DNA from: Mobula hypostoma
Taxonomy: Eukaryota
Direction: 5' to 3'
Length of the DNA: 64,000 nt
NCBI RefSeq assembly: GCF_963921235.1
Contig: NC_086097.1
Coordinates: forward strand, 104,658,001 to 104,722,000
The notes below the pieces were generated by a model. That model worked only from the letters and a program-made list of their open reading frames with translations, was not told the DNA's origin and ran no database searches. Shown here in pieces: positions 1 to 64,000 of this stretch. The translations under genes and the position numbers were made by a program. Positions within the stretch are counted from its first letter, which is position 1. Each line of letters starts with the position of its first letter.

Positions 1-176
1 GTGAATGGCCTCTCCCCAGTGTGAACTCGCTGGTGTGCCTGCAGGGAGGATAACTGAGTGAATCCCTTTGCACACACTGAACAGGTGAATGGCCTCTCCC
101 CAGTATGAACTCGCTGGTGTACCAGTAGGGCAGATGATCGATTGAACCTCTTCCCACAGTCTGAGCAGATGAACAT
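1..176 (-). CDS. Tandem C2H2 (Kruppel-type) zinc-finger protein, 5' part; runs off the left edge of the window
   Basis: Manual translation of the reverse strand gives [59 protein letters not shown]: two intact fingers with canonical linkers. The frame is open from a stop at 410-408 and the first ATG is at 176-174. It is absent from the ORF track because there is no stop inside the window. Confidence 0.85.
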   Translation of the reverse strand, partial: [58 protein letters not shown]

Positions 177-550
177 CTCCCCAGTGTGAAATGACAGGTA
201 TGCTAATAGATCCGATGACAAAGTCAATCCTTTCCTACAGTCTGAACAGTTGAACAGCCTCTCACCAGTGTGAACACACTCATATCTAGGCAGGTCAGAT
301 AACCAAGGGAATCTCTTTCCACACACGGAATCATTGAAGACTCTGTTCCTTGTGAACTCACTGATGTGAATTTTCTGACGTACCGTCAGTGTGGGCAACA
401 GACTAAATCACTTCATTCAGACAGAACCGGTGGAGCATCTCACTGTGGTGTGAACTTGCTGATGTATCTTCATGCTGAGTCACTGAGTAGATCCTGTCCC
501 ACACACAGAACAGGTGATTGGCGTCTTCACTCTGTAAACTCACAGGTGTT
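177..550 (-). pseudogene. Decayed zinc-finger repeats upstream of the first ATG
   Basis: CSDCRKGLTLSSDLLAYLSFHTGE and DSVCGKRFPWLSDLPRYECVHTGERLF are in frame but have lost Zn ligands. Further upstream, HQ*VH and CSVCGTGSTQ*LSMKIHQQVHT carry stops and a frameshift. Confidence 0.75.
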
Positions 551-850
551 TCTGTGGCTTGCTGAGTGAGAGAATCTCACACTGAGAAAGTCCCTTGGCA
601 TCAAATACCGGTGTGTTCTCAGCACCTCATTTCCAGCAGACTTCAGAGTTACTACATAAAACTTCACTTCAGACACAAAGCATTTTTCCAGCTGGGATGA
701 GATACTTCTTCATCTCCTAAGATCAACAATGGATATATTGGTGTTACAATGGAAATAGCTGGTCACTCCTCAAATATCTGGACAAAGACAGCAAACCTGA
801 AATTCTGTTCTGTATGAGATTCCTGCACACAAATTCTTTGTCATTTCCAA

Positions 851-870
851 CCTGTAAAAAGATTTACAAA
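851..870 (-). promoter_or_regulatory. Putative 3' splice acceptor of the ZNF coding exon
   Basis: Reverse strand reads tttgtaaatctttttacAG|gttgg, with AG at 853-852 after a pyrimidine-rich tract, upstream of the finger array. Confidence 0.55.
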
Positions 871-1267
871 AGACATCAATGGGTGAAGGGCAGCATTTCA
901 GATGAGATAATTTTAGTCTCTATAATGATGTTTGATATCACACTGTTACAGCGAGGTTTGACCCAAGTTCAAGAAACAGATCCTAATCTAACTGGGACAG
1001 ATCAGGGATCTGGACTGACCATTCAGTTCCCCGACTGTTTTCCTGTCTATATCAGAATGGGCCATTCCACCCATCTTCAATCTGTGACATGGCTCAATTT
1101 GTCTCTCTTAATTTGTATCATCTCAAGCTCTGTTCATGTTCTACAGAGTCCCGGCAATTCTGGACAATGTTTCCCAGCCTCTGCATGTCACCTTTGCTGA
1201 ACATAGGAACACTTTTAGTAAAACAACTGCGCTGCACCAAAGAGCACTTTATGAGCTCATTCTTACC

Positions 1268-1697
1268 CATAAGACCATGAGACGTAGGAACAGAATTAGG
1301 CCATCTGGTTCACTGAGTCTGCTCCGCCATTCAATCATGGTTGATTCTTTTATTTTATCTCTTCCTGAACCTTAATTCTCGGCTTTCTCTCCGTAACCTT
1401 TGATGCCATGTCCAATCAAGAACCATCAATCTCTGCCTTAAATACACCGAACAACCTGGCGTCCACAGCTGCATGTGGCAACAAATTCCACAAACTCACC
1501 ACCCTTTGGCTAAAGAAATTTCTCCGCATCTCTGTTTGAAAGGGCATCCCTCTATCCTGAGGTTGTGCCCTCTTGGCCTAGGCTCTCCCACCAAGAGAAA
1601 CATCCTTTCCACATCTACCCTGTCTAGGCCTTTCAACATTCAAAAGGTTGCAATGAGATTCGCCATCATCCTTCTGAATTTCAGTGAGCCATCAAAC
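1268..1697 (-). mobile_element. CR1-clade LINE 3' end (outermost element of the nest; continues at 29143)
   Basis: Microsatellite-like tail (cataagaccatgagac), 3' UTR, and C-terminal ORF2 remnants of the SLKFRRM and RRNFFSQRVV type. Joins 29143 to restore gaggaac|gtttgatggct (EERLMA). Confidence 0.85.
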
Positions 1698-1925
1698 AAA
1701 GTAGCAAATGAAATACAATGTTGGAAAATGTATGATTGTGCACTTTGGTGGAAAAAATAAGTGGGCAATTATTTAGATGGGGTGAGAATTCAAAATGCAG
1801 AGATGCAAGGGGACTTGGGAGTCCTTGTGCAGGATACCCTAAAGGTTAACCTCTATATTAAGACAATGGTGAAGAAGGTGAATGGAATGTTGACATTCAT
1901 TTCTAGAGGTATAAAATATAAGAGC
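1698..1925 (+). mobile_element. 5'-truncated CR1 LINE, piece 1 of 3 (host of the L1)
   Basis: QMKYNVGKC...GDLGVLVQDTLKVN...FISRGIKYKS, resuming at 25141 as EYKSGDVKLRLCKALLRPHFEYCVQF. Confidence 0.85.
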
Positions 1926-2167
1926 AGGGGAAGTCTCCTCTCAGCAGCCCATGGAGTAAGACGTGTGTTGGCGCTACTCCTTCCTTTTACAACTTACTTT
2001 CCACTGCTAGTTTTGTTTAAACTTTGAAGATTTATTACTTTCAGTGAAGGATTTACGATTTAATTACAATAGCTGGAACCCAAACTGGAACTGAATTAGG
2101 AGGTGGCAAAATTGTTTCCGAAGCTGAACAAACAAAGGAGTCAGAGGAAGTCTCCACTTCATAAAGA

Positions 2168-2939
2168 ATGTTTTCTTTGATGCAAGATATTAACACCAAG
2201 ATCGGAATGGTGGATACCAAGATTGATAAACTGACGAATGCTAATGAAAGGCTTGAAAAAACCGTTTCTGCTGTCCAGGAATCTTTGAGGAATCTAGAAT
2301 TTCAATATCAGACGCTTAAAAAGGACACTAATAGAATCAAAAGAGAACAGGAGACAGTGAATCAAGTGATTAATGAACAAGAATTAAAGATATCTACTAT
2401 GGAATTGTTGAGCTTTCTTCGGAATTATTAAGAATTAAGAAAACAACGGATCTGAAAAGCAGGAGTCGTAGGATGAATTTACACATACTGGGTTTGCCTG
2501 AAAACATGGAAACCGGTGAGCCACTGAAGTTTTACATGAATATGCTATACTCACTTTTTAGTGAGGTACTTGAAGCTCCTCCGATGATAGATAGAGCCCA
2601 CCGAATCCTCCGCCTGAAGCCTTCCATTGAGTTGAAACCTCGCCCGGCAATTACTTTATTACTAAAGAAGCAATTCTTCGAGATGCTAGGAAGCAGGGGA
2701 AGCTAATTTATAATGGAGTAGAGATTCGCATAGTTGAAAATTTTGCCCCACAGGTTTATGCAAAAAGAATTAAATTTCAGGAAGTGATAGCTGAACCTTA
2801 TAAGAACTGTCGCCCCTCTTTGCGTAATACAGCTCGTTTGAGAATCTCCCCGCCTAATGCCTGCCCAAAATGATTTGACTCCTCAGAAAAGGCTTGGAAA
2901 TTTATAAAGGAGTTTAAGCCTGTCTTGCAAGCAATTTAA
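2168..2939 (+). pseudogene. L1 ORF1p (coiled coil plus RRM/CTD, Transposase_22-like), frameshifted
   Basis: Heptad-rich segment, then SRRMNLHILGLPE...IDRAHRIL...PRPAI motifs typical of L1 ORF1. Confidence 0.8.
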
Positions 2940-3726
2940 ACACTTAATACTCAGCTGGGAGTCCTTTGTAGCTGGTTAAACACTTAATCCTTAGCTGGAA
3001 CTCGTTTGTAGTTGGATTGTTGGAAGTTTAATATACATTTTATGTCTGCCCAGACATCATTTTGGCTGTTTTATTTTTTCCTTTAGGTTTTACTCTTCTT
3101 CTTTTATATCTTGATTTGCTTTTTGTCCCTTTTTTTAAGCTTATTTTTTTTATTTTCTTTCTTTTCCTTAATAAAAAATATTTAGAATTATTGTTTGCTT
3201 TAATACTCAATACAGTTTTGGATTTATTATATGTACATGTACTTATTTTTTCCCTTGGTTTGTAACAGTAACACCAGTCGTAACGTATTAGTTAGTTGGA
3301 TCTATCTTTTTTGAATATACGATCAATTTTAATTCAATGAATTTAAGATGGCCGCTGTTAACTACGCTTTAGCCTCTGTTAGACATAATATCAAAACATT
3401 TGGAATTTGTTTATTTCTTCATGTATGTGTTGTAGTATCTTTAGTCAGTGGTATTAACGCTTAATTTTTTAAGAACAGGCTGCCTATTGGAGACACAGGA
3501 TAAGGGATATAGTTCAGCATGCTGTCCGCCTATTGGATGGTTTTCGGGCTTTGGGGGGAGGAGGGGTGGGGCTATTAGGTTTTTTCGGCTGGGCAGTCCT
3601 GAGAGGTTTTCCTGTCAATCATGTTTTTTTTCTCTCTGATGGAATCCACATTCTGTTCTTCCCTGCGGGTTTGGTCTGTGCTGGTGCACTAACTTATTGT
3701 ATTAAATTTTAAATTAAAGCCTTGTT

Positions 3727-4033
3727 ATGGATGTTAATAAAATTAATATCATCTCTTGGAACCTGAATGGCTTGAACCAACCTATTAAGCGCAGAAAGAT
3801 CTTTAAGAAATTAAGAACACTCCAAGCTGATATTATGTTTGTGCAGGAGACCCATATCTGTAGGGAGGATGAAAACCACTTTTTTAAATTTTGGAAGGAT
3901 TCTCAGTTTCACTATTCATCAGTTACTAAAATCAGAGGGGTATCTATTTTTATTAATTCTAAAATCCCTTTTGTACATTTTAATACTGTCACTGATTCAA
4001 TTGGAAGATACTTAACTGTTACTGGTTTGTTAT
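3727..4033 (+). pseudogene. L1 ORF2 APE endonuclease N-terminus (piece 1)
   Basis: ISWNLNGLNQPIKRRKIF...DIMFVQETH...GVSIFI...DSIGRYL. Confidence 0.9.
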
Positions 4034-6797
4034 AAGACCATAAGACAAAGGAGCAGAAGTCAGCCATTCGGCCCATCAAGTCTGCCTTGCCATTTTATCA
4101 TGAGTTGATCCATTCTCCCATTTAGTCCCACTCCCCCACCTTCTCACCATAACCTTTGATGCCCCGGCTACTCAGATACCTATCAATCTCTGCCTTAAAT
4201 ACACCCAATGACTTGGCCTCTTCTGCCGCCCGTGGCAACAAATTCCATAGATTCACCACGTTCTGGCTAAAAAAATTTCTTTGCATCTCTGTTCTGAATG
4301 GGCGCCCTTCAATCCTTAAGTCATGCCCTCTCGTACTAAACTTCCCCCATCATGGGAAAAAACTTTGCCACATCCACTCTGTCCATGCCTTTCAACATTT
4401 GAAATGTTTCTATGAGGTCTCCCCTCATTCTTCTAAACTCCAAGGAATACAGTCCAAGAGCAAACAAACGTTCCTCATATGTTAACCCTCTCATACCCGG
4501 AATCATTCTGTCATTCTGGTGAATCTTCTCTGTACCCTCTCCAATGTCAGCACATCCTTTCTTAAATAAGGAGACCAAAACTGCCCACAGTATTCCAAGT
4601 GAGGTCTCACCAGCGCCTTATAGAGCCTCAACATCACACACACACCTGCTCCTCTACTCTATTCCTCTAGAAATGAATGCCAACATTGCATTCGCCTTCT
4701 TCACCACCAACTCAACCTGGAGGTTAACCTTAAGGGTATCCTGTACAAGGACTCCCAAGTCCCATTGCATCTCAGAACTTCGAATTCTCTCCCCATTTCA
4801 ATAATAGTCTGCCTGTTTATTTCTTCTGCCAAAGTGCAGAACCATACACTTTCCAACACTGTATTTCATTTGCCACTTCTTTGCCCATTCTTCCAATCTA
4901 TCCAAGCCTCTCTGCAGACTCTGTTTCCTCAGCACTACCAGCCTCTCCAACTATCTTCATATCATCAGCAAACTTAACCATAAAGCCATCTATTCCATAA
5001 TCCAAATTCTTGATGTACAGTGTGAAAAGTGGCCCCAACACGGACCCCTGTGGAACACCACTGGTAACCGGCAGCCAACCAGAATAGGATCCCTTTATTC
5101 CCACTCTGTTTCCTGCCAATCAGCCAACGCTCTATCCGCGTATGTAACTTTCCCATAATTCCATGGGCTCTTATCTTGTTAAGTAGCCTCATGTGTGGCA
5201 CCTTGTCAAACGCCTTCTGAAAATCCAAATATACAACATCCACTGCATCTCCCTTGTCTAGCCTACTTGTAATTTCCTCAAAAAATTGTAATAGGTTTGT
5301 CAGGCAGTATTTTCCTTTAAGGAATCCATGCTGAGTTCTGCCTATCTTGTCATATGCCTCCAGATACTCCATAACCTCATCCTTGACAATTGACTCCAAC
5401 AACTTCCCAACCACCGATGTCAAGCTAACAGGTCTACAACTTCTTTTTTGCTTCCTTGCCCCCTTCTTAAATAGCAGAGTGACATTTGCAATCTTCCAGT
5501 ATGCCAGTCCGGGAGATTTATCTATCTTTAGACTATTCAGCTTCCTGAGTATTTTCTCTGTCGAAATTGTGAGTGCGCATACTTCTCTTCCCTGCCACCC
5601 TTGAGTGTCTGGTATACTGCTGATGTCTTCCTCAATGAAGACTGATGCAAAATACTCGTTCAGTTCCTCCACCATCTCCTTATCTCTCATTACAATTTCT
5701 CCAGCATCATTTCCTATCGGTCCTATATCTACTCTCACCTGACTTTTACTCTTTATATACTTGAAAAAGTTTTTAGTATCCTCTTTGATATTATTTGCTA
5801 GCTTCCTTTCATAGTTCATCTTTTCCCTCCAGATGATCTTCCTGGTTTCCTTTTGTAAGCTTTTAAAAACTTCCCAATCCTCTGTCTTCCCACTAATTTT
5901 TGCTTCCTTGTATGCCCTCTCCTTTGCTTTAACTTTGGCTTTGACTCTCTTGTCAGCCACAGTTGCATCCTTTTTCCATTCAAAAATTTCTTCTTTTTTG
6001 GAATATACCTGTCTTGCACCTTCCTCACTTCTCGCATAAACTCCAGCCACTGCTGCTGTGCTGTCTTTCCCGCCAGTGTCCCTTCCAGTCAACTTTGGCC
6101 AGTTCCTCTCTCATGCCACTATACTTTACTCCACTGAAATACCGACACATCAGATTTCGGCTTCTCTTTTTCAAATTTCACAGTGACCTCAATCATGTTA
6201 TGATCACTGCCTCCAAAAGGGTTCCATCACCTCAATCTCTCTAATCACCTCCAGTTCATTACACAATACCCAATCCAGTACAGCCGATCCCCTAGTGGGC
6301 TCAACAACAAGCTGTTCTAAAAAGCCATCTTGGAGACATTCTACAAATCCTCTCTCTTGAGATCCCGTGCCGACCTGATTTTCCCAATCCACTTGCATGT
6401 TAAAATCCCCCACAATTATCATAACACTGCCCTTCTGACAAGCCTTTTTATTTCCTGTTGTAATTTGTAGTCCACATCCCTGCAGCTGTTTGGAGGCCTG
6501 TATCAGGGTCCTTTTACCCCTGCGATTTCTTAGCTCAACCCATAAAGATTCTGCACCTTCTGATCCTATGTCCCATCTTTCTAATGATATAATATCATTT
6601 CTTACCAATAAAGCCAAACCTCCCCCTCTGCCTACCTTCCTACCCTTCCGATACACCATGTATCCTTGGATGTTCAGCTCCCAGAGACATGCATCCTTTA
6701 GCCACGTCTCAGTGATGGCCACAATATCATACCTGCCAATCTGTAGTTGTACAGCAAGATCATCCACCTTATGCTGCGTGCATTTAAGTATAACACC
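4034..6797 (-). mobile_element. 5'-truncated CR1 LINE (EN plus RT, degraded) inserted in the L1 endonuclease
   Basis: YDIVAITETWL, RPVSLTSVVGK, VYLDFQKAFDKVPH, SGVPQGSVLGP, KFADD; tail taagaccataagac; short ttat duplication at 4030-4033 and 6798-6801. Confidence 0.9.
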
Positions 6798-7420
6798 TTA
6801 TGTGGTTAAAAGATGGCTTTGGTGTGTGTGTAGATACCGAGTGTAGATAGCTCTGAATTTTTTAAGAAGTTATTTTCTGCATTGCAGAATTTAAATGAAT
6901 ATAAAGCTGATTATGGGTGGTGACTTTAACTGTTGTCTCAATCCCTCGATTGATAGGCCATCAACCAAAGATGGCTTCCTAATAAGGCTGCGACCTGTAT
7001 TAATTCTTCTTTATTTGGTGGATATTTGGAGATTTCTACATCCTAAAGATAAATATTCAAGAATTGTTTATTTTTTGTTGGATACACAATTGGTGCCTTT
7101 TGTTGCTGACTGTGTGTATGACGCTATTGTGTTGTTGGATCATGTGCCCATGAAACTAATACTGAAGTTTCTTGATAATATACGGAATGCATCTTAGCGG
7201 AAATTTAATGCTACACTGCTACATGATTCAGCATTTCTAAGTTTTATTAAAGAACAAATTTCTCTATTTTTTGAATTAAATACAACTCAGGGTATGTCAA
7301 ATTTGGTTATTTGGGATGCAATGAAATATTTTCTTAGGGGACAGATAATTTCATATTCAGCAGCTTTAAGGAAAACTAAAGCTGAACCTTTAGTGTTTAC
7401 TAACAGGATTAAAGAAATAG
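6798..7420 (+). pseudogene. L1 ORF2 piece 2 (endonuclease C-terminus and linker)
   Basis: LIMGGDFNC...LVDIWRFLHP..YSRI.YFL...DHVP, then IWDAMKYFLRGQIISYS. Confidence 0.85.
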
Positions 7421-10400
7421 ACATAGAACATAGAACAGTACAGCACATCCAGGCCCTTCGGCCCACAATGTTGTGCCGACCCTCAAACCCTACCTCCCAT
7501 ATAAGCCCCCACCTTAGATTCCTCCATATACCTGTCTAGTAGTCTCTTAAACTTCACTAGTGTATCTCCCTCCACCACTGACTCAGGCAGTGCATTCCAC
7601 GCACCAACCACTCTCTGAGTAAAAAACCTTCCTCTAATATCCCCTTTAAACTTCCCACCCCTTACCTTAAAGCCATGTCCTCTTGTATTGAGCAGTGGTG
7701 CCCTGGGGAAGAGGCGCTGGCTATCCATTCTATCTATTCCACTTATTATCTTGGATACCTCTTATCATGTCTCCTCTCATCCTCCTTCTCTCCAAAGAGT
7801 AAAGCCCTAGCTCCCTTAATCTCTGATCATAATGCATACTTGCTAAACCAGGCAGCATCCTGGTAAATCTCCTCTGTACCCTTTCCAATGCTTCCACATC
7901 CTTCCTCTAGTGAGGTGACCAGAACTGGACACAGTACTCCAAGTGTGGCTGAACCAGAGTTTTGTAGAGCTGCATCATTACATCGCGACTCTTAAACTCT
8001 ATCCCTCAACTTATGAAAGCTAACACCCCATGAGCTTTCTTAACCACCCTATCCACCTGTGAGGCAACTTTCAGGGATCGGTGGACATGTACCCGAGATC
8101 CCTCTGCTCCTCCACACTACCAAGTATCCTGCCATTTACTTTGTACTCTGCCTTGGAGTTTGTCCTTCCAAAGTGCACCACCTCACACTTCTCCGGGTTG
8201 AACTCCATCTGCCACTTCTCAGCCCACTTCTGCATCCTATCAATGTCTCTCTGCAATCTTTGACAATCCTCTACACTATCTACAACACCACCAACCTTTG
8301 TGTCGTCTGCAAACTTGCCAACCCACCCTTCTACCCCCACATCCAGGTTGTTAATAAAAATCACGAAAAGTAGAGGTCCCAGAACAGATCATTGTGGGAC
8401 ACCACTACTGACAATCCTCCAACCTGAATGTACTCCCTCCACCACCACCCTCTGCCTTCTGCAGGCAAGCCAATTCTGAATCCACCTGGCCAAACTTCCC
8501 TGGATCTCATGCCTTCTAACTTTCTGAATAAGCCTACCATGTGGAACCTTGTCAAATGCCTTACTAAAATCCATATAGATCACATCCACTGCACTACCCT
8601 CATCTATCTGCCTGGTCACCTCCTCAAAGAACTCTATCAGGCTTGTTAGACACGATCTGCCCTTCACAAAGCCATGCTGACTGTCCCTGATCAGACCATG
8701 ATTCTCTAAATGCCTATAGATCCTATCTCTAAGAATCTTTTCCAACAGCTTTCCCACCACAGACGTAAGACTTACTGGTCTATAATTACCTGGATTATCC
8801 CTACTAACTTTTTTGAACAAGGGAACAACATTCGTCCCCCTCCAATCCTCCAGTACCATTCCCGTGGACAACGAGGACATAAAGATCCTAGCCAGAGGGT
8901 CAGCAATCTCTTCTCTCGCCTCGTGGAGCAGCCTGGGGAATATTCCGTCAGGCCCCGGGGACTTATCTGTCCTAATGTATTTTAACAACTCCAACACCTC
9001 CTCTCCCTTAATATCAACATGCTCCAGAACATCAACCTCACTCATATTGTCCTCACCATCATCAAGTTCCCTCTCATTGGTGAATACCGAAGAGAAGTAT
9101 TCATTGAGGACCTCGCTCACTTCCAGAGCTTCCAGGCACATCTTCCCACCTTTATCTCTAATCGGTCCTACCTTCACTCCTGTCATCCTTTTTTTCTTCA
9201 TATAATTGAAGAATGCCTTGGGGTTTTCCTTTACCCTACTCACCAAGGCCTTCTCATGCCCCCTTCTTGCTCTTCTCAGCCCCTTCTTAAGCTCCTTTCT
9301 TGCTTCCCTATATTCCTCAATAGACCCATCTGATCCTTGCTTCCTAAACCTCATGTATGCTGCCTTCTTCCACCTGACTAGATTTTCCACCTCACTTGTC
9401 ACCCATGGTTCCCTCACCCTACCATTCTTTATCTTTCTCACCGGGACAAATTTATCCCCAACATCCCGCAAGAGATCTCTAAACATAGACCACATGTCCA
9501 TAGTACATTTCCCTGCAAAAACATCATCCCAATTCACACCCGCAAGTTCTAGCCTTATAGCCTCATAATTTGCCTTTCCCCAATTAAAAATTTTCCTGTC
9601 CTCTTTGATTCTATCCTTTTCCATGATAATTATAAAGGCCAAGGAGCGGTGGTCACTGTCCCCTAGATGCTCACCCACTGAGAGATCTGTGACCTGACCC
9701 GGTTCATTACCTAGTACTAGATCTAGTATGGCATTCCCCCTGGTCGGCCTGTCCACATACTGTGACAGGAATCCATCCTGGACACGCTTAACTAATTCTG
9801 CCCCATCTAAACCCTTGGAACTAATCAGGTGCCAATCAATATTAGGGAAGTTAAAACAACCCTGTTATTTTTGCACCTTTCCAAAATCTGCCTCCCAATC
9901 TGCTCCTCTGTATCTCTGCTGCTACCAGGGGGCCTATAGAATACCCCCAGTAGAGTAACTGCTCCCTTCCTGTTCCTGACTTCCACCCATATTAACTCAA
10001 AAGAGGAACCTGCTACATTACCCACCCTTTCTGTAGCTGTAATAGTATACCTGACCAGTAATGCCACCCCTCCTCCCCTTTTTCCGCCCTCTCTATCCCT
10101 TTTAAGGCACTGAAATCCAGGAATATTGAGAATCCATTGGTGCCTGGTGCCAGCCAAGGCTCTGTAATGGCCACTACATCATAATTCCATGTATGTATCC
10201 AAGCTCTCAGTTCATCACCTTTGTTCCTGATGCTTCTTGCATTGAGGTACATACATTTCAGCCCTTCTACCTTACTGTCTTTACACCGTTTATTCTGCTT
10301 CTCTTTCCTCAAAGCCTCTCTGTATGCTAGATCTGGCTTTACTCCATGCACTTCTTTCACTGCTCTATCGCTCTGGGTCCCATCCCCCTTGCAAATTAGT

Positions 10401-11751
10401 TTAAACACTCCCGAACCATGCTAGCAAACCTACCTGCAAGGATATTGCACCCCCTCGAGTTCAGGTGCAACCCATCCAATCTGTACAGGTCCCATCTTCC
10501 TCAGAAGAGATCCCAATGATCTAAAAATCTAAAACCCTGCTCCCTGCACCAACTCCTCAGCCACACATTCAACTGCCATCTCCTCCAATTCTTACCGTCT
10601 CTGTCACGTAGCACTGGCAGCAATCCTGAGAATGTCACCCTTGAGGTCCTGTTCTTCAGCCTTCTGCCTAATTCCCGAAACTCACACTTCAGGACCTCAT
10701 CCCTCTTCCTGCCTACGTTGTTGGTCCCAACATGTATCACGACTTCTGGTTGCTTTCACTCTCATACCAGGATGTTGTGCACCCGGTCAGAGACATCCCG
10801 GACTCTGGCACCCAGGAGGCAACAAACCATGTGGGTGTCCTTCTCACGTCCACAAAATCTCCTGTCTGCTCCCCTGACTATAGAGTCTCCAATGACGACA
10901 GCTCTCCTCTTCTCCGTCCCACCCTTCTGCACCACAGGGTCAGACTCAGTGCCGGAGGCCCTGCCACCGTGGCTCACACCTGGTCAGTCGTCCCCACCAA
11001 CAGTATCCAGGACGGTAAACTTATTATTCAGGGGAATGGATACAGGGGTGCTCTGCACTACCTGTCTGCTCACCTTCGCTTTCCCCCCTCTGACTGTCAC
11101 CCAACGACCTGCTTCCGACAGCCTAGGTGTGACTACCTCCCTGTAGCTCTCATCTATGACTGCCTCATTCTCCCTTATGAGCCGAAGGTCATCCAGCTGC
11201 TGCTCCAGATTCCTTACATGGTCTTCCAGATCGCCCAGCTGTATGCATTTCTGGCAGATGTCACTCTGCGGGAGAGGGGCGTTCCCCCAAGACTGCCACA
11301 TCTCACATGAGAGACACATCACCGTCTCAGGAGACATTGTAAAAACTAACTGCGAGCTAGCTTGTCCTCTGCCTCTTCTCGTCGAAGCCTCTCGAGTCAA
11401 AGCCTCAAAGCTCCACTCCTTCATTGGCCCACTCACTCACTGGCCGCTTCGCTTGAGCTATCCCTCTATTTATCTGTTTGAGCTTTTCAAAATGTTTGGT
11501 CACCTGACCTCGACTGCCCAATCAGCTGCTTTCTGCTGAGTCTGAGCTATTCAAATCTTGATTGTATAATCAACGGCTTACTGCTGATCTATTCTAATCT
11601 TGATTGATTTGATTGCACAGACCAACTGCCAAAACTGCCAGAATCTCTCGAGTCAAAGCCTCAAGCTCCACTGCTTCACTGGCCCACTCACGCACTGGCC
11701 GCTTCGCTTGAGCTATCCCTCTATTTATCTGTTTGAGCTTTTCAAAATGTT
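7421..11751 (-). mobile_element. Near full-length CR1 LINE with ORF1 (Cys motif, coiled coil, SGNH/GDSL esterase), ORF2 (EN-RT) and tandem 5' UTR monomers
   Basis: (catagaa)n tail; ORF2 pieces at 7483-10408; ORF1 CLSC..CQKC, VVIGDSIVRG, HVGTNN at about 10400-11436; 256-bp-period duplication at the 5' end. Confidence 0.92.
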
Positions 11752-11752
11752 T
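11388..11752 (-). repeat. Tandem 5' UTR monomers of the CR1 (period 256 bp)
   Basis: ctcgagtcaaagcctca...gagcttttcaaaatgttt occurs at 11391 and 11647; the minus strand carries a TATA-like ataaata in each copy. Confidence 0.8.
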
Positions 11753-12084
11753 ATTCAGTAACACCTAGTGAAGATTTATATAAGGAAAGGGTGGAACTTC
11801 AAACACAGGATGACCTGCTTTTGACTTTTCCTATTAGACTGCAACTTCTGAAATCTAAAAGTCAATTTTATATACAAGTGAATAAGTCAGGTAAACAGTT
11901 GGCCGGTCAACTTAAAGCAGCTATGGCTAGAAGGCAGATTTTGAAAATACAAAGAACTGATAGAACTGAAACGTCAGATTGTCAGGAAATTAATAAGGTA
12001 TTTTTGGATTTTTACTCTAACCTTTATAAATTTGATTCTCCAGACAATACTACTCTTATGAATAGATTCTTGCAAAGATTGAAT
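11752..12084 (+). pseudogene. L1 ORF2 piece 3
   Basis: YSVTPSEDLYKERVELQT...NKSGKQLAGQLK...INKVFLDFYSNLY. Confidence 0.85.
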
Positions 12085-12959
12085 TGTCACATGCTCAAGG
12101 AGATCTGTGTTTTTTTTTGTGAGAATGATGTAATGGTCTTTTGGAGGTCACTTGATGTGATTTTCCCACCAATGTGAGGTCACGTGATGGCATGTGCCCC
12201 ATGACTATATAAGGATCGACCCAGGAGACGCAGTTGGTTTTTAGTTTGTAGATTTCCAGGTAGAATGTGCTGTATCTCCGTTTCTGTTGCGTGTTCATTT
12301 TTAAAATAGTTTTGCGTTCTATTGCAAGATACCATATTATTGGACTGGAAATTTTTGGCTAGATGTGTTGATTTACCCAATTCCAACAGTAGAAGGGAGA
12401 GTGAAGAATTTATCGAAGTACAGGACCGAAGGATTGAGAGAAGTCAGCATCGTTTGGCAGTTTAATAAAGGATCGACCTTATTGAGGCTTCATTGAAGGA
12501 GTAGCTACCTGCATCGGAGATAACTCTTTCCAAAAAGAGCAAGGAGTTCATGCAATGGTGCTCTCTCTCTAAAAGAATTTAAGGTCAGTTGTTTTAAACT
12601 GTTTATTTTCAGCATCGTGAATCCTGTGGACAGAACCAGCAGGAAAGTTGCGTCTGTGAAGAAATCCTTTTCCAGAGAAGTCTCTCCCAATTGAACGTGT
12701 AAATCTGTTGGACTTTCGAATTTACGATTTTAAGAACTATATCTGACTTTATCGCTTTAAGAACTGTTTTCGCATTTAACGCTTTAAGAACCAGTGCCGA
12801 GTGACGGAGTGATTTGTTGAACAGCTGCATATCGGTTAACTTCCGGTTAAAGTTTTCGTTTGTTTTTTTTACCTTATCGTTTATCCGTGTTTAATAAATG
12901 TTTGCTTGTTTTTATATAACCTGTCTCGATTGATATTCATTGTTGCCGGTTACTTAACA
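12085..12959 (+). repeat. 5' LTR of the Gmr1-like element
   Basis: Starts tgtcac and ends taaca; TATA (ctatataag) near 12205; AATAAA near 12893; direct repeat of 17757-18604. Confidence 0.9.
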
Positions 12960-12966
12960 TAATCTG

Positions 12967-12986
12967 TGGGGGCTCGGCCAGGAGAT
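12967..12986 (+). promoter_or_regulatory. Primer-binding site, tRNA-Pro-like
   Basis: tgggggctcggccaggagat, 7 nt after the LTR, resembles the tRNA-Pro PBS tgggggctcgtccgggat. Confidence 0.75.
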
Positions 12987-13064
12987 GTTCCGATTTTGAG
13001 TTCAAGTGCTGGTAATTGCCATTTTGATTTGGAAAAGGGAAATACCCGATTTTTTTTGGTTTGA

Positions 13065-14180
13065 TTGGTGTGTGTGTTGTATTCGGCAACAATGGATATT
13101 GACGGGTTTTTGAAGACTCCTGACTCGGGATCTTTAGAGACTGCGAGAAAACCTGAGGTATTGGAGATTGCTAGGAAGTTGGATATTAAAGGAATTACGT
13201 GGAATTCCACCAAGGCATTCATACAAAAAAAAATCGCTGAACATTATATTAATTTGGAATTGTTTGATGCTGAGGTGTTAGAGAAGTTTCCAATGAGTAA
13301 TTTAGAAATGCAGTTGCATCTTGAACAGTTAAAGTTTGAAAAATTTAAAGTGGAAATGGCCGAAAGAGAGGCTAATAAAATAAGGGAATTTGAAGAAAGA
13401 GAAGCTGATAACCAGAGGAAATTCGAACTACAGATGCAGAAATTAAAGTCCGGGAGTCAGTCTTCTGGTTCTACGAAACAGTTTACTGCTAGTCGTGAGG
13501 TTATTTTGGCTCCTCCATTTAATGAAGCTGATGTGGACACATATTTCCAACATTTCGAAACAGTTGCTCTGAGTTTAAAGTGGCCGAAAGACCAATGGCC
13601 AGTGATGTTACAAAGTGTAATTAAAGGCAAGGCACAACAAGTTTATACAGTTTTAAATGCTGAGCAAGCACTGGATTATGATATTGTTAAGCAGCACATA
13701 TTAAAGGCATATGAGATGGTTCCGGAAGCGTATAGAGAAAGATTTAGAAGTTTAAAGAGATCAGTGGAAAAAACTTATGTGGAATTTGCCTATGAGAAAT
13801 CTGTGTGTTTTGAGAGATGGGTTTCCTCTAAAAATGTAAATGGGGAGTATAATAAATTAAGAGAGTTGATTTTGCAGGAGGAATTTAAAAGAAGCATTCC
13901 TGTTGAAGTGAGAACATACTTAAATGAACAGGACACTGCTACATTGCAGGAGATTGCTAAATTGGCTGATGAGAATGTTTTAATTCACAAGAATAAATTT
14001 TCTCCAGGTAAAATTTTTAAAAGGAAAACTAGCACAGAGAGTCAAGGTAAACCAGAAATTAAATCTGAAGTTAGTGAGATAAGTAAGGATGAAGGGAGAC
14101 ATGTGAAGGAAGGACATTTTGTATTATTTGTAATTATTGTAAAAAACCTGGACATGTAGTAGCTAATTGCTTCCGATTGA
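13065..14180 (+). pseudogene. Gmr1-type Gag (coiled coil, SCAN-like capsid C-terminal region, frameshifted CCHC knuckle)
   Basis: 364-aa ORF with PPFNEADVDTYFQHFE..WPKDQW..GKAQ..YDIVK..PEAYRERFR..LILQEEF; CNYCKKPGHVVANC follows in a shifted frame. Confidence 0.85.
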
Positions 14181-14299
14181 AACGGAAAGAGAAAGAAGCG
14201 GTCCCAGGTGCTTGTATGCAGCATATTGAAAAACCTGTAAAACCACAGGGTTTAGAAAATATTAATGAAGATGTGTCAGAGTCTGACCAAGTGAAGAAG

Positions 14300-17200
14300 G
14301 GATATGAAGCTTTTATAACAGAAGGATTTATATCCTTGAATGAAGGATCCAAGTCAGTACCAATAAGGATACTTAGAGATACTGGAGCTTCACAATATTA
14401 GACAGTGTGCTAAGGTTTAGTGATGAGTCTGACATTGGTGAGGTAAATTACATAAGAGGAGTAGGGAGTGCCCTTATGCCAGTACATTTACATAGAGCAA
14501 ATTTAAGGTCAGGATTAGTTACAGGGGTTGTTAAAGCAGGACTACAATCTAGTTTACCTGTGAATGATGTTTCTCTTTTGTTAGGGAATGATTTAGCAGG
14601 TGGACAAGTTTTCCTGAAGTGCATTTGACAATAAATTCAAATTCTGAGGAACCACAGAGGGATTCTAACACAGATTCTTCCTGTGTTGTAACTAGAGCTA
14701 TGGCTAAAAAGACTGATGTAAAGAATGAGGTTGTTACCTATGACAGTTCAAATCAAGAATCAAATTTTGAGGATGTATCAGAAACTTTTTTGCCTACATT
14801 ATTTGATCAGGATTTTGATGGTAAGTCTGACCAGGAAGATTTGTCTTTATCTCGGAAGGAAATGATAGCAGAGCAGGGTAGAGATCCTGAGATAGTTAAA
14901 TTAAAAGAACAAGCTCTTCCAGATAGTGAAATGGAAAAAGTACCAGCTGGATATTATTTTGAAAAGGGGGTATTAATGAGAACCTACAATTCCTGCTGGT
15001 GAGGAATGGGAAGTTAATCATCAGTTAGTAGTTCCTAAAATTTACCGAAATGAGATTTTAACTATGGCTCATAGTATTCCTTTGGGTGGTCACTTAGGTG
15101 TAAAGAAAACTATGAACAAAATTTCTAAACATTTTTATTGGCCTGGTGTAAGACGAGATGTGGCGTCATTTTGTAGAACATGTCATACGTGTCAAACTGT
15201 TGGTAAACTCCAGTGGCCCCACTGCAACCAATTCCAGTATTCGGTGAGCCGTTCTCAAAAACCATTGTGGACTGTGTAGGTCCTTTGCCAAAAACTAAAA
15301 TTGGACATCAATATTTATTAACTATTATGTGCACAGAGTCTAGGTTTTCAAAGGCAGTACCTCTTAGGATTATACAGCCAAAACTGTGACAAAGGCACGT
15401 ATAAAATTCTTTACTTATTTGGGGTTGCCTAAGGAAATACAATCAGATCAAGGTAGTAATTTTATGTCGGGGTTGTTTCAGCAGATAGTTTATAAACTGG
15501 GGGCAAAACAGATTATTTCCTCGTCTATCATCCAGAATCACAAGGAGCCTTGCAGAGATTTCATTCTACACTAAAAACTATGATCAGGACATATTGTGTG
15601 GAAAATGAAAAGGACTGGGATGAAGGTATACATTTACTACTTTTTGCAGTAAGGGAGGCAGTACAGGAATCATTAGGTTTTAGTCCTTTTGAACTTGTGT
15701 TTGGACATAGAGTTCAAGGACCTTTGGCTTTGTTGAAGGAACAGTGGATTAATAAAGAAGTACACACTAGTTTGCTAGATTATGTTCTGAAATATAAAGA
15801 CAGATTGTACAAAGCTTGTAGCTTGGCCAAGGAAAATTTAAAGTTAGCTCAAGAGAAGATGAAGACGTGGTACGATAAGGAAGCTAGGATGAGGTCATTT
15901 AAGCCTGGAGATAAGGTGTTGGTTCTTTTCCCAGTGCAAACGAACCCATTACAAGCCAAATTCCATGGTCCTTATGAGATTAAATCTAACGTAAATGATG
16001 TGGATTATGTGGTAAAAACCCCAGATCGGAGGAAGACAACACAGCTGTGTCATATAAATATGATAAAACCGTATTATGAGAGAAAGGTTGCTACTATGAC
16101 TGTTGTGATCAATAATGAGTCTGATCTTGATGGAATCTTACTGGAGGATTTGTCTGAAACTCACTTTAAACCCAACATTATTTCAGCCAGGTTACCAAAT
16201 TCAAAACTTCTGGAAAATATTGATGAAAAATGAGCTAATTTACGGCCAGAGCAGAGAGAGCAGATGAAACAGTTAATTTTTATATATATTTATTTCCAGA
16301 CGTCCCTAGAAGAACCACCGCAGCTGCACATTATGTAGATGTTGGAGATGCAAAATCCATAAAACAACATCCATATCGAATGAACAGGGAAAAATGTGAA
16401 CTTGCTGAACAAGAAATTAAGTATATGTTAGAGAATGATATTATTAGATATTCTAATTCGAATTGTAGTTCACCGTGTTATGGTGCCTAAGCCCGACCAT
16501 AGTTTTAGGTTTTGTACAGATTACAGAAGGGTGAGTGCTGCGACAAAAACTGATGCATATCCAATCCCTAGAGTAGATGATTGTGTGGATAAAGTTGGAC
16601 AGGCCAAATTCCTTACAAAAATTGATTTGTTAAAAGGTTATTGGAGTGTTCCATTTAAGGATAGAGGTAGAGAGATTTCAGCATTTGTAACCCCATCTGG
16701 GTTATATGAATATAATGTTCTTCCATTTGGGATGAAGAATGCACCAGGTACTTTTCAGAGGATGATTAATGGATTAAAAGATACAGATGCCTATATTGAT
16801 GATTTGGTTACAGGGAATAATACGCGGAAAGCACATGTTATGGCAGTGGAGAAATTATTTGAGAGACTTTCAAAAGCTAACTTAACTATTAACTTCGCTA
16901 AGAGTAAATTTAGTCATGCCACAGTGACTTACCTTGGTTATGTTGTGGGTCAGGGAAAATTAGCACCTGTTCAAGCAAAAGTTCAGGCAATTTTAGAAGT
17001 ACCCACTCCAACTGATAGAAAAACTCTCAGAAGATTCTCAGATATCACAGAAAATTTTGTAAGGATCTTGCAAACATTGTTCTTCCATTAACTAATCTCT
17101 TGAAGAAAAATGAGAAATTTGTTTGGATAGAGTCTTGTCGGGAGGCATTTGATAAATTGAAAGCTATAATGTGTAGTCAACCTATACTTAAATCTCCTCA

Positions 17201-17600
17201 CTTTGAAAAACCATTTTCATTAGCTGTAGATGCTAGTGATGAAGCTGCAGGAGAAGTGTTACTTCAAAAAGATGATGGTGATGAAGTTGAACGTCCGGTA
17301 GCTTATTTTTCTAAGAAATTTAATGCCCATCAAAGAAATTATTCAACAATAGAAAAAGCATTGTTATCTCTTGTTTTAGCTTTACAACATTTTGAAGTGT
17401 ACATTGGTTCTACTCATAAACCACTCACAGTTTATACAGATCACAATCCATCACTGTTTTTGAGTAAAATGAAAAACAAAAATAGATTATTAAATTGCAG
17501 TCTAATGTTACAGGAGTACAATATTTTGATCACTCATATTAAGGGTAAAGACAATATGATCACTGATTGTTTGTCTAGATGTCAAATGTACAATGAAAAT
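14300..17600 (+). pseudogene. Gmr1-type pol: protease, integrase, RT, RNase H (fragmented)
   Basis: ILRDTGASQ (about 14370); integrase HHCC GGHLG..CHTC (15064), QSDQGSNF, RFHSTLK, FHGPY; RT FCTDYR, PFGMKNAP, YIDD (16435-17091); RNase H LAVDASD, NYSTIEK, VYTDH (17100 onward). Confidence 0.9.
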
Positions 17601-17756
17601 TTGTTGTTTTGGAGTGATATTTTAACATTCGTAACATTCCCACTGTACATTAGTTTGTAAAGGGCTGAAAAATAAGATTGTATGTACTCTGTATTTTGTA
17701 AATTTTATACCTTTGTATTTTGTATAAATTGTTAAAATTTTGTTCAAGAGACCAAA

Positions 17757-18604
17757 AATGATCTTTTGGAGGTCACCTGATGTGATTTTCCCGCCAATGT
17801 GAGGTCACGTGATGGCATGTGCCCCATGGCTATATAAGGGTCGACCCAGGTGACGCAGTTGGTTTTTAGTTTGTAGATTTCCAGGTAGGATGTGCTGTAT
17901 CTTCGTTTCTGTTGCGTGTTTGTTTTTGTGACACAGTTTCATTTTTAAAACGGTTTTGCGTTCTATTGCAAGATACCATATTATTGGACTGGAAATTTTT
18001 GGCTAGATGTGTTGATTTACCCAATTCCAACAGTAGAAGGGAGAGTGAAGAATTTATCGAAGTACAGGAGCGAAGGATCGAGAAAAGTCAGCATCGTTTG
18101 GCAGTTTAATAAAGGACCGACCTTATTGAGGCTTCATTGGAGGAGTAGCTACCTGCATCGGAGATAACTCTTTCCAAAAAGAGCAAGGAGTTCATGCAAT
18201 GGTGCTCTCTCTCTAAAAGAATTTAAGGTCAGTTGTTTTAAACTGTTTATTTTCGGCATCGTGAATCCTGTGGACAGAACCAGCAGGAAAGTTGTGTCTG
18301 TGATGAAATCCTTTTCCAGAGAAGTCTCTCCCAATTGAACGTGCAAATCTGTTCGACTTTCAAATTTACCATTTTAAGAACTATATCTGACTTTACTGCT
18401 TTAAGAACTGTTTTCGCATTTAACGCTTTAAGAACCAGTGCCGAGTGACGGAGTGATTTGTTGAATGGCTGCATAACGGTTATCTTCCGGTTAAAGTTTT
18501 CATTTGTTTTTTTTAACCTTATGGTTTATCCGTGTTTAATAAATGTTTGGTTGTTTTTATATAACCTGTCTCGATTGATATTCATTGTTGCCAGTTACGT
18601 AACA
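17757..18604 (+). repeat. 3' LTR of the Gmr1-like element, lacking its first ~45 bp and the polypurine tract
   Basis: Homology to the 5' LTR starts at aatg(a/g)tcttttggaggtcac; ends taaca followed by the TSD. Confidence 0.88.
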
Positions 18605-18913
18605 GAATATACCCAAAATTTCTATTCAAGATTTGAATACATTAGATGTGACTATTAAACAAGAGGAAATAGCAAGGGCTATATCCTATTTTCAAACAGG
18701 TAAAGCTCCGGGACTGGATAGATTTACAGTAGAATGTTTTAAAACTTTTACTGAAATACTTACACCTCAGCTATCCCAAATTTTCACTGATCCTATATCC
18801 TCAGGGACCCTTCCGAAAACTTTTTATGCCCTTCCTTTGTTGCTAAACTGTTTTTTGATAGAACAGACACAAAAATGTTATCTTATATTTGGAATAATAA
18901 AAATCCTAGATTG
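18605..18913 (+). pseudogene. L1 ORF2 piece 4, with internal deletion of the RT core
   Basis: NIPKIS...GKAPGLDRF...GTLPKTFY is followed directly (about 18830) by the post-RT segment PSFVAKLFFD..LSYIWNNKNPRL. Confidence 0.8.
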
Positions 18914-21032
18914 AAACATAGAAACATAGAAAATAGGTGCAGGAGTAGGCCATTCGGCCCTTCGAGCCTGCACCGCCATTTATTATGATCATGGCTGATC
19001 ATCCAACTCAGAACCCTGCCCCAGCCTTCCCTCCATACCCCCTGACCCCCGTAGCCACAAGGGCCATATCTAACTCCCTCTTAAATATAGCCAATGAACT
19101 GGCCTCAACTGTTTCCTGTGGCAGAGAATTCCACAGATTCACCACTCTCTGTGTGAAGAAGTTTTTCCGCATCTCGGTCCTAAAAGGCTTCCCCTCTATC
19201 CTCAAACTGTGGCCCCTCGTTCTGGACTTCCCCAACATCAGGAACAATCTTCCTGCATCTAGCCTGTCCAATCCCTTTAGGATCTTATACGTTTCAATCA
19301 GATTCCCCCTCAATCTTCTAAATTCCAACGAGTACAAGCCCAGTTCATCCAGTCTTTCTTTATATGAAAGTCCTGCCATCCCAGGAATCAATCTGGTGAA
19401 CCTTCTTTGTACTCCCTCTATGGCAAAGATGTCTTTCCTCAGATTAGGGGACCAAAACTGCACACAATACTCCAGGTGTGGTCTCACCAAGGCCTTGTAC
19501 AACTGCAGTAGTACCTCCCTGCTCCTGTACTCGAATCCTCTCGCTATAAATGCCAGCATACCATTCGCCTTTTTCACCGCCTGCTGTACCTGCATGCCCA
19601 CTTTCAATGACTGGTGTATAATGACACCCAGGTCTCGTTGCACCTCCCCTTTTCCTAATCGGCCACCATTCAGATAATAATCTGTTTTCCTATTTTTGCC
19701 ACCAAAGTGGATAACTTCACATTTATCCACATTAAATTGCATCTGCCATGAATTTGCCCACTCACCCAACCTATCCAAGTCACCCTGCATCCTCTTAGCA
19801 TCCTCCTCACAGCTAACACTGCCACCCAGCTTCGTGTCATCTGCAAACTTGGAGATGCTGCATTTAATTCCCTCATCCAAGTCATTAATATATATTGTAA
19901 ACAACTGGGGTCCCAGCACTGAGCCTTGCGGTACCCCACTAGTCACCGCCTGCCATTCTGAAAAGGTCCCGTTTATTCCCACTCTTTGCTTCCTGTCTGC
20001 TAACCAATTCTCCATCCACATCAATACCTTACCCCCAATACCGTGTGCTTTAAGTTTGCACACTAATCTCCTGTGTGGGACCTTGTCAAAAGCCTTTTGA
20101 AAATCCAAATATACCACATCCACTGGTTCTCCCCTATCCACTCTACTAGTTACATCCTCAAAAAATTCTATGAGATTCGTCAGACATGATTTTCCTTTCA
20201 CAAATCCATGCTGACTTTGTCCGATCATTTCACCGCTTTCCAAATGTGCTGTTATCACATCCTTGATAACTGACTCCAGCAGTTTCCCCACCACCGACGT
20301 TAGGCTAACCGGTCTATAATTCCCTGGTTTCTCTCTCCCTCCTTTTTTAAAAAGTGGAGTTACATTAGCAACCCTCCAATCCTCAGGAACTAGTCCAGAA
20401 TCTAACGAGTTTTGAAAAATTATCACTAATGCATCCACATTTCTTGGGCTACTTCCTTAAGCACTCTAGGATGCAGACCATCTGGCCCTGGGGATTTATC
20501 TGCCTTCAATCCCTTCAATTTACCTAACACCACTTCCCTACTAACATGTATTTCGCTCAGTTCCTCCATCTCACTGGACCCTCTGTCCCCTACTATTTCT
20601 GGAAGATTATTTATGTCCTCCTTAGTGAAGACAGAACCAAAGTAATTATTCAATTGGTCTGCCATGTCTTTGCTCCCCATAATCAATTCACCTGTTTCTG
20701 TCTGCAAGGGACCTACATTTGTCTTTACCAGTCTTTTCCTTTATACATATCTATAAAAGCTTTTACAGTCTGTTTTTATGTTCCCTGCCAGTTTTCTCTC
20801 ATAATCTTTTTTCCCCTTCCTAATTAAGCCCTTTGTCCTCCTCTGCTGAACTCTGAATTTCTCCCAGTCCTCAGGTGAGCCACTTTCTCTGGCTAATTTG
20901 TATGCTTCTTCTTTGAAATTGATACTATCCCTAATTTCTCTTGTCAGCCACGGGTGCACTACCTTCCTTGATTTATTCTTTTGCCAAACTGGGATGAACA
21001 ATTGTTGTAGTTCATCTATGCAACCTTTAAAT
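18914..21032 (-). mobile_element. Young 5'-truncated CR1 LINE
   Basis: (aaacatag)n tail; long open RT frame; few disruptions. Confidence 0.92.
19008..20438 (-). CDS. CR1 ORF2 reverse transcriptase and C-terminus (476 aa, uninterrupted)
   Basis: [65 protein letters not shown]. Confidence 0.85.
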   Translation of the reverse strand: MDALVIIFQNSLDSGLVPEDWRVANVTPLFKKGGREKPGNYRPVSLTSVVGKLLESVIKDVITAHLESGEMIGQSQHGFVKGKSCLTNLIEFFEDVTSRVDRGEPVDVVYLDFQKAFDKVPHRRLVCKLKAHGIGGKVLMWMENWLADRKQRVGINGTFSEWQAVTSGVPQGSVLGPQLFTIYINDLDEGIKCSISKFADDTKLGGSVSCEEDAKRMQGDLDRLGEWANSWQMQFNVDKCEVIHFGGKNRKTDYYLNGGRLGKGEVQRDLGVIIHQSLKVGMQVQQAVKKANGMLAFIARGFEYRSREVLLQLYKALVRPHLEYCVQFWSPNLRKDIFAIEGVQRRFTRLIPGMAGLSYKERLDELGLYSLEFRRLRGNLIETYKILKGLDRLDAGRLFLMLGKSRTRGHSLRIEGKPFRTEMRKNFFTQRVVNLWNSLPQETVEASSLAIFKRELDMALVATGVRGYGGKAGAGF

Positions 21033-21219
21033 AGAGTAAACCTCTATTACAGAAACTAAAAAAGCATGGTGGTATGGCTTTGCCAAATTTTAGAATGTAT
21101 TACTGAGCAATTAATATTCGATATATTTTGTTTTGGATTCATTGTTCAGATATACATGAATGTCCTTTATGGGTGGATTTGGAGAAAAACTCGGTGAAGG
21201 GGTATTCTTTGGCCTACTC
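21033..21219 (+). pseudogene. L1 ORF2 piece 5
   Basis: SKPLLQKLKKHGGMALPNFRMYY*AINIRYILFW. Confidence 0.85.
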
Positions 21220-23700
21220 TACAGAGGAGCAGATTGGGAAGCAGATTTTGGAAAGGTGCAAAAATAACAGGGTTGTTATCATAGGTGACTTTAAATTCCC
21301 TAATATTGATTGGCACCTGATTAGTTCCAAGGGTTTAGATGGGGCAGAGTTTGTTAAGTGTGCCCAGGACGGAATCCTGTCACAGTATGTGGACAGGCCG
21401 ACTAGGGGGAATGTCATACTAGATCTAGTACTAGGTAATGAACCGGGTCAGGTCACAGATCGCTCAGTGGATGAGCATCTGGGGGACAGTGACCACCGCT
21501 CCCTGGCATTTAGCATTATCATGGAAAAGGATAGAATCAGAGAGGACAGGAAAATTCTTAACTGGGGAAGGGCAAATTATGAGGATATAAGGCTAGAACT
21601 TACGGGTGTGAATTGGGATGATATTTTTGCAGGGAAATGTACTATGGACATGTGGTCGATGTTTAGAGATCTCTTGCAGGATGTTAGGGATAAATTTGTT
21701 CCGGTGAGGAAGATAAAAAATGGTAGGGTGAAGGAACCATGGGTGACAAGTGAGGTGGAAAATCTAGTCAGGTGGAAGAAGGCAGCATACATGAGGTTTA
21801 GGAAGTAAGGATCAGATGGGTCTATTGAGGAATAAAGGGAAGCAAGAAAGGAGATTAAAAAGGGGCTGAGAAGAGCAAGAAGGGGGCATGAGAAGGCCTT
21901 GGCGAGCAGAGTAAAGGAAAACCCCAAGGCGTTCTTCAATTATGTGAAAAACAAAAGGATGGCAGGAGTGAAGGTAGGATCGATTAGAGATAAAGGTGGG
22001 AAGATGTGCCTGGAGGCTGTGGAAGTGAGCAAGTTCCTCAATGAATACTTCTCTTCGGTATTCACCAATGAGAGGGAACTTGATGATGGTGAGGACAATA
22101 TGAGTGTTGTTCTGGAGCATGTTGATATTACGGGAGAGGAGGTGTTGAAGTTGTTAAAATACATTAGGACAGGTAAGTCCCCGGGGCCTGACGGAATATT
22201 CCCCAGGCTGCTCCATGCGGCGAGGGAAGAGATTGCTGAGCCTCTGGCTAGGATCCTTATGTCATTGTTGTCCCCGGGAATGGTACCAGAGAATTGGAGG
22301 GAGGCGAATGTTGTCCCCTTGTTCAAAAAAGGTAGTAGCGATAGTCCAGGTAATTATAGACCAGTGAGTCTTACGTCTGTGGTGGGAAAGCTGTTGGAAA
22401 AGATTCTTAGAGATAGGATCTCTGGGCATTTAGAGAATCACGGTCTGATCAGGGACAGTCAGCATGGCTTTGTGAAGGGCAGATCATGTCTAACAAGCCT
22501 GACAGAGTTCTTTGAGGAGGTGACCAGGCATATAGATGAGGGTAGAGCAGTGGATGTGATCTATATGGATTTTAGTAAGGCATTTGACAAGGTTCCACAC
22601 AGTAGGCATTCAGAAAGTCAGAAGGCATGGGATCCAGGGAAGTTTGGCCAGGTGGATTCAGAATTGGCTTCCCTGCAGAAGGCAGAGGGTCGTGGTGGAG
22701 GGAGTACATTCAGACTGCAGGATTGTGACTAGTGGTGTCCCACAAGGATCTGTTCTGGGACTTCTACTTTTCGTGATTTTTATTAACGACCTGGATGTGG
22801 AGGTAGAAGGCTGGGATGGCAAGTTTGCAGATGACACAAAGGTTAGTGGTGTTGTAGATAGTGTAGTGGATTGTCGAAGATTGCAGAGAGACATTGATAG
22901 GATGCAGAAGTGGCAGATGGAGTTCAATCCGTAGAAGTGTGAGGTGGTACACTTTGGAAGGACAAACTCCAAGGCAGAGTACAAAGTAAATGGCAGGATA
23001 CTTGGTAGTGTGGAGGAGCAGAGGGATCGGGGGGTACATGTCCACAGATCCCTGAAAGTTGCCTCACAGGTGGATAGGGTAGTTAAGAAAGCTTATGGGG
23101 TGTTAGCCTTCATAAGTCGAGGGATAGAGTTTAAGAGTCATGAGGTAATGATGCAGCTCTATAAAACTCTGGTTAGGCCACACTTGGAGTACTGTGTCCA
23201 GTTCTGGTTGCCTCACTATAGGAAGGATGTGGAAGCATTGGAAAGGGTACACAGGAGATTTACCAGGATGCTGCCTGGTTTAGAGAGTATGGATTATGAT
23301 CAGGGATTAAGGGAGCTAGGGCTTTACTCTTTGGAGAGAAGGAGGATGAGAGGAGACATGATAGAGGTGTACAAGATAGTAAGAGGAATAGATAGAGTGG
23401 ATAGCCAGCGCCTCTCCCCCGGGGCACCACTGCTCAATACAAGAGGACATGGCTTTAAGGTAAGGGGTGGGAAGTTCAAAGGGGATATCAGAGGAAGGTT
23501 TTTTACTCAGAGAGTGGTTGGTGCGTGGAATGCACTGCCTGAATCAGTGGTGGAGGCAGATACACTAGTCAAGTTTACGAGACTACTGGACAGGTATATG
23601 GAGGAATTTAAGTTGGGGGCTTATATGGGAGGCAGGGTTTGAGGATCGGCACAATATTGAAGGGCCTGTACTGTGCTGTACTATTCTATGTTCTATGTTC
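21220..23700 (+). mobile_element. 5'-truncated CR1 LINE, same family as 7421-11751 in opposite orientation
   Basis: Near-identical peptides to the 7421 copy (DRPTRGN.ILDLVLGNEPGQVTD..., EEFK.GAYMGGRV); tail ttctatgttctatgttc. Confidence 0.92.
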
Positions 23701-24750
23701 TTTACTGGGTGCACCTCTTCCTTTTTTGCTCTCCAAGATTGATAGTCAAGGCCTCAATCCCATTATTAAACATACATTGAGAATTTGGTTTCAGTTTCAT
23801 AGATTTTTTGAGTTTAATAACTTTGATCTTTCTAGTAAAATCCATCTTAATTATTTTTTTAAACCATCAATTTCAAATCAGAGCTTTTTAATTTGGAAAA
23901 CCAAAGGAATAATAACTTTTTTAGATTTGTTAATGGGGAATTGTTTAATGTCTTTCACTCAGTTAGTGGGCAAATATGACTTATCTAATGCACACTTTTT
24001 TAGTTACTTACAAATTAGGCATTTTTTACGTAGTTTACTTCCAAACTTTCCATCTGCTTATCCACCCAATATGATAGATACCCTTTTTCAGGTTAAATCA
24101 TTTCAAAAGGGACTGATAGCTATAATTTAGGAACGGTTATTGAATTTGCGAACGATATCGAACGATAAAATTAAACGTGTGTGGTAATTGGAATTTCAAG
24201 AGTCACTTTCAGGTAATCAATGGGATCAAATTTTTTTATTTGGTAAATACCTCATCTATTTGTGCCCGTCATTCCTTGATACAGTTCAAAGTAGTGCATC
24301 GGGCACATATGTCAAAGGATAAATTAGCCCGTATTTTTCTCAATATTAATCCTATTTGTGACAGATGTAATCTTGAGGTGACTACTTTAACTCATATGTT
24401 TTGGTCTTGTATCAAGATAGAGAATTTTTGGAAAGAACTTTAAAACTTTATCAAAAGTCTTGAATCTGGATTTGCAACCGAATTTATTTACAGCAATTTT
24501 TGGGATCATTCCACCGGAAGTAGGATATATTCCTGTTTCTGCTCAACGGATGATAGCTTTTACAACTTTATTGGCTAGGAGAGCTATTTTGCTTAAATGG
24601 AAGGATTCCAATCCACCTACTGTTTTTTATTGGCTTTCCTCCATTATGTCCTGTCCAAGTTTAGAGAAAATAAAAAGTCCGACATTTGATACATCCTTTA
24701 AATTTCAAGAAACCTGGCGACTTTTTATTCAATATTTTCACATGGTTTGA
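23701..24750 (+). pseudogene. L1 ORF2 piece 6 (C-terminal, zf-RVT CCHC)
   Basis: LLGAPLP..NPIIKHTLRIW..FFSYLQIRHF..LIQFKVVHRAH..CDRC..HMFWSC..ILLKWK..LEKIK. Confidence 0.88.
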
Positions 24751-25140
24751 TTTATTGCTGTTCCAGTTACTTCTTCGAAACTTTGGATTTGATCAGAAAG
24801 TTTCTTTTTCTTCTTGCTTTACTCTCAGTATGGGCTGCCCAGTCCCCTTTTTTTTCTTTTTTCTTTTTCTCTTTTGTTTTTACTTTTTTATGTTTATAGA
24901 GAATAGTGAGGTTCTATATGAATCATAAAAGTTTCTTTATCTTTTTTTTCTTCTCATGAAATGACAAGAGGAGAATTGATTATCTTATATTTTATTATAT
25001 ATTAGATTATTACTATGTATGATCTTGATAATGTTTATTTTACCTTTTATACGTATTGTTATTGATACAGATATTTGTGATAATTCTCCTCTTGTTTTTT
25101 TAATTGTACTTTTTTAATTAATAAAAAGATTGATAAAGAA

Positions 25141-25335
25141 AGAGTATAAGAGCGGGGATGTGAAGTTGAGGCTCTGTAAGGCACTACTGAGACCACACTT
25201 TGAGTATTGTGTGCAGTTTCAGGCTCCTTCTCTTAGAAAGGATATACTGACATTGGAAAGGGTTCAGAGAAGATTCTTGAGAATGATTCCAGGAATGAAA
25301 GGGTTAGCATATCAGGAATGTCAGGCAGCTCTTGG
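25141..25335 (+). mobile_element. Host CR1 piece 2
   Basis: EYKSGDVKLRLCKALLRPHFEYCVQF...GMKGLAYQECQAALG, resuming at 28771 as YSLKFRRM. Confidence 0.8.
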
Positions 25336-28300
25336 AGCTATGATGTTGTGGCCATTATGAAGACTTGGATGGCTCAGGGGCAGCAACAGTTACTTCGAGT
25401 GACAGGCTTCAGATGTTTCAGAAACGACAGGGAGGGAGGAAAAAGAGGTCGGGGTGTGGCACTGTTGATCAGAGAAAAGTGTCATAGCTGCAGAAAAGGA
25501 GGAAACATGGAGGAATTGTCTGCGGAGTCTCTGGGTGGAAGGTAAGAACAGGAAGGGGTCAATAACTCTATTGGGTACTTTTTATAGACTACCCAATAGT
25601 AACAGGGACATCGAGGAATAGATAGGGAGACAGATTCTGGAAAGGTGTAATAATAACAGGGTTATCGTGGTGGGAGATTTTAATTTCCCAAATATCGATT
25701 GGCATGTCCTTTGAGCGAGTGGCTTAGACGGGGTGGAGTTTGTTACGTGTGTTCAAGGTTTCTTGACACAATATGCAGATAAGCCTACAAAAGGAGAGGC
25801 TGTACTTGATCTGGTATTGGGAAATGAATCTGGTCAGGTGTCAGATCTCTCAGTGGGAAAGCACTTTGGAGATAGTGATCACAATTTTATCTCCTTTACC
25901 ATAGCATTGGAGAGGGATAGGAACAAACAAGTTAGGAAAGTGTTTAATTGGAGTAAGGAGAAATATGAGGCTACCAGACAGGAACTTGGAAGCATAAATT
26001 GGGAACAGATGTTCTCAGGGAAATATACGGAAGAAATGGGGCAAATGTTCAGGGGATATTTGTGTGGAGTTCTGCATAGGTACATTCCAATGAGACAGGG
26101 AAAGGATGGTAGGGTACAGGAACTATGGTGTATAAAGGCTGTTGTGAATCCAGTCAAGAAGAAGAGTTTACAAAAGGTTCAAAAAATTAGGTAATGATAG
26201 AGACCTTGAAGATTATAAGGTTAGCAGGAAGGAGCGTAAGAAAGAAATTAGAAGAGCCAGAAAGGGCCATAAAAAGGCCTTGGCGGACAGGATTAAGGAA
26301 AACCCTAAGGCATTCTACAAGTATGCTAAGAGCAATAGGGTTGAGACGTGAGAGAACAGAATCAATCAAGTGTGACAGTGGAAGAGTATGTATGGAACCA
26401 GAGGAGACAGCAGAATACTTTGCTTCAGTATTCACTACGGAAAAGGATCTTGGCGATTGTAGGGATGACTTACAGCGGACTGAAAAGCCTGAGCATGTAG
26501 ATATTAAGAAAGAGGATGTGCTGAGCTTTTGGAAAGCATCAAGTTGGATAAGTCACCAGGACCGGATGAGATGTACACCAGGCTACTTTGGGAGGCGAGG
26601 GAGATTGCTGAGCCTCTGACGATGATCTTTACATCATCAATGAGGACAGGAAAGGTTCCGGAGGATTGAAGGTTTGCGGATGTTGTGCCATTACTCGAGA
26701 ATGGGAATAGAGATAGCCCAGGAAATTATAGACCAGTGAATCTTACCTCACTGGTTGGTAAGTTGATGGAGAAGATCCTGAGAGGCAGGATTTATGAACA
26801 TTTGGAGAGGCATAATATGACTAGGAATAGTCAGAATGGCTTTGTCAAAGGCAGGTCGTGCCTTACGAGCCTGATTGAATTTTTTTGAGGATGTGACTGA
26901 ACACATTGATGAAGGTACAGCAGTATATGTAGTGTATATGGATTTTAGCAAGGCATTTGATAAGGTACCCCAATCAAGGCTTATTGAGAAAGTAAGGAGG
27001 CATGGGATCCAAGATAACATTGCTTTGTGGATCCAGAACTGGCTTGCCCACAGGAGGCAAAGAGTGGTTGTACACGGGTCATATTCTGCACGGAGGTCAG
27101 TGACCAATGGTGTGCCTCAGGGATTTGTTCTGGGACCCCTACTCTTCCTGATTTTTATAAATGACCTGGATGAGGAAGTGGAGGGATGGGTTAGTAAATT
27201 TGCTGATGACACAAAAGTTGGGGGTGTTGGGGGTGTTGTGGATAGTGTGGAGGGCTTGCAGAGGTTACAGCAGGACATTGATAAGATGCAAAACTGGGCT
27301 GAGAAGTGGCAGATGGAGTTTAACCCAAATAAGTGTGAGGTGGTTCATTTTGGTAGGTCAAATACGACGGCAGAATATGGTATTAATGGTAAGACTCTTG
27401 GCAGTGTGGATATTCAGAGGGATCTTGGGGTCCGAGTCCATAGCACACTCAAAGCTGCTGTGCAGATTGGCTCTGTGGTTAAGAAAGCATACGGTGCATT
27501 GGCCTTCAACAATCCTGGGATTGAGTTTAGAAGCCGAGAGGTAATGTTGCAGCTATATAGGACCTGGTCAGACCCCACTTGAAGTACTGTGCTCAATTCT
27601 GGTCACCTTACTACAGGAAGGATGTGGAAACCATAGAAAGGGTGCAGAGGAAATTTACAAGGATGTTGCCTGGATTGGGGAGCATGCCTTATGAGAATAG
27701 GTTGAGTGAACTTGGCCTTTTTCCCTTGGAGCGGTGGAGGATGAGAGGTGACCTGATAGATGTGTATAAGATGATGAGAGACATTGATCGTGTAGATAGA
27801 AACATAGAAAAACATACAGCACAATACAGGCCCTTCAGCCCACAAAGCTGTGCCGAACATTAGAACTAAACATTAAACCTTAGAACTACCTAGGCTTTAC
27901 CCATAGCCCTCTATTTTTCCAAGCTCCATGTAGCCATCCAGGAGTATTTTAAAAGACCCTATCATTTCTGCCTCCACTGCCACCGCTGACAGCCCATTCC
28001 ACGCACTCACCACTCTCTGTGTAAAAATACTTACCCCTGACATCTCCTCTGTACCTACTTCCAAGCACCTTAGAACTATGCCCTCTCATGCCAGCCATCT
28101 CTGCCCTGGGGAAAAGCCTCTGACTATCCACATGATTAACACCTCTCATTATCTTGTACACCTCTATCAAGTCACCTCTCACCTTTCGTCGCTCCAAGGA
28201 GAAAAGGCCAAGTTCACTCAACCTATTCTCATAAGGCATGCTTCCCAATCCAGGCAACATCCTTCTAAATCTCCTCTCTGTTTCTATGGTTTCCACGTCC

Positions 28301-28770
28301 TTCCTGTAGTGAGGTGACCAGAATTGAGCACAGTACTCCAAGTGGGGTCTGACCAGGGACCTATATAGCTGCAACATTACCTCTCGGCTCTTAAACTCAA
28401 TCCCACGATTGATGAAAGCCAATGCACCGTATGCCTTCTTAACCACAGAGTCAACCTGCATAGCAGCTTTGAGTGTCCTTTGATAGTCAAAGGCTTTTTC
28501 CCAGGGCTGAAATGGCTAGCACGAGAGGGTAAGTACAGAGGAGGCGTCAGGGGTAAGTTTTTTACGCAGAGTGTGGTGAATGTGTGGAATGGGCTGCCGG
28601 CGATGGTGGTGGAGGCGGATACGATAGGGTCTTTTAAGAGACTCCTGGACAGGTACATGGAGCTCAGAAAAATCAAGGGCTATGGGTAATTTCTAAGGCA
28701 AGAACATGTTGGGCACAGTTTTGTGGGCTGAAGGGCCTGTATTGTGCTGTAGGTTTTCTATGTTTCTACG
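25330..28770 (+). mobile_element. CR1 LINE (EN-RT, degraded) nested in the host CR1
   Basis: WSYDVVAI, VGDFNFPNIDW, YRPVNLTS, YMDFSKAFDKVP, KFADDTK; tail ttttctatgtttctac. Confidence 0.88.
27800..28481 (-). mobile_element. CR1 3' fragment inserted antisense into a closely related CR1
   Basis: QVDSVVKKAYG...[13 protein letters not shown]; tail aaacatagaaa; gatag duplicated at 27795-27799 and 28482-28486. Confidence 0.85.
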
Positions 28771-29142
28771 TATTCCCTGAAGTTCAGGAGAATGAACAGA
28801 TTAGATATGGCGAAGTTATTTTCCATGGTAGGGGAGTCTAGGACAAGATGGCACAACTTCAGGATTGAAGGATGTCCATTTGGAACAGAGATGCGGAGAA
28901 ATTGCTTTAGTCAGAGAATGGTAGATATGTGGAATTTGTCGCCACAAGCGGCCATGGAGGCCAAGTCATTTGCCTTTAAGGCAGAGGTAGAGGTTCTTGA
29001 TTAGCCAGAGCATCAACGGGTTTGGGGAGAAGGCAGGGGAGTGGGGATGACTGGAAGAATTGGATCAGCCAATGATTGAATGGCAGAGCAGACTCGATGG
29101 GCCAAATGGCCTACTTCTGCTCCTATACCATATCATCTTATG
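28771..29142 (+). mobile_element. Host CR1 piece 3 (3' end)
   Basis: YSLKFRRM..AKLFSMVGESRTR..RRNCFSQR; 3' UTR and tcttatg tail. Confidence 0.82.
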
Positions 29143-30435
29143 GTTCCTCGTAGGATAACGCTTTCATTCCTGGAATCATCCTTGTGAACCTCCTCTGGAC
29201 CCTCTTCAATGCCAGCACATCTTTTCTAAGATTAGAGGCCCAAAACTGTTCACAATACTCAAGGTGAGGCCTTACCAGTGCCTTAAAAAGCTTCAGCATC
29301 ACATCTTTGCTCTTGTATTCTATACCTCTGGAAATGAATGCTAACATGGCATAAAAAGAAGTGGTCCCAATACCGACCCCTGTGGAACACCACCAGTCAC
29401 TGGCAGCCAACCAAAAAAGGATCCTTTAATTCCCACTTGTTGCCTCCTACCAATCAGCCAATGCTCTAACCATGTTAGTAACTTCCCTGTAATACCATGG
29501 GCTCTTAACTTGGTAAGCAGCCTTATGTGTGGCACCTTGTCAAAGGCCTTCTGGAAGTCCAAATATACAACATCCACTGGCATCTCCTTTATCTATCCTA
29601 CTTGTAAATCCTCAAAGAACTCCAACAGGTTCGTCAGGAAGGATTTTCTCTGAAGGGAATCATGCTGACTTTGTACTATTTTGTCCTGTGTCACCAAGTA
29701 CTCCATCACCTCATCCTTAACAATTCACTCCAGCCACTGACGTCAGGCTAAGTGGTCTATAATTTCCTTTCTGCTGCCTTTCTCCTTTCTTAGAGCGGAG
29801 GGATGTTTGCAATTTTCCAGTTCTCTGGTACCATGCCAGAGTCAAATGATTTTTGAAAGATCATTTTTTTTTATTTTATTTTTATTTGGATAAGGAGTTC
29901 ACAATTATCATGTACTTTTTTCACACATATAACCTATTCCATTTTTTTATATGTATAAAACTACAATTATTTATACATTCTTAAGTACACATTGAGATGA
30001 TATAAAAGCAAAATAAACATTTAAATAGATAATTATGTACTGTGGTAAATCTAACCTATTAGGCTAAGTAATGAAATTAGTTGTTAAGAAAAATGGTAAT
30101 AATAGTTTCCATACAACCCTTCTGGACCATTTCCACTGGTCCAAAATGTTGCATACAAGCCTATATACCAACCATTGTAGGTGTTTATATCCCAATTTGT
30201 TCGTGCTTGTTCCTGCCCGCAGACATAATTATCCAATCCCTATGTACGAAAGATCATTTCTAATGCCACCACAACCTCTAACGGTACCTCCTTCAGAACC
30301 CTAGGGTGCAGTTCTTCTGGCCAAAATGATTTACGTACACTTAGGTCTTTCAGCTTTTTGAGCACCTTCTCTCTTGCAACAGTAACTGCATCCACTTCTC
30401 TTCCTTACACACTGCAACATCAGGCATACTGCTAG
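29143..30435 (-). mobile_element. Outermost CR1, 5' portion (continuation of 1268-1697)
   Basis: [48 protein letters not shown] core deleted at about 29350. Confidence 0.85.
29867..30247 (-). mobile_element. 381-bp polyadenylated retro-insertion (L1-type 3' UTR fragment or retrocopy) with 12-bp TSD
   Basis: Perfect gaaagatcattt at 29855-29866 and 30248-30259; minus strand ends aaataaaaataaaataaaaaaaaa. Confidence 0.85.
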
Positions 30436-30600
30436 TCATTAAGCTCTACAATGAGTCAATTAAGCTCTACCCTTGGCCATTAAGCTCTGCAATGAGTTAA
30501 CCTATAGTCGAGACAGTGATGACTCCTCCTGTTGGACTGACTATGGTAACATTTTTTTTCTTCTGTGACACTGTAATTTACTTTGGACTGCATAAAGTAT
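30436..30600 (+). mobile_element. Probable Rex1/Babar-type LINE 3' end, locally duplicated
   Basis: attaagctct(a/g)c repeated three times, matching an AI(K/R)LYNES-type C-terminus; family assignment from memory only. Confidence 0.4.
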
Positions 30601-31429
30601 CTATCAATATATCTATCTACAAAAAGCACATGATTTTACACAGCAGAACCTGCAGAGTTTATGATTATTCTATCCACTACCCCCAACCCCCCACGTGATT
30701 GACGGTGGTGAACTCATTGATGGCAATAGCAATGAATATGAGGGGAAGGGCAGTCGTGTTTCTCGTTGGAGAGTGGCACTTTTATGTTGTGAAAGCTACA
30801 GGTCACTCCTTTTCCACGGACAAATGTGTTTGATATCATTATGTACCAGAGAGAATGGTACAAAGTATGCTTTCATGGGTAGGTAGATCCAGAACAAGAG
30901 GAGGTAGAACAAAAGTGATTTTCTCAAGTACTAAAGCTGAGGGAAGGATTTTGTTATTTTTCATTATTATCATTGACTGGATGGTAGACTCTTCATCTAA
31001 GATTAACGGAGGACTATATTCTTGTACTGACTTCCTAAATATGGGATTTAGCAAGCTGGAGGTGAGCAATGTCAGTCTGATCCAATGATTCCACCCGAGT
31101 ACTCAACCACATCCTGCCAATTACCAGATAATGACCCCATGTCATCCTGTCTACCCAGAATCTCCCTTGAATGAGAAATGTGTCTAATGGCCATGAGCCC
31201 AGAGATGCGTGTACATCAGATATATAGTGGCAGCTCCTTTGTTGAGCAGTAGAATGCTCCCCAAGGCGCGGGTATGGATTGTGGGGCTGAGATAGAGGTA
31301 GTTGACCAGGGAAGTCCTGGTGATGCGTGACCACTACGTGTCTGGAGCTTACAGTCATTGTCCCACAGTCATGGCGTGGATGCCATTGGTGGTGAAATAC
31401 CTGAACAGATGCCTGTTCCTGCCTTCTGC

Positions 31430-32423
31430 CATTTCTCCACCATCAACGCTGTCGTCAACTGCATCTCTTCCATTTTGCGCATGTCTGCTCTCACCTCATC
31501 CTTCCGGCACCCCCGCCCAGGGAGAGGGTTCCTTTTGTCCTCACCTACCACCCCATCTGCCTCCGTGCCTAGCACATAATTCTCTGTGACTTCTGCCTCC
31601 TCCAGTGGGAGTAACTTTCATGCCCCACCCCCCTTTCTGCTTTCCACAGGGATCACTCCCTACACGACTCACAACTCCCTTGACCTTTCATCCCTCCCTG
31701 GCAGTTGTCCTTGCAAGTGGACCAAGTGCTACACCTGCCCCTTCACCTCCTCTCTCACTACCATTCTGGACCTCAAACAGTCCTTCCAGGTGAGGCAACA
31801 GTTCAACTGTGCGTCTGCTGGGGACATCTACTGTATCCAGTGCTCCTGCCGTAGCCTCCTGTATATCGGAGAGACCCAGTGTAGATCGGGGAAACACTTC
31901 ACCAAGCACCTATGCTACACCTGCTAGAAAAAGTTGGAACTTCCAGTGGTCACCCATTTTAATTCCACTTTCTATTCCCATTCGGATGTCAGGCCATGGG
32001 CTACTCTGCTGTCGCAATGAGGCCATGCTCAAGATGGAGGAGCAACACCTTATATTCTGCCTGGGTAGCTCCCAACCTGATGGCATGAATATCCATTCCC
32101 TTGTCCCTCTATCACCTTAGTTCCTTAACCGACCATTGTCTCCCTCTAGTGTTACACCCCCTTTTATTTCTTCCATAGCCTTCTACCCTCTCCTATCAGA
32201 TTTCCCCTTTCTTCAGCCGTATCTTTTCCACCAACCAACTTCCCAGCTCTTTAATTCACCTTCCCTCTCCCAGTTTCACCCATCAGTGTGGTTCTTCCTC
32301 CCCTCTCTCCACTTTCTTACTCTGACTCCTCATCTTTATCTCCAGTTCTGATGAAGGGTCTCGGACTGAATCGTTGACTGTTCCATAGATGCTGCCTGAC
32401 CGGCTGAGTTCCTCCAACATTTG
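31430..32423 (+). mobile_element. Penelope-like element 3' fragment (GIY-YIG), degraded
   Basis: VPFVLTYHP, CPCKWTKCYTC, DIYCIQCSCRSLLYIGETQ, EEQHLIF.LGS.QPDGMNI; pLTR end ctgatgaagggtctcg...gatgctgcctgacc. Confidence 0.85.
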
Positions 32424-32975
32424 GCGCTACCGCCATTCCTGCAGAGCCTATCGGCTACTAAGCGCGTGCGCGAGAATCGGAGGGAAAAAATATGTGACAT
32501 ACGTATTTGATATTGAGGTCATGGGTCACGACCACTGGATCTGAATTTAGAAATGACGCCAACTCTTTCCCTCATTAGCAGAAAGCTCCGCGGGGCCCGG
32601 GTACAGATCTTGGGGCTGACAGAGGGGGAAAGGACTGTTCGGGCTCACAGTAATTATCCCTCAGTGGCGGTTCGGAAGCCCCTCCCGTTCCTACCTGCTG
32701 CCGATTCTCCAAGAGCTTTTGTCCACTGATCGCATGCGCGAGAACGAAGTGGGGGGGGAGGGGGCAGGAATGACATGCGCTTCAGTCAGGAACTGGCTGT
32801 GCTACATACGCATGCGCGAGAACGATGGGGGGAGGGGGCAGGGATGATATGCGCATCAATCGGGAACCGGCTGTGATACGTACGCATGCGCGAGAACGCG
32901 AGAGGCAGGAATGGACATGTGCATCAGTCGGAAACTGGCTGTGATACGTACGCATGCGTATTTGGTTGCGTGGTC
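32424..32975 (-). promoter_or_regulatory. CpG-rich promoter-like island with tandem NRF1-type motifs; probable ZNF promoter and exon 1
   Basis: cgcatgcg at 32731, 32809, 32883 and 32951 in 68-78-bp tandem units with G-boxes; minus-strand donor CAG|GTAGGA at 32695/32694; clearly higher CpG density than the flanks. Confidence 0.65.
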
Positions 32976-33594
32976 AGAGGGTTTTACGTCGGGTGTGTTG
33001 AGCTACAGCTCTTGAGAGACCGTGTTAGGGAACTGGAGATACAGCTCGATGACCTTCGCCTGGTCAGGGAGAGCGAGGAGGTGATAGAAAGGACTTATAG
33101 GCAGGTGGTCATACCGGGACCACGGGAGACAGTCAAGTGGGCCACAGTCAGGAGAGGGAAGACGAAGAGTCAGGTACGAGAGTACCCCTTGACAATAAGT
33201 ACTCCTGTTTGAGTACTGTTGGGGGGGGGGAACAGCCTACCTGGGGGAAGTGACAGTGGCCGTGCCTCTGGCACATAGTCTGGCCCTGTGGCTCAGAAGG
33301 GTAGGGAAAGGAAAAGGAAGGCAGTAGTGATAGGGTCTCTATAGTTAGGGGGTCAGACAGGCGATTCTGTGGACGCAGGAACGAAACTCGGATGGTAGTT
33401 TGCCTCCCAGGTGTCAGGGTCCAGGATGTTTCAGATCGCCTCCAAGATATCCTGCAGTGGGAGGGAGAACATACAGAGTTCATGGTACATATAGGTACCA
33501 ATGACATAGGTAGGAAAAGGGAGTACTAGAGGGAACACACATCAAAGTTGCTGGTGAACGCAGCCGGCCAGGCAGCATCTCTAGGAAGAGGTAC

Positions 33595-33630
33595 AGTCGA
33601 CGTTTCAGGCTGAGACCCTTCGGCAGGACT
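33595..33630 (-). ncRNA. Minimal type-I hammerhead ribozyme-like motif in Penelope pLTR (one core substitution)
   Basis: agtc-CTGCCGA-agggtctcagcct-GAAAC-GTC-gact: helix I agtc/gact, helix II, GAAA and a GUC cleavage triplet. CUGANGA reads CUGCCGA. Confidence 0.6.
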
Positions 33631-33914
33631 AACTGAAGGAAGAGCTAGTAAGAGATTTGAGAGGGGGTGGGGGAGATCCAAAATGATAGGAGAAGACAGG
33701 AGGGGGAGGGATGGAGCCAAGAGCTGGACAGGTGATTGGCAGAAGGGATATGAGAGGATCATGGGACAGGAGGCCCAGAGAGAAGGAAAAGGGGGAGGGA
33801 GGGAAAACCCCAGAGGATAGGCAAGGAGTCAGAGGGGCAGAGGGAGAAAAATGAGAGAGAGAGAAAGAATGTGTGTATATAAATAACGGATGGGGTACGA
33901 GGGGGGGTGGGGCA

Positions 33915-34241
33915 TTAGCGGAAGTTAGAGAAGTCAATGTTCATGCCATCAGGTTGGAGGCTACCCAGACGGAATATAAGGTGTTGTTCCTCCAACCTGA
34001 GAGCGGCTTCATCTTTACAGTAGAGGAGGCCGTGGATAGACATATCAGAATGGGAATGGGATGTGGAATTAAAATGTGTGGCCACTGGGAGATCCTGCTT
34101 TCTCTGGCGGACAGAGCGTAGGTGTTCAGCAAAACGATCTCCCAGTCTGCGTTGGGTCTCGCCAATATATAGAAGGCCACATCGGGAGCACCGGACGCAA
34201 TATATCACCCCAGCCGACTCACAGGTGAAGTGTCGCCTCAC
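33915..34241 (-). CDS. Penelope GIY-YIG endonuclease C-terminus (open frame)
   Basis: GVIYCVRCSRCGLLYIGETQRRLGDRFAEH...VATHFN..H...EEQHLIFRLGSLQPDGMN. Confidence 0.8.
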   Translation of the reverse strand: MRRHFTCESAGVIYCVRCSRCGLLYIGETQRRLGDRFAEHLRSVRQRKQDLPVATHFNSTSHSHSDMSIHGLLYCKDEAALRLEEQHLIFRLGSLQPDGMNIDFSNFR

Positions 34242-37200
34242 CTGGAAGGACTGTCTGGGGCCCTGAATGGTGGTAAGGGAGGAAGTGTAAGGGCATGTGT
34301 AGCACTTGTTCCGCTTACAAGGATAAGTGCCAGGAGGGAGATCAGTGGGGAAGGATGGGGACGAATGGACAAGGGAGTCGCGTAGGGAGCAATCCCTGCG
34401 GAAAGCAGAGAGGGGGGAGGGAAAGATGTGCTTAGTGGTGGGATCCCGTTGGAGGTGGCGGAAGTTACGGAGAATTATACTACGGAGTACTAGAGGGAGT
34501 TAGGACGGAAGTTGAGAAGCAGGACTGCTAAGGTAGTAATCTCGGGATTACTGCCTGTGCGACACAACGGTGAGATAGGAATAGAATGAGGTGGAGGATA
34601 AATGCATGGCTGAGGGATTGCAGCAGGGGGCAGGGATTCAGATTTCTGGATCATTGGGGGGCAGATGTAACCTGCACAAAAAGGACGGGTTGTATTTGAA
34701 TCCCAACGGGACCAATACCTTGGCGGGGAGGTTTGCTAAGGTTACTGGAGAGAGTTTAAAACTAGAATTGCTGGGGGTGTGGAAACAGAACTAAAGTGAC
34801 TGGGGAAGAAGAGGTTAGCTCACAAATAGAGCAAGCTTGCAGACAGTGCAAGGGGGAGGATAGGCCGGTGATAGAGAAGGGACGCGCTCAGAGCAAAGGT
34901 TTGAGATGTGTCTATTTTAACGCAAGGAGTGTTGTGAACAAAGTGGATGAGCTTAGAGCGTAGATCAGTACTTGGAGATATGTCGGCCATTACAGAGACT
35001 TGGATGGCTCAGGGACAGGAATAGTTACTTCAAGTGCTAGGTTTTAGATGTTTCAGAAAGGACGGAGGGAGGCAAAAGAGGTGGGGGCATGGCACTGTTG
35101 ATCAGAGATAGTGTCACGACTGCAGAAAAGGTGGACGCCATGGAGGAATTGTCTACGGACTCTCTGTGAGTGGAGGTTAGGAACAGGAAGGGGTCAATAA
35201 CTTTACTAGGTGTTTTTTATAGGCCACCCAACGGTAACAGGGATATTGAGGAGCAGATAGGGAAACAGATCCTGGAAAGATGTAATAATAACAGAGTTGT
35301 CGTGATGGAAGATTTTAATTTCCTAAACATTGATTGGCATCTCCCTAGAGCAAAGGGTTTAGATGGGGTGGAGTTTGTTAGTTGTGTTCAGGAAGGTTTC
35401 TTGACACAACATGTAGATAAGCCTACAAGAGGAGAGGCTGTACTTGATTTGTATTGGGAAATGAACCTGGTCGGGTGTCAGATCTCTCAATGGGAGAGCA
35501 GTTTGGAGGTAGTGATCATAATTCTATCTCCTTTACAATAGCATTGGAGAGAGATAGGAACAGGCAAGTTAGAAAAGCATTTAATTGGATTAAGGGGAAT
35601 TATGAGGCTATCAGGCAGGAAATTGGAGGCTTAAATTGGAAACAGATGTTCTCAGGGAAAAGTATGGAAGAGATGTGGTAAATATTCAGGGGATATTTGT
35701 GTAGAGCTCTGTATAGGTACATTCCAATTCGACAGGAAAGTTATGGTAGGGTACAGGAACCGTGGTGTACAAAGGCTGTAATAAATCTAGTCAAGAAAAG
35801 AAAAGCTTATGAAAGGTTCAGAGAGCTAGGTAATGTTGGAGAACTGGAAGATTATAAGGCAAATAGGAAAGGGCTTAAGAAGGAAATTAGGAGAGCCAGA
35901 AGGGGCCATGAGAAGGCCTTGGCGGGCAGGATAAAAGACATTCTGGGCACTCTGCAAGTATGTGAAGAGCAAAAGGATAAGACGTGAAAGAATAGGACTT
36001 ATCAAGTGTGACAGTGGAAAAGAGTGTATGGAGCTGGAGGAAATAGCAGAGGTACTTAATGAATACTTTACTTCAGTATTCACTATGGAAAAGAATCTTG
36101 GTGATTGTAGTGATGACTTGCAGCAGACTGAAAAGCTTGAGCATGTGGATATTAAGAAAGAGGATGTGCTGGAGGTTTTGGAAAGCATCAAGTTGGATAA
36201 GTCACCGGGACCAGATGAGATGTACCCCAGGCTACTGTGGGAGGCAAGGGAGGAGATTGCTGAGCTTCTGACAATGATCTTTGCATCATCAATGGGGACT
36301 GGAGAGGTTCTGGAGGATTAGGGGTTTGCGGATGTTGTTCCTTTATTCAATAAAAGGAGTAGAGATAGCCCAGGAAATTATAGACCAGTGAGTCTTACCT
36401 CAGTGGTTGGTAAGTTGATGGAGAAGATCTTGAGAGGCAGGATTTATGATCATTTGGAGAGGTATAATATGATTAGGAGGAGTCAGCATGGCTTTGTCAA
36501 GGGCAGGTGGTGCCTTACAAGTCTGATTGAATTTTTTGAGGATGTGACTAAACACATTGATGAGTACTAATGGTAAGACTCTTGGCAGTGTGGAGGATCA
36601 GAGGAATCTTGGGGTCCGAGTCCATAGGGCGCTCAAAGCAGCTGCGCAGGTTAAGAAGGCGTACGGTGTATTGGCCTTCATCGATCATGGAATTGAATTT
36701 AGGAGCCAAGAGGTAATGTTGCAGCTATATAGGACCCTGGTCAGACCACTCTTGGAGTACTGTGCTCAGTTCTGGTCACCTCACCACAGGAAGGCTGTGG
36801 AAGCCATAGAAAGAGTGCAAATGAGATTTACAAGGATGTTGCCTGGATTGGGGAGCATGCCTTATGAGAATAGGTTGAGTGAATTCGACCTTTTCTCCTT
36901 GGAGCGATGGAGGATGAGAGGTGACCTGACAGAGGTCTATAAGATGATGAGAGGCATTGATCGTGTGGATAGTCAGAAGCTTTTTCCCAGGGCTGAAACG
37001 GTTCCACAGGAGGACACAGGTTTAAGGTACTGGGGAGTAGGTACAGAGGAGATGTCAGGGGTAAGTTTTTTAACTCAGAGAGTGGTGAGTGCGTGGATTG
37101 GGCTGCCGGCAACGGTGGTGGAGGCAGATACCATAGGGTCTTTTTAAGAGACTTTTAGGTAGGTACATGGAGCTTAGTAAAATGGAGGGTTATAGGTAAG

Positions 37201-37319
37201 CCTAGTAATTTCTAAGGTAGGGACATGTTTGGTACAACTCTGTGGGCCAAAGGGCCTATATTGTGCTGTTGGTTTTCTATGTTCCTATGTCTCATTTACC
37301 GAATTCTGAAGCGCCAGAC

Positions 37320-38740
37320 CAAATGGTGCAGGAACTCAGCAGCTCAGGCAGCATCTGTGGAAATGAGTAAACATTGAACGTTTCTGGCCAAGACCCTTCT
37401 TCCGGATTTATAAGCGAGGGAGAAGACACTAGAATAAAGGGGTAGTGGATGGAGGATAGCTAAGGGGTTTTGTGGAGCCAGGTTTTAGGATAAGCATTAA
37501 TATGCTAAGATTGTAGCCCCAAACTGCCCACAATACTCCACGTGAGGCTTCACTGGTGTTTTATAAAGTCTCAGCATTACATCCTTGCTTTAATATTCAA
37601 GTCCTCTTAAGATGAATGTTAACATCGCATTTGCCTTCCTCAGACTGAACTGGCAAATTAACCTTTAGAGAATCCTGCACAAGGACTCCAAGACCCTTTA
37701 CACCTCAGATTTTTTAAAATTTTCTCTCCATCTGGAAAATAATCAACCCTTTCATTCCTTCTACCAAAGTTCATGACCATACATTCCTGACACTGTATTC
37801 CGTCTTGTGCCTGAGTCGGAGTCGGAGATCTGCCACTTCTTTGCCCAATCTCCTAATCTGTCTAAATCCTTCTATAGCCTCCCTGCTCCCACAAAACCAC
37901 CATCCCCTTTGACTATCTTTGAATGGTCTGCAAACTTTGCAACAAAGCCATCAATCCCATCATCCAAATTAGTGACATATAATGTAAAAATAAAGATGAA
38001 TTCCAATACAGACCTCTGTGGAACATCACTAGTTACTGGCAGCCAACCAGAAAAGTCTCCCTTTATTTCAACTCTTTGTCATCTGCCAATCAGCTGGTCC
38101 TCTATCCATGCTGTAATCTTTCCTGCTTATTAAACAGCCTCTTGTGTGACACCTTGTTAAAGGCCTTCAGAAACTCCAAGTACAAAGCATCAACCTGCAG
38201 ATACTGGAAATCTAAGTAACAGACAGAAAATGCTGGAGGAACTCAGCAGGCCACGCAGCATCTATAGAACAGAGTAAAATCAGTGTTTTGGGATGAGAAC
38301 CTTCAGCAGGATTGGACAAAAAAGATCAACCGATCTTCCTTTGTCTATCCTGCTCGTTATTTTTTCAATCCCTGAGTAATGAAAGCCAACTTAATGGCTT
38401 TTGAACCACCTCTATTGGAAACTTAGAGAGATCTTTGGATGTGGACCCTAGTATCCCTCTGGTCCTGCACACAACTTAAAATCCTGTCATTAGCTCTGTA
38501 TTCTGCCTTCAAATTTGAACGTCCAAAGTAAATCACTGCAATTTTCCAGGAGAAGCGCATGTAAATATCACGACGTTTTTGTACCTCCTGGTTGCTTGGG
38601 GCACAGCAGTGGGAGTAATGTTACAGTGGCAGAAACCTATGCAAACGTTACATAGTGGTTTACTAATCCCTCTAGCCTCCTACTTCTCCTCACCTGCCTA
38701 TCACTTCCCTCTGGGTCTCCTACTTCTTCCCTTTCCCTCA
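37320..38740. mobile_element. Mosaic of old CR1(-) fragments and Penelope pLTR remnants
   Basis: ggaactcagcag..ggcagcatct pLTR ends near 37330 and 38235; CR1 RT remnants at about 37500-38370. Confidence 0.65.
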
Positions 38741-39120
38741 AAAATAAGTATATCGCCTTGGATACTTTTGTGGGGGATGACCTCCCTGGAAAATGCTATG
38801 GCGACTGGGTTAAAAGCACTGAGCATAGGTCAGTGGTGCATAAGGGAAAGAGAGATAAGAAGGGAGCGGTAGTGATAGGGGACTCACAGTGAGGGGAATA
38901 GACTGGAGATTCTGTGGATGTGAACGGGACACCTGAGTGATATGTTGCTTCCCAGGTGCCAGGGTCAAGGATGTGTCAGATCATGTCCACAACATTTTGG
39001 AGAGGGAGAGAGATCGGCCAGGTGGCTTAAGACATATAGGTACCAATGATATGGGAAGGAAAAGCAAAGAGGTCCTGAAAAGAGAATTTAGAGAGCGAGG
39101 TAGAAAGCTGAGCAGTAGGA

Positions 39121-40750
39121 CAACCCAAGGCATTCTACAAGTATGTGAAGAGCAAGAGGATAAGACGTGAGAGAATCGAATGTGACAGTGGAAAAGTGTG
39201 TATGAAATCGGAGGAGGTAGCAGAGGTACTTAATGAATACTTTGCTTCAGTATTCACTACGGAAAGTGATCTTGGCGAAGGTAGGGATGACTTGCAGTGG
39301 ACTGAAAAGCTTGAGCATGTAGATATTAAGTAAGAGGATGCGCTGTAGCTTTTGGAAAGCATCAGGTTGGATAAGTCACTGGGCCCGGACGGGAAGTAGC
39401 CCAGGCTACAGTGGAAGCAAGGGAAGAGATTGCTGAGCCCTGGCGATGATCTTTGTATCATCAATGAGGACGGAAGAGGTTCTGGAGGATTGGAGGGTTG
39501 CGGATGTTTTTCCCTTATTCAAGAAAGGGGGTAGAGATAGCCAGGAAATGATAGGCCAGTGAGTCTTACTTCAGTGGTTGGTAAGTTGATGGAGAAGATC
39601 CTGAGAGGCAGGATTTATGAACATTTGGAGAGGCATAATATGATTCGGAATAGTTAGCATGGCTTTGTGAAAGGCAGGTCATGCCTTATGAGCCTGATTA
39701 AATTTTTTGAGGATGTGACTAAACACATTGATGAAGGTAAAGCCGTAGATGTAGTGCATATCGATTTCTGCAAGGCATTTGATAAGGCTTACTGATAAAG
39801 TAAGGACGTATGGGATCTAAGGGACGTTGCTTTGTGGATCCAGATCTGGCTTGCCCACAAAAGGCAAAGAGTGGTTGTAGACAGGTCATATTCTGCATGG
39901 AGGTCGGTGACCAGTTGTGTGCCTCTGTTCTGGGACTCCGTGATTTTTATAAATGACCTGGATGAGGAAGTGAAGGGATGGGTTAATATAGAAACATAGA
40001 AAACCTACAGCACAATACAGGCCCTTCAGCCCACAGAGTTGTGCCGAACATGTCCCTACTTTAGAAATTACTAGGCTTACCTATAGCCCTCTATTTTACT
40101 AAGCTCCATGTGCCTATCTTCAAGTCTCTTAAAAGACCCTATCTTATCCATCTCCACCGCTGTTGCCGGCAGCCCATTCCACGCACTCACCAAGAGCTGG
40201 ACAGTTGATTGGCAAAAGGGATATGAGAGGATCATGGGACAGGAGGTTCTTTTTCTCTCTCTCCTTTTTCTCCCTCTGTCCCTCTCACTATACCCCTTGC
40301 CCATCCTCTGGGCCTTTTCCCCCCTCCCCCTTTTCTTTCTCCCTAGGCCTCCTGTCCCATGATCCTCTCATATCCCTTTTGCCAATCAACTGTCCAGCTC
40401 TTGGCTCCATCCCTCCCCCTCCCACTTTCAAATCTCTTACTAGCTGTTCTTTCAGTTAGTCCTGACGAAGGGTCTAGGCCCAAAATGTTGACTGTACCTC
40501 TTCCTAGAGATGCTGCCTGGCCTGCTGCGTTCACCAGCAACTTTTATGTGTGTTGCTTGAAATTCCAGCATCTGCAGATTTCCTTGTGAGGTCTTTTAAG
40601 AGACTCCTCGATAGGTACATGGAGCCTAGAAAAATAGAGGGCTATGAAAAATAGAGCTAGGTTGTTCTAAGGTAAGGACATGTTCGGCACAGATTTGTGG
40701 GCCGAAGGGCCTGTATTGTGCTGTAGGTTTTCTGTGTTTCTATGTTTCTA
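39121..40750 (+). mobile_element. Nested CR1 fragment containing an antisense CR1 3' end (39988-40190) and a Penelope pLTR (40190-40590)
   Basis: PKAFYKYVKSKR, RPVSLTS; CR1 tails in both orientations; pLTR with an inverted ~57-bp duplication. Confidence 0.75.
40458..40493 (+). ncRNA. Degenerate minimal hammerhead motif in Penelope pLTR
   Basis: agtc-CTGACGA-a-gggtctaggccc-aaaatgtt-gact. The CUGANGA core and helix II are intact; GAAAC and GUC are mutated. Confidence 0.5.
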
Positions 40751-43700
40751 GGATCTCCGAGGTAGTAATTTCTGGATTGCTGCTTGTGCCACACGCCAGA
40801 GAGGGTAGATAGGATGATTTGGCAGATAAATGTGTGGCTGAGAACCTGGTGCAGGGGGTAGGGCTTCAGGTTCTTCGATTATTTGGATCTGTCTATTTGG
40901 ATAGCTATGACCTATTCAAAAGTGACGCTTTGCACCTGAACTTGAGGGGGACCAATATTCTTGCAGGCAGGTTTGTAAGAGCTGTTAGGGAGGGTTTAAA
41001 CTAATTTGGCAGGGGTGGGAACTGAAGTGCAGGAACTCAGGGTAGGACAGGTGGTAAAAAAAAGTAAAAATAGCGTGCAGTCAGGCTGTCAGAAAGGTCA
41101 GGCAGGTAATGGGACTTAGTTGCAGCCAACATGCTAAGTATCAAAACATTAAGGATGCAGAAACTGGAAGAATAGTAAATACAGTACTCAAGGTACTGTA
41201 TCTAAATGCACGTAGTATAAGAATTAAGGCGGATGATCTTGTTGCACTATTACAGATTGCCAGGTATGATGTTGTAGCCATCACTGAATCGTGGCTGAAG
41301 GAGGTTTGTAGTTGGTAGCTGAATGTTGAAGGTTAGATGTTATATCGGAGGGATAGGAAGGTCGGCAGAGGGGGTGGTGTGGCTCTACTGGTAAAGAATG
41401 GCATCAAATCAGTAGAAAGATGTGACATAGGGTTGGAAGATGTTGAATCCTTGTTGGTTGAGTTAAGAAACTGCAAGGATAAAAGGACGTTGATGGCAGA
41501 AATGAGAGTGAATATAGGACCATTAAAAAATGAGGCGGGAGAAATGATAACGGGGGACAAGGAGATGGCTGATGAAGTAAATGAGTATTTTGCATTAGTC
41601 CTCACTGTGGAAGACACTAGCAGTATGTCTGATGTTGTAGTGTGTGAAGGAAGAGAAGTGGGTGCAGTTAGAAGAGAGAAGGTGCTCAAAAAGCTGAAAG
41701 GCCTATGATTACATAAGTCACCAGGACCAGAGGAACTGCACCTTAGGGTTCTGAAAGAAGTAGCGTTAGAGATTGTGGTGGCATTAGAAATGATCTTTCA
41801 AGAATTATTGGACTCTGGCATGGTGCCAGAGTACTGGAAAATTGCAAATGTCACTCCACTCTTTAAGAAAAGAGGATGGCAGCAGAAAGGAAATTATAGA
41901 CCGGTTAGCCTGATCTGAGTGGTTGGGTAGATGTTAGAGTCATTTGTTCGGGATAAGGTGATGGAGTACTTGGTGACACAGGACAAGATAGGACAAAGTC
42001 AACATGGTTTTCTTCAGGGAAAATCCTGCCCAACGAAACCTGTTGGAATTCTCTGAGAAGATTACAAGTAGGATAGATAAAGGGGATACAGTGGATGTTG
42101 TATATTTGGACTTTCAGAAGGCCTTTGATAAGGTGCCACACATGAGACTACTTACCAAGTTAAGAGCCCCATGGTATTACAGGAAAGTTACTAACATGGT
42201 TAGAGCATTGGCTGACTGGTAGGAAGCAGCGAAAGGGAGTAAAATGATCCTTTTCTGGTTGGCTGCCAGTGACTAGTGGTGTTCCGCAGGGGTCGGTGTT
42301 GGGATCACTTCTTTTATGCTGTATATAACTTATTTAGATAATGGAATAGATGGCTTTATTGCCAAGTTTGCAGCTGATACGAAGAGTGGTGGAGGGGCAG
42401 TAGTATTGGAGGAAACAGGTTGGATGCAGAAGGACTTAGCCAGATTAGAATGAACAGGAAAGTGGCAAATGAAATACAATATTGGAAAATGCATGGTCAT
42501 GCACTTTGCTAGTAGAAATAAATGTGTGGACTATTTTCTAAACAGGGAGAAAATCTAAAAATCTGAGATGCAAAGGGACTTGGAAATCCTTGTGCAGAAC
42601 ACCCTTGCAGATTGAGTTGGTGGTGAGGAAGGCAGATGCCACATTAACATTCATTTCAAGAGGTCTAAAATACAAGAGCAAGGATGTGATGCTGAGGATT
42701 TTTAAGGCAATGGTAAGGCCTCACCTTGGGTATTGTGAACAGTTCTGAGCCACTGATCTTAGAAAAGATGTGCTGGGTTGGAGAGAGTCGAGAGGACGTT
42801 CATAAGGATGATTCCAGGAATGGAGGTGTTATCATACGAGGAATGGTTCTGAGTATGTACTTGCTGGAATTCCGAAGGATGAGAAGGGATCTAATTGAAA
42901 CCTCTCGAATGTTGAAAGGCCTGGATAGAGAAGATGTGGAAAGGATGTTTGTTTCCCATGGTGACAAGAGGGCACAGCCTCAGAATAGAGGGACGCCCCT
43001 TCAAAACAGAGATGCGGAGAAATTTCTTTAGCCAAAGGGTGGTGAATTTGTGGAATTTGTTGCCACGTGCAGTCATGGAGGTCAGGTCGTTCGGTGTACT
43101 GAAGGCAGAAATTGATAGGTTCTTGATTGGACAGGGTATCAAAGGTTATGGGAACTGGCGTTCAGGAGGAGAAGAAAAAAGGATCATCCATGATTGAATG
43201 GCAGAGCAGACTCGATGGGCTAGATTGCATAATTCTACTCCTATGTCTTATGGTCTTTCGCCTGTCACATTCCTTCCTCACCCACCTGGATTTTTAGGAG
43301 CACCAGCTCAACCCTTCCCTTGTGTCCCAACACCCTGCCATTTCAATCCATCTGCCTGGCGTTAAATTCTGAACTCTGGTCACTGGACTTGGGAAGGGTT
43401 TGTTCTGAGAACATCAGTCTTGCAATGGACTTGAGTTAAATATTGTGGTTTTGTCATAAATAAATCAGTTCTATTTTAAATCTCGTGTCTCTCATGCTTA
43501 CTGACTCTGCAGAACACTCATTGTGTAGTAGAAATGCCATCCTGCCCCTCTAGCCCCTGTCAGTGTTCCTGATCCGTCTCTTCCCGTCTCTGTTCACTCA
43601 GATTCTCCTTAAATCCATCCCTGCTGCCCAGCTCAGGCTACCCTTGTATTGACAGGTTCTGAATGGTCACCAATCTGGATGAAGTGATGTCACTGATCAA

Positions 43701-44289
43701 CTAGTCAACTGGTGAGCCTCCTTCACAACTATTGGCCAGTAGCACTCACATCTGCGCTAACTGCCTATATCCTTTCCTTCTCTTGAAAGTCACCTAGTTA
43801 CACGCCTACTCCAACCAAGATGTGACTACACCTCTGTAACTCCTGCCTATCACCAGATTATTCCTGAAGATGATGGAAGATTTTGTCATCGAAATGTCTC
43901 CCCAACCCCCTTCTAAATCCCATTCACTCCCCATCTTTGGATCACCCTATCCTATCCCCAATAGCCCGTTCCTGGGTCACATCATTCACCTTCACCCCCT
44001 GTACTTGGGTTATCAACTTCCCCACATTCTACTCAACGTCATTTTAAACTCACCTCCCATCCTGTCTCGTGGTCGCCATCTTTCGCCAACCTCTTCTGGT
44101 TCACCAGACCTACCAATGTTTGAATCGCTTTTTACATGTTACCATCCCTCTCCTCTCCCTGGAGCCTCTGGATTGCCCATTCCCATTTCCTCACCTGTCA
44201 CTGGATCACCTTCTTCCCCACTCACTCACTGTCTCCAATCGCCCTCCCTCATCTCTGGATCTTCATCTTCACCCTTCCTGATGCCAGTA

Positions 44290-45625
44290 CATCCTTTCAT
44301 AGATTATGGGCCCAGAACTGCTCACAATACTCCAGATGAGGCCTCACCAGTGATTTATAAAGCCTCCACATTACATTCCTGCTTTCATATTCTAGTGCTC
44401 TCAAATTGAATGCTAAGATTGCATTTGCCTTCCTCACCACTGACTTAACCTGCAAATTAACCTTTGGGAATCCTGCACAAGGACTCCAAGCACCTTTGCA
44501 CCTCAGATTTTTGATTTTTTTTTCCATTTAGAAAGTATCATACAAAAGTGCATAAACTCCCCGACACTACCTTCCATCCATCACTTTTTTGCCCTTCTCC
44601 AAATTTGCCTAATTCCCTCTAATACCTTTCTCTATCTGCCCTTCACCTATTTTCATATCGTCTGCAAACTTCACCACAAGGCTATCAGTTCTGTCATACA
44701 AATTGTTGACATATACGTAAAAAGAAGTGGTCCTAACTTATACCCTGTGGAAAACCACTAGGCACCGACAGCCAACCAGAGAAGGTTCCCTTTGTTCCCT
44801 CTCATTGTGCCCAGCCAATCAGGCAGTTCTCTATCCGTGCTAGCATCTTTCCTGTAATATCATGGGCTCTTAACTTGATAAGCAGCCTCCTGCGTGGCAC
44901 CTTGTCAAAGGCCTTCTGAAAGTGCTCAGCATCCTCCAATTCTATCAGGCAAAATTTTCCTTAAGGAAACAACAATGACTATGGCTTATGTTATTATGTG
45001 CCTCCAAGTAGCCCTGAAACCTCACCCTTAACAATCGACTCCAACATCTTCCCAACCATTGAGGGCAGACTAACTAATCTATAATTTTTGTTCTTCTGCT
45101 TCTCTCCCTCCTTGAAGAGCGGAGTGACATTTGCAATTTTCAAACTGTGCCACAATCAATTGATTCTTGAAAGATCATTACTAATGCGACACACTCTCTT
45201 CAGCCACTTCTTTCAGAGTCCTGGCGTGTATGTCATCCGGTCCAGATGACATATCTATCTTGAGACCTTGCAGTTTCTCAGGGAGCTTCTCCCTAGTAAT
45301 GGAAACTTCACACAATTCATCACCTGACACTTTTGAACTTTCAGCGTCCTGCTATTATCTTCCACAGTGAAAACTGATGAAAAATACTTACTCATTTCGC
45401 TCACCTTATCCCTTTCCCCCATTACTACCTCTCCAACATTATTTTGCAACGGTCGGATATGTGCTTTCGTCTCTCTTTTACGCTTTATTTATCTAAAGAA
45501 ACTTTTGGTGTGCTCTTTAATATTACTGTCTAAGCTTACCTTCATATTCCATCTTTCCTTCTTAATCACTTCTTAGTTGCCTTCTTTTGGGATTTAAAAT
45601 TTTCCAAATCCTCTAAATTCCCATT
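44290..45625 (-). mobile_element. Degraded CR1 ORF2 fragment
   Basis: [43 protein letters not shown]. Confidence 0.8.
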
Positions 45626-45785
45626 ACACTACAGTCTTGCTGTAGTGACCTGGGTTTGATCCCCGGTCCAGCTTCGCTCACTCCTCGGCCTAATCCTCGC
45701 TCCCCGGCTTTCCTTGCAACTATTAATAAACACACTTCTGTTAATACTACCTACGGGTTGGTGTCCTGCTCTTGTACCACATACA
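45626..45785 (+). mobile_element. LTR 3'-end remnant related to the 58378-59061 LTR, including tRNA-like arms
   Basis: agtgacctgggtttgatccccggtc...aatcctcgctccccggctttccttgcaactattaataaacac aligns with about 58909-59000. Confidence 0.7.
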
Positions 45786-47980
45786 CTCTCTCTCAGATAT
45801 CCCAGTGCACTTTCCTCCCATTTCCAATCTCAACCATACCTCTCCTCCCACTCTTACATTCCCTTATATGACTCCCCTTACCCTCCCAATCCCCCTGAGC
45901 CCATCTACCCGCTCTCAATGCCCCATACAGGTTTTCATCCTTCCCAACCTATCCTATATCCTTCTTCATCCCATCTGAAACTCCCTCTCACCCCGGCCCT
46001 TGCACTCTCCTTCTTACACATATCCTCCCATTCTAATCTCAACTATACCAATCCTCTCCTTAAAGTCTCCCCTATATCATTGGCCACCCCCTCCCATTTC
46101 CCTATACCTTTCTAATACCCCTTCCAATCTCCCCTATGCACTTCTCTGCACCCTCCCAATCCTACATTACCTCTCTCTTCCTCTCATATTTTTTCCTTAT
46201 CCCTCTCCTATCACTCCCTATCACTCTCATATCCTTTTCTTCACCATCCCAATCTCTTTTATACCACTAAACCCCTATACCACTCTATCACCCCCAATCT
46301 CTATTATACCCTTCCCCTCCCAATCTCCTATACTTCTTTCCTCCCCATTCCATACCCACATACCCCTGGCTCTTGCCACCTTCCCCTATACCCCTCTCCT
46401 CCGACTCTCAGTTCACTATAACCTTCCCCTCCCCGACATGTTCCACTATACCCTTCTCCACACCATCTCAATTTCTTCTATTTTCAGTTCACTATACCCG
46501 TCTACACCCTCCTAACTTCCACTATGCCCTTCTCCTCCCCTTTCAGTTCTCTATACACCTCTCCACCCCATCCCAATTTCCCTTATACCCCTAACGCAAT
46601 GTCATACCCTTCGCCTCTGACTCCCAATTCACTATCCTTCCTGAGGCAACTGAGCTATTCTGGTGTACATTCTAACAGTCTGTTATCGCCAGTGCAATCT
46701 TCCATGCAGTAGTGTGCTGGGGCAATGGCATCAACACGGGCAATGTCAACAGGCTCAATAAACTGATTAGAAAGGCTGGCTCAATTATAGGAGTCAAAAT
46801 GACCACACTGGTGGCTGTGGTAGAATAAAGGACCCAACGGAAAATCCCAGCAATTCTGGACAACGTTTCTCAGCTCTGCATGCCACTTTGGCTGAAAAAA
46901 AGACCCAACTTTTAACACCATAATTTCATGAGATCAATAATGTTCAATATAACATATAATATATGTTAATATATATCCCCTTCCAAAGGGCCACTAGGCC
47001 CCTCCTCCTCCTGCCACTCCCCTACATCACTCCTACACCTCCTTTCTCTGATACTCCTCTCCGCCCCCTCCTAATCTCAATTATGCATCTTTCCTCTCCC
47101 CCACATTCCTCTGTGCTAATCTCTTTCACCTCCCAATCTCCCCTATACTACTCCACTTCCCAAAATCCCATATATTCGTCTCTTCCCCTGTCACATTTTA
47201 CTGTAACTCTCTTCCCCTCCCATTCTACCCTATCCGTTTATCCTCCCACCTAGTTCCCTATACGCTTGCAATCCCACTTCTATTCTCCCCTATAACCCTC
47301 TCCCTCCCCAATCTCAACTATATCCCACCTTCACCCATACCTCTTTCTTGCCCTTCAAGATCTCCACTATACCTCTCAAACCTCCAACATACCCATATCC
47401 CTCCTCTTCCCTGTCGATATTCCTATATACCATTCTCTTCCACTCAAAATCTCCCCCATACCTTGCCGCTCCTTAATCTCCCCCATACTTATCTCTTCCT
47501 CTTTTAATTTCTCCAATACACCACCTCTACCATATTCCCCTATAAACATCTTTTATCCCTCCCAAACTTTCCTATACCCCCTTTCCCCTTACCCATCTCC
47601 AACCACTCTCACCACTCCCAAACTACCATTTATCCTTCTCCTCCTCTCCCAATCTCCCTTATATCCCTAGGCCTTTGCCACTCTCCCCTACTCCCCTCTC
47701 CTCCAATTCCCAGTTCACGATATCATTTTTCTCCAATTCCAATCACCCCCTTAATATCCCCTATACTTACCTCCTTGCCTATATCATTCTTTTCCCACTG
47801 CTGTTCTCCCCATACTCCTTTATGCCCACTCGCAGTTCTCTGTTCCCCTCTCCTATTCTTCCCCTTTCTTCTCCCTCAATCTTTCTGATACACTTCTCCT
47901 CCGCCTGCGTTCCCTGAAGCCTTCTGTTACCCCTTCCAATCTTCTATATACCCTTCCGCACCCCTTCGAATAACCCCTAT
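45786..47980 (+). repeat. Pyrimidine-rich low-complexity tract (degenerate ccaatctcccctatac-like units)
   Basis: Strong C/T strand skew with recurring atctcccctata and ccctatacc words; a similar tract lies at about 43890-44290. Confidence 0.7.
46675..46900 (+). mobile_element. Rex1/Babar-type LINE RT C-terminal fragment
   Basis: SVIASAIFHAVVCWGNGINTGNVNRLNKLIRKAGSIIG...ILDN. Confidence 0.7.
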
Positions 47981-48304
47981 AAAAGAATTTTAGGATGAAT
48001 ACTGTATACATTTCTCTGAGATTAAATGTACCTATTGAAACCTATTGAAGCTAATCTTGGTGAGGACCCCTTCTAGGCGGGAGCCACAATCACATGGTCT
48101 CTAGCTCTGAGTCTCGTGCTGTAGCCCCCAAATTAGATCCAATGAATCAACAGTGGAGGAGGGGAGCAGCATCAAGTCTTGGTACATATTGGTACCAAAG
48201 GTATATGTGGACAATGTGAGGAGGTCCTGAAGAGAGACTTTAGCAAGCTAGGAATAAAGGTGAAAAACAGGATCTCCAGGGTAGTGCCTCTGGTTTGCTG
48301 CCTG

Positions 48305-49726
48305 TGTCATAAGGTGGGCATTGATGGCGGACCCAAATGCAAGACACAGACAGTGAAGTACAAGGAACAGGACTTGACTAGAGAGCTGGGGCAAAAACAC
48401 AGACTTGGGCTAGGACATTGGCTAGGCAAGCAGGACCAGTACAAGGAACTGGGAACTAGGAGCCTGAGCTTGGACTCCAAGCCAGAGACTGGACAGGGAC
48501 ATGGAACTTGGGTCTTGACTCTTGGCGAAGACATGTCGTGGCTACAGGACTGGACATGGCTTGGGTTCTTCATGGCTTGGGTACTTCGAGGCGATGACAT
48601 GATGAGGCTTGGGTTCTTCGAGGCGAGAACATGATGAGGCTTGGGTTTGGACTCTGAGCTAGAGACTGGACAAGACCCAGAACCTGGGTCTTCAGTTGGG
48701 CTTGGACTCCGGAACTAGGTGAAGACATGACGTGGTCTTGGGAGACAGGACTAGGCGAGGCTACAGGACAGAATGAGAGACTCCTGGGCAAGACGAGGGA
48801 ACTCCAATACAAGACGAAGCACATGGACAGGACGACAACATGAAGCCTCAACTTGGTACTCAGGAACAGCCGAGCCTTGGACTTGGGATGACAGGAACGT
48901 AGAACACAGAGCCTTGGTCTTGGGGAGGACAGGAACACAGAGCCTTGATCTAGAGCACGGGAACACGGAGCCTTGGACTTGAGAGACAGGAACATAGGGA
49001 CATGGAACACAGAGCCAGGACCCCTCCTTGGGAACAGGACTAAGAGCCGGGACTAGTACATGGAACACAGAGCCAGGACCCTTCCTTGGGAACAGGACTT
49101 GGGGCTGGGGATCTGCATAAAATGCTGAACACGATGATACGGTTCCCAATACTAGGTAGTGGCAAACCACCGGATGTACCTAGCAAAGGCATGGGCACAG
49201 AGATGGTTTCCAGCACTAGGTAGCGGCAAACAGCCGGACCTACCTAGTGAAGGCATGGACACAGAGACAGTTCCCAATACTAGATAGCGGCAAACGGCCA
49301 GAACTACCCAGTGAAGGTGTGGACACAGAGACAGTTCCAACTCAATGATAGACAGTTCCTTATCTTGACACAGCAAGGCTCCGGTCTCGCTCCGGTGGTT
49401 GAACTTGACAAAGTTGCAGGCAAGGCTTCAGACACAGGTTGCAGGCACGGCTTCAGAAGGAAGGGGAAAGGAAGGGAACAGTCCAGCCTCAGGGTAATGT
49501 CAAAGATGGCCTGACTTACCCCACGGAGGCGAGGACGGGATACTGACAAGACGAACCAGCCACCACACTCGAACTCAGGGCCACTTATATTCCCAGCCCC
49601 AAGACAAGCATCAGGTGCCTATGATTAAGCCCAACTGAAACAAGGGGCAGCCGGAAGACCCAGGGTCCGGAGTCCATGGACCGTACCGTGAAATGGAACA
49701 CGAACTTCATGGACCGGACCATGACA
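48305..49726 (-). mobile_element. Solo LTR (Gypsy-type, 1422 bp) inserted in a CR1 ORF1 remnant
   Basis: tgtcat...atgaca termini; 5-bp TSD GCCTG at 48300-48304 and 49727-49731; TATA (aatataag) on the minus strand near 49588; internal tandem repeats; 5' end tgtcatggtcc shared with the 58378 LTR. Confidence 0.85.
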
Positions 49727-49768
49727 GCCTGTGCTACACGCCAGTTACTTGATGAATAGGATGATTTG

Positions 49769-50017
49769 ACCATAAGATATAGGAGCAGAATCGGCCATCT
49801 TCTCCACCATTCAATCATGGCTGATCCTTTTTTCTATCTCCTCCTCAACCCCAGTTCCCGGCCTTCCCCCCGTAACCTTTGATGCCACATCCAATCAATC
49901 TCTGCCTTAAATGCACCAAATTACCTGGCCTCCACAGCTGCATGAGGCAAGAAATTCCACAAATTCACCACCCTTTGGCTAAAGAAATTTCTCCGCATCT
50001 GTGTTTTGAAAGAGCAC
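49769..50017 (-). mobile_element. CR1 3' end
   Basis: accataagatataggagcagaa tail; FKTQMRRNFFSQRVVNLWN. Confidence 0.8.
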
Positions 50018-50019
50018 CT

Positions 50020-52145
50020 TTGCTCCATGCTCTGGAGTCTGTGGTCTATGGTCTCTGCCCTAAACTCTATGGTCTGAGCTCTGTGGTCTGTGGTGTATAG
50101 CCTCTGGCCTATGCTGTACAGTCTGTAGTCTATGGTCTTTGGACTAAGCTCTTCGGTCTGTGGTCTACTATCTGCGGTGTACGTTCTGTGGTCTATGGTT
50201 TCTAGCCTAATGTCTTCGACTGTGTTCTGCAGTCTGTGGTCTATGGTCGTTAGCCCAAACTCCACTGCCTAAGATCTATGGTCTGTGGTCTGTAGGCTCT
50301 GGCCTCAGCTCTTCAGTCTTTGATCTATGTTCACTAGCCGAAGCTCGTCAGTTTCTGCTCTATGGTTTGTAGTCTATGGTTTCTGGCCTTAACTCTTCAA
50401 ACTGTGTTCTGTAGTCTCTGGCATAAGCTCTACTATCTGAGCTCTGTGGTCATTAGTCTATGGTCTCTTGTAGAAGCTCTGTGGTCTGTGTTCAATGGTC
50501 TCTCACCAAAGCTCTATGGTCTGTGGTACATGGACTCTTGACTAAGATCAACAGTCTGTGCTCTAAAGGATGTTGTCTATGGTCTCTGGTCTAGGCTCTG
50601 CTCTAGCTCTATGGTCAGTGGTCTATGGTCTCTGGCCAAAGGTCTGTGGTCTATATTCTGCAGTTTATAGTCTAACGGCTCAAACCTATATTCTACGGTC
50701 TGTGCTCTACGGTGTGTGGTCTCTGGTTTCTGGCACTAGCTCTACTGTCTGTGGACTATGGTCTCTGCCGTAAGATCTACAGTAGGAGCTCGATAGTCTA
50801 TGGTCTATGTCCTGTGGTCTATGCCCTCTGGCCTAAGCTCTTCAGTCTGTGCTCTGCGATTTGTGGTCTATGGTCTCGGGCCTAAACTCCTCGAACTGTG
50901 TTCTACAGTCTCTGCGATCGCTCATCTAAGCTCTCCGGCCTGTGCTCATGTCTGTAGTTAATGGTCTCTCGTCGAAGTTCTGCTGTCTGTGGTCTGTGGT
51001 CACTGGCCTAAGCTCTACTGTCTGTGCTCTATGATCTGTCATCTATAGTCTCTGACCTAAGGTCTGTGGACTTTGATCTACACTGTGCTGTCTCTGGTCT
51101 ATTGCCTAAACTCTATGATCTGTGCAATACGGACTTTGGTCAATGGTCTCTGCTTAAGTTCTACCGTATGTGCTCCATGGTCCGTGGTCTTTGGCCTGTG
51201 GCCTAAGTCTTACGGTCTGTGTTCTATGGTCTGTGCTCTCTGGTCTCTGGCACTAGCTCTACGGTTTGTCGTCTATGGTCTAAGGTCTACACTATGAGGT
51301 CTAGTGTCTATGGCCTATGATCTCTGGCCTATGCACTACGATCTGTGGTCGAAGCTCTGCTGTCTCTGCTTTAAGGTCCTTGATCTATTGTCTATGGCCT
51401 AAATTTAGAGTCTCTGTTCTAAAGTATGTAGTCTTTGGTCTTGGGCTCTGTGGTCTGTGGTGAATGGTCTCTGGCCTCAACTCTTCAAACTGTGCTCTGC
51501 AGTCTGTGTTCTATGGTCTCGAGCCTACGGTCTACCGCCTATCCTCTATGGTCTGTAGTCTATGGTCTCTCATAGAAGTTCTGTGGTCTATGGCCAATGG
51601 TCACTGGCCTAAGCTCTACAGTCTGTGATCGATTATTTGTCAACTATAGTCTGTGATATAAGATGTATGGACTATGCTCTACAGTCTGTGGTCTTTGGTC
51701 CCTGGCTGAACCTCTTCAGTCTGTGCTCTATGGTCTGTAGTCTATGGTCTCTCGTAGAAGCTCTCTGGTCCGTGCTCAATAGTTGTCATCTATGGTCTCT
51801 GACCTAAGCTATATGGACGATGCTCCACAGTCTGAGTTCTACATTCCATGCTCCATGTTCTATGGTCTATGCTCTGTGGTCTCTGGCACGTGCTCTGTGC
51901 TCTATCCTCCATGATCTATGGTGTATGCTCTATGGTCTATGCTCTGCTCTATACTCTATGGTCAATGCTATATTTTCTTTTGTCTTGGCTACATGGTCTA
52001 TGCTGTGTGGTCTACCGTCTATGCTCTCTTCTCTGCATTATGGTGTATGTTTGTTGTCTTGGCTATATGGTCTCTGCTCTGCAGTCCATGCTATTTGCTC
52101 TGTGGTCTGTAATGTATCGTCTACGCTCTGTGCTCCATGCTCTAT
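50020..52145 (+). repeat. Heptamer-based satellite (CTATGGT/CTGTGGT/CTCTGGC/CTAAGCT) with higher-order units
   Basis: Reads in 7-nt register as ctgtggt ctatggt ctctggc ctaagct ctacggt; a simpler (ctatgct)-like block lies at about 51830-52145. Confidence 0.88.
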
Positions 52146-54642
52146 GATGTAGAAACATATGATGATATGTAGAAACGTATGATGTGGAGTCGTTTGGAAC
52201 CAGTATTATATGCTCCTTAAATGGAAGAAGTTTGAGTCAATTACATAAGAAATAGCATATGGTGCTGATCACTTTTCAAGCATTTTCATCACAGTGGCGC
52301 AGCTTCACCGAAAATGCTAATGAGAGAAAGTAATGCATAGAAACCAAAAATCATACATTTCCATTTTGCTCAAAAATACGGAGGGGTAATTAGGTGCAAA
52401 TGTATTATTTATACGAAACCTATGATGTAAAGTCTTTTGGAACCAGTATTATGTGCGTGGTCCTGAAACTGAACAAGTTTGAGGCATTAACTTAACAAAT
52501 TGCACAGGATCGAGATTTAGTGTTTTCACAGCAAAAGACGTACAATGCCAATTGCCAGGAAAGTTCCTAAGTGGCAATGTGCCATAAACAACCACAATTT
52601 AGGCATTCTATGTTTTTTATCTGTATACTTTACATTCTGCTCTGTGCACTTAAGTTTTCAGTTTGAAGTGGCAATGTGATGAAAATGCTTGAATACAGAG
52701 CAGGACCATTGAATACATAAAGTGAAGCGGTTTCCAACAAGTTGCCACATGGCATTTTCCTGGAACTGCATATTGTATGCCATTTGCACTGAAAAGGCTA
52801 AATCTTGATAATGTGCAATTTTTTATATAACTGATACTAACTTCTGTTTAAGGAGCATACACATAATACTGGTTCCAAATGACTCTGCATCATATGTTTT
52901 GTAAGAATAATACGTTTATACATTGTCACCCCTCAGTATTTTTGAGCATAATTGTACTGAATGCTTTTTAGTCTGTATGCTTTACTTACTGCTTTATGCA
53001 TTTTGTGTAATCTATGTGCATTTATCTTCTCAGGTTGAAGTGCTACAGTGATAAAATGCTTGAATAGTGATCAGCAACATAAAATACCTAAATTGCATTG
53101 GTTTAGAACACGTTACTCAATTCTGTGCAATTTGTGATATAACTGATACTAACTTATCCAGTTTAAGGACCACACACATAATACTGCTTCCAAATGACTC
53201 TAAGTCATACGTTTCCTAAAAATAATACATTTACACCTAGTTACCCCTCAGTATGCTTGAGCAAAATGTAAATGGGTGTTTTTGTCTGAATGCTTTACTT
53301 TCTATTATGTGCATTTTGAGCAATCTATGTGCATCTAACTTTACAGATTGAAGTACCACAGTGAAGAAAATGCTTGAATAGTAATCAGCAATGTAGAATA
53401 CCTGAATCGAAGTGGTTTACAGTACTTTACCGCTTAGGAAGTTTGCTGGCAATTGGTAATGCACACATTTTGCTCTGAAAAGGCTAAATCTCGATTCTGT
53501 GCAATTTGTTATATAACTGACACAAACTTATCCAGTGTAAGGATCACACACATAATACTGCTTCCAAACGAATCTACATCATATATTTCTTAAAAATAAT
53601 ACATTTACACGTTGTTACCCCTCAGTATTTTTGAGCATAATTGAAATGTATGCTTTTTAGTCCGTATGCTTTACACTGTGCACTTTGTGTAATCTATGTG
53701 CATTTAACTTTTCAGATTAAAGTACTGCTATGATGAAGATATTTAAATAGTGATCACCAACATAGAATACCTTAATTGCAGTGGTTTACAACACGTTACC
53801 ACATAGGAACATTCTGGGCAGTTAGCATTATATGCCTTTTGTTCTGAAAACGCTAAATCTCGATTCTGTGCAATTTGTGATATAACTAACACTACCTTTT
53901 CCGCTTTAAGGACCGCACACATAATACTGGTTCCAATCAACACTAAACCATAAGTTTCCTATAAAATAATTGATTTACACCTAGTTAGCCTTCAATATTC
54001 TGGATTAAAATGTAAATAAATGGTTTTTGGTCTGAATGTGCATTTTGTGTAAACTATGTGCACTTAACTTTTCAGGTTGAAAATGTGCTGAAAATGCTTC
54101 AATACAGAGCAGCACATAAAGTGAATTGGTTTAAAAATAATTTGCCACATGGCATTCTCCTGGAACCTCAGTTTGCTCTGAAAATGCTAAATCCCAATTC
54201 TGTAGTGTCTCTGTGTTTTAAGTGCCTGGATAGTGATCAGCAACAGAGTATACCTAAACTGTAGTGGCTCACAGCACATTACCACAGAGGAACTTCTGCA
54301 GTTTGTTATATAACTGACTGTAATTTCTTCAGTTTAAGGAGCGTACACCTAATATTGGTTCCAAACAACTCTACATCATATATTGCGTAAAAATGATACG
54401 TTTACTTCTTGTTACCCCTGTATTTTTGAGCATAATTGAAATGTATGTTTTACTTCTGCTGTGTGCATTTTGTGTAATCTATGGGCATTTAACTTTTCAG
54501 ACCGAAGTGTCTCAGGGATGGAAATGCTTGAATAGTGATCAGCAACATACAATACCTAAATTGTAGTGGTTTACAGCACGTTACTGCGTAGGAACTTTCC
54601 TGGCAATTGATATTGTACGCCTTTTGCTCTGAAATCGCTAAA
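52146..54642. repeat. AT-rich ~370-bp tandem repeat with an internal orientation switch at about 52615
   Basis: Anchor cataatactg(g/c)ttccaa at about 52862, 53177, 53551, 53920 and 54349; its reverse complement tttggaaccagtatta at about 52193 and 52436. Confidence 0.8.
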
Positions 54643-57600
54643 TAGACGACAGACTACAGAGCTTCGCCAAGAGAAAACAGACTACAGGCAGTAGAGCTTA
54701 TGCTAGATACCATAGACTAGAGACTGCAGAACACAGTTTGAAGAGTTAAGGCCAGAGAGCATAGACCACAGTCCGTATGGCACAGATCGTAGAGCTTAGG
54801 CCAGAGACCACAGTCCACATCCACAGTGAGTAAGGCATAGTCTGCAGAGCTTAGGTCAGAGACCATAGACGATAGATCACAGACCACAGACCACAGAGCT
54901 TCTACGAGCAACTATGGGCTACAAACCGTAGAGTCCAGGCAGTTGAGCTTAGGGTAGAGACCATAGACCACAGACTGCAGAACACTGTTCAAAGAGATTG
55001 GGCCAGATATCATAGACCATAAACCATAGGCAACAGACCGAACAGCTTTGGCTAGAGATGATATACCACAGACTGTAGAGCTTAGGCACGAGACCAAAGA
55101 CCACAGACCATAGACCACAGAGTGCAGAGCTTCGACTACAGACCATAGACTGAGAGCAAAGAACATTGAGTTTAGGCCAGAGAACACAGACCATAGACTA
55201 TCGAGTTCAAATGGCAGAGACCATGGACTACAGTGAGTAGAGCTTGCGGCAGAGACTGGAGAACACACATCGTAAAGCACAATCTGTTGAGCTTAGGCCA
55301 GAGAGCATGGACCACAATCCGTACTGCTCTGGCCAGGGACCATTTTCCAGAGACTGTGGAGTTTCTGCCAGAGACCATAGAGCAGAGACTGTAGATATTA
55401 GGCCAGAGTCCATGTTCCACAGACCGTAGAACTTAGGATAAAGACCGTAACCCACAGACTGCAGAACACAGTTCTCACTTTGGGCCAGCGAACATAGACC
55501 ACAAACTGAAGAGCAAAGACTGAAGACCTTAGGCCAGAGATCATAGACCACAAGCCGCAGAGCACAGATGGAAGAGCTCCTGCTAGAGACAATAGACCAC
55601 AGAACATTGATGACTGACAATAGACCACAGACCGAAAAGTTTCGTCAGGAGACCATAGACTACAGACCATGCAGGTTAGGCCAGTGGCCATAGACCACAA
55701 ACCGCAGAGCTCAAAGCGTAGAGAGTCCGCCAGAGACCATGGACCACAGACCTGAGATCTTGGGCCAGAGATAGACCATCGACCATACAGCACAGGCCAA
55801 AGAACTTCGGCGAGAGACCATAGACCACAGACTGTAGAGCTAATGCCAGAGACCATAGACCACAGTCCATATAGCACAGATCGTAGAGCTTAGGCCAAAG
55901 ACCACAGACCACAGAGTGTAGGGCATTGTCCATAGAGCTTAGATTAGAGACCATGGACAACAGATCAGAGAACACAGACCGTAGAGCATAGGCCAGGTAC
56001 CCTAGACCGGAGACCTCAGAGCTTCTACAATAGACAAGAGACCATTGACTACCATAGATTAGAGACCATATAGCACAGACTGCAGAACACAGTTCGAAGA
56101 GATGGGCTGGAGATCATAGACCATAAACCGTAGACAACAGATCAAAGTGCTTTGGCCACAGACCGTGGAGCTTAGGCCAGAAAAGACAGACCACAAACTG
56201 TACAGCATAGTCCATAAAGCTTAGGTTAGAGACATTAGATGACAGATCATAGAGGACAGACAAGCTTAGGCCAGTGACCATAGACCACAGACCGCAGAGC
56301 TTCGTCGAGAGACAATAGACTACAGGCGGTAGAGCTTAGGCTAGAGATCAGAATGTAGAGAGTCAGAAAGAGACCATGGACCACAGACTGTAGACCTAAT
56401 ACCAGAGCCCACATAGACCACATTCCATATAGCACAGATGGTAGAGCTTAGGCCAGAGACCACAGACCATAGAGTGTAGGGCATAGTCCATAGAGCTTAG
56501 AATTGAGACCATGGACGACAGATCAGAGAGCACAGACCATAGAGCATAGGCCAAGTGCCCTAGACCAGAGACCTCAGAGCTTCTACGAGAGACCGTAGAG
56601 CACAGCCAGTATAGCTTAGACTAGAGACCATAGACAACAGACTGCAGAACACAGTTCAAAGAGATGGGCCAGAGATCATAGACCACAAGCTGTACACAAC
56701 AGATCGAGAAGCTTAGGCCAGAGACCATAGACCACAGACTGCAGAGCACAGAATGTAGAGCTTCGGCCAGAGACCATAAACCACAAACTGTAGAGTATAG
56801 TCCATAGAGCTTAGGTCAGAGACTATAAACGACAGATCATACAGCACAGACCGCAGAGCTTAGGCCAGTGATCGTAGACCACAGAACACAGAGCTACGCC
56901 AAGAGACAATAGACTACAGGCAGTAGAGCTTAGGCTAGAGACCATAGACCACAGACTGTAGAACATATTTTGAAGAGTTAAGGCCAGAGACCATAGACCA
57001 CATACCTTACAGCACAGACCAACGAGCTTCGGCTAGATAACATAGACAACAGAGCGTAGATCTTGGGCCAGAGACAGCAGTTCACATCCACAGAGTGTAG
57101 GATATAGTCCATAGAGTTTAGATCAGAAACCATAGACAACAGATCATAGACCACAGACCACAGAGCAACCAGACAATACAGACCATAGGGCATAGGCAGT
57201 TGAGCTCAGGGTAGAGACCATAGACCAGAGACTGCAGAACACTGTTCGAAGAGATTGAGCTAGAGATAATAGACCACAAACCGTAGACAACAGATAGAAG
57301 AGCTTTGGCTACAGACCATAGACCACAGACTGTAGAGATAAAGCCAGAGACCATACACCAGAGGCTATAAAGCTTAGGCCAGAGAGCATAGACCACAAAC
57401 CATGCTGCTTTGGCCACAGACCATTGTCCACAGACCGAATTTTGGCCAGAGACCATAGAGCAGAGACCGTAGATATTAGGCAAGAGTCCATATTCTACAG
57501 ACCGTAGAGTTTAAGCTAAAGACCATAGCTCACAGACTTGCAGAACACAGTTCAAAGAGTTTGGGCCAGAGACCATAGACTACAAACTGTAGAGCACAGA

Positions 57601-58377
57601 CTGAAGAGCTTAGGCCAAAGACCACTGATGAAAAACCATAGATATTAAGCCAGAGACCATAGATCATAGTCCATATAGCACAGCTCTTACAGCTTAGGCC
57701 AGAGACCAGAGACCACAGATTGTTGAGCATAGTCCATAGAGCTTAGATCAGTGACTGTAGAGGACAAATCATATTGCACAGATCGTAGCGCTTTGGCCAG
57801 TGACCATAGACCAAAGACTGTACAGAATACTCCATACATCTTATGTCACAGAGTATAGATGACAGATCATAGAGCACAGATCATAGAGCTTAGGCCAGTG
57901 ACCATGGACCACAGACCACAGAGTTTCCACGAGAGACCATAGACTACAAACCATAGAGCATAGGTGGTAGATCTGAGGCTAGTGACCATAGACAACAGAT
58001 TGTAGAGCTCAGTTCAGAGAGTTTAGGCCAGAGACCACAGACCACAAACCGTACAGCATAAACCGATGAGCTTCGGCTGGAGACCATAGGCCACAGATGG
58101 TATAGCTTTGGCCAGAGACCAAAGACCACAGACAATTGAGCTTCGACCAGAGATCATAGACCATAAACCGTAGAGCAAAGTCCATAGGGCAGAGGTATGA
58201 GACCATAGATGACAGATCACTGAGCACAGACCGTAGAGCTTCGGCCAGTGACAGACCATAGACTGCAGAGCTTGGAATAGAAACCATAGACTACAGGCAG
58301 TAGAGCTTAGGCTCGAGATCATAGACCACAGACTCTCAGAACACAGTTCCAGGAGTCTAGGCCAGAGATCATAGATC
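54643..58377 (-). repeat. Heptamer satellite, inverted orientation
   Basis: accatag accacag / agcttag gccagag units, the reverse complement of 50020-52145. Confidence 0.88.
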
Positions 58378-58481
58378 TGTCATGGTCCTGGCCATCCCTC
58401 CCTTTTATTCCTCATGTTCTCCTAATTCCCTTTTCCCCATGTTTCTCCTGCTCCCCTGTCTGTGTGCGTGTGCATGTGTGT

Positions 58482-58535
<54 letters not shown>

Positions 58536-59061
58536 ACGCGCGCAGTGGACGTTCCTTTTGTTCTCCCGGGCTTCCTGATTGCGGCGCACCTGAATCCCAT
58601 CTAACCTGCAGCATAAATACCCCGGCTTTCCATCCACTCATCGCCAGATCATTGCTTCAGCCAGTGTGGTAGTTCACATTCTAGGCCGCTTAGAATTGTG
58701 TATTCTAAGTTTTGTTTTTGCGCTGTTGTCTGCCTGTCTCTCCGTGTTAACAGGAGCATTGCATGCTGCCTACCTTCACGTTCATCCTCCTACCTGCCGT
58801 TCTCTTCCAGCCACGCTCACACCCTTGTCTGCATCCCTGCTCTGCCTCATCCCGCCACCCGCCTACACTCTCCGCTGGCTCAGTGGTTAAACGCTGTGCT
58901 CTCACCGCAGTGACCCAGGTTCAATCCCCAGTCAAGCCACGCTCTTTCCTCTGCCGAATCCTCACTCCCCAGCCTTCCCTGCAATCATTAATAAACACTC
59001 GTCAGATTACTCTACCTCCATGTCAGTATCCTGTGTTTGGGTTCACCCGTTCATTGCAACA
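58378..59061 (+). repeat. 5' LTR of the sushi-type element
   Basis: tgtcat...gcaaca; TATA-like cataaata at 58612; AATAAA near 58990; (TG)n at about 58460-58534. Confidence 0.85.
58869..58938 (+). other. tRNA-Glu(CTC)-derived cassette inside the LTR (not a functional tRNA gene)
   Basis: A box tggctcagtgg (58876-58886); anticodon arm ctgtg-ctCTCac-cgcag; B box ggttcaatcc (58918-58927); acceptor stem does not pair. Confidence 0.75.
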
Positions 59062-59077
59062 GAACGATCCGGCCAAC

Positions 59078-60075
59078 AGGTACCCAGCGGACACAAACAC
59101 CATCCAACATGCCCTCGCCAGCCAGGGTCCCCTACTGGGGCAGCATGACCAACTCCTCCGGGAGGTCATGGAGGACCCACATTCCCTGTCTGCTCACGTC
59201 ACGCAGATCGGTAACCAGGTGGACCGTGTCTCCACTTATATCACTCAACCCACACCTGGAACCCAGCCTAGCCAGCCCAGACAGCCTGTAGCGGCAACCC
59301 CTCAAGCTTCACCAACAACCCCGCCCAGACAGCCTCACATACCAGAGCTTGAGCACTACGCTGGAGACCTGGGGAAGTGTCGGGGTTTCCTCCTTCAGTG
59401 TTCCCTGGTGTTGGAGCAGCAGCCGTTGACCTACTCCACAGATAAGTCTAAAGTTGCTTATGTCATGGGGTTGCTAAGGGGGAACGCTTTAGCGTGGGCC
59501 ACAGCAGTCTGGGACAACCAACCTGATTTCTGCTCCTCTTTCGCCAGTTTCATTGCAGAGATGAGAAAGGTCTTCGATCACCCGGTCCGGGGTAAAGACA
59601 CCGCCAAGCACCTACTCATTCTCCGCCAGGGCTCCCACAGTGTTGCTGAATATTCAGTGGAGTTCCGGACGTTAGCAACCGACCTGGGGTGGAACGATGA
59701 GTCACTCCAGGGGGTATTTCTGAATGGACTTAGCAACCTGATGAAGGTCGAGTTGGCGGCAAGAGACGATACCAACAGCCTGGATTCCCTGATCTCCCTG
59801 GCCACCAGGTTGGACAATCGCCTCCGGGAGCACCATAGAGAGAGAACTGGTTGTCCACCACCCTTGGACACTTCTCTGCTCTTTTTACCGCCTCCCCCCA
59901 GAACAAACCTCTCTCCCCATCCTGCAGCCCAAGTAGCTCCCAGCCCTGCCGCTTCAACAGCCCTGGGAGATGCAGCTGGGGTGGAACTGCCTATCTCCCG
60001 CTGAACGACTCCGGAGAATGAGAGCGGGCGAGTGTTTATATTGCGGTCAGTCCAGACACTTCCTTGCCACCTGTT
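59078..60075 (+). pseudogene. Sushi-type Gag (related to the PEG10/RTL-type capsid)
   Basis: PELEHYAGDLGKCRGFLLQC..KVAYVMGLLRGNALAWA..LRQGSHSVAEYSVEFRTLA..WNDESL; no intact start codon; CCHC in a shifted frame. Confidence 0.85.
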
Positions 60076-62785
60076 CCCTTCAGCCAAAAGGGTCGGGGGG
60101 GGGGTTCACCTGTAGCAGTGGGGACCCTGGTGAGCCAGCCAATATTCCCTTTCAACACCCGACCCCGGATGCAGCTTCAAGCCACTCTGTGTCATAATCA
60201 ACAGTCCTTGCCTCTGCTAGCGCTAGTGGACTCTGGCGCAGAGGGAAACTTCCTGGACGAAAACCTAGCCCTCCAAGCCGGTATTTCTCGTGAGCCCCTG
60301 AGTACCCCCCGGATGCCACTAGACTCCTGGCCCGTGTCATGCACTGCACAGAACCCCTGCTTCTCCTTCTCTCCAGAAACCATTGGGAACAGATACAGTT
60401 CAATCTAATCTCCTCTCCTCAGGCCCCTTTAGTTCTCAGCCACCCGTGGCTAAGCTGTCATAACCCCCACATCGACTGGTCTACCGGGAAGATAGCTGGA
60501 GCTTGTTCTGCCATTCCTCTCGCCCGCAATCAGCCCTTCCTCCAGTGGAGATCATGCGACCTTGTCTGCCTCTGAGCCCCCCGACTTATCCACAGTTCCC
60601 GTAGGATATCATGATCTTGGAGAGGTGTTTAGCAAGCAACGGGCCCTTTCTCCACCTCCACATTGCCATTACGACTGCACAATTGACCTTCTCCCTGGAG
60701 CCTCCTTACCCACCAGTCGGCTGTATAGCTATGGAGACGTGCGTAAATGACTCCCAAGTGGCTGGCATCATCTGACTCTCATCTTCCCCCGTAGGCACTG
60801 GTTTCTTCTTTGTGGCAAAAAAAGACGGCTCGCTACGCTCATGCATCCACTACCGTGGCCTGAACAACATTACCATAAAAAATAAGTATCCCCTGCCGCT
60901 GATCAACTCAGCATTCGAGCCCCTTCACGGAGACACTGTATTCACTAAAATGGACTTGCAGAATGCCTATCACTTGGTCAGGATACAAGAGGGAGATGAA
61001 TGGAAGACAGCCTTCAACACCCCACTCGGCCATTTTGAATACCTGGTGATGCCTTTCGGCCTGACCAACACTCCCGCGGTGTTCCAGGCTCTGGTCAACG
61101 ACGTCCTTAGGGACTTTATCAACCGATTTGTCTTCATTTATCTGGACAATATCCTAATCTTCTCCCGCAATCTCCAGGAGCACACCCTCCATGTCCGCCA
61201 GGTTCTTCAGAGGCAGGAAAACAAACTATTTGTAAGGCCGAGAAATGCGAATTCCATGCCCGTTCCACCAGTTTCCTGGGGTACATCATTGAAAGCGGGC
61301 AGGTGAGGATGGATCCCGAAAAGATCTGGGCGGTGGCAGAGTGGCCCAACCACACTTCGCTTAAACAACTCGAGCGATTTCTGGGATTCGCCAATTTCTA
61401 CCATTGCTTCATCACAGACTACAGCTGGGTGGCAGCGCCCCTTACCCAGCTCACCTCTCCTGCGACCCCCTTCCACTGGACTCCCGAAGCGAACTCAGCC
61501 TTTTCGGAGCTGAAGAGGCGTTTCACCGCCACTCCCATCCTGGTCCAGCCTGCCCCCCCCCCCCCGCCAGTTCATAGTGGAGGTGGATGCCTCCGACACT
61601 GGGATGGGGGCGGTCCTCTCTCAACGCTCCATCCCAGACCAAAAGCTCCATCCCTGTGCTTTCTTCTCTCGCCATCTATCCCCCGATGAACGTAACTACG
61701 ACGTTGGGAATCGTGAGTTGCTGGCTGTCAAACTCGCCTTGGAGGAGTGGAGGCACTGGCTGGAGGGAGCAGAACACCCATTCATTGTTTGGATGGACCA
61801 TAAGATCCTGGCATACATTCAGACAGCTAACCGCCTTAACTCTCGCCAGGCCTGTTGGGCACTGTTCTTTGACCGCTTCAATTTCACCCCCACCTACCGT
61901 CCTGGTTCCATGAACGTAAAGCCAGATGTTCTCTCTTGCCAGTACGTCTCCGAGGAGGGTCCTTCCAATTCTGATTCCATCCTGTGTCATGGCTGCTCTC
62001 ACCTGGGAGATCGAGTCCGTAGTTAGAGAGGACCAACAGACTCAGACAGACCCAGGCAATGCTCCCCCCTCCCCAGTCGTCTCTTCGTGCCTGACTCTGT
62101 CTGTTCACAGGTTCTTCAGTGGGGACATACTTCCCGGTTCCCCTGCCATCCTGGAATCGGTCGCACCCTGTCCCTTTTAAAGCAACATCTCTGGTGGTCC
62201 ACCAAAGATGTTGACACTTGCTCCTTTGTCTCTGCCTGTACAATGTGTGCTGCGGTAAAGCCTCCCATCGGCCACCTGCTGGGTTGCTTCGTCCCCTACC
62301 TGTCCCTAGCCGCCCTTGGTCCCACATAGCTCTCGATTTCATCACTGGTCTACCCCCTTCACATGGTAATACAGCTATATTGTGGACCGTTTTTCCAAAG
62401 CCGTGCACTTCATAGCCCTTCCCAAATTCCCTACAGCCCGTGAAACAGCCGACCTCCTTGTACAACACGTCTTCCGCCTTCATGGAATTCCCTCCGACAT
62501 CGTTTCTGACCAGGGGCCTCAGTTCATCTCCCAAGTCTGGAAGTCCTTCTGTCAAGCCCTCGGAGCTTCAGTTAGTCTGTCTTCCGGTTTCCATCCACAG
62601 ACGAATGGTCAGATGGAGTGAGCCAATCAGGATTTGGAAGAAGCACTGCGCTGCATTTCCGCCAGTAACCCGTCATCCTGGAGCACATATGCCCACAACT
62701 CCCTGACCAGCACCACCACCATTATGTCCCCTTTCAAATGTTCTCTTGGCTATCAACCCCCTCTGTTTCCTGCCCACAAAGACAA

Positions 62786-62874
62786 CTGATGATCATAACA
62801 CCATCTCAAAGCAGTCCTCGTCTCTCTCTCTCTTTTCCCTTCTCTCTCTCTTTTGAAAACAACATGTCGGTGTT

Positions 62875-62906
<32 letters not shown>

Positions 62907-63042
62907 TTTCAAAAGCACAGAGGTAATTCTGGACCTTGTCACACCCGCTTCCTTCAGAAAAAAAATTTTTGATGAAGGCGAAAATTTTTTTTAGTCTATA
63001 TGTAAATTACAGAGTTTGAAACAATACCTGTATGATCATCAG
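62786..63042 (-). mobile_element. Fragment of another LTR element: end of internal region, PPT and start of 3' LTR
   Basis: Minus strand aaaaattttttttctgaaggaagcggg|TGTGACaagg (PPT 62944-62955, LTR start 62943); (GA)n tracts. Confidence 0.5.
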
Positions 63043-63044
63043 AT

Positions 63045-64000
63045 ATTGGGTCTATGGTCTCACCCCTAAGCTCTACTGTCTGTAGTCTATGGTTTTTCTT
63101 CCAAGCTCTGCAGTCTGAGGTCTATGGTCTATGGCCTAAGGTCTACAGTCTGAGCTCTATGATCTGTCCTCTATGGTCGCTGACCTAAGCTGTATGCTCT
63201 GCAGTTTGTGTTCTGGGGTCTCTGGCCTATGCTGTCCTATTTGTGCTATATGAACTCTGGTCTACGGTCTCTGGCCTAACCTCTATAGCCTGTGGTGTGT
63301 GGCCTCTGACCTTATCTCCACAGTCTGTGGTCTCTGGTCTTTAGCAGAAGCTCTTCGATCTGTTGTCTTGGTTTGTGGCCCGTGATCTCTGGCCCAAACT
63401 CATCGAACTGTGTTCTACAGTGTGTGGTCTATCGTCTCCAGTCTAAGCTCGATTGCCTGTTCTCTACTGTCTGTAGTCTCTGGTCACTCATAGAAGCTCT
63501 GTGGTCTATGGTCAATGGCCTATGCTGTACAGTCTGTGCTCTATGATCTGTCATCTATGCTCTCTGATCTAAGCTCTATGGACTATGTCCTAGATTCTGT
63601 GGTCTCTGGTCTCTGGTCTCTGGTCTAAGCTCTACGATCTGTGCTATACAGACTGTGGTCTATGGTCTCTGGCAGTCGTTCAACAGTCTGTGGTCTATGG
63701 TTTCTAGCCGAAGCTCTTCGGTCTGTGCTCTATGGTTGGTGGTCTGTGGTCTCTGGCCTAAGCTTTATGGTCTGTGGCCTATGGTTTCTGGCCTAAGCTC
63801 GACAGTCTGTGGTCTATGTTCTCTAGCTGAAGCTCATCGGTTTATGCTTTACGATTTGTGTCCTATGGTCTCTAGCCTTCACTCTTCGAACTGTTTTCTG
63901 TGGTCTATGGTCTCTAGGTTAAGCTCTACTGCCTGTAGTCTATGGTTTTCCTTCCAAGCTCTGCGTTCTGTGGTCTATGGTCACTGGCCTAAGCTCTACG
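63045..64000 (+). repeat. Heptamer satellite, forward orientation; runs off the window
   Basis: ctatggt ctctggc ctaagct units. Confidence 0.88.

Follow-up and report, generated by a model that had tools for sequence, protein, structure and literature searches.

The long terminal repeat (LTR) of a decayed sushi-type Ty3/Gypsy element of Mobula hypostoma contains a segment that, judging by its sequence, derives from the host's tRNA-Glu(CTC), and this segment is part of a block restricted to one subfamily of the element's family. The reading in which we place somewhat more trust than doubt is that of a real, subfamily-wide piece of tRNA origin, most likely captured once and carried since as a passenger, with RNA polymerase III (Pol III) boxes that are not needed for spread and a poly(A) signal that is the likelier useful part. 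In extracts of the main survey, tRNA pieces in LTRs are described for miniature non-coding elements, with SINE insertion proposed as their origin (PMC10886601). In the present case a single coding family offers both filled and empty LTRs, which allows the capture to be located on a tree and its usefulness to be examined; so far the outcome is that the boxes were dispensable for spread. The block also ties the capture of a tRNA piece to the gain (or loss) of the LTR's predicted poly(A) signal, and it is the mark of a lineage in which host gene pieces were multiplied. All the copies examined are old and broken, and the family is dead.

The tRNA-Glu-derived segment

In the window, i.e. the whole 64,000-nt stretch that was analysed, the segment is confirmed as real by its score against shuffled sequences and by motif positions read in the sequence (Table 1). 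The local score of the LTR against the genome's own tRNA-Glu(CTC) gene is 41, a value reached by none of 1000 shuffles (mean 16, maximum 28), and identity to the host tRNA is 32/41 over tRNA positions 27-67. In a comparison panel of 8 ARAGORN classes (46 sequences) recovered from the genome, Glu-CTC came out best by a wide margin (45.0), followed by Glu-TTC (29.9) and the others (25 or less); since this panel is small, another donor may exist for the 5' half of the segment. The preliminary description, made from the letters alone, had proposed this origin and had placed box A, the CTC-bearing arm and box B between the TATA box and the poly(A) signal of the LTR, and all the motifs were found where it put them. 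It was also right that the mismatches in the T stem are of CpG type: both are, and most copies pair there.

Table 1. Features of the block-bearing element in the window (position 1 is the first letter of the window)
Feature	Position	Strand	Basis and remarks
5' LTR (TG...CA), sushi-type Ty3/Gypsy, block-bearing 'A' type	58378..59061	+	Sequence; LTR query of the genome
TATA-like box ATAAATA, predicted Pol II promoter	58613..58619	+	Sequence; 30 nt before the self-primer
Predicted self-primer, equal to the predicted 5' end of the genomic RNA	58643..58653	+	Pairs with the primer site at 9 positions in this copy and at as many as 11 in others
Subfamily-specific block: pyrimidine-rich leader, tRNA-Glu piece, pyrimidine tract, AATAAA	58838..59007	+	Alignment with empty sister LTRs
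tRNA-Glu(CTC)-derived segment	58869..58939	+	Can be followed from box A until shortly after the T arm; no acceptor stem; one base missing from the D arm
Box A TGGCTCAGTGG	58876..58886	+	Sequence; box A pattern passes in 22/36 A-type and 18/30 B-type copies
Anticodon-arm remnant, stem CTGTG/CGCAG, 7-nt loop with CTC	58894..58910	+	Sequence; pair 28-42 unpaired in 50/58 rows
Box B GGTTCAATCC	58918..58927	+	Sequence; invariant A lost in 9/36 A-type and 0/28 B-type copies
AATAAA inside the block, predicted poly(A) signal	58990..58995	+	Present in 23/36 A-type and 22/30 B-type copies
Primer-binding site, complementary to the LTR's own 58643-58653	59062..59073	+	Sequence complementarity
gag remnant	59077..60004	+	Pfam Retrotrans_gag E 1.5e-15; Ty3_capsid
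pol remnant (RT, RNase H, part of integrase)	60779..62770	+	Pfam RVT_1 E 7.8e-26, RT_RNaseH E 2.4e-31

That the cassette is a one-off SINE insertion in this single copy, or a chance match, might be argued from its score with the Rfam tRNA model, which at 22.4 bits is under the cut-off of 29. However, it is present in 30/30 loci retrieved with the LTR (a query which itself contained the cassette), in 29/30 loci picked by sequence outside it and in both LTRs of 14/16 elements examined, and the shuffle test speaks against chance; this explanation is refuted and is left with practically no probability. The claim that the cassette is built into the LTR of a gag-pol element thus stands, since it sits in both LTRs of elements with gag-pol anatomy.

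The host element

The element shows the features of Tf1/sushi chromoviruses: a gag, RT and RNase H of Ty3/Gypsy type, a C-terminal chromodomain (Pfam Chromo E 2e-9 in the sister copy L041, the window copy being cut before that point) and, from its sequence, a self-priming complement instead of a tRNA site. Target site duplications (TSDs) of 5 bp flank L041, L042, L045, L240 and L259. Published Tf1/sushi elements likewise have an LTR-complementary primer site about 30 nt after the TATA box, the order gag-PR-RT-RH-IN-chromodomain and a 5-bp TSD, but the portions of these accounts used here mention no tRNA-derived LTR segment (PMC4600332, PMC3601003); the Mobula family also differs from sushi elements in that most of its copies lack the usual AATAAA. 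In the window copy, pol is broken by stops and frameshifts and is cut off, and no 3' LTR was found in the window or in the following 8 kb. Querying the genome with the LTR returned 951 candidates, 40 of which were scored (78-86% identity). The nearest relatives outside this genome are metagenome contigs with 71-76% RT identity, and the viral contigs searched contained two distant relatives without full LTRs.

The self-primer complement extends over 9-11 matches in most elements scored, block-bearing and block-less alike, and the cassette lies within the predicted R region of the LTR. The view that the cassette has no role in priming is borne out by a primer site that pairs with the LTR's own sequence. 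The second block-bearing LTR type (B, see below) shows a T-to-C change in the self-primer in 9/14 LTRs scored, versus 0/23 in A, and the primer site has the corresponding A-to-G change in 3/6 B elements, the two changes not being concordant within every element.

A block confined to one subfamily

The block measures 181 nt in most copies and 170 nt in the window copy. Among elements picked by gag, it is carried by 8/30 and 4/30 in two overlapping sets; the other loci belong to sister subfamilies with 78-90% gag identity, in which the LTR sequence continues uninterrupted where the block would be. The empty-LTR join (58836 to 59009) also occurs in the public contigs X3 and X4; contigs of the public runs X1-X4 cover this stretch, but contigs cannot indicate transcript starts, strand or level, and none of the public runs listed is recorded as RNA. 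Neither AATAAA nor ATTAAA was seen in any of 37 block-less LTR ends. The block is therefore a property of one subfamily, and the preliminary description went too far in attributing the cassette to the family as a whole. It had itself named absence from most LTR copies and lack of covariation as grounds for abandoning its reading, and both absence from most related LTRs and lack of covariation were found.

Several features of the copies are worth recording in their own right. Block-less LTRs (e.g. L083, L084, L090 and L098) have a short unit repeated in tandem up to four times in R, and a deeper, somewhat younger block-less subfamily (L192-L195, L201, L202 and L207) has a quite different LTR. 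The closest relatives tend to share a contig, within 0.5-6.5 Mb of each other (L041/L045, L082/L093, L087/L028 and L089/L044), with flanks that differ where compared. The 5' and 3' LTRs sometimes carry different haplotypes, which suggests gene conversion or local spread.

No tRNA gene and no conserved cloverleaf

As a tRNA gene the cassette was rejected: it has no cloverleaf with an acceptor stem and fails the tRNA finders, ARAGORN calling no tRNA in the window or in any of 32 LTR loci. In an alignment of 57 LTR copies and the host tRNA (58 rows), the share of cells that are paired is 29% for the acceptor stem, 70% for the anticodon arm and 87-88% for the T arm, and the D stem is one base short. 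The G-C to T-A pair previously described as compensatory (28-42) is unpaired in 50 of these rows and U-A in six; it is a decay product of the window copy, since its T sits at a CpG. The preliminary description had recommended a covariation test and a tRNA model for the collected LTR copies, and neither spoke for a tRNA fold: covariation is at shuffle level (116/500 shuffles reach the same value) and the Rfam score is the one given above. RNAalifold returned a different, weak fold, with two-sided change in 1/12 pairs. Folding energy z-scores (-0.7 to -1.4 for cassette copies) were not used, because genuine tRNA-Glu itself scores +0.2 and the test is thus without power.

These results bear directly on the proposal of a tRNA-mimicking fold adopted by the segment within the element's RNA, with a role in packaging, processing or stability. 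Pairing of the T and anticodon arms, and the presence of the segment at both ends of the predicted RNA, would be consistent with it. However, the poorly paired acceptor stem, the broken pair 28-42, the covariation matched by shuffles and the deviating fold make a mimic very improbable, and this part of the preliminary description was not borne out.

Use of the Pol III boxes

The invariant A of box B is lost in both LTRs of four elements (L043, L087, L089 and L028), whose upstream flanks differ where compared, which argues that templates with a broken box B were copied and integrated. In L082 and L044 box B is broken in one LTR only, a discordance that points to later recombination and blurs this evidence. 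The predicted self-primer lies 225 nt upstream of the Pol III start expected near 58869, so that a Pol III transcript from there would be without it and cannot be a template as in Cassandra. Together with the four elements in which box B is broken in both LTRs, this means that Pol III transcription cannot be the route of replication, and an internal Pol III promoter needed for spread, as envisaged earlier, has thus not been borne out. No fixed T4 terminator was found, the distance being 15 to 1776 nt in 14 elements. Both boxes pass in 13/36 A-type and 11/30 B-type copies, the window's copy among them, and since both are intact in such copies, these might incidentally bind TFIIIC.

It has to be asked whether selection nevertheless favoured the boxes within the LTR, as a Pol III promoter or a site for TFIIIC (an insulator, a chromatin opener or a source of side transcripts) that helps the subfamily, above all its non-autonomous members. 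The survival of both boxes in those copies after long decay, the absence of fixed change at 14 key box residues (p 0.011) and the box B invariant A that is intact throughout the B type would fit such a role; conservation may, however, date from a SINE stage, and elements with a broken box B were integrated all the same. Pol is present in 4/15 block-bearing (A-type) elements versus 29/31 block-less ones, which recalls Helenus and Cassandra, where Pol III boxes likewise go with non-autonomy, but this association represents one clade rather than independent events. Against a promoter also stand the self-primer upstream of the Pol III start and the lack of a fixed terminator. Selection on the boxes thus appears doubtful. 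A and B types differ at 0/20 box positions versus 17/262 overall, a difference in the direction expected under selection though short of significance (p 0.25), and no site outside box B was linked to the broken-box haplotype at p <0.01, the same count being reached by 7/660 transversion alleles.

Donor and SINE-like pattern of change

At 18/72 positions, at least 80% of 57 copies differ from the host tRNA. These fixed differences are unevenly spread, with 4/41 at positions 27-67 versus 14/31 elsewhere (p 0.0009), and none falls on the 14 key box residues mentioned above, which we take to be those of the type 2 promoter consensus. On sequence grounds, the pattern of change in the segment appears to be that of a SINE head.

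The order within the block is tRNA head, pyrimidine tract and AATAAA, followed by TCTT in 29/45 copies; the R region of the LTR is pyrimidine-rich anyway (0.67 versus 0.76). The same order of tRNA head, pyrimidine tract and AATAAA characterises T+ SINEs (B2, Dip, Ves and Can), but these are, in the excerpted text, reported from mammals only (PMC8466645), and in the block a full Pol III terminator of that type was found in 1/45 copies and an A-tail in 0/45. The block was therefore rejected as a T+ SINE in spite of its AATAAA.

A free tRNA-SINE with its own tail, the other finding that the preliminary description would have held against itself, did not emerge from the donor searches. Two motif searches gave 40 and 39 matches, and the 30 loci examined from each proved to be in LTR context (30/30 and 30/30), the exact-match patterns used being such as would miss a diverged donor. 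Among 81 candidates for the host tRNA query, of which 40 were scored and 30 loci examined, there were genes, pseudogenes and tRNA-SINE chimeras, none with the flanks of the block; a search with the block's 3' part gave 207 candidates. As a separate observation, seven loci (L226, L228, L230, L231, L232, L235 and L236) hold full-length tRNA-Glu copies followed by a short linker and an apparent SINE head, some of them sharing downstream sequence.

Gain or loss of the block

Single gain of the block is found in two of three rooted trees. In the pol tree, built on 1893 columns with 4 outgroups, 26 block-less rows branch off one after another before a terminal clade (100/98) that unites the 4 block-bearing rows; the block-less rows form one clade in 0/200 bootstraps (AU p 0.043, marginal), and a tree from gag to RT (2211 columns) agrees with gain. 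In the gag-only tree (770-nt alignment), the outgroups join the block-bearing side and the block-less rows form one clade (98); the outgroup branches there measure 0.8-1.3 changes per column, which calls for a long-branch warning. Outgroups were taken from metagenome contigs, and the rows left out were L088, L196, L203 and 6 rows of the young subfamily for the gag-only tree, and L088 and rows less than 60% filled for the pol tree. No tRNA match was found in 11 outgroup loci, one of which (L112) has a whole LTR without cassette. Three block-less rows fall inside the block clade of the gag-to-RT tree: in L088 the deletion is larger, in L090 (= L196) the interior is of the block clade but the LTR is empty, and the LTR of L203 is both empty and shortened. 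An LTR tree without the tRNA columns is nearly without resolution (3/63 branches starred).

The alternative is that the family in this genome had the block from the start and lost it in one deletion, between two short stretches resembling each other, from which the block-less subfamilies descend; in that case capture of the tRNA piece would be older, and the piece dispensable all the same. Besides the gag-only tree, two observations would fit. AATAAA near the 3' end is described as a general feature of Sushi LTRs in the part of the source drawn on (PMC3601003), and in L112 it is about as far from the LTR end as in the window LTR, so that the 3' part of the block could be ancestral. The two borders of the block resemble each other (8.8/16 versus a background of 5.3, n=24), a similarity that would fit a deletion as well as a decayed target duplication or a template switch guided by microhomology. 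However, the pol and 2211-column trees contradict the alternative, the gag-only tree is subject to the long-branch warning, and age lends support to neither gain nor loss, since non-CpG divergence between 5' and 3' LTRs is equal in block-bearing (0.073, n=12) and block-less elements (0.071, n=26; p 0.96). Ancestry of the block is unlikely, if still to be taken seriously, and although the trees disagree on the root, the block was quite probably gained rather than lost.

Non-autonomous carriers and captured host RNA

Most block carriers are non-autonomous elements, with pieces of host mRNA, CCDC93 and Cullin, among their contents. These pieces (CCDC93_N, Pfam E 3e-9; Cullin, Pfam E 4e-7) are found in elements of the B type (406 candidates), which consist of about 80 nt of internal start, about 900 nt of host coding pieces and then the element's 3' end (L059:1697-2700; L244, L248, L252, L256, L258, L260 and L268), with LTRs of 0.9-1.6 kb and inserts of 1-1.7 kb. 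The B-type LTR looks chimeric, its 5' part being like block-less LTRs and its 3' part block-bearing. In most block-bearing A-type elements, a second coding-like insert replaces pol while gag is kept (L041:2570-4800); it is common to L042, L044, L045, L082, L087, L089, L092, L028, L066, L090 and L268, and the long captured ORF of L041 has no match in Pfam or Atlas.

A mechanism for capture of host mRNA by LTR elements is in print (Tan et al. 2016, PMC5131818). In the portion of that paper used here, LTR-mediated retrocopies likewise have internal ORFs replaced by host mRNA pieces from more than one gene, and amplify further, but there the captures are internal, whereas the tRNA block sits in the LTR. 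Since capture of host RNA is a habit of this lineage, it is plausible by analogy that the block, too, was captured by template switching.

Under the passenger reading that we prefer, an RNA headed by tRNA-Glu, probably SINE-like, with its acceptor stem already lost and boxes A and B kept, would have come to lie in the R region, whether through insertion of the LINE type at a place bounded by two short, similar stretches or because the element's reverse transcriptase switched templates. Because it lies in R, the block would be duplicated into both LTRs at each round and so copied into every daughter LTR, and the element would have continued with its own TATA promoter and self-primer. If any part of the block is selected, this is more likely to be AATAAA, which the sister LTRs lack.

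Relation to known elements

The closest parallel is offered by the Helenus TRIMs and TRIMp3, whose LTRs both contain boxes A and B of tRNA origin, without a functional tRNA and without use of this sequence as primer (Kojima 2024, PMC10886601, in part). SINE insertion into the LTR is proposed there as the origin of Helenus. The Mobula elements share with them the tRNA-like boxes in both LTRs, but Helenus elements are below about 1.3 kb (about 0.3-1.3 kb), non-coding and tRNA-primed, with 4-bp TSDs in animals, whereas those described here measure about 3-6 kb, carry gag-pol or long captured inserts between LTRs of 0.7-1.6 kb that keep a TATA box and self-primer, and show TSDs of 5 bp; neither the short non-coding TRIM size nor a tRNA primer-binding site nor the 4-bp TSD was found. 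The vertebrate Helenus sequences in the portion of the supplement consulted show no likeness to the cassette by eye, and the word 'shark' is absent there (PMC10886601). The cassette-bearing element thus resembles Helenus and is not a member of it. One may speculate that it preserves, in fossil form, the event from which Helenus-type elements have been proposed to arise, in which an extinct T+-like tRNA-Glu SINE would have entered the LTR of a coding chromovirus and restored a poly(A) signal together with a TFIIIC site, the lineage then drifting to non-autonomous elements that carry host mRNA and benefit from the boxes; we regard this as a long shot.

Cassandra and Ajax likewise have a piece of a Pol III gene in the LTR, but one from 5S rather than tRNA, and Cassandra is transcribed from its 5S piece and tracks changes of the host promoter, a dependence not seen here (PMC10886601, PMC10853983, both in part). 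The preliminary description had interchanged two of these names: according to the same extracts, tRNA belongs to Helenus and 5S to Ajax (PMC10886601). In cqgypsy_1 of Culex, tRNA sequence (Lys and Glu) is inserted between direct repeats in a Gypsy LTR, but as far as the available part of the report goes this is a dimer of mature tRNA, CCA included, that lies in the 5' LTR of a single element (PMC3286476), whereas here a diverged piece is fixed in both LTRs of a subfamily. The literature searched, with Repbase and Dfam outside its range, holds no account of a vertebrate chromovirus with an LTR segment of tRNA origin. Such sequence in LTRs is not unheard of, since 'not a few LTRs' in Repbase are stated to contain sequence resembling tRNA, TRIMs being the only ones pursued further in the text consulted (PMC10886601).

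Other features of the window

The block-bearing element sits in satellite DNA (50000-58377 and 63000-64000) built on multiples of 7 nt (14, 35 and 49), and the satellite arrays on its two sides are oppositely oriented. Positions 12294-18237 are taken up by another LTR element, which is younger; its repeats are 98% identical and 5644 nt apart, and it has SCAN, RT and integrase pieces. On the minus strand, at 33918-34496, a GIY-YIG frame (E 7e-5) likely belongs to a Penelope-like element.
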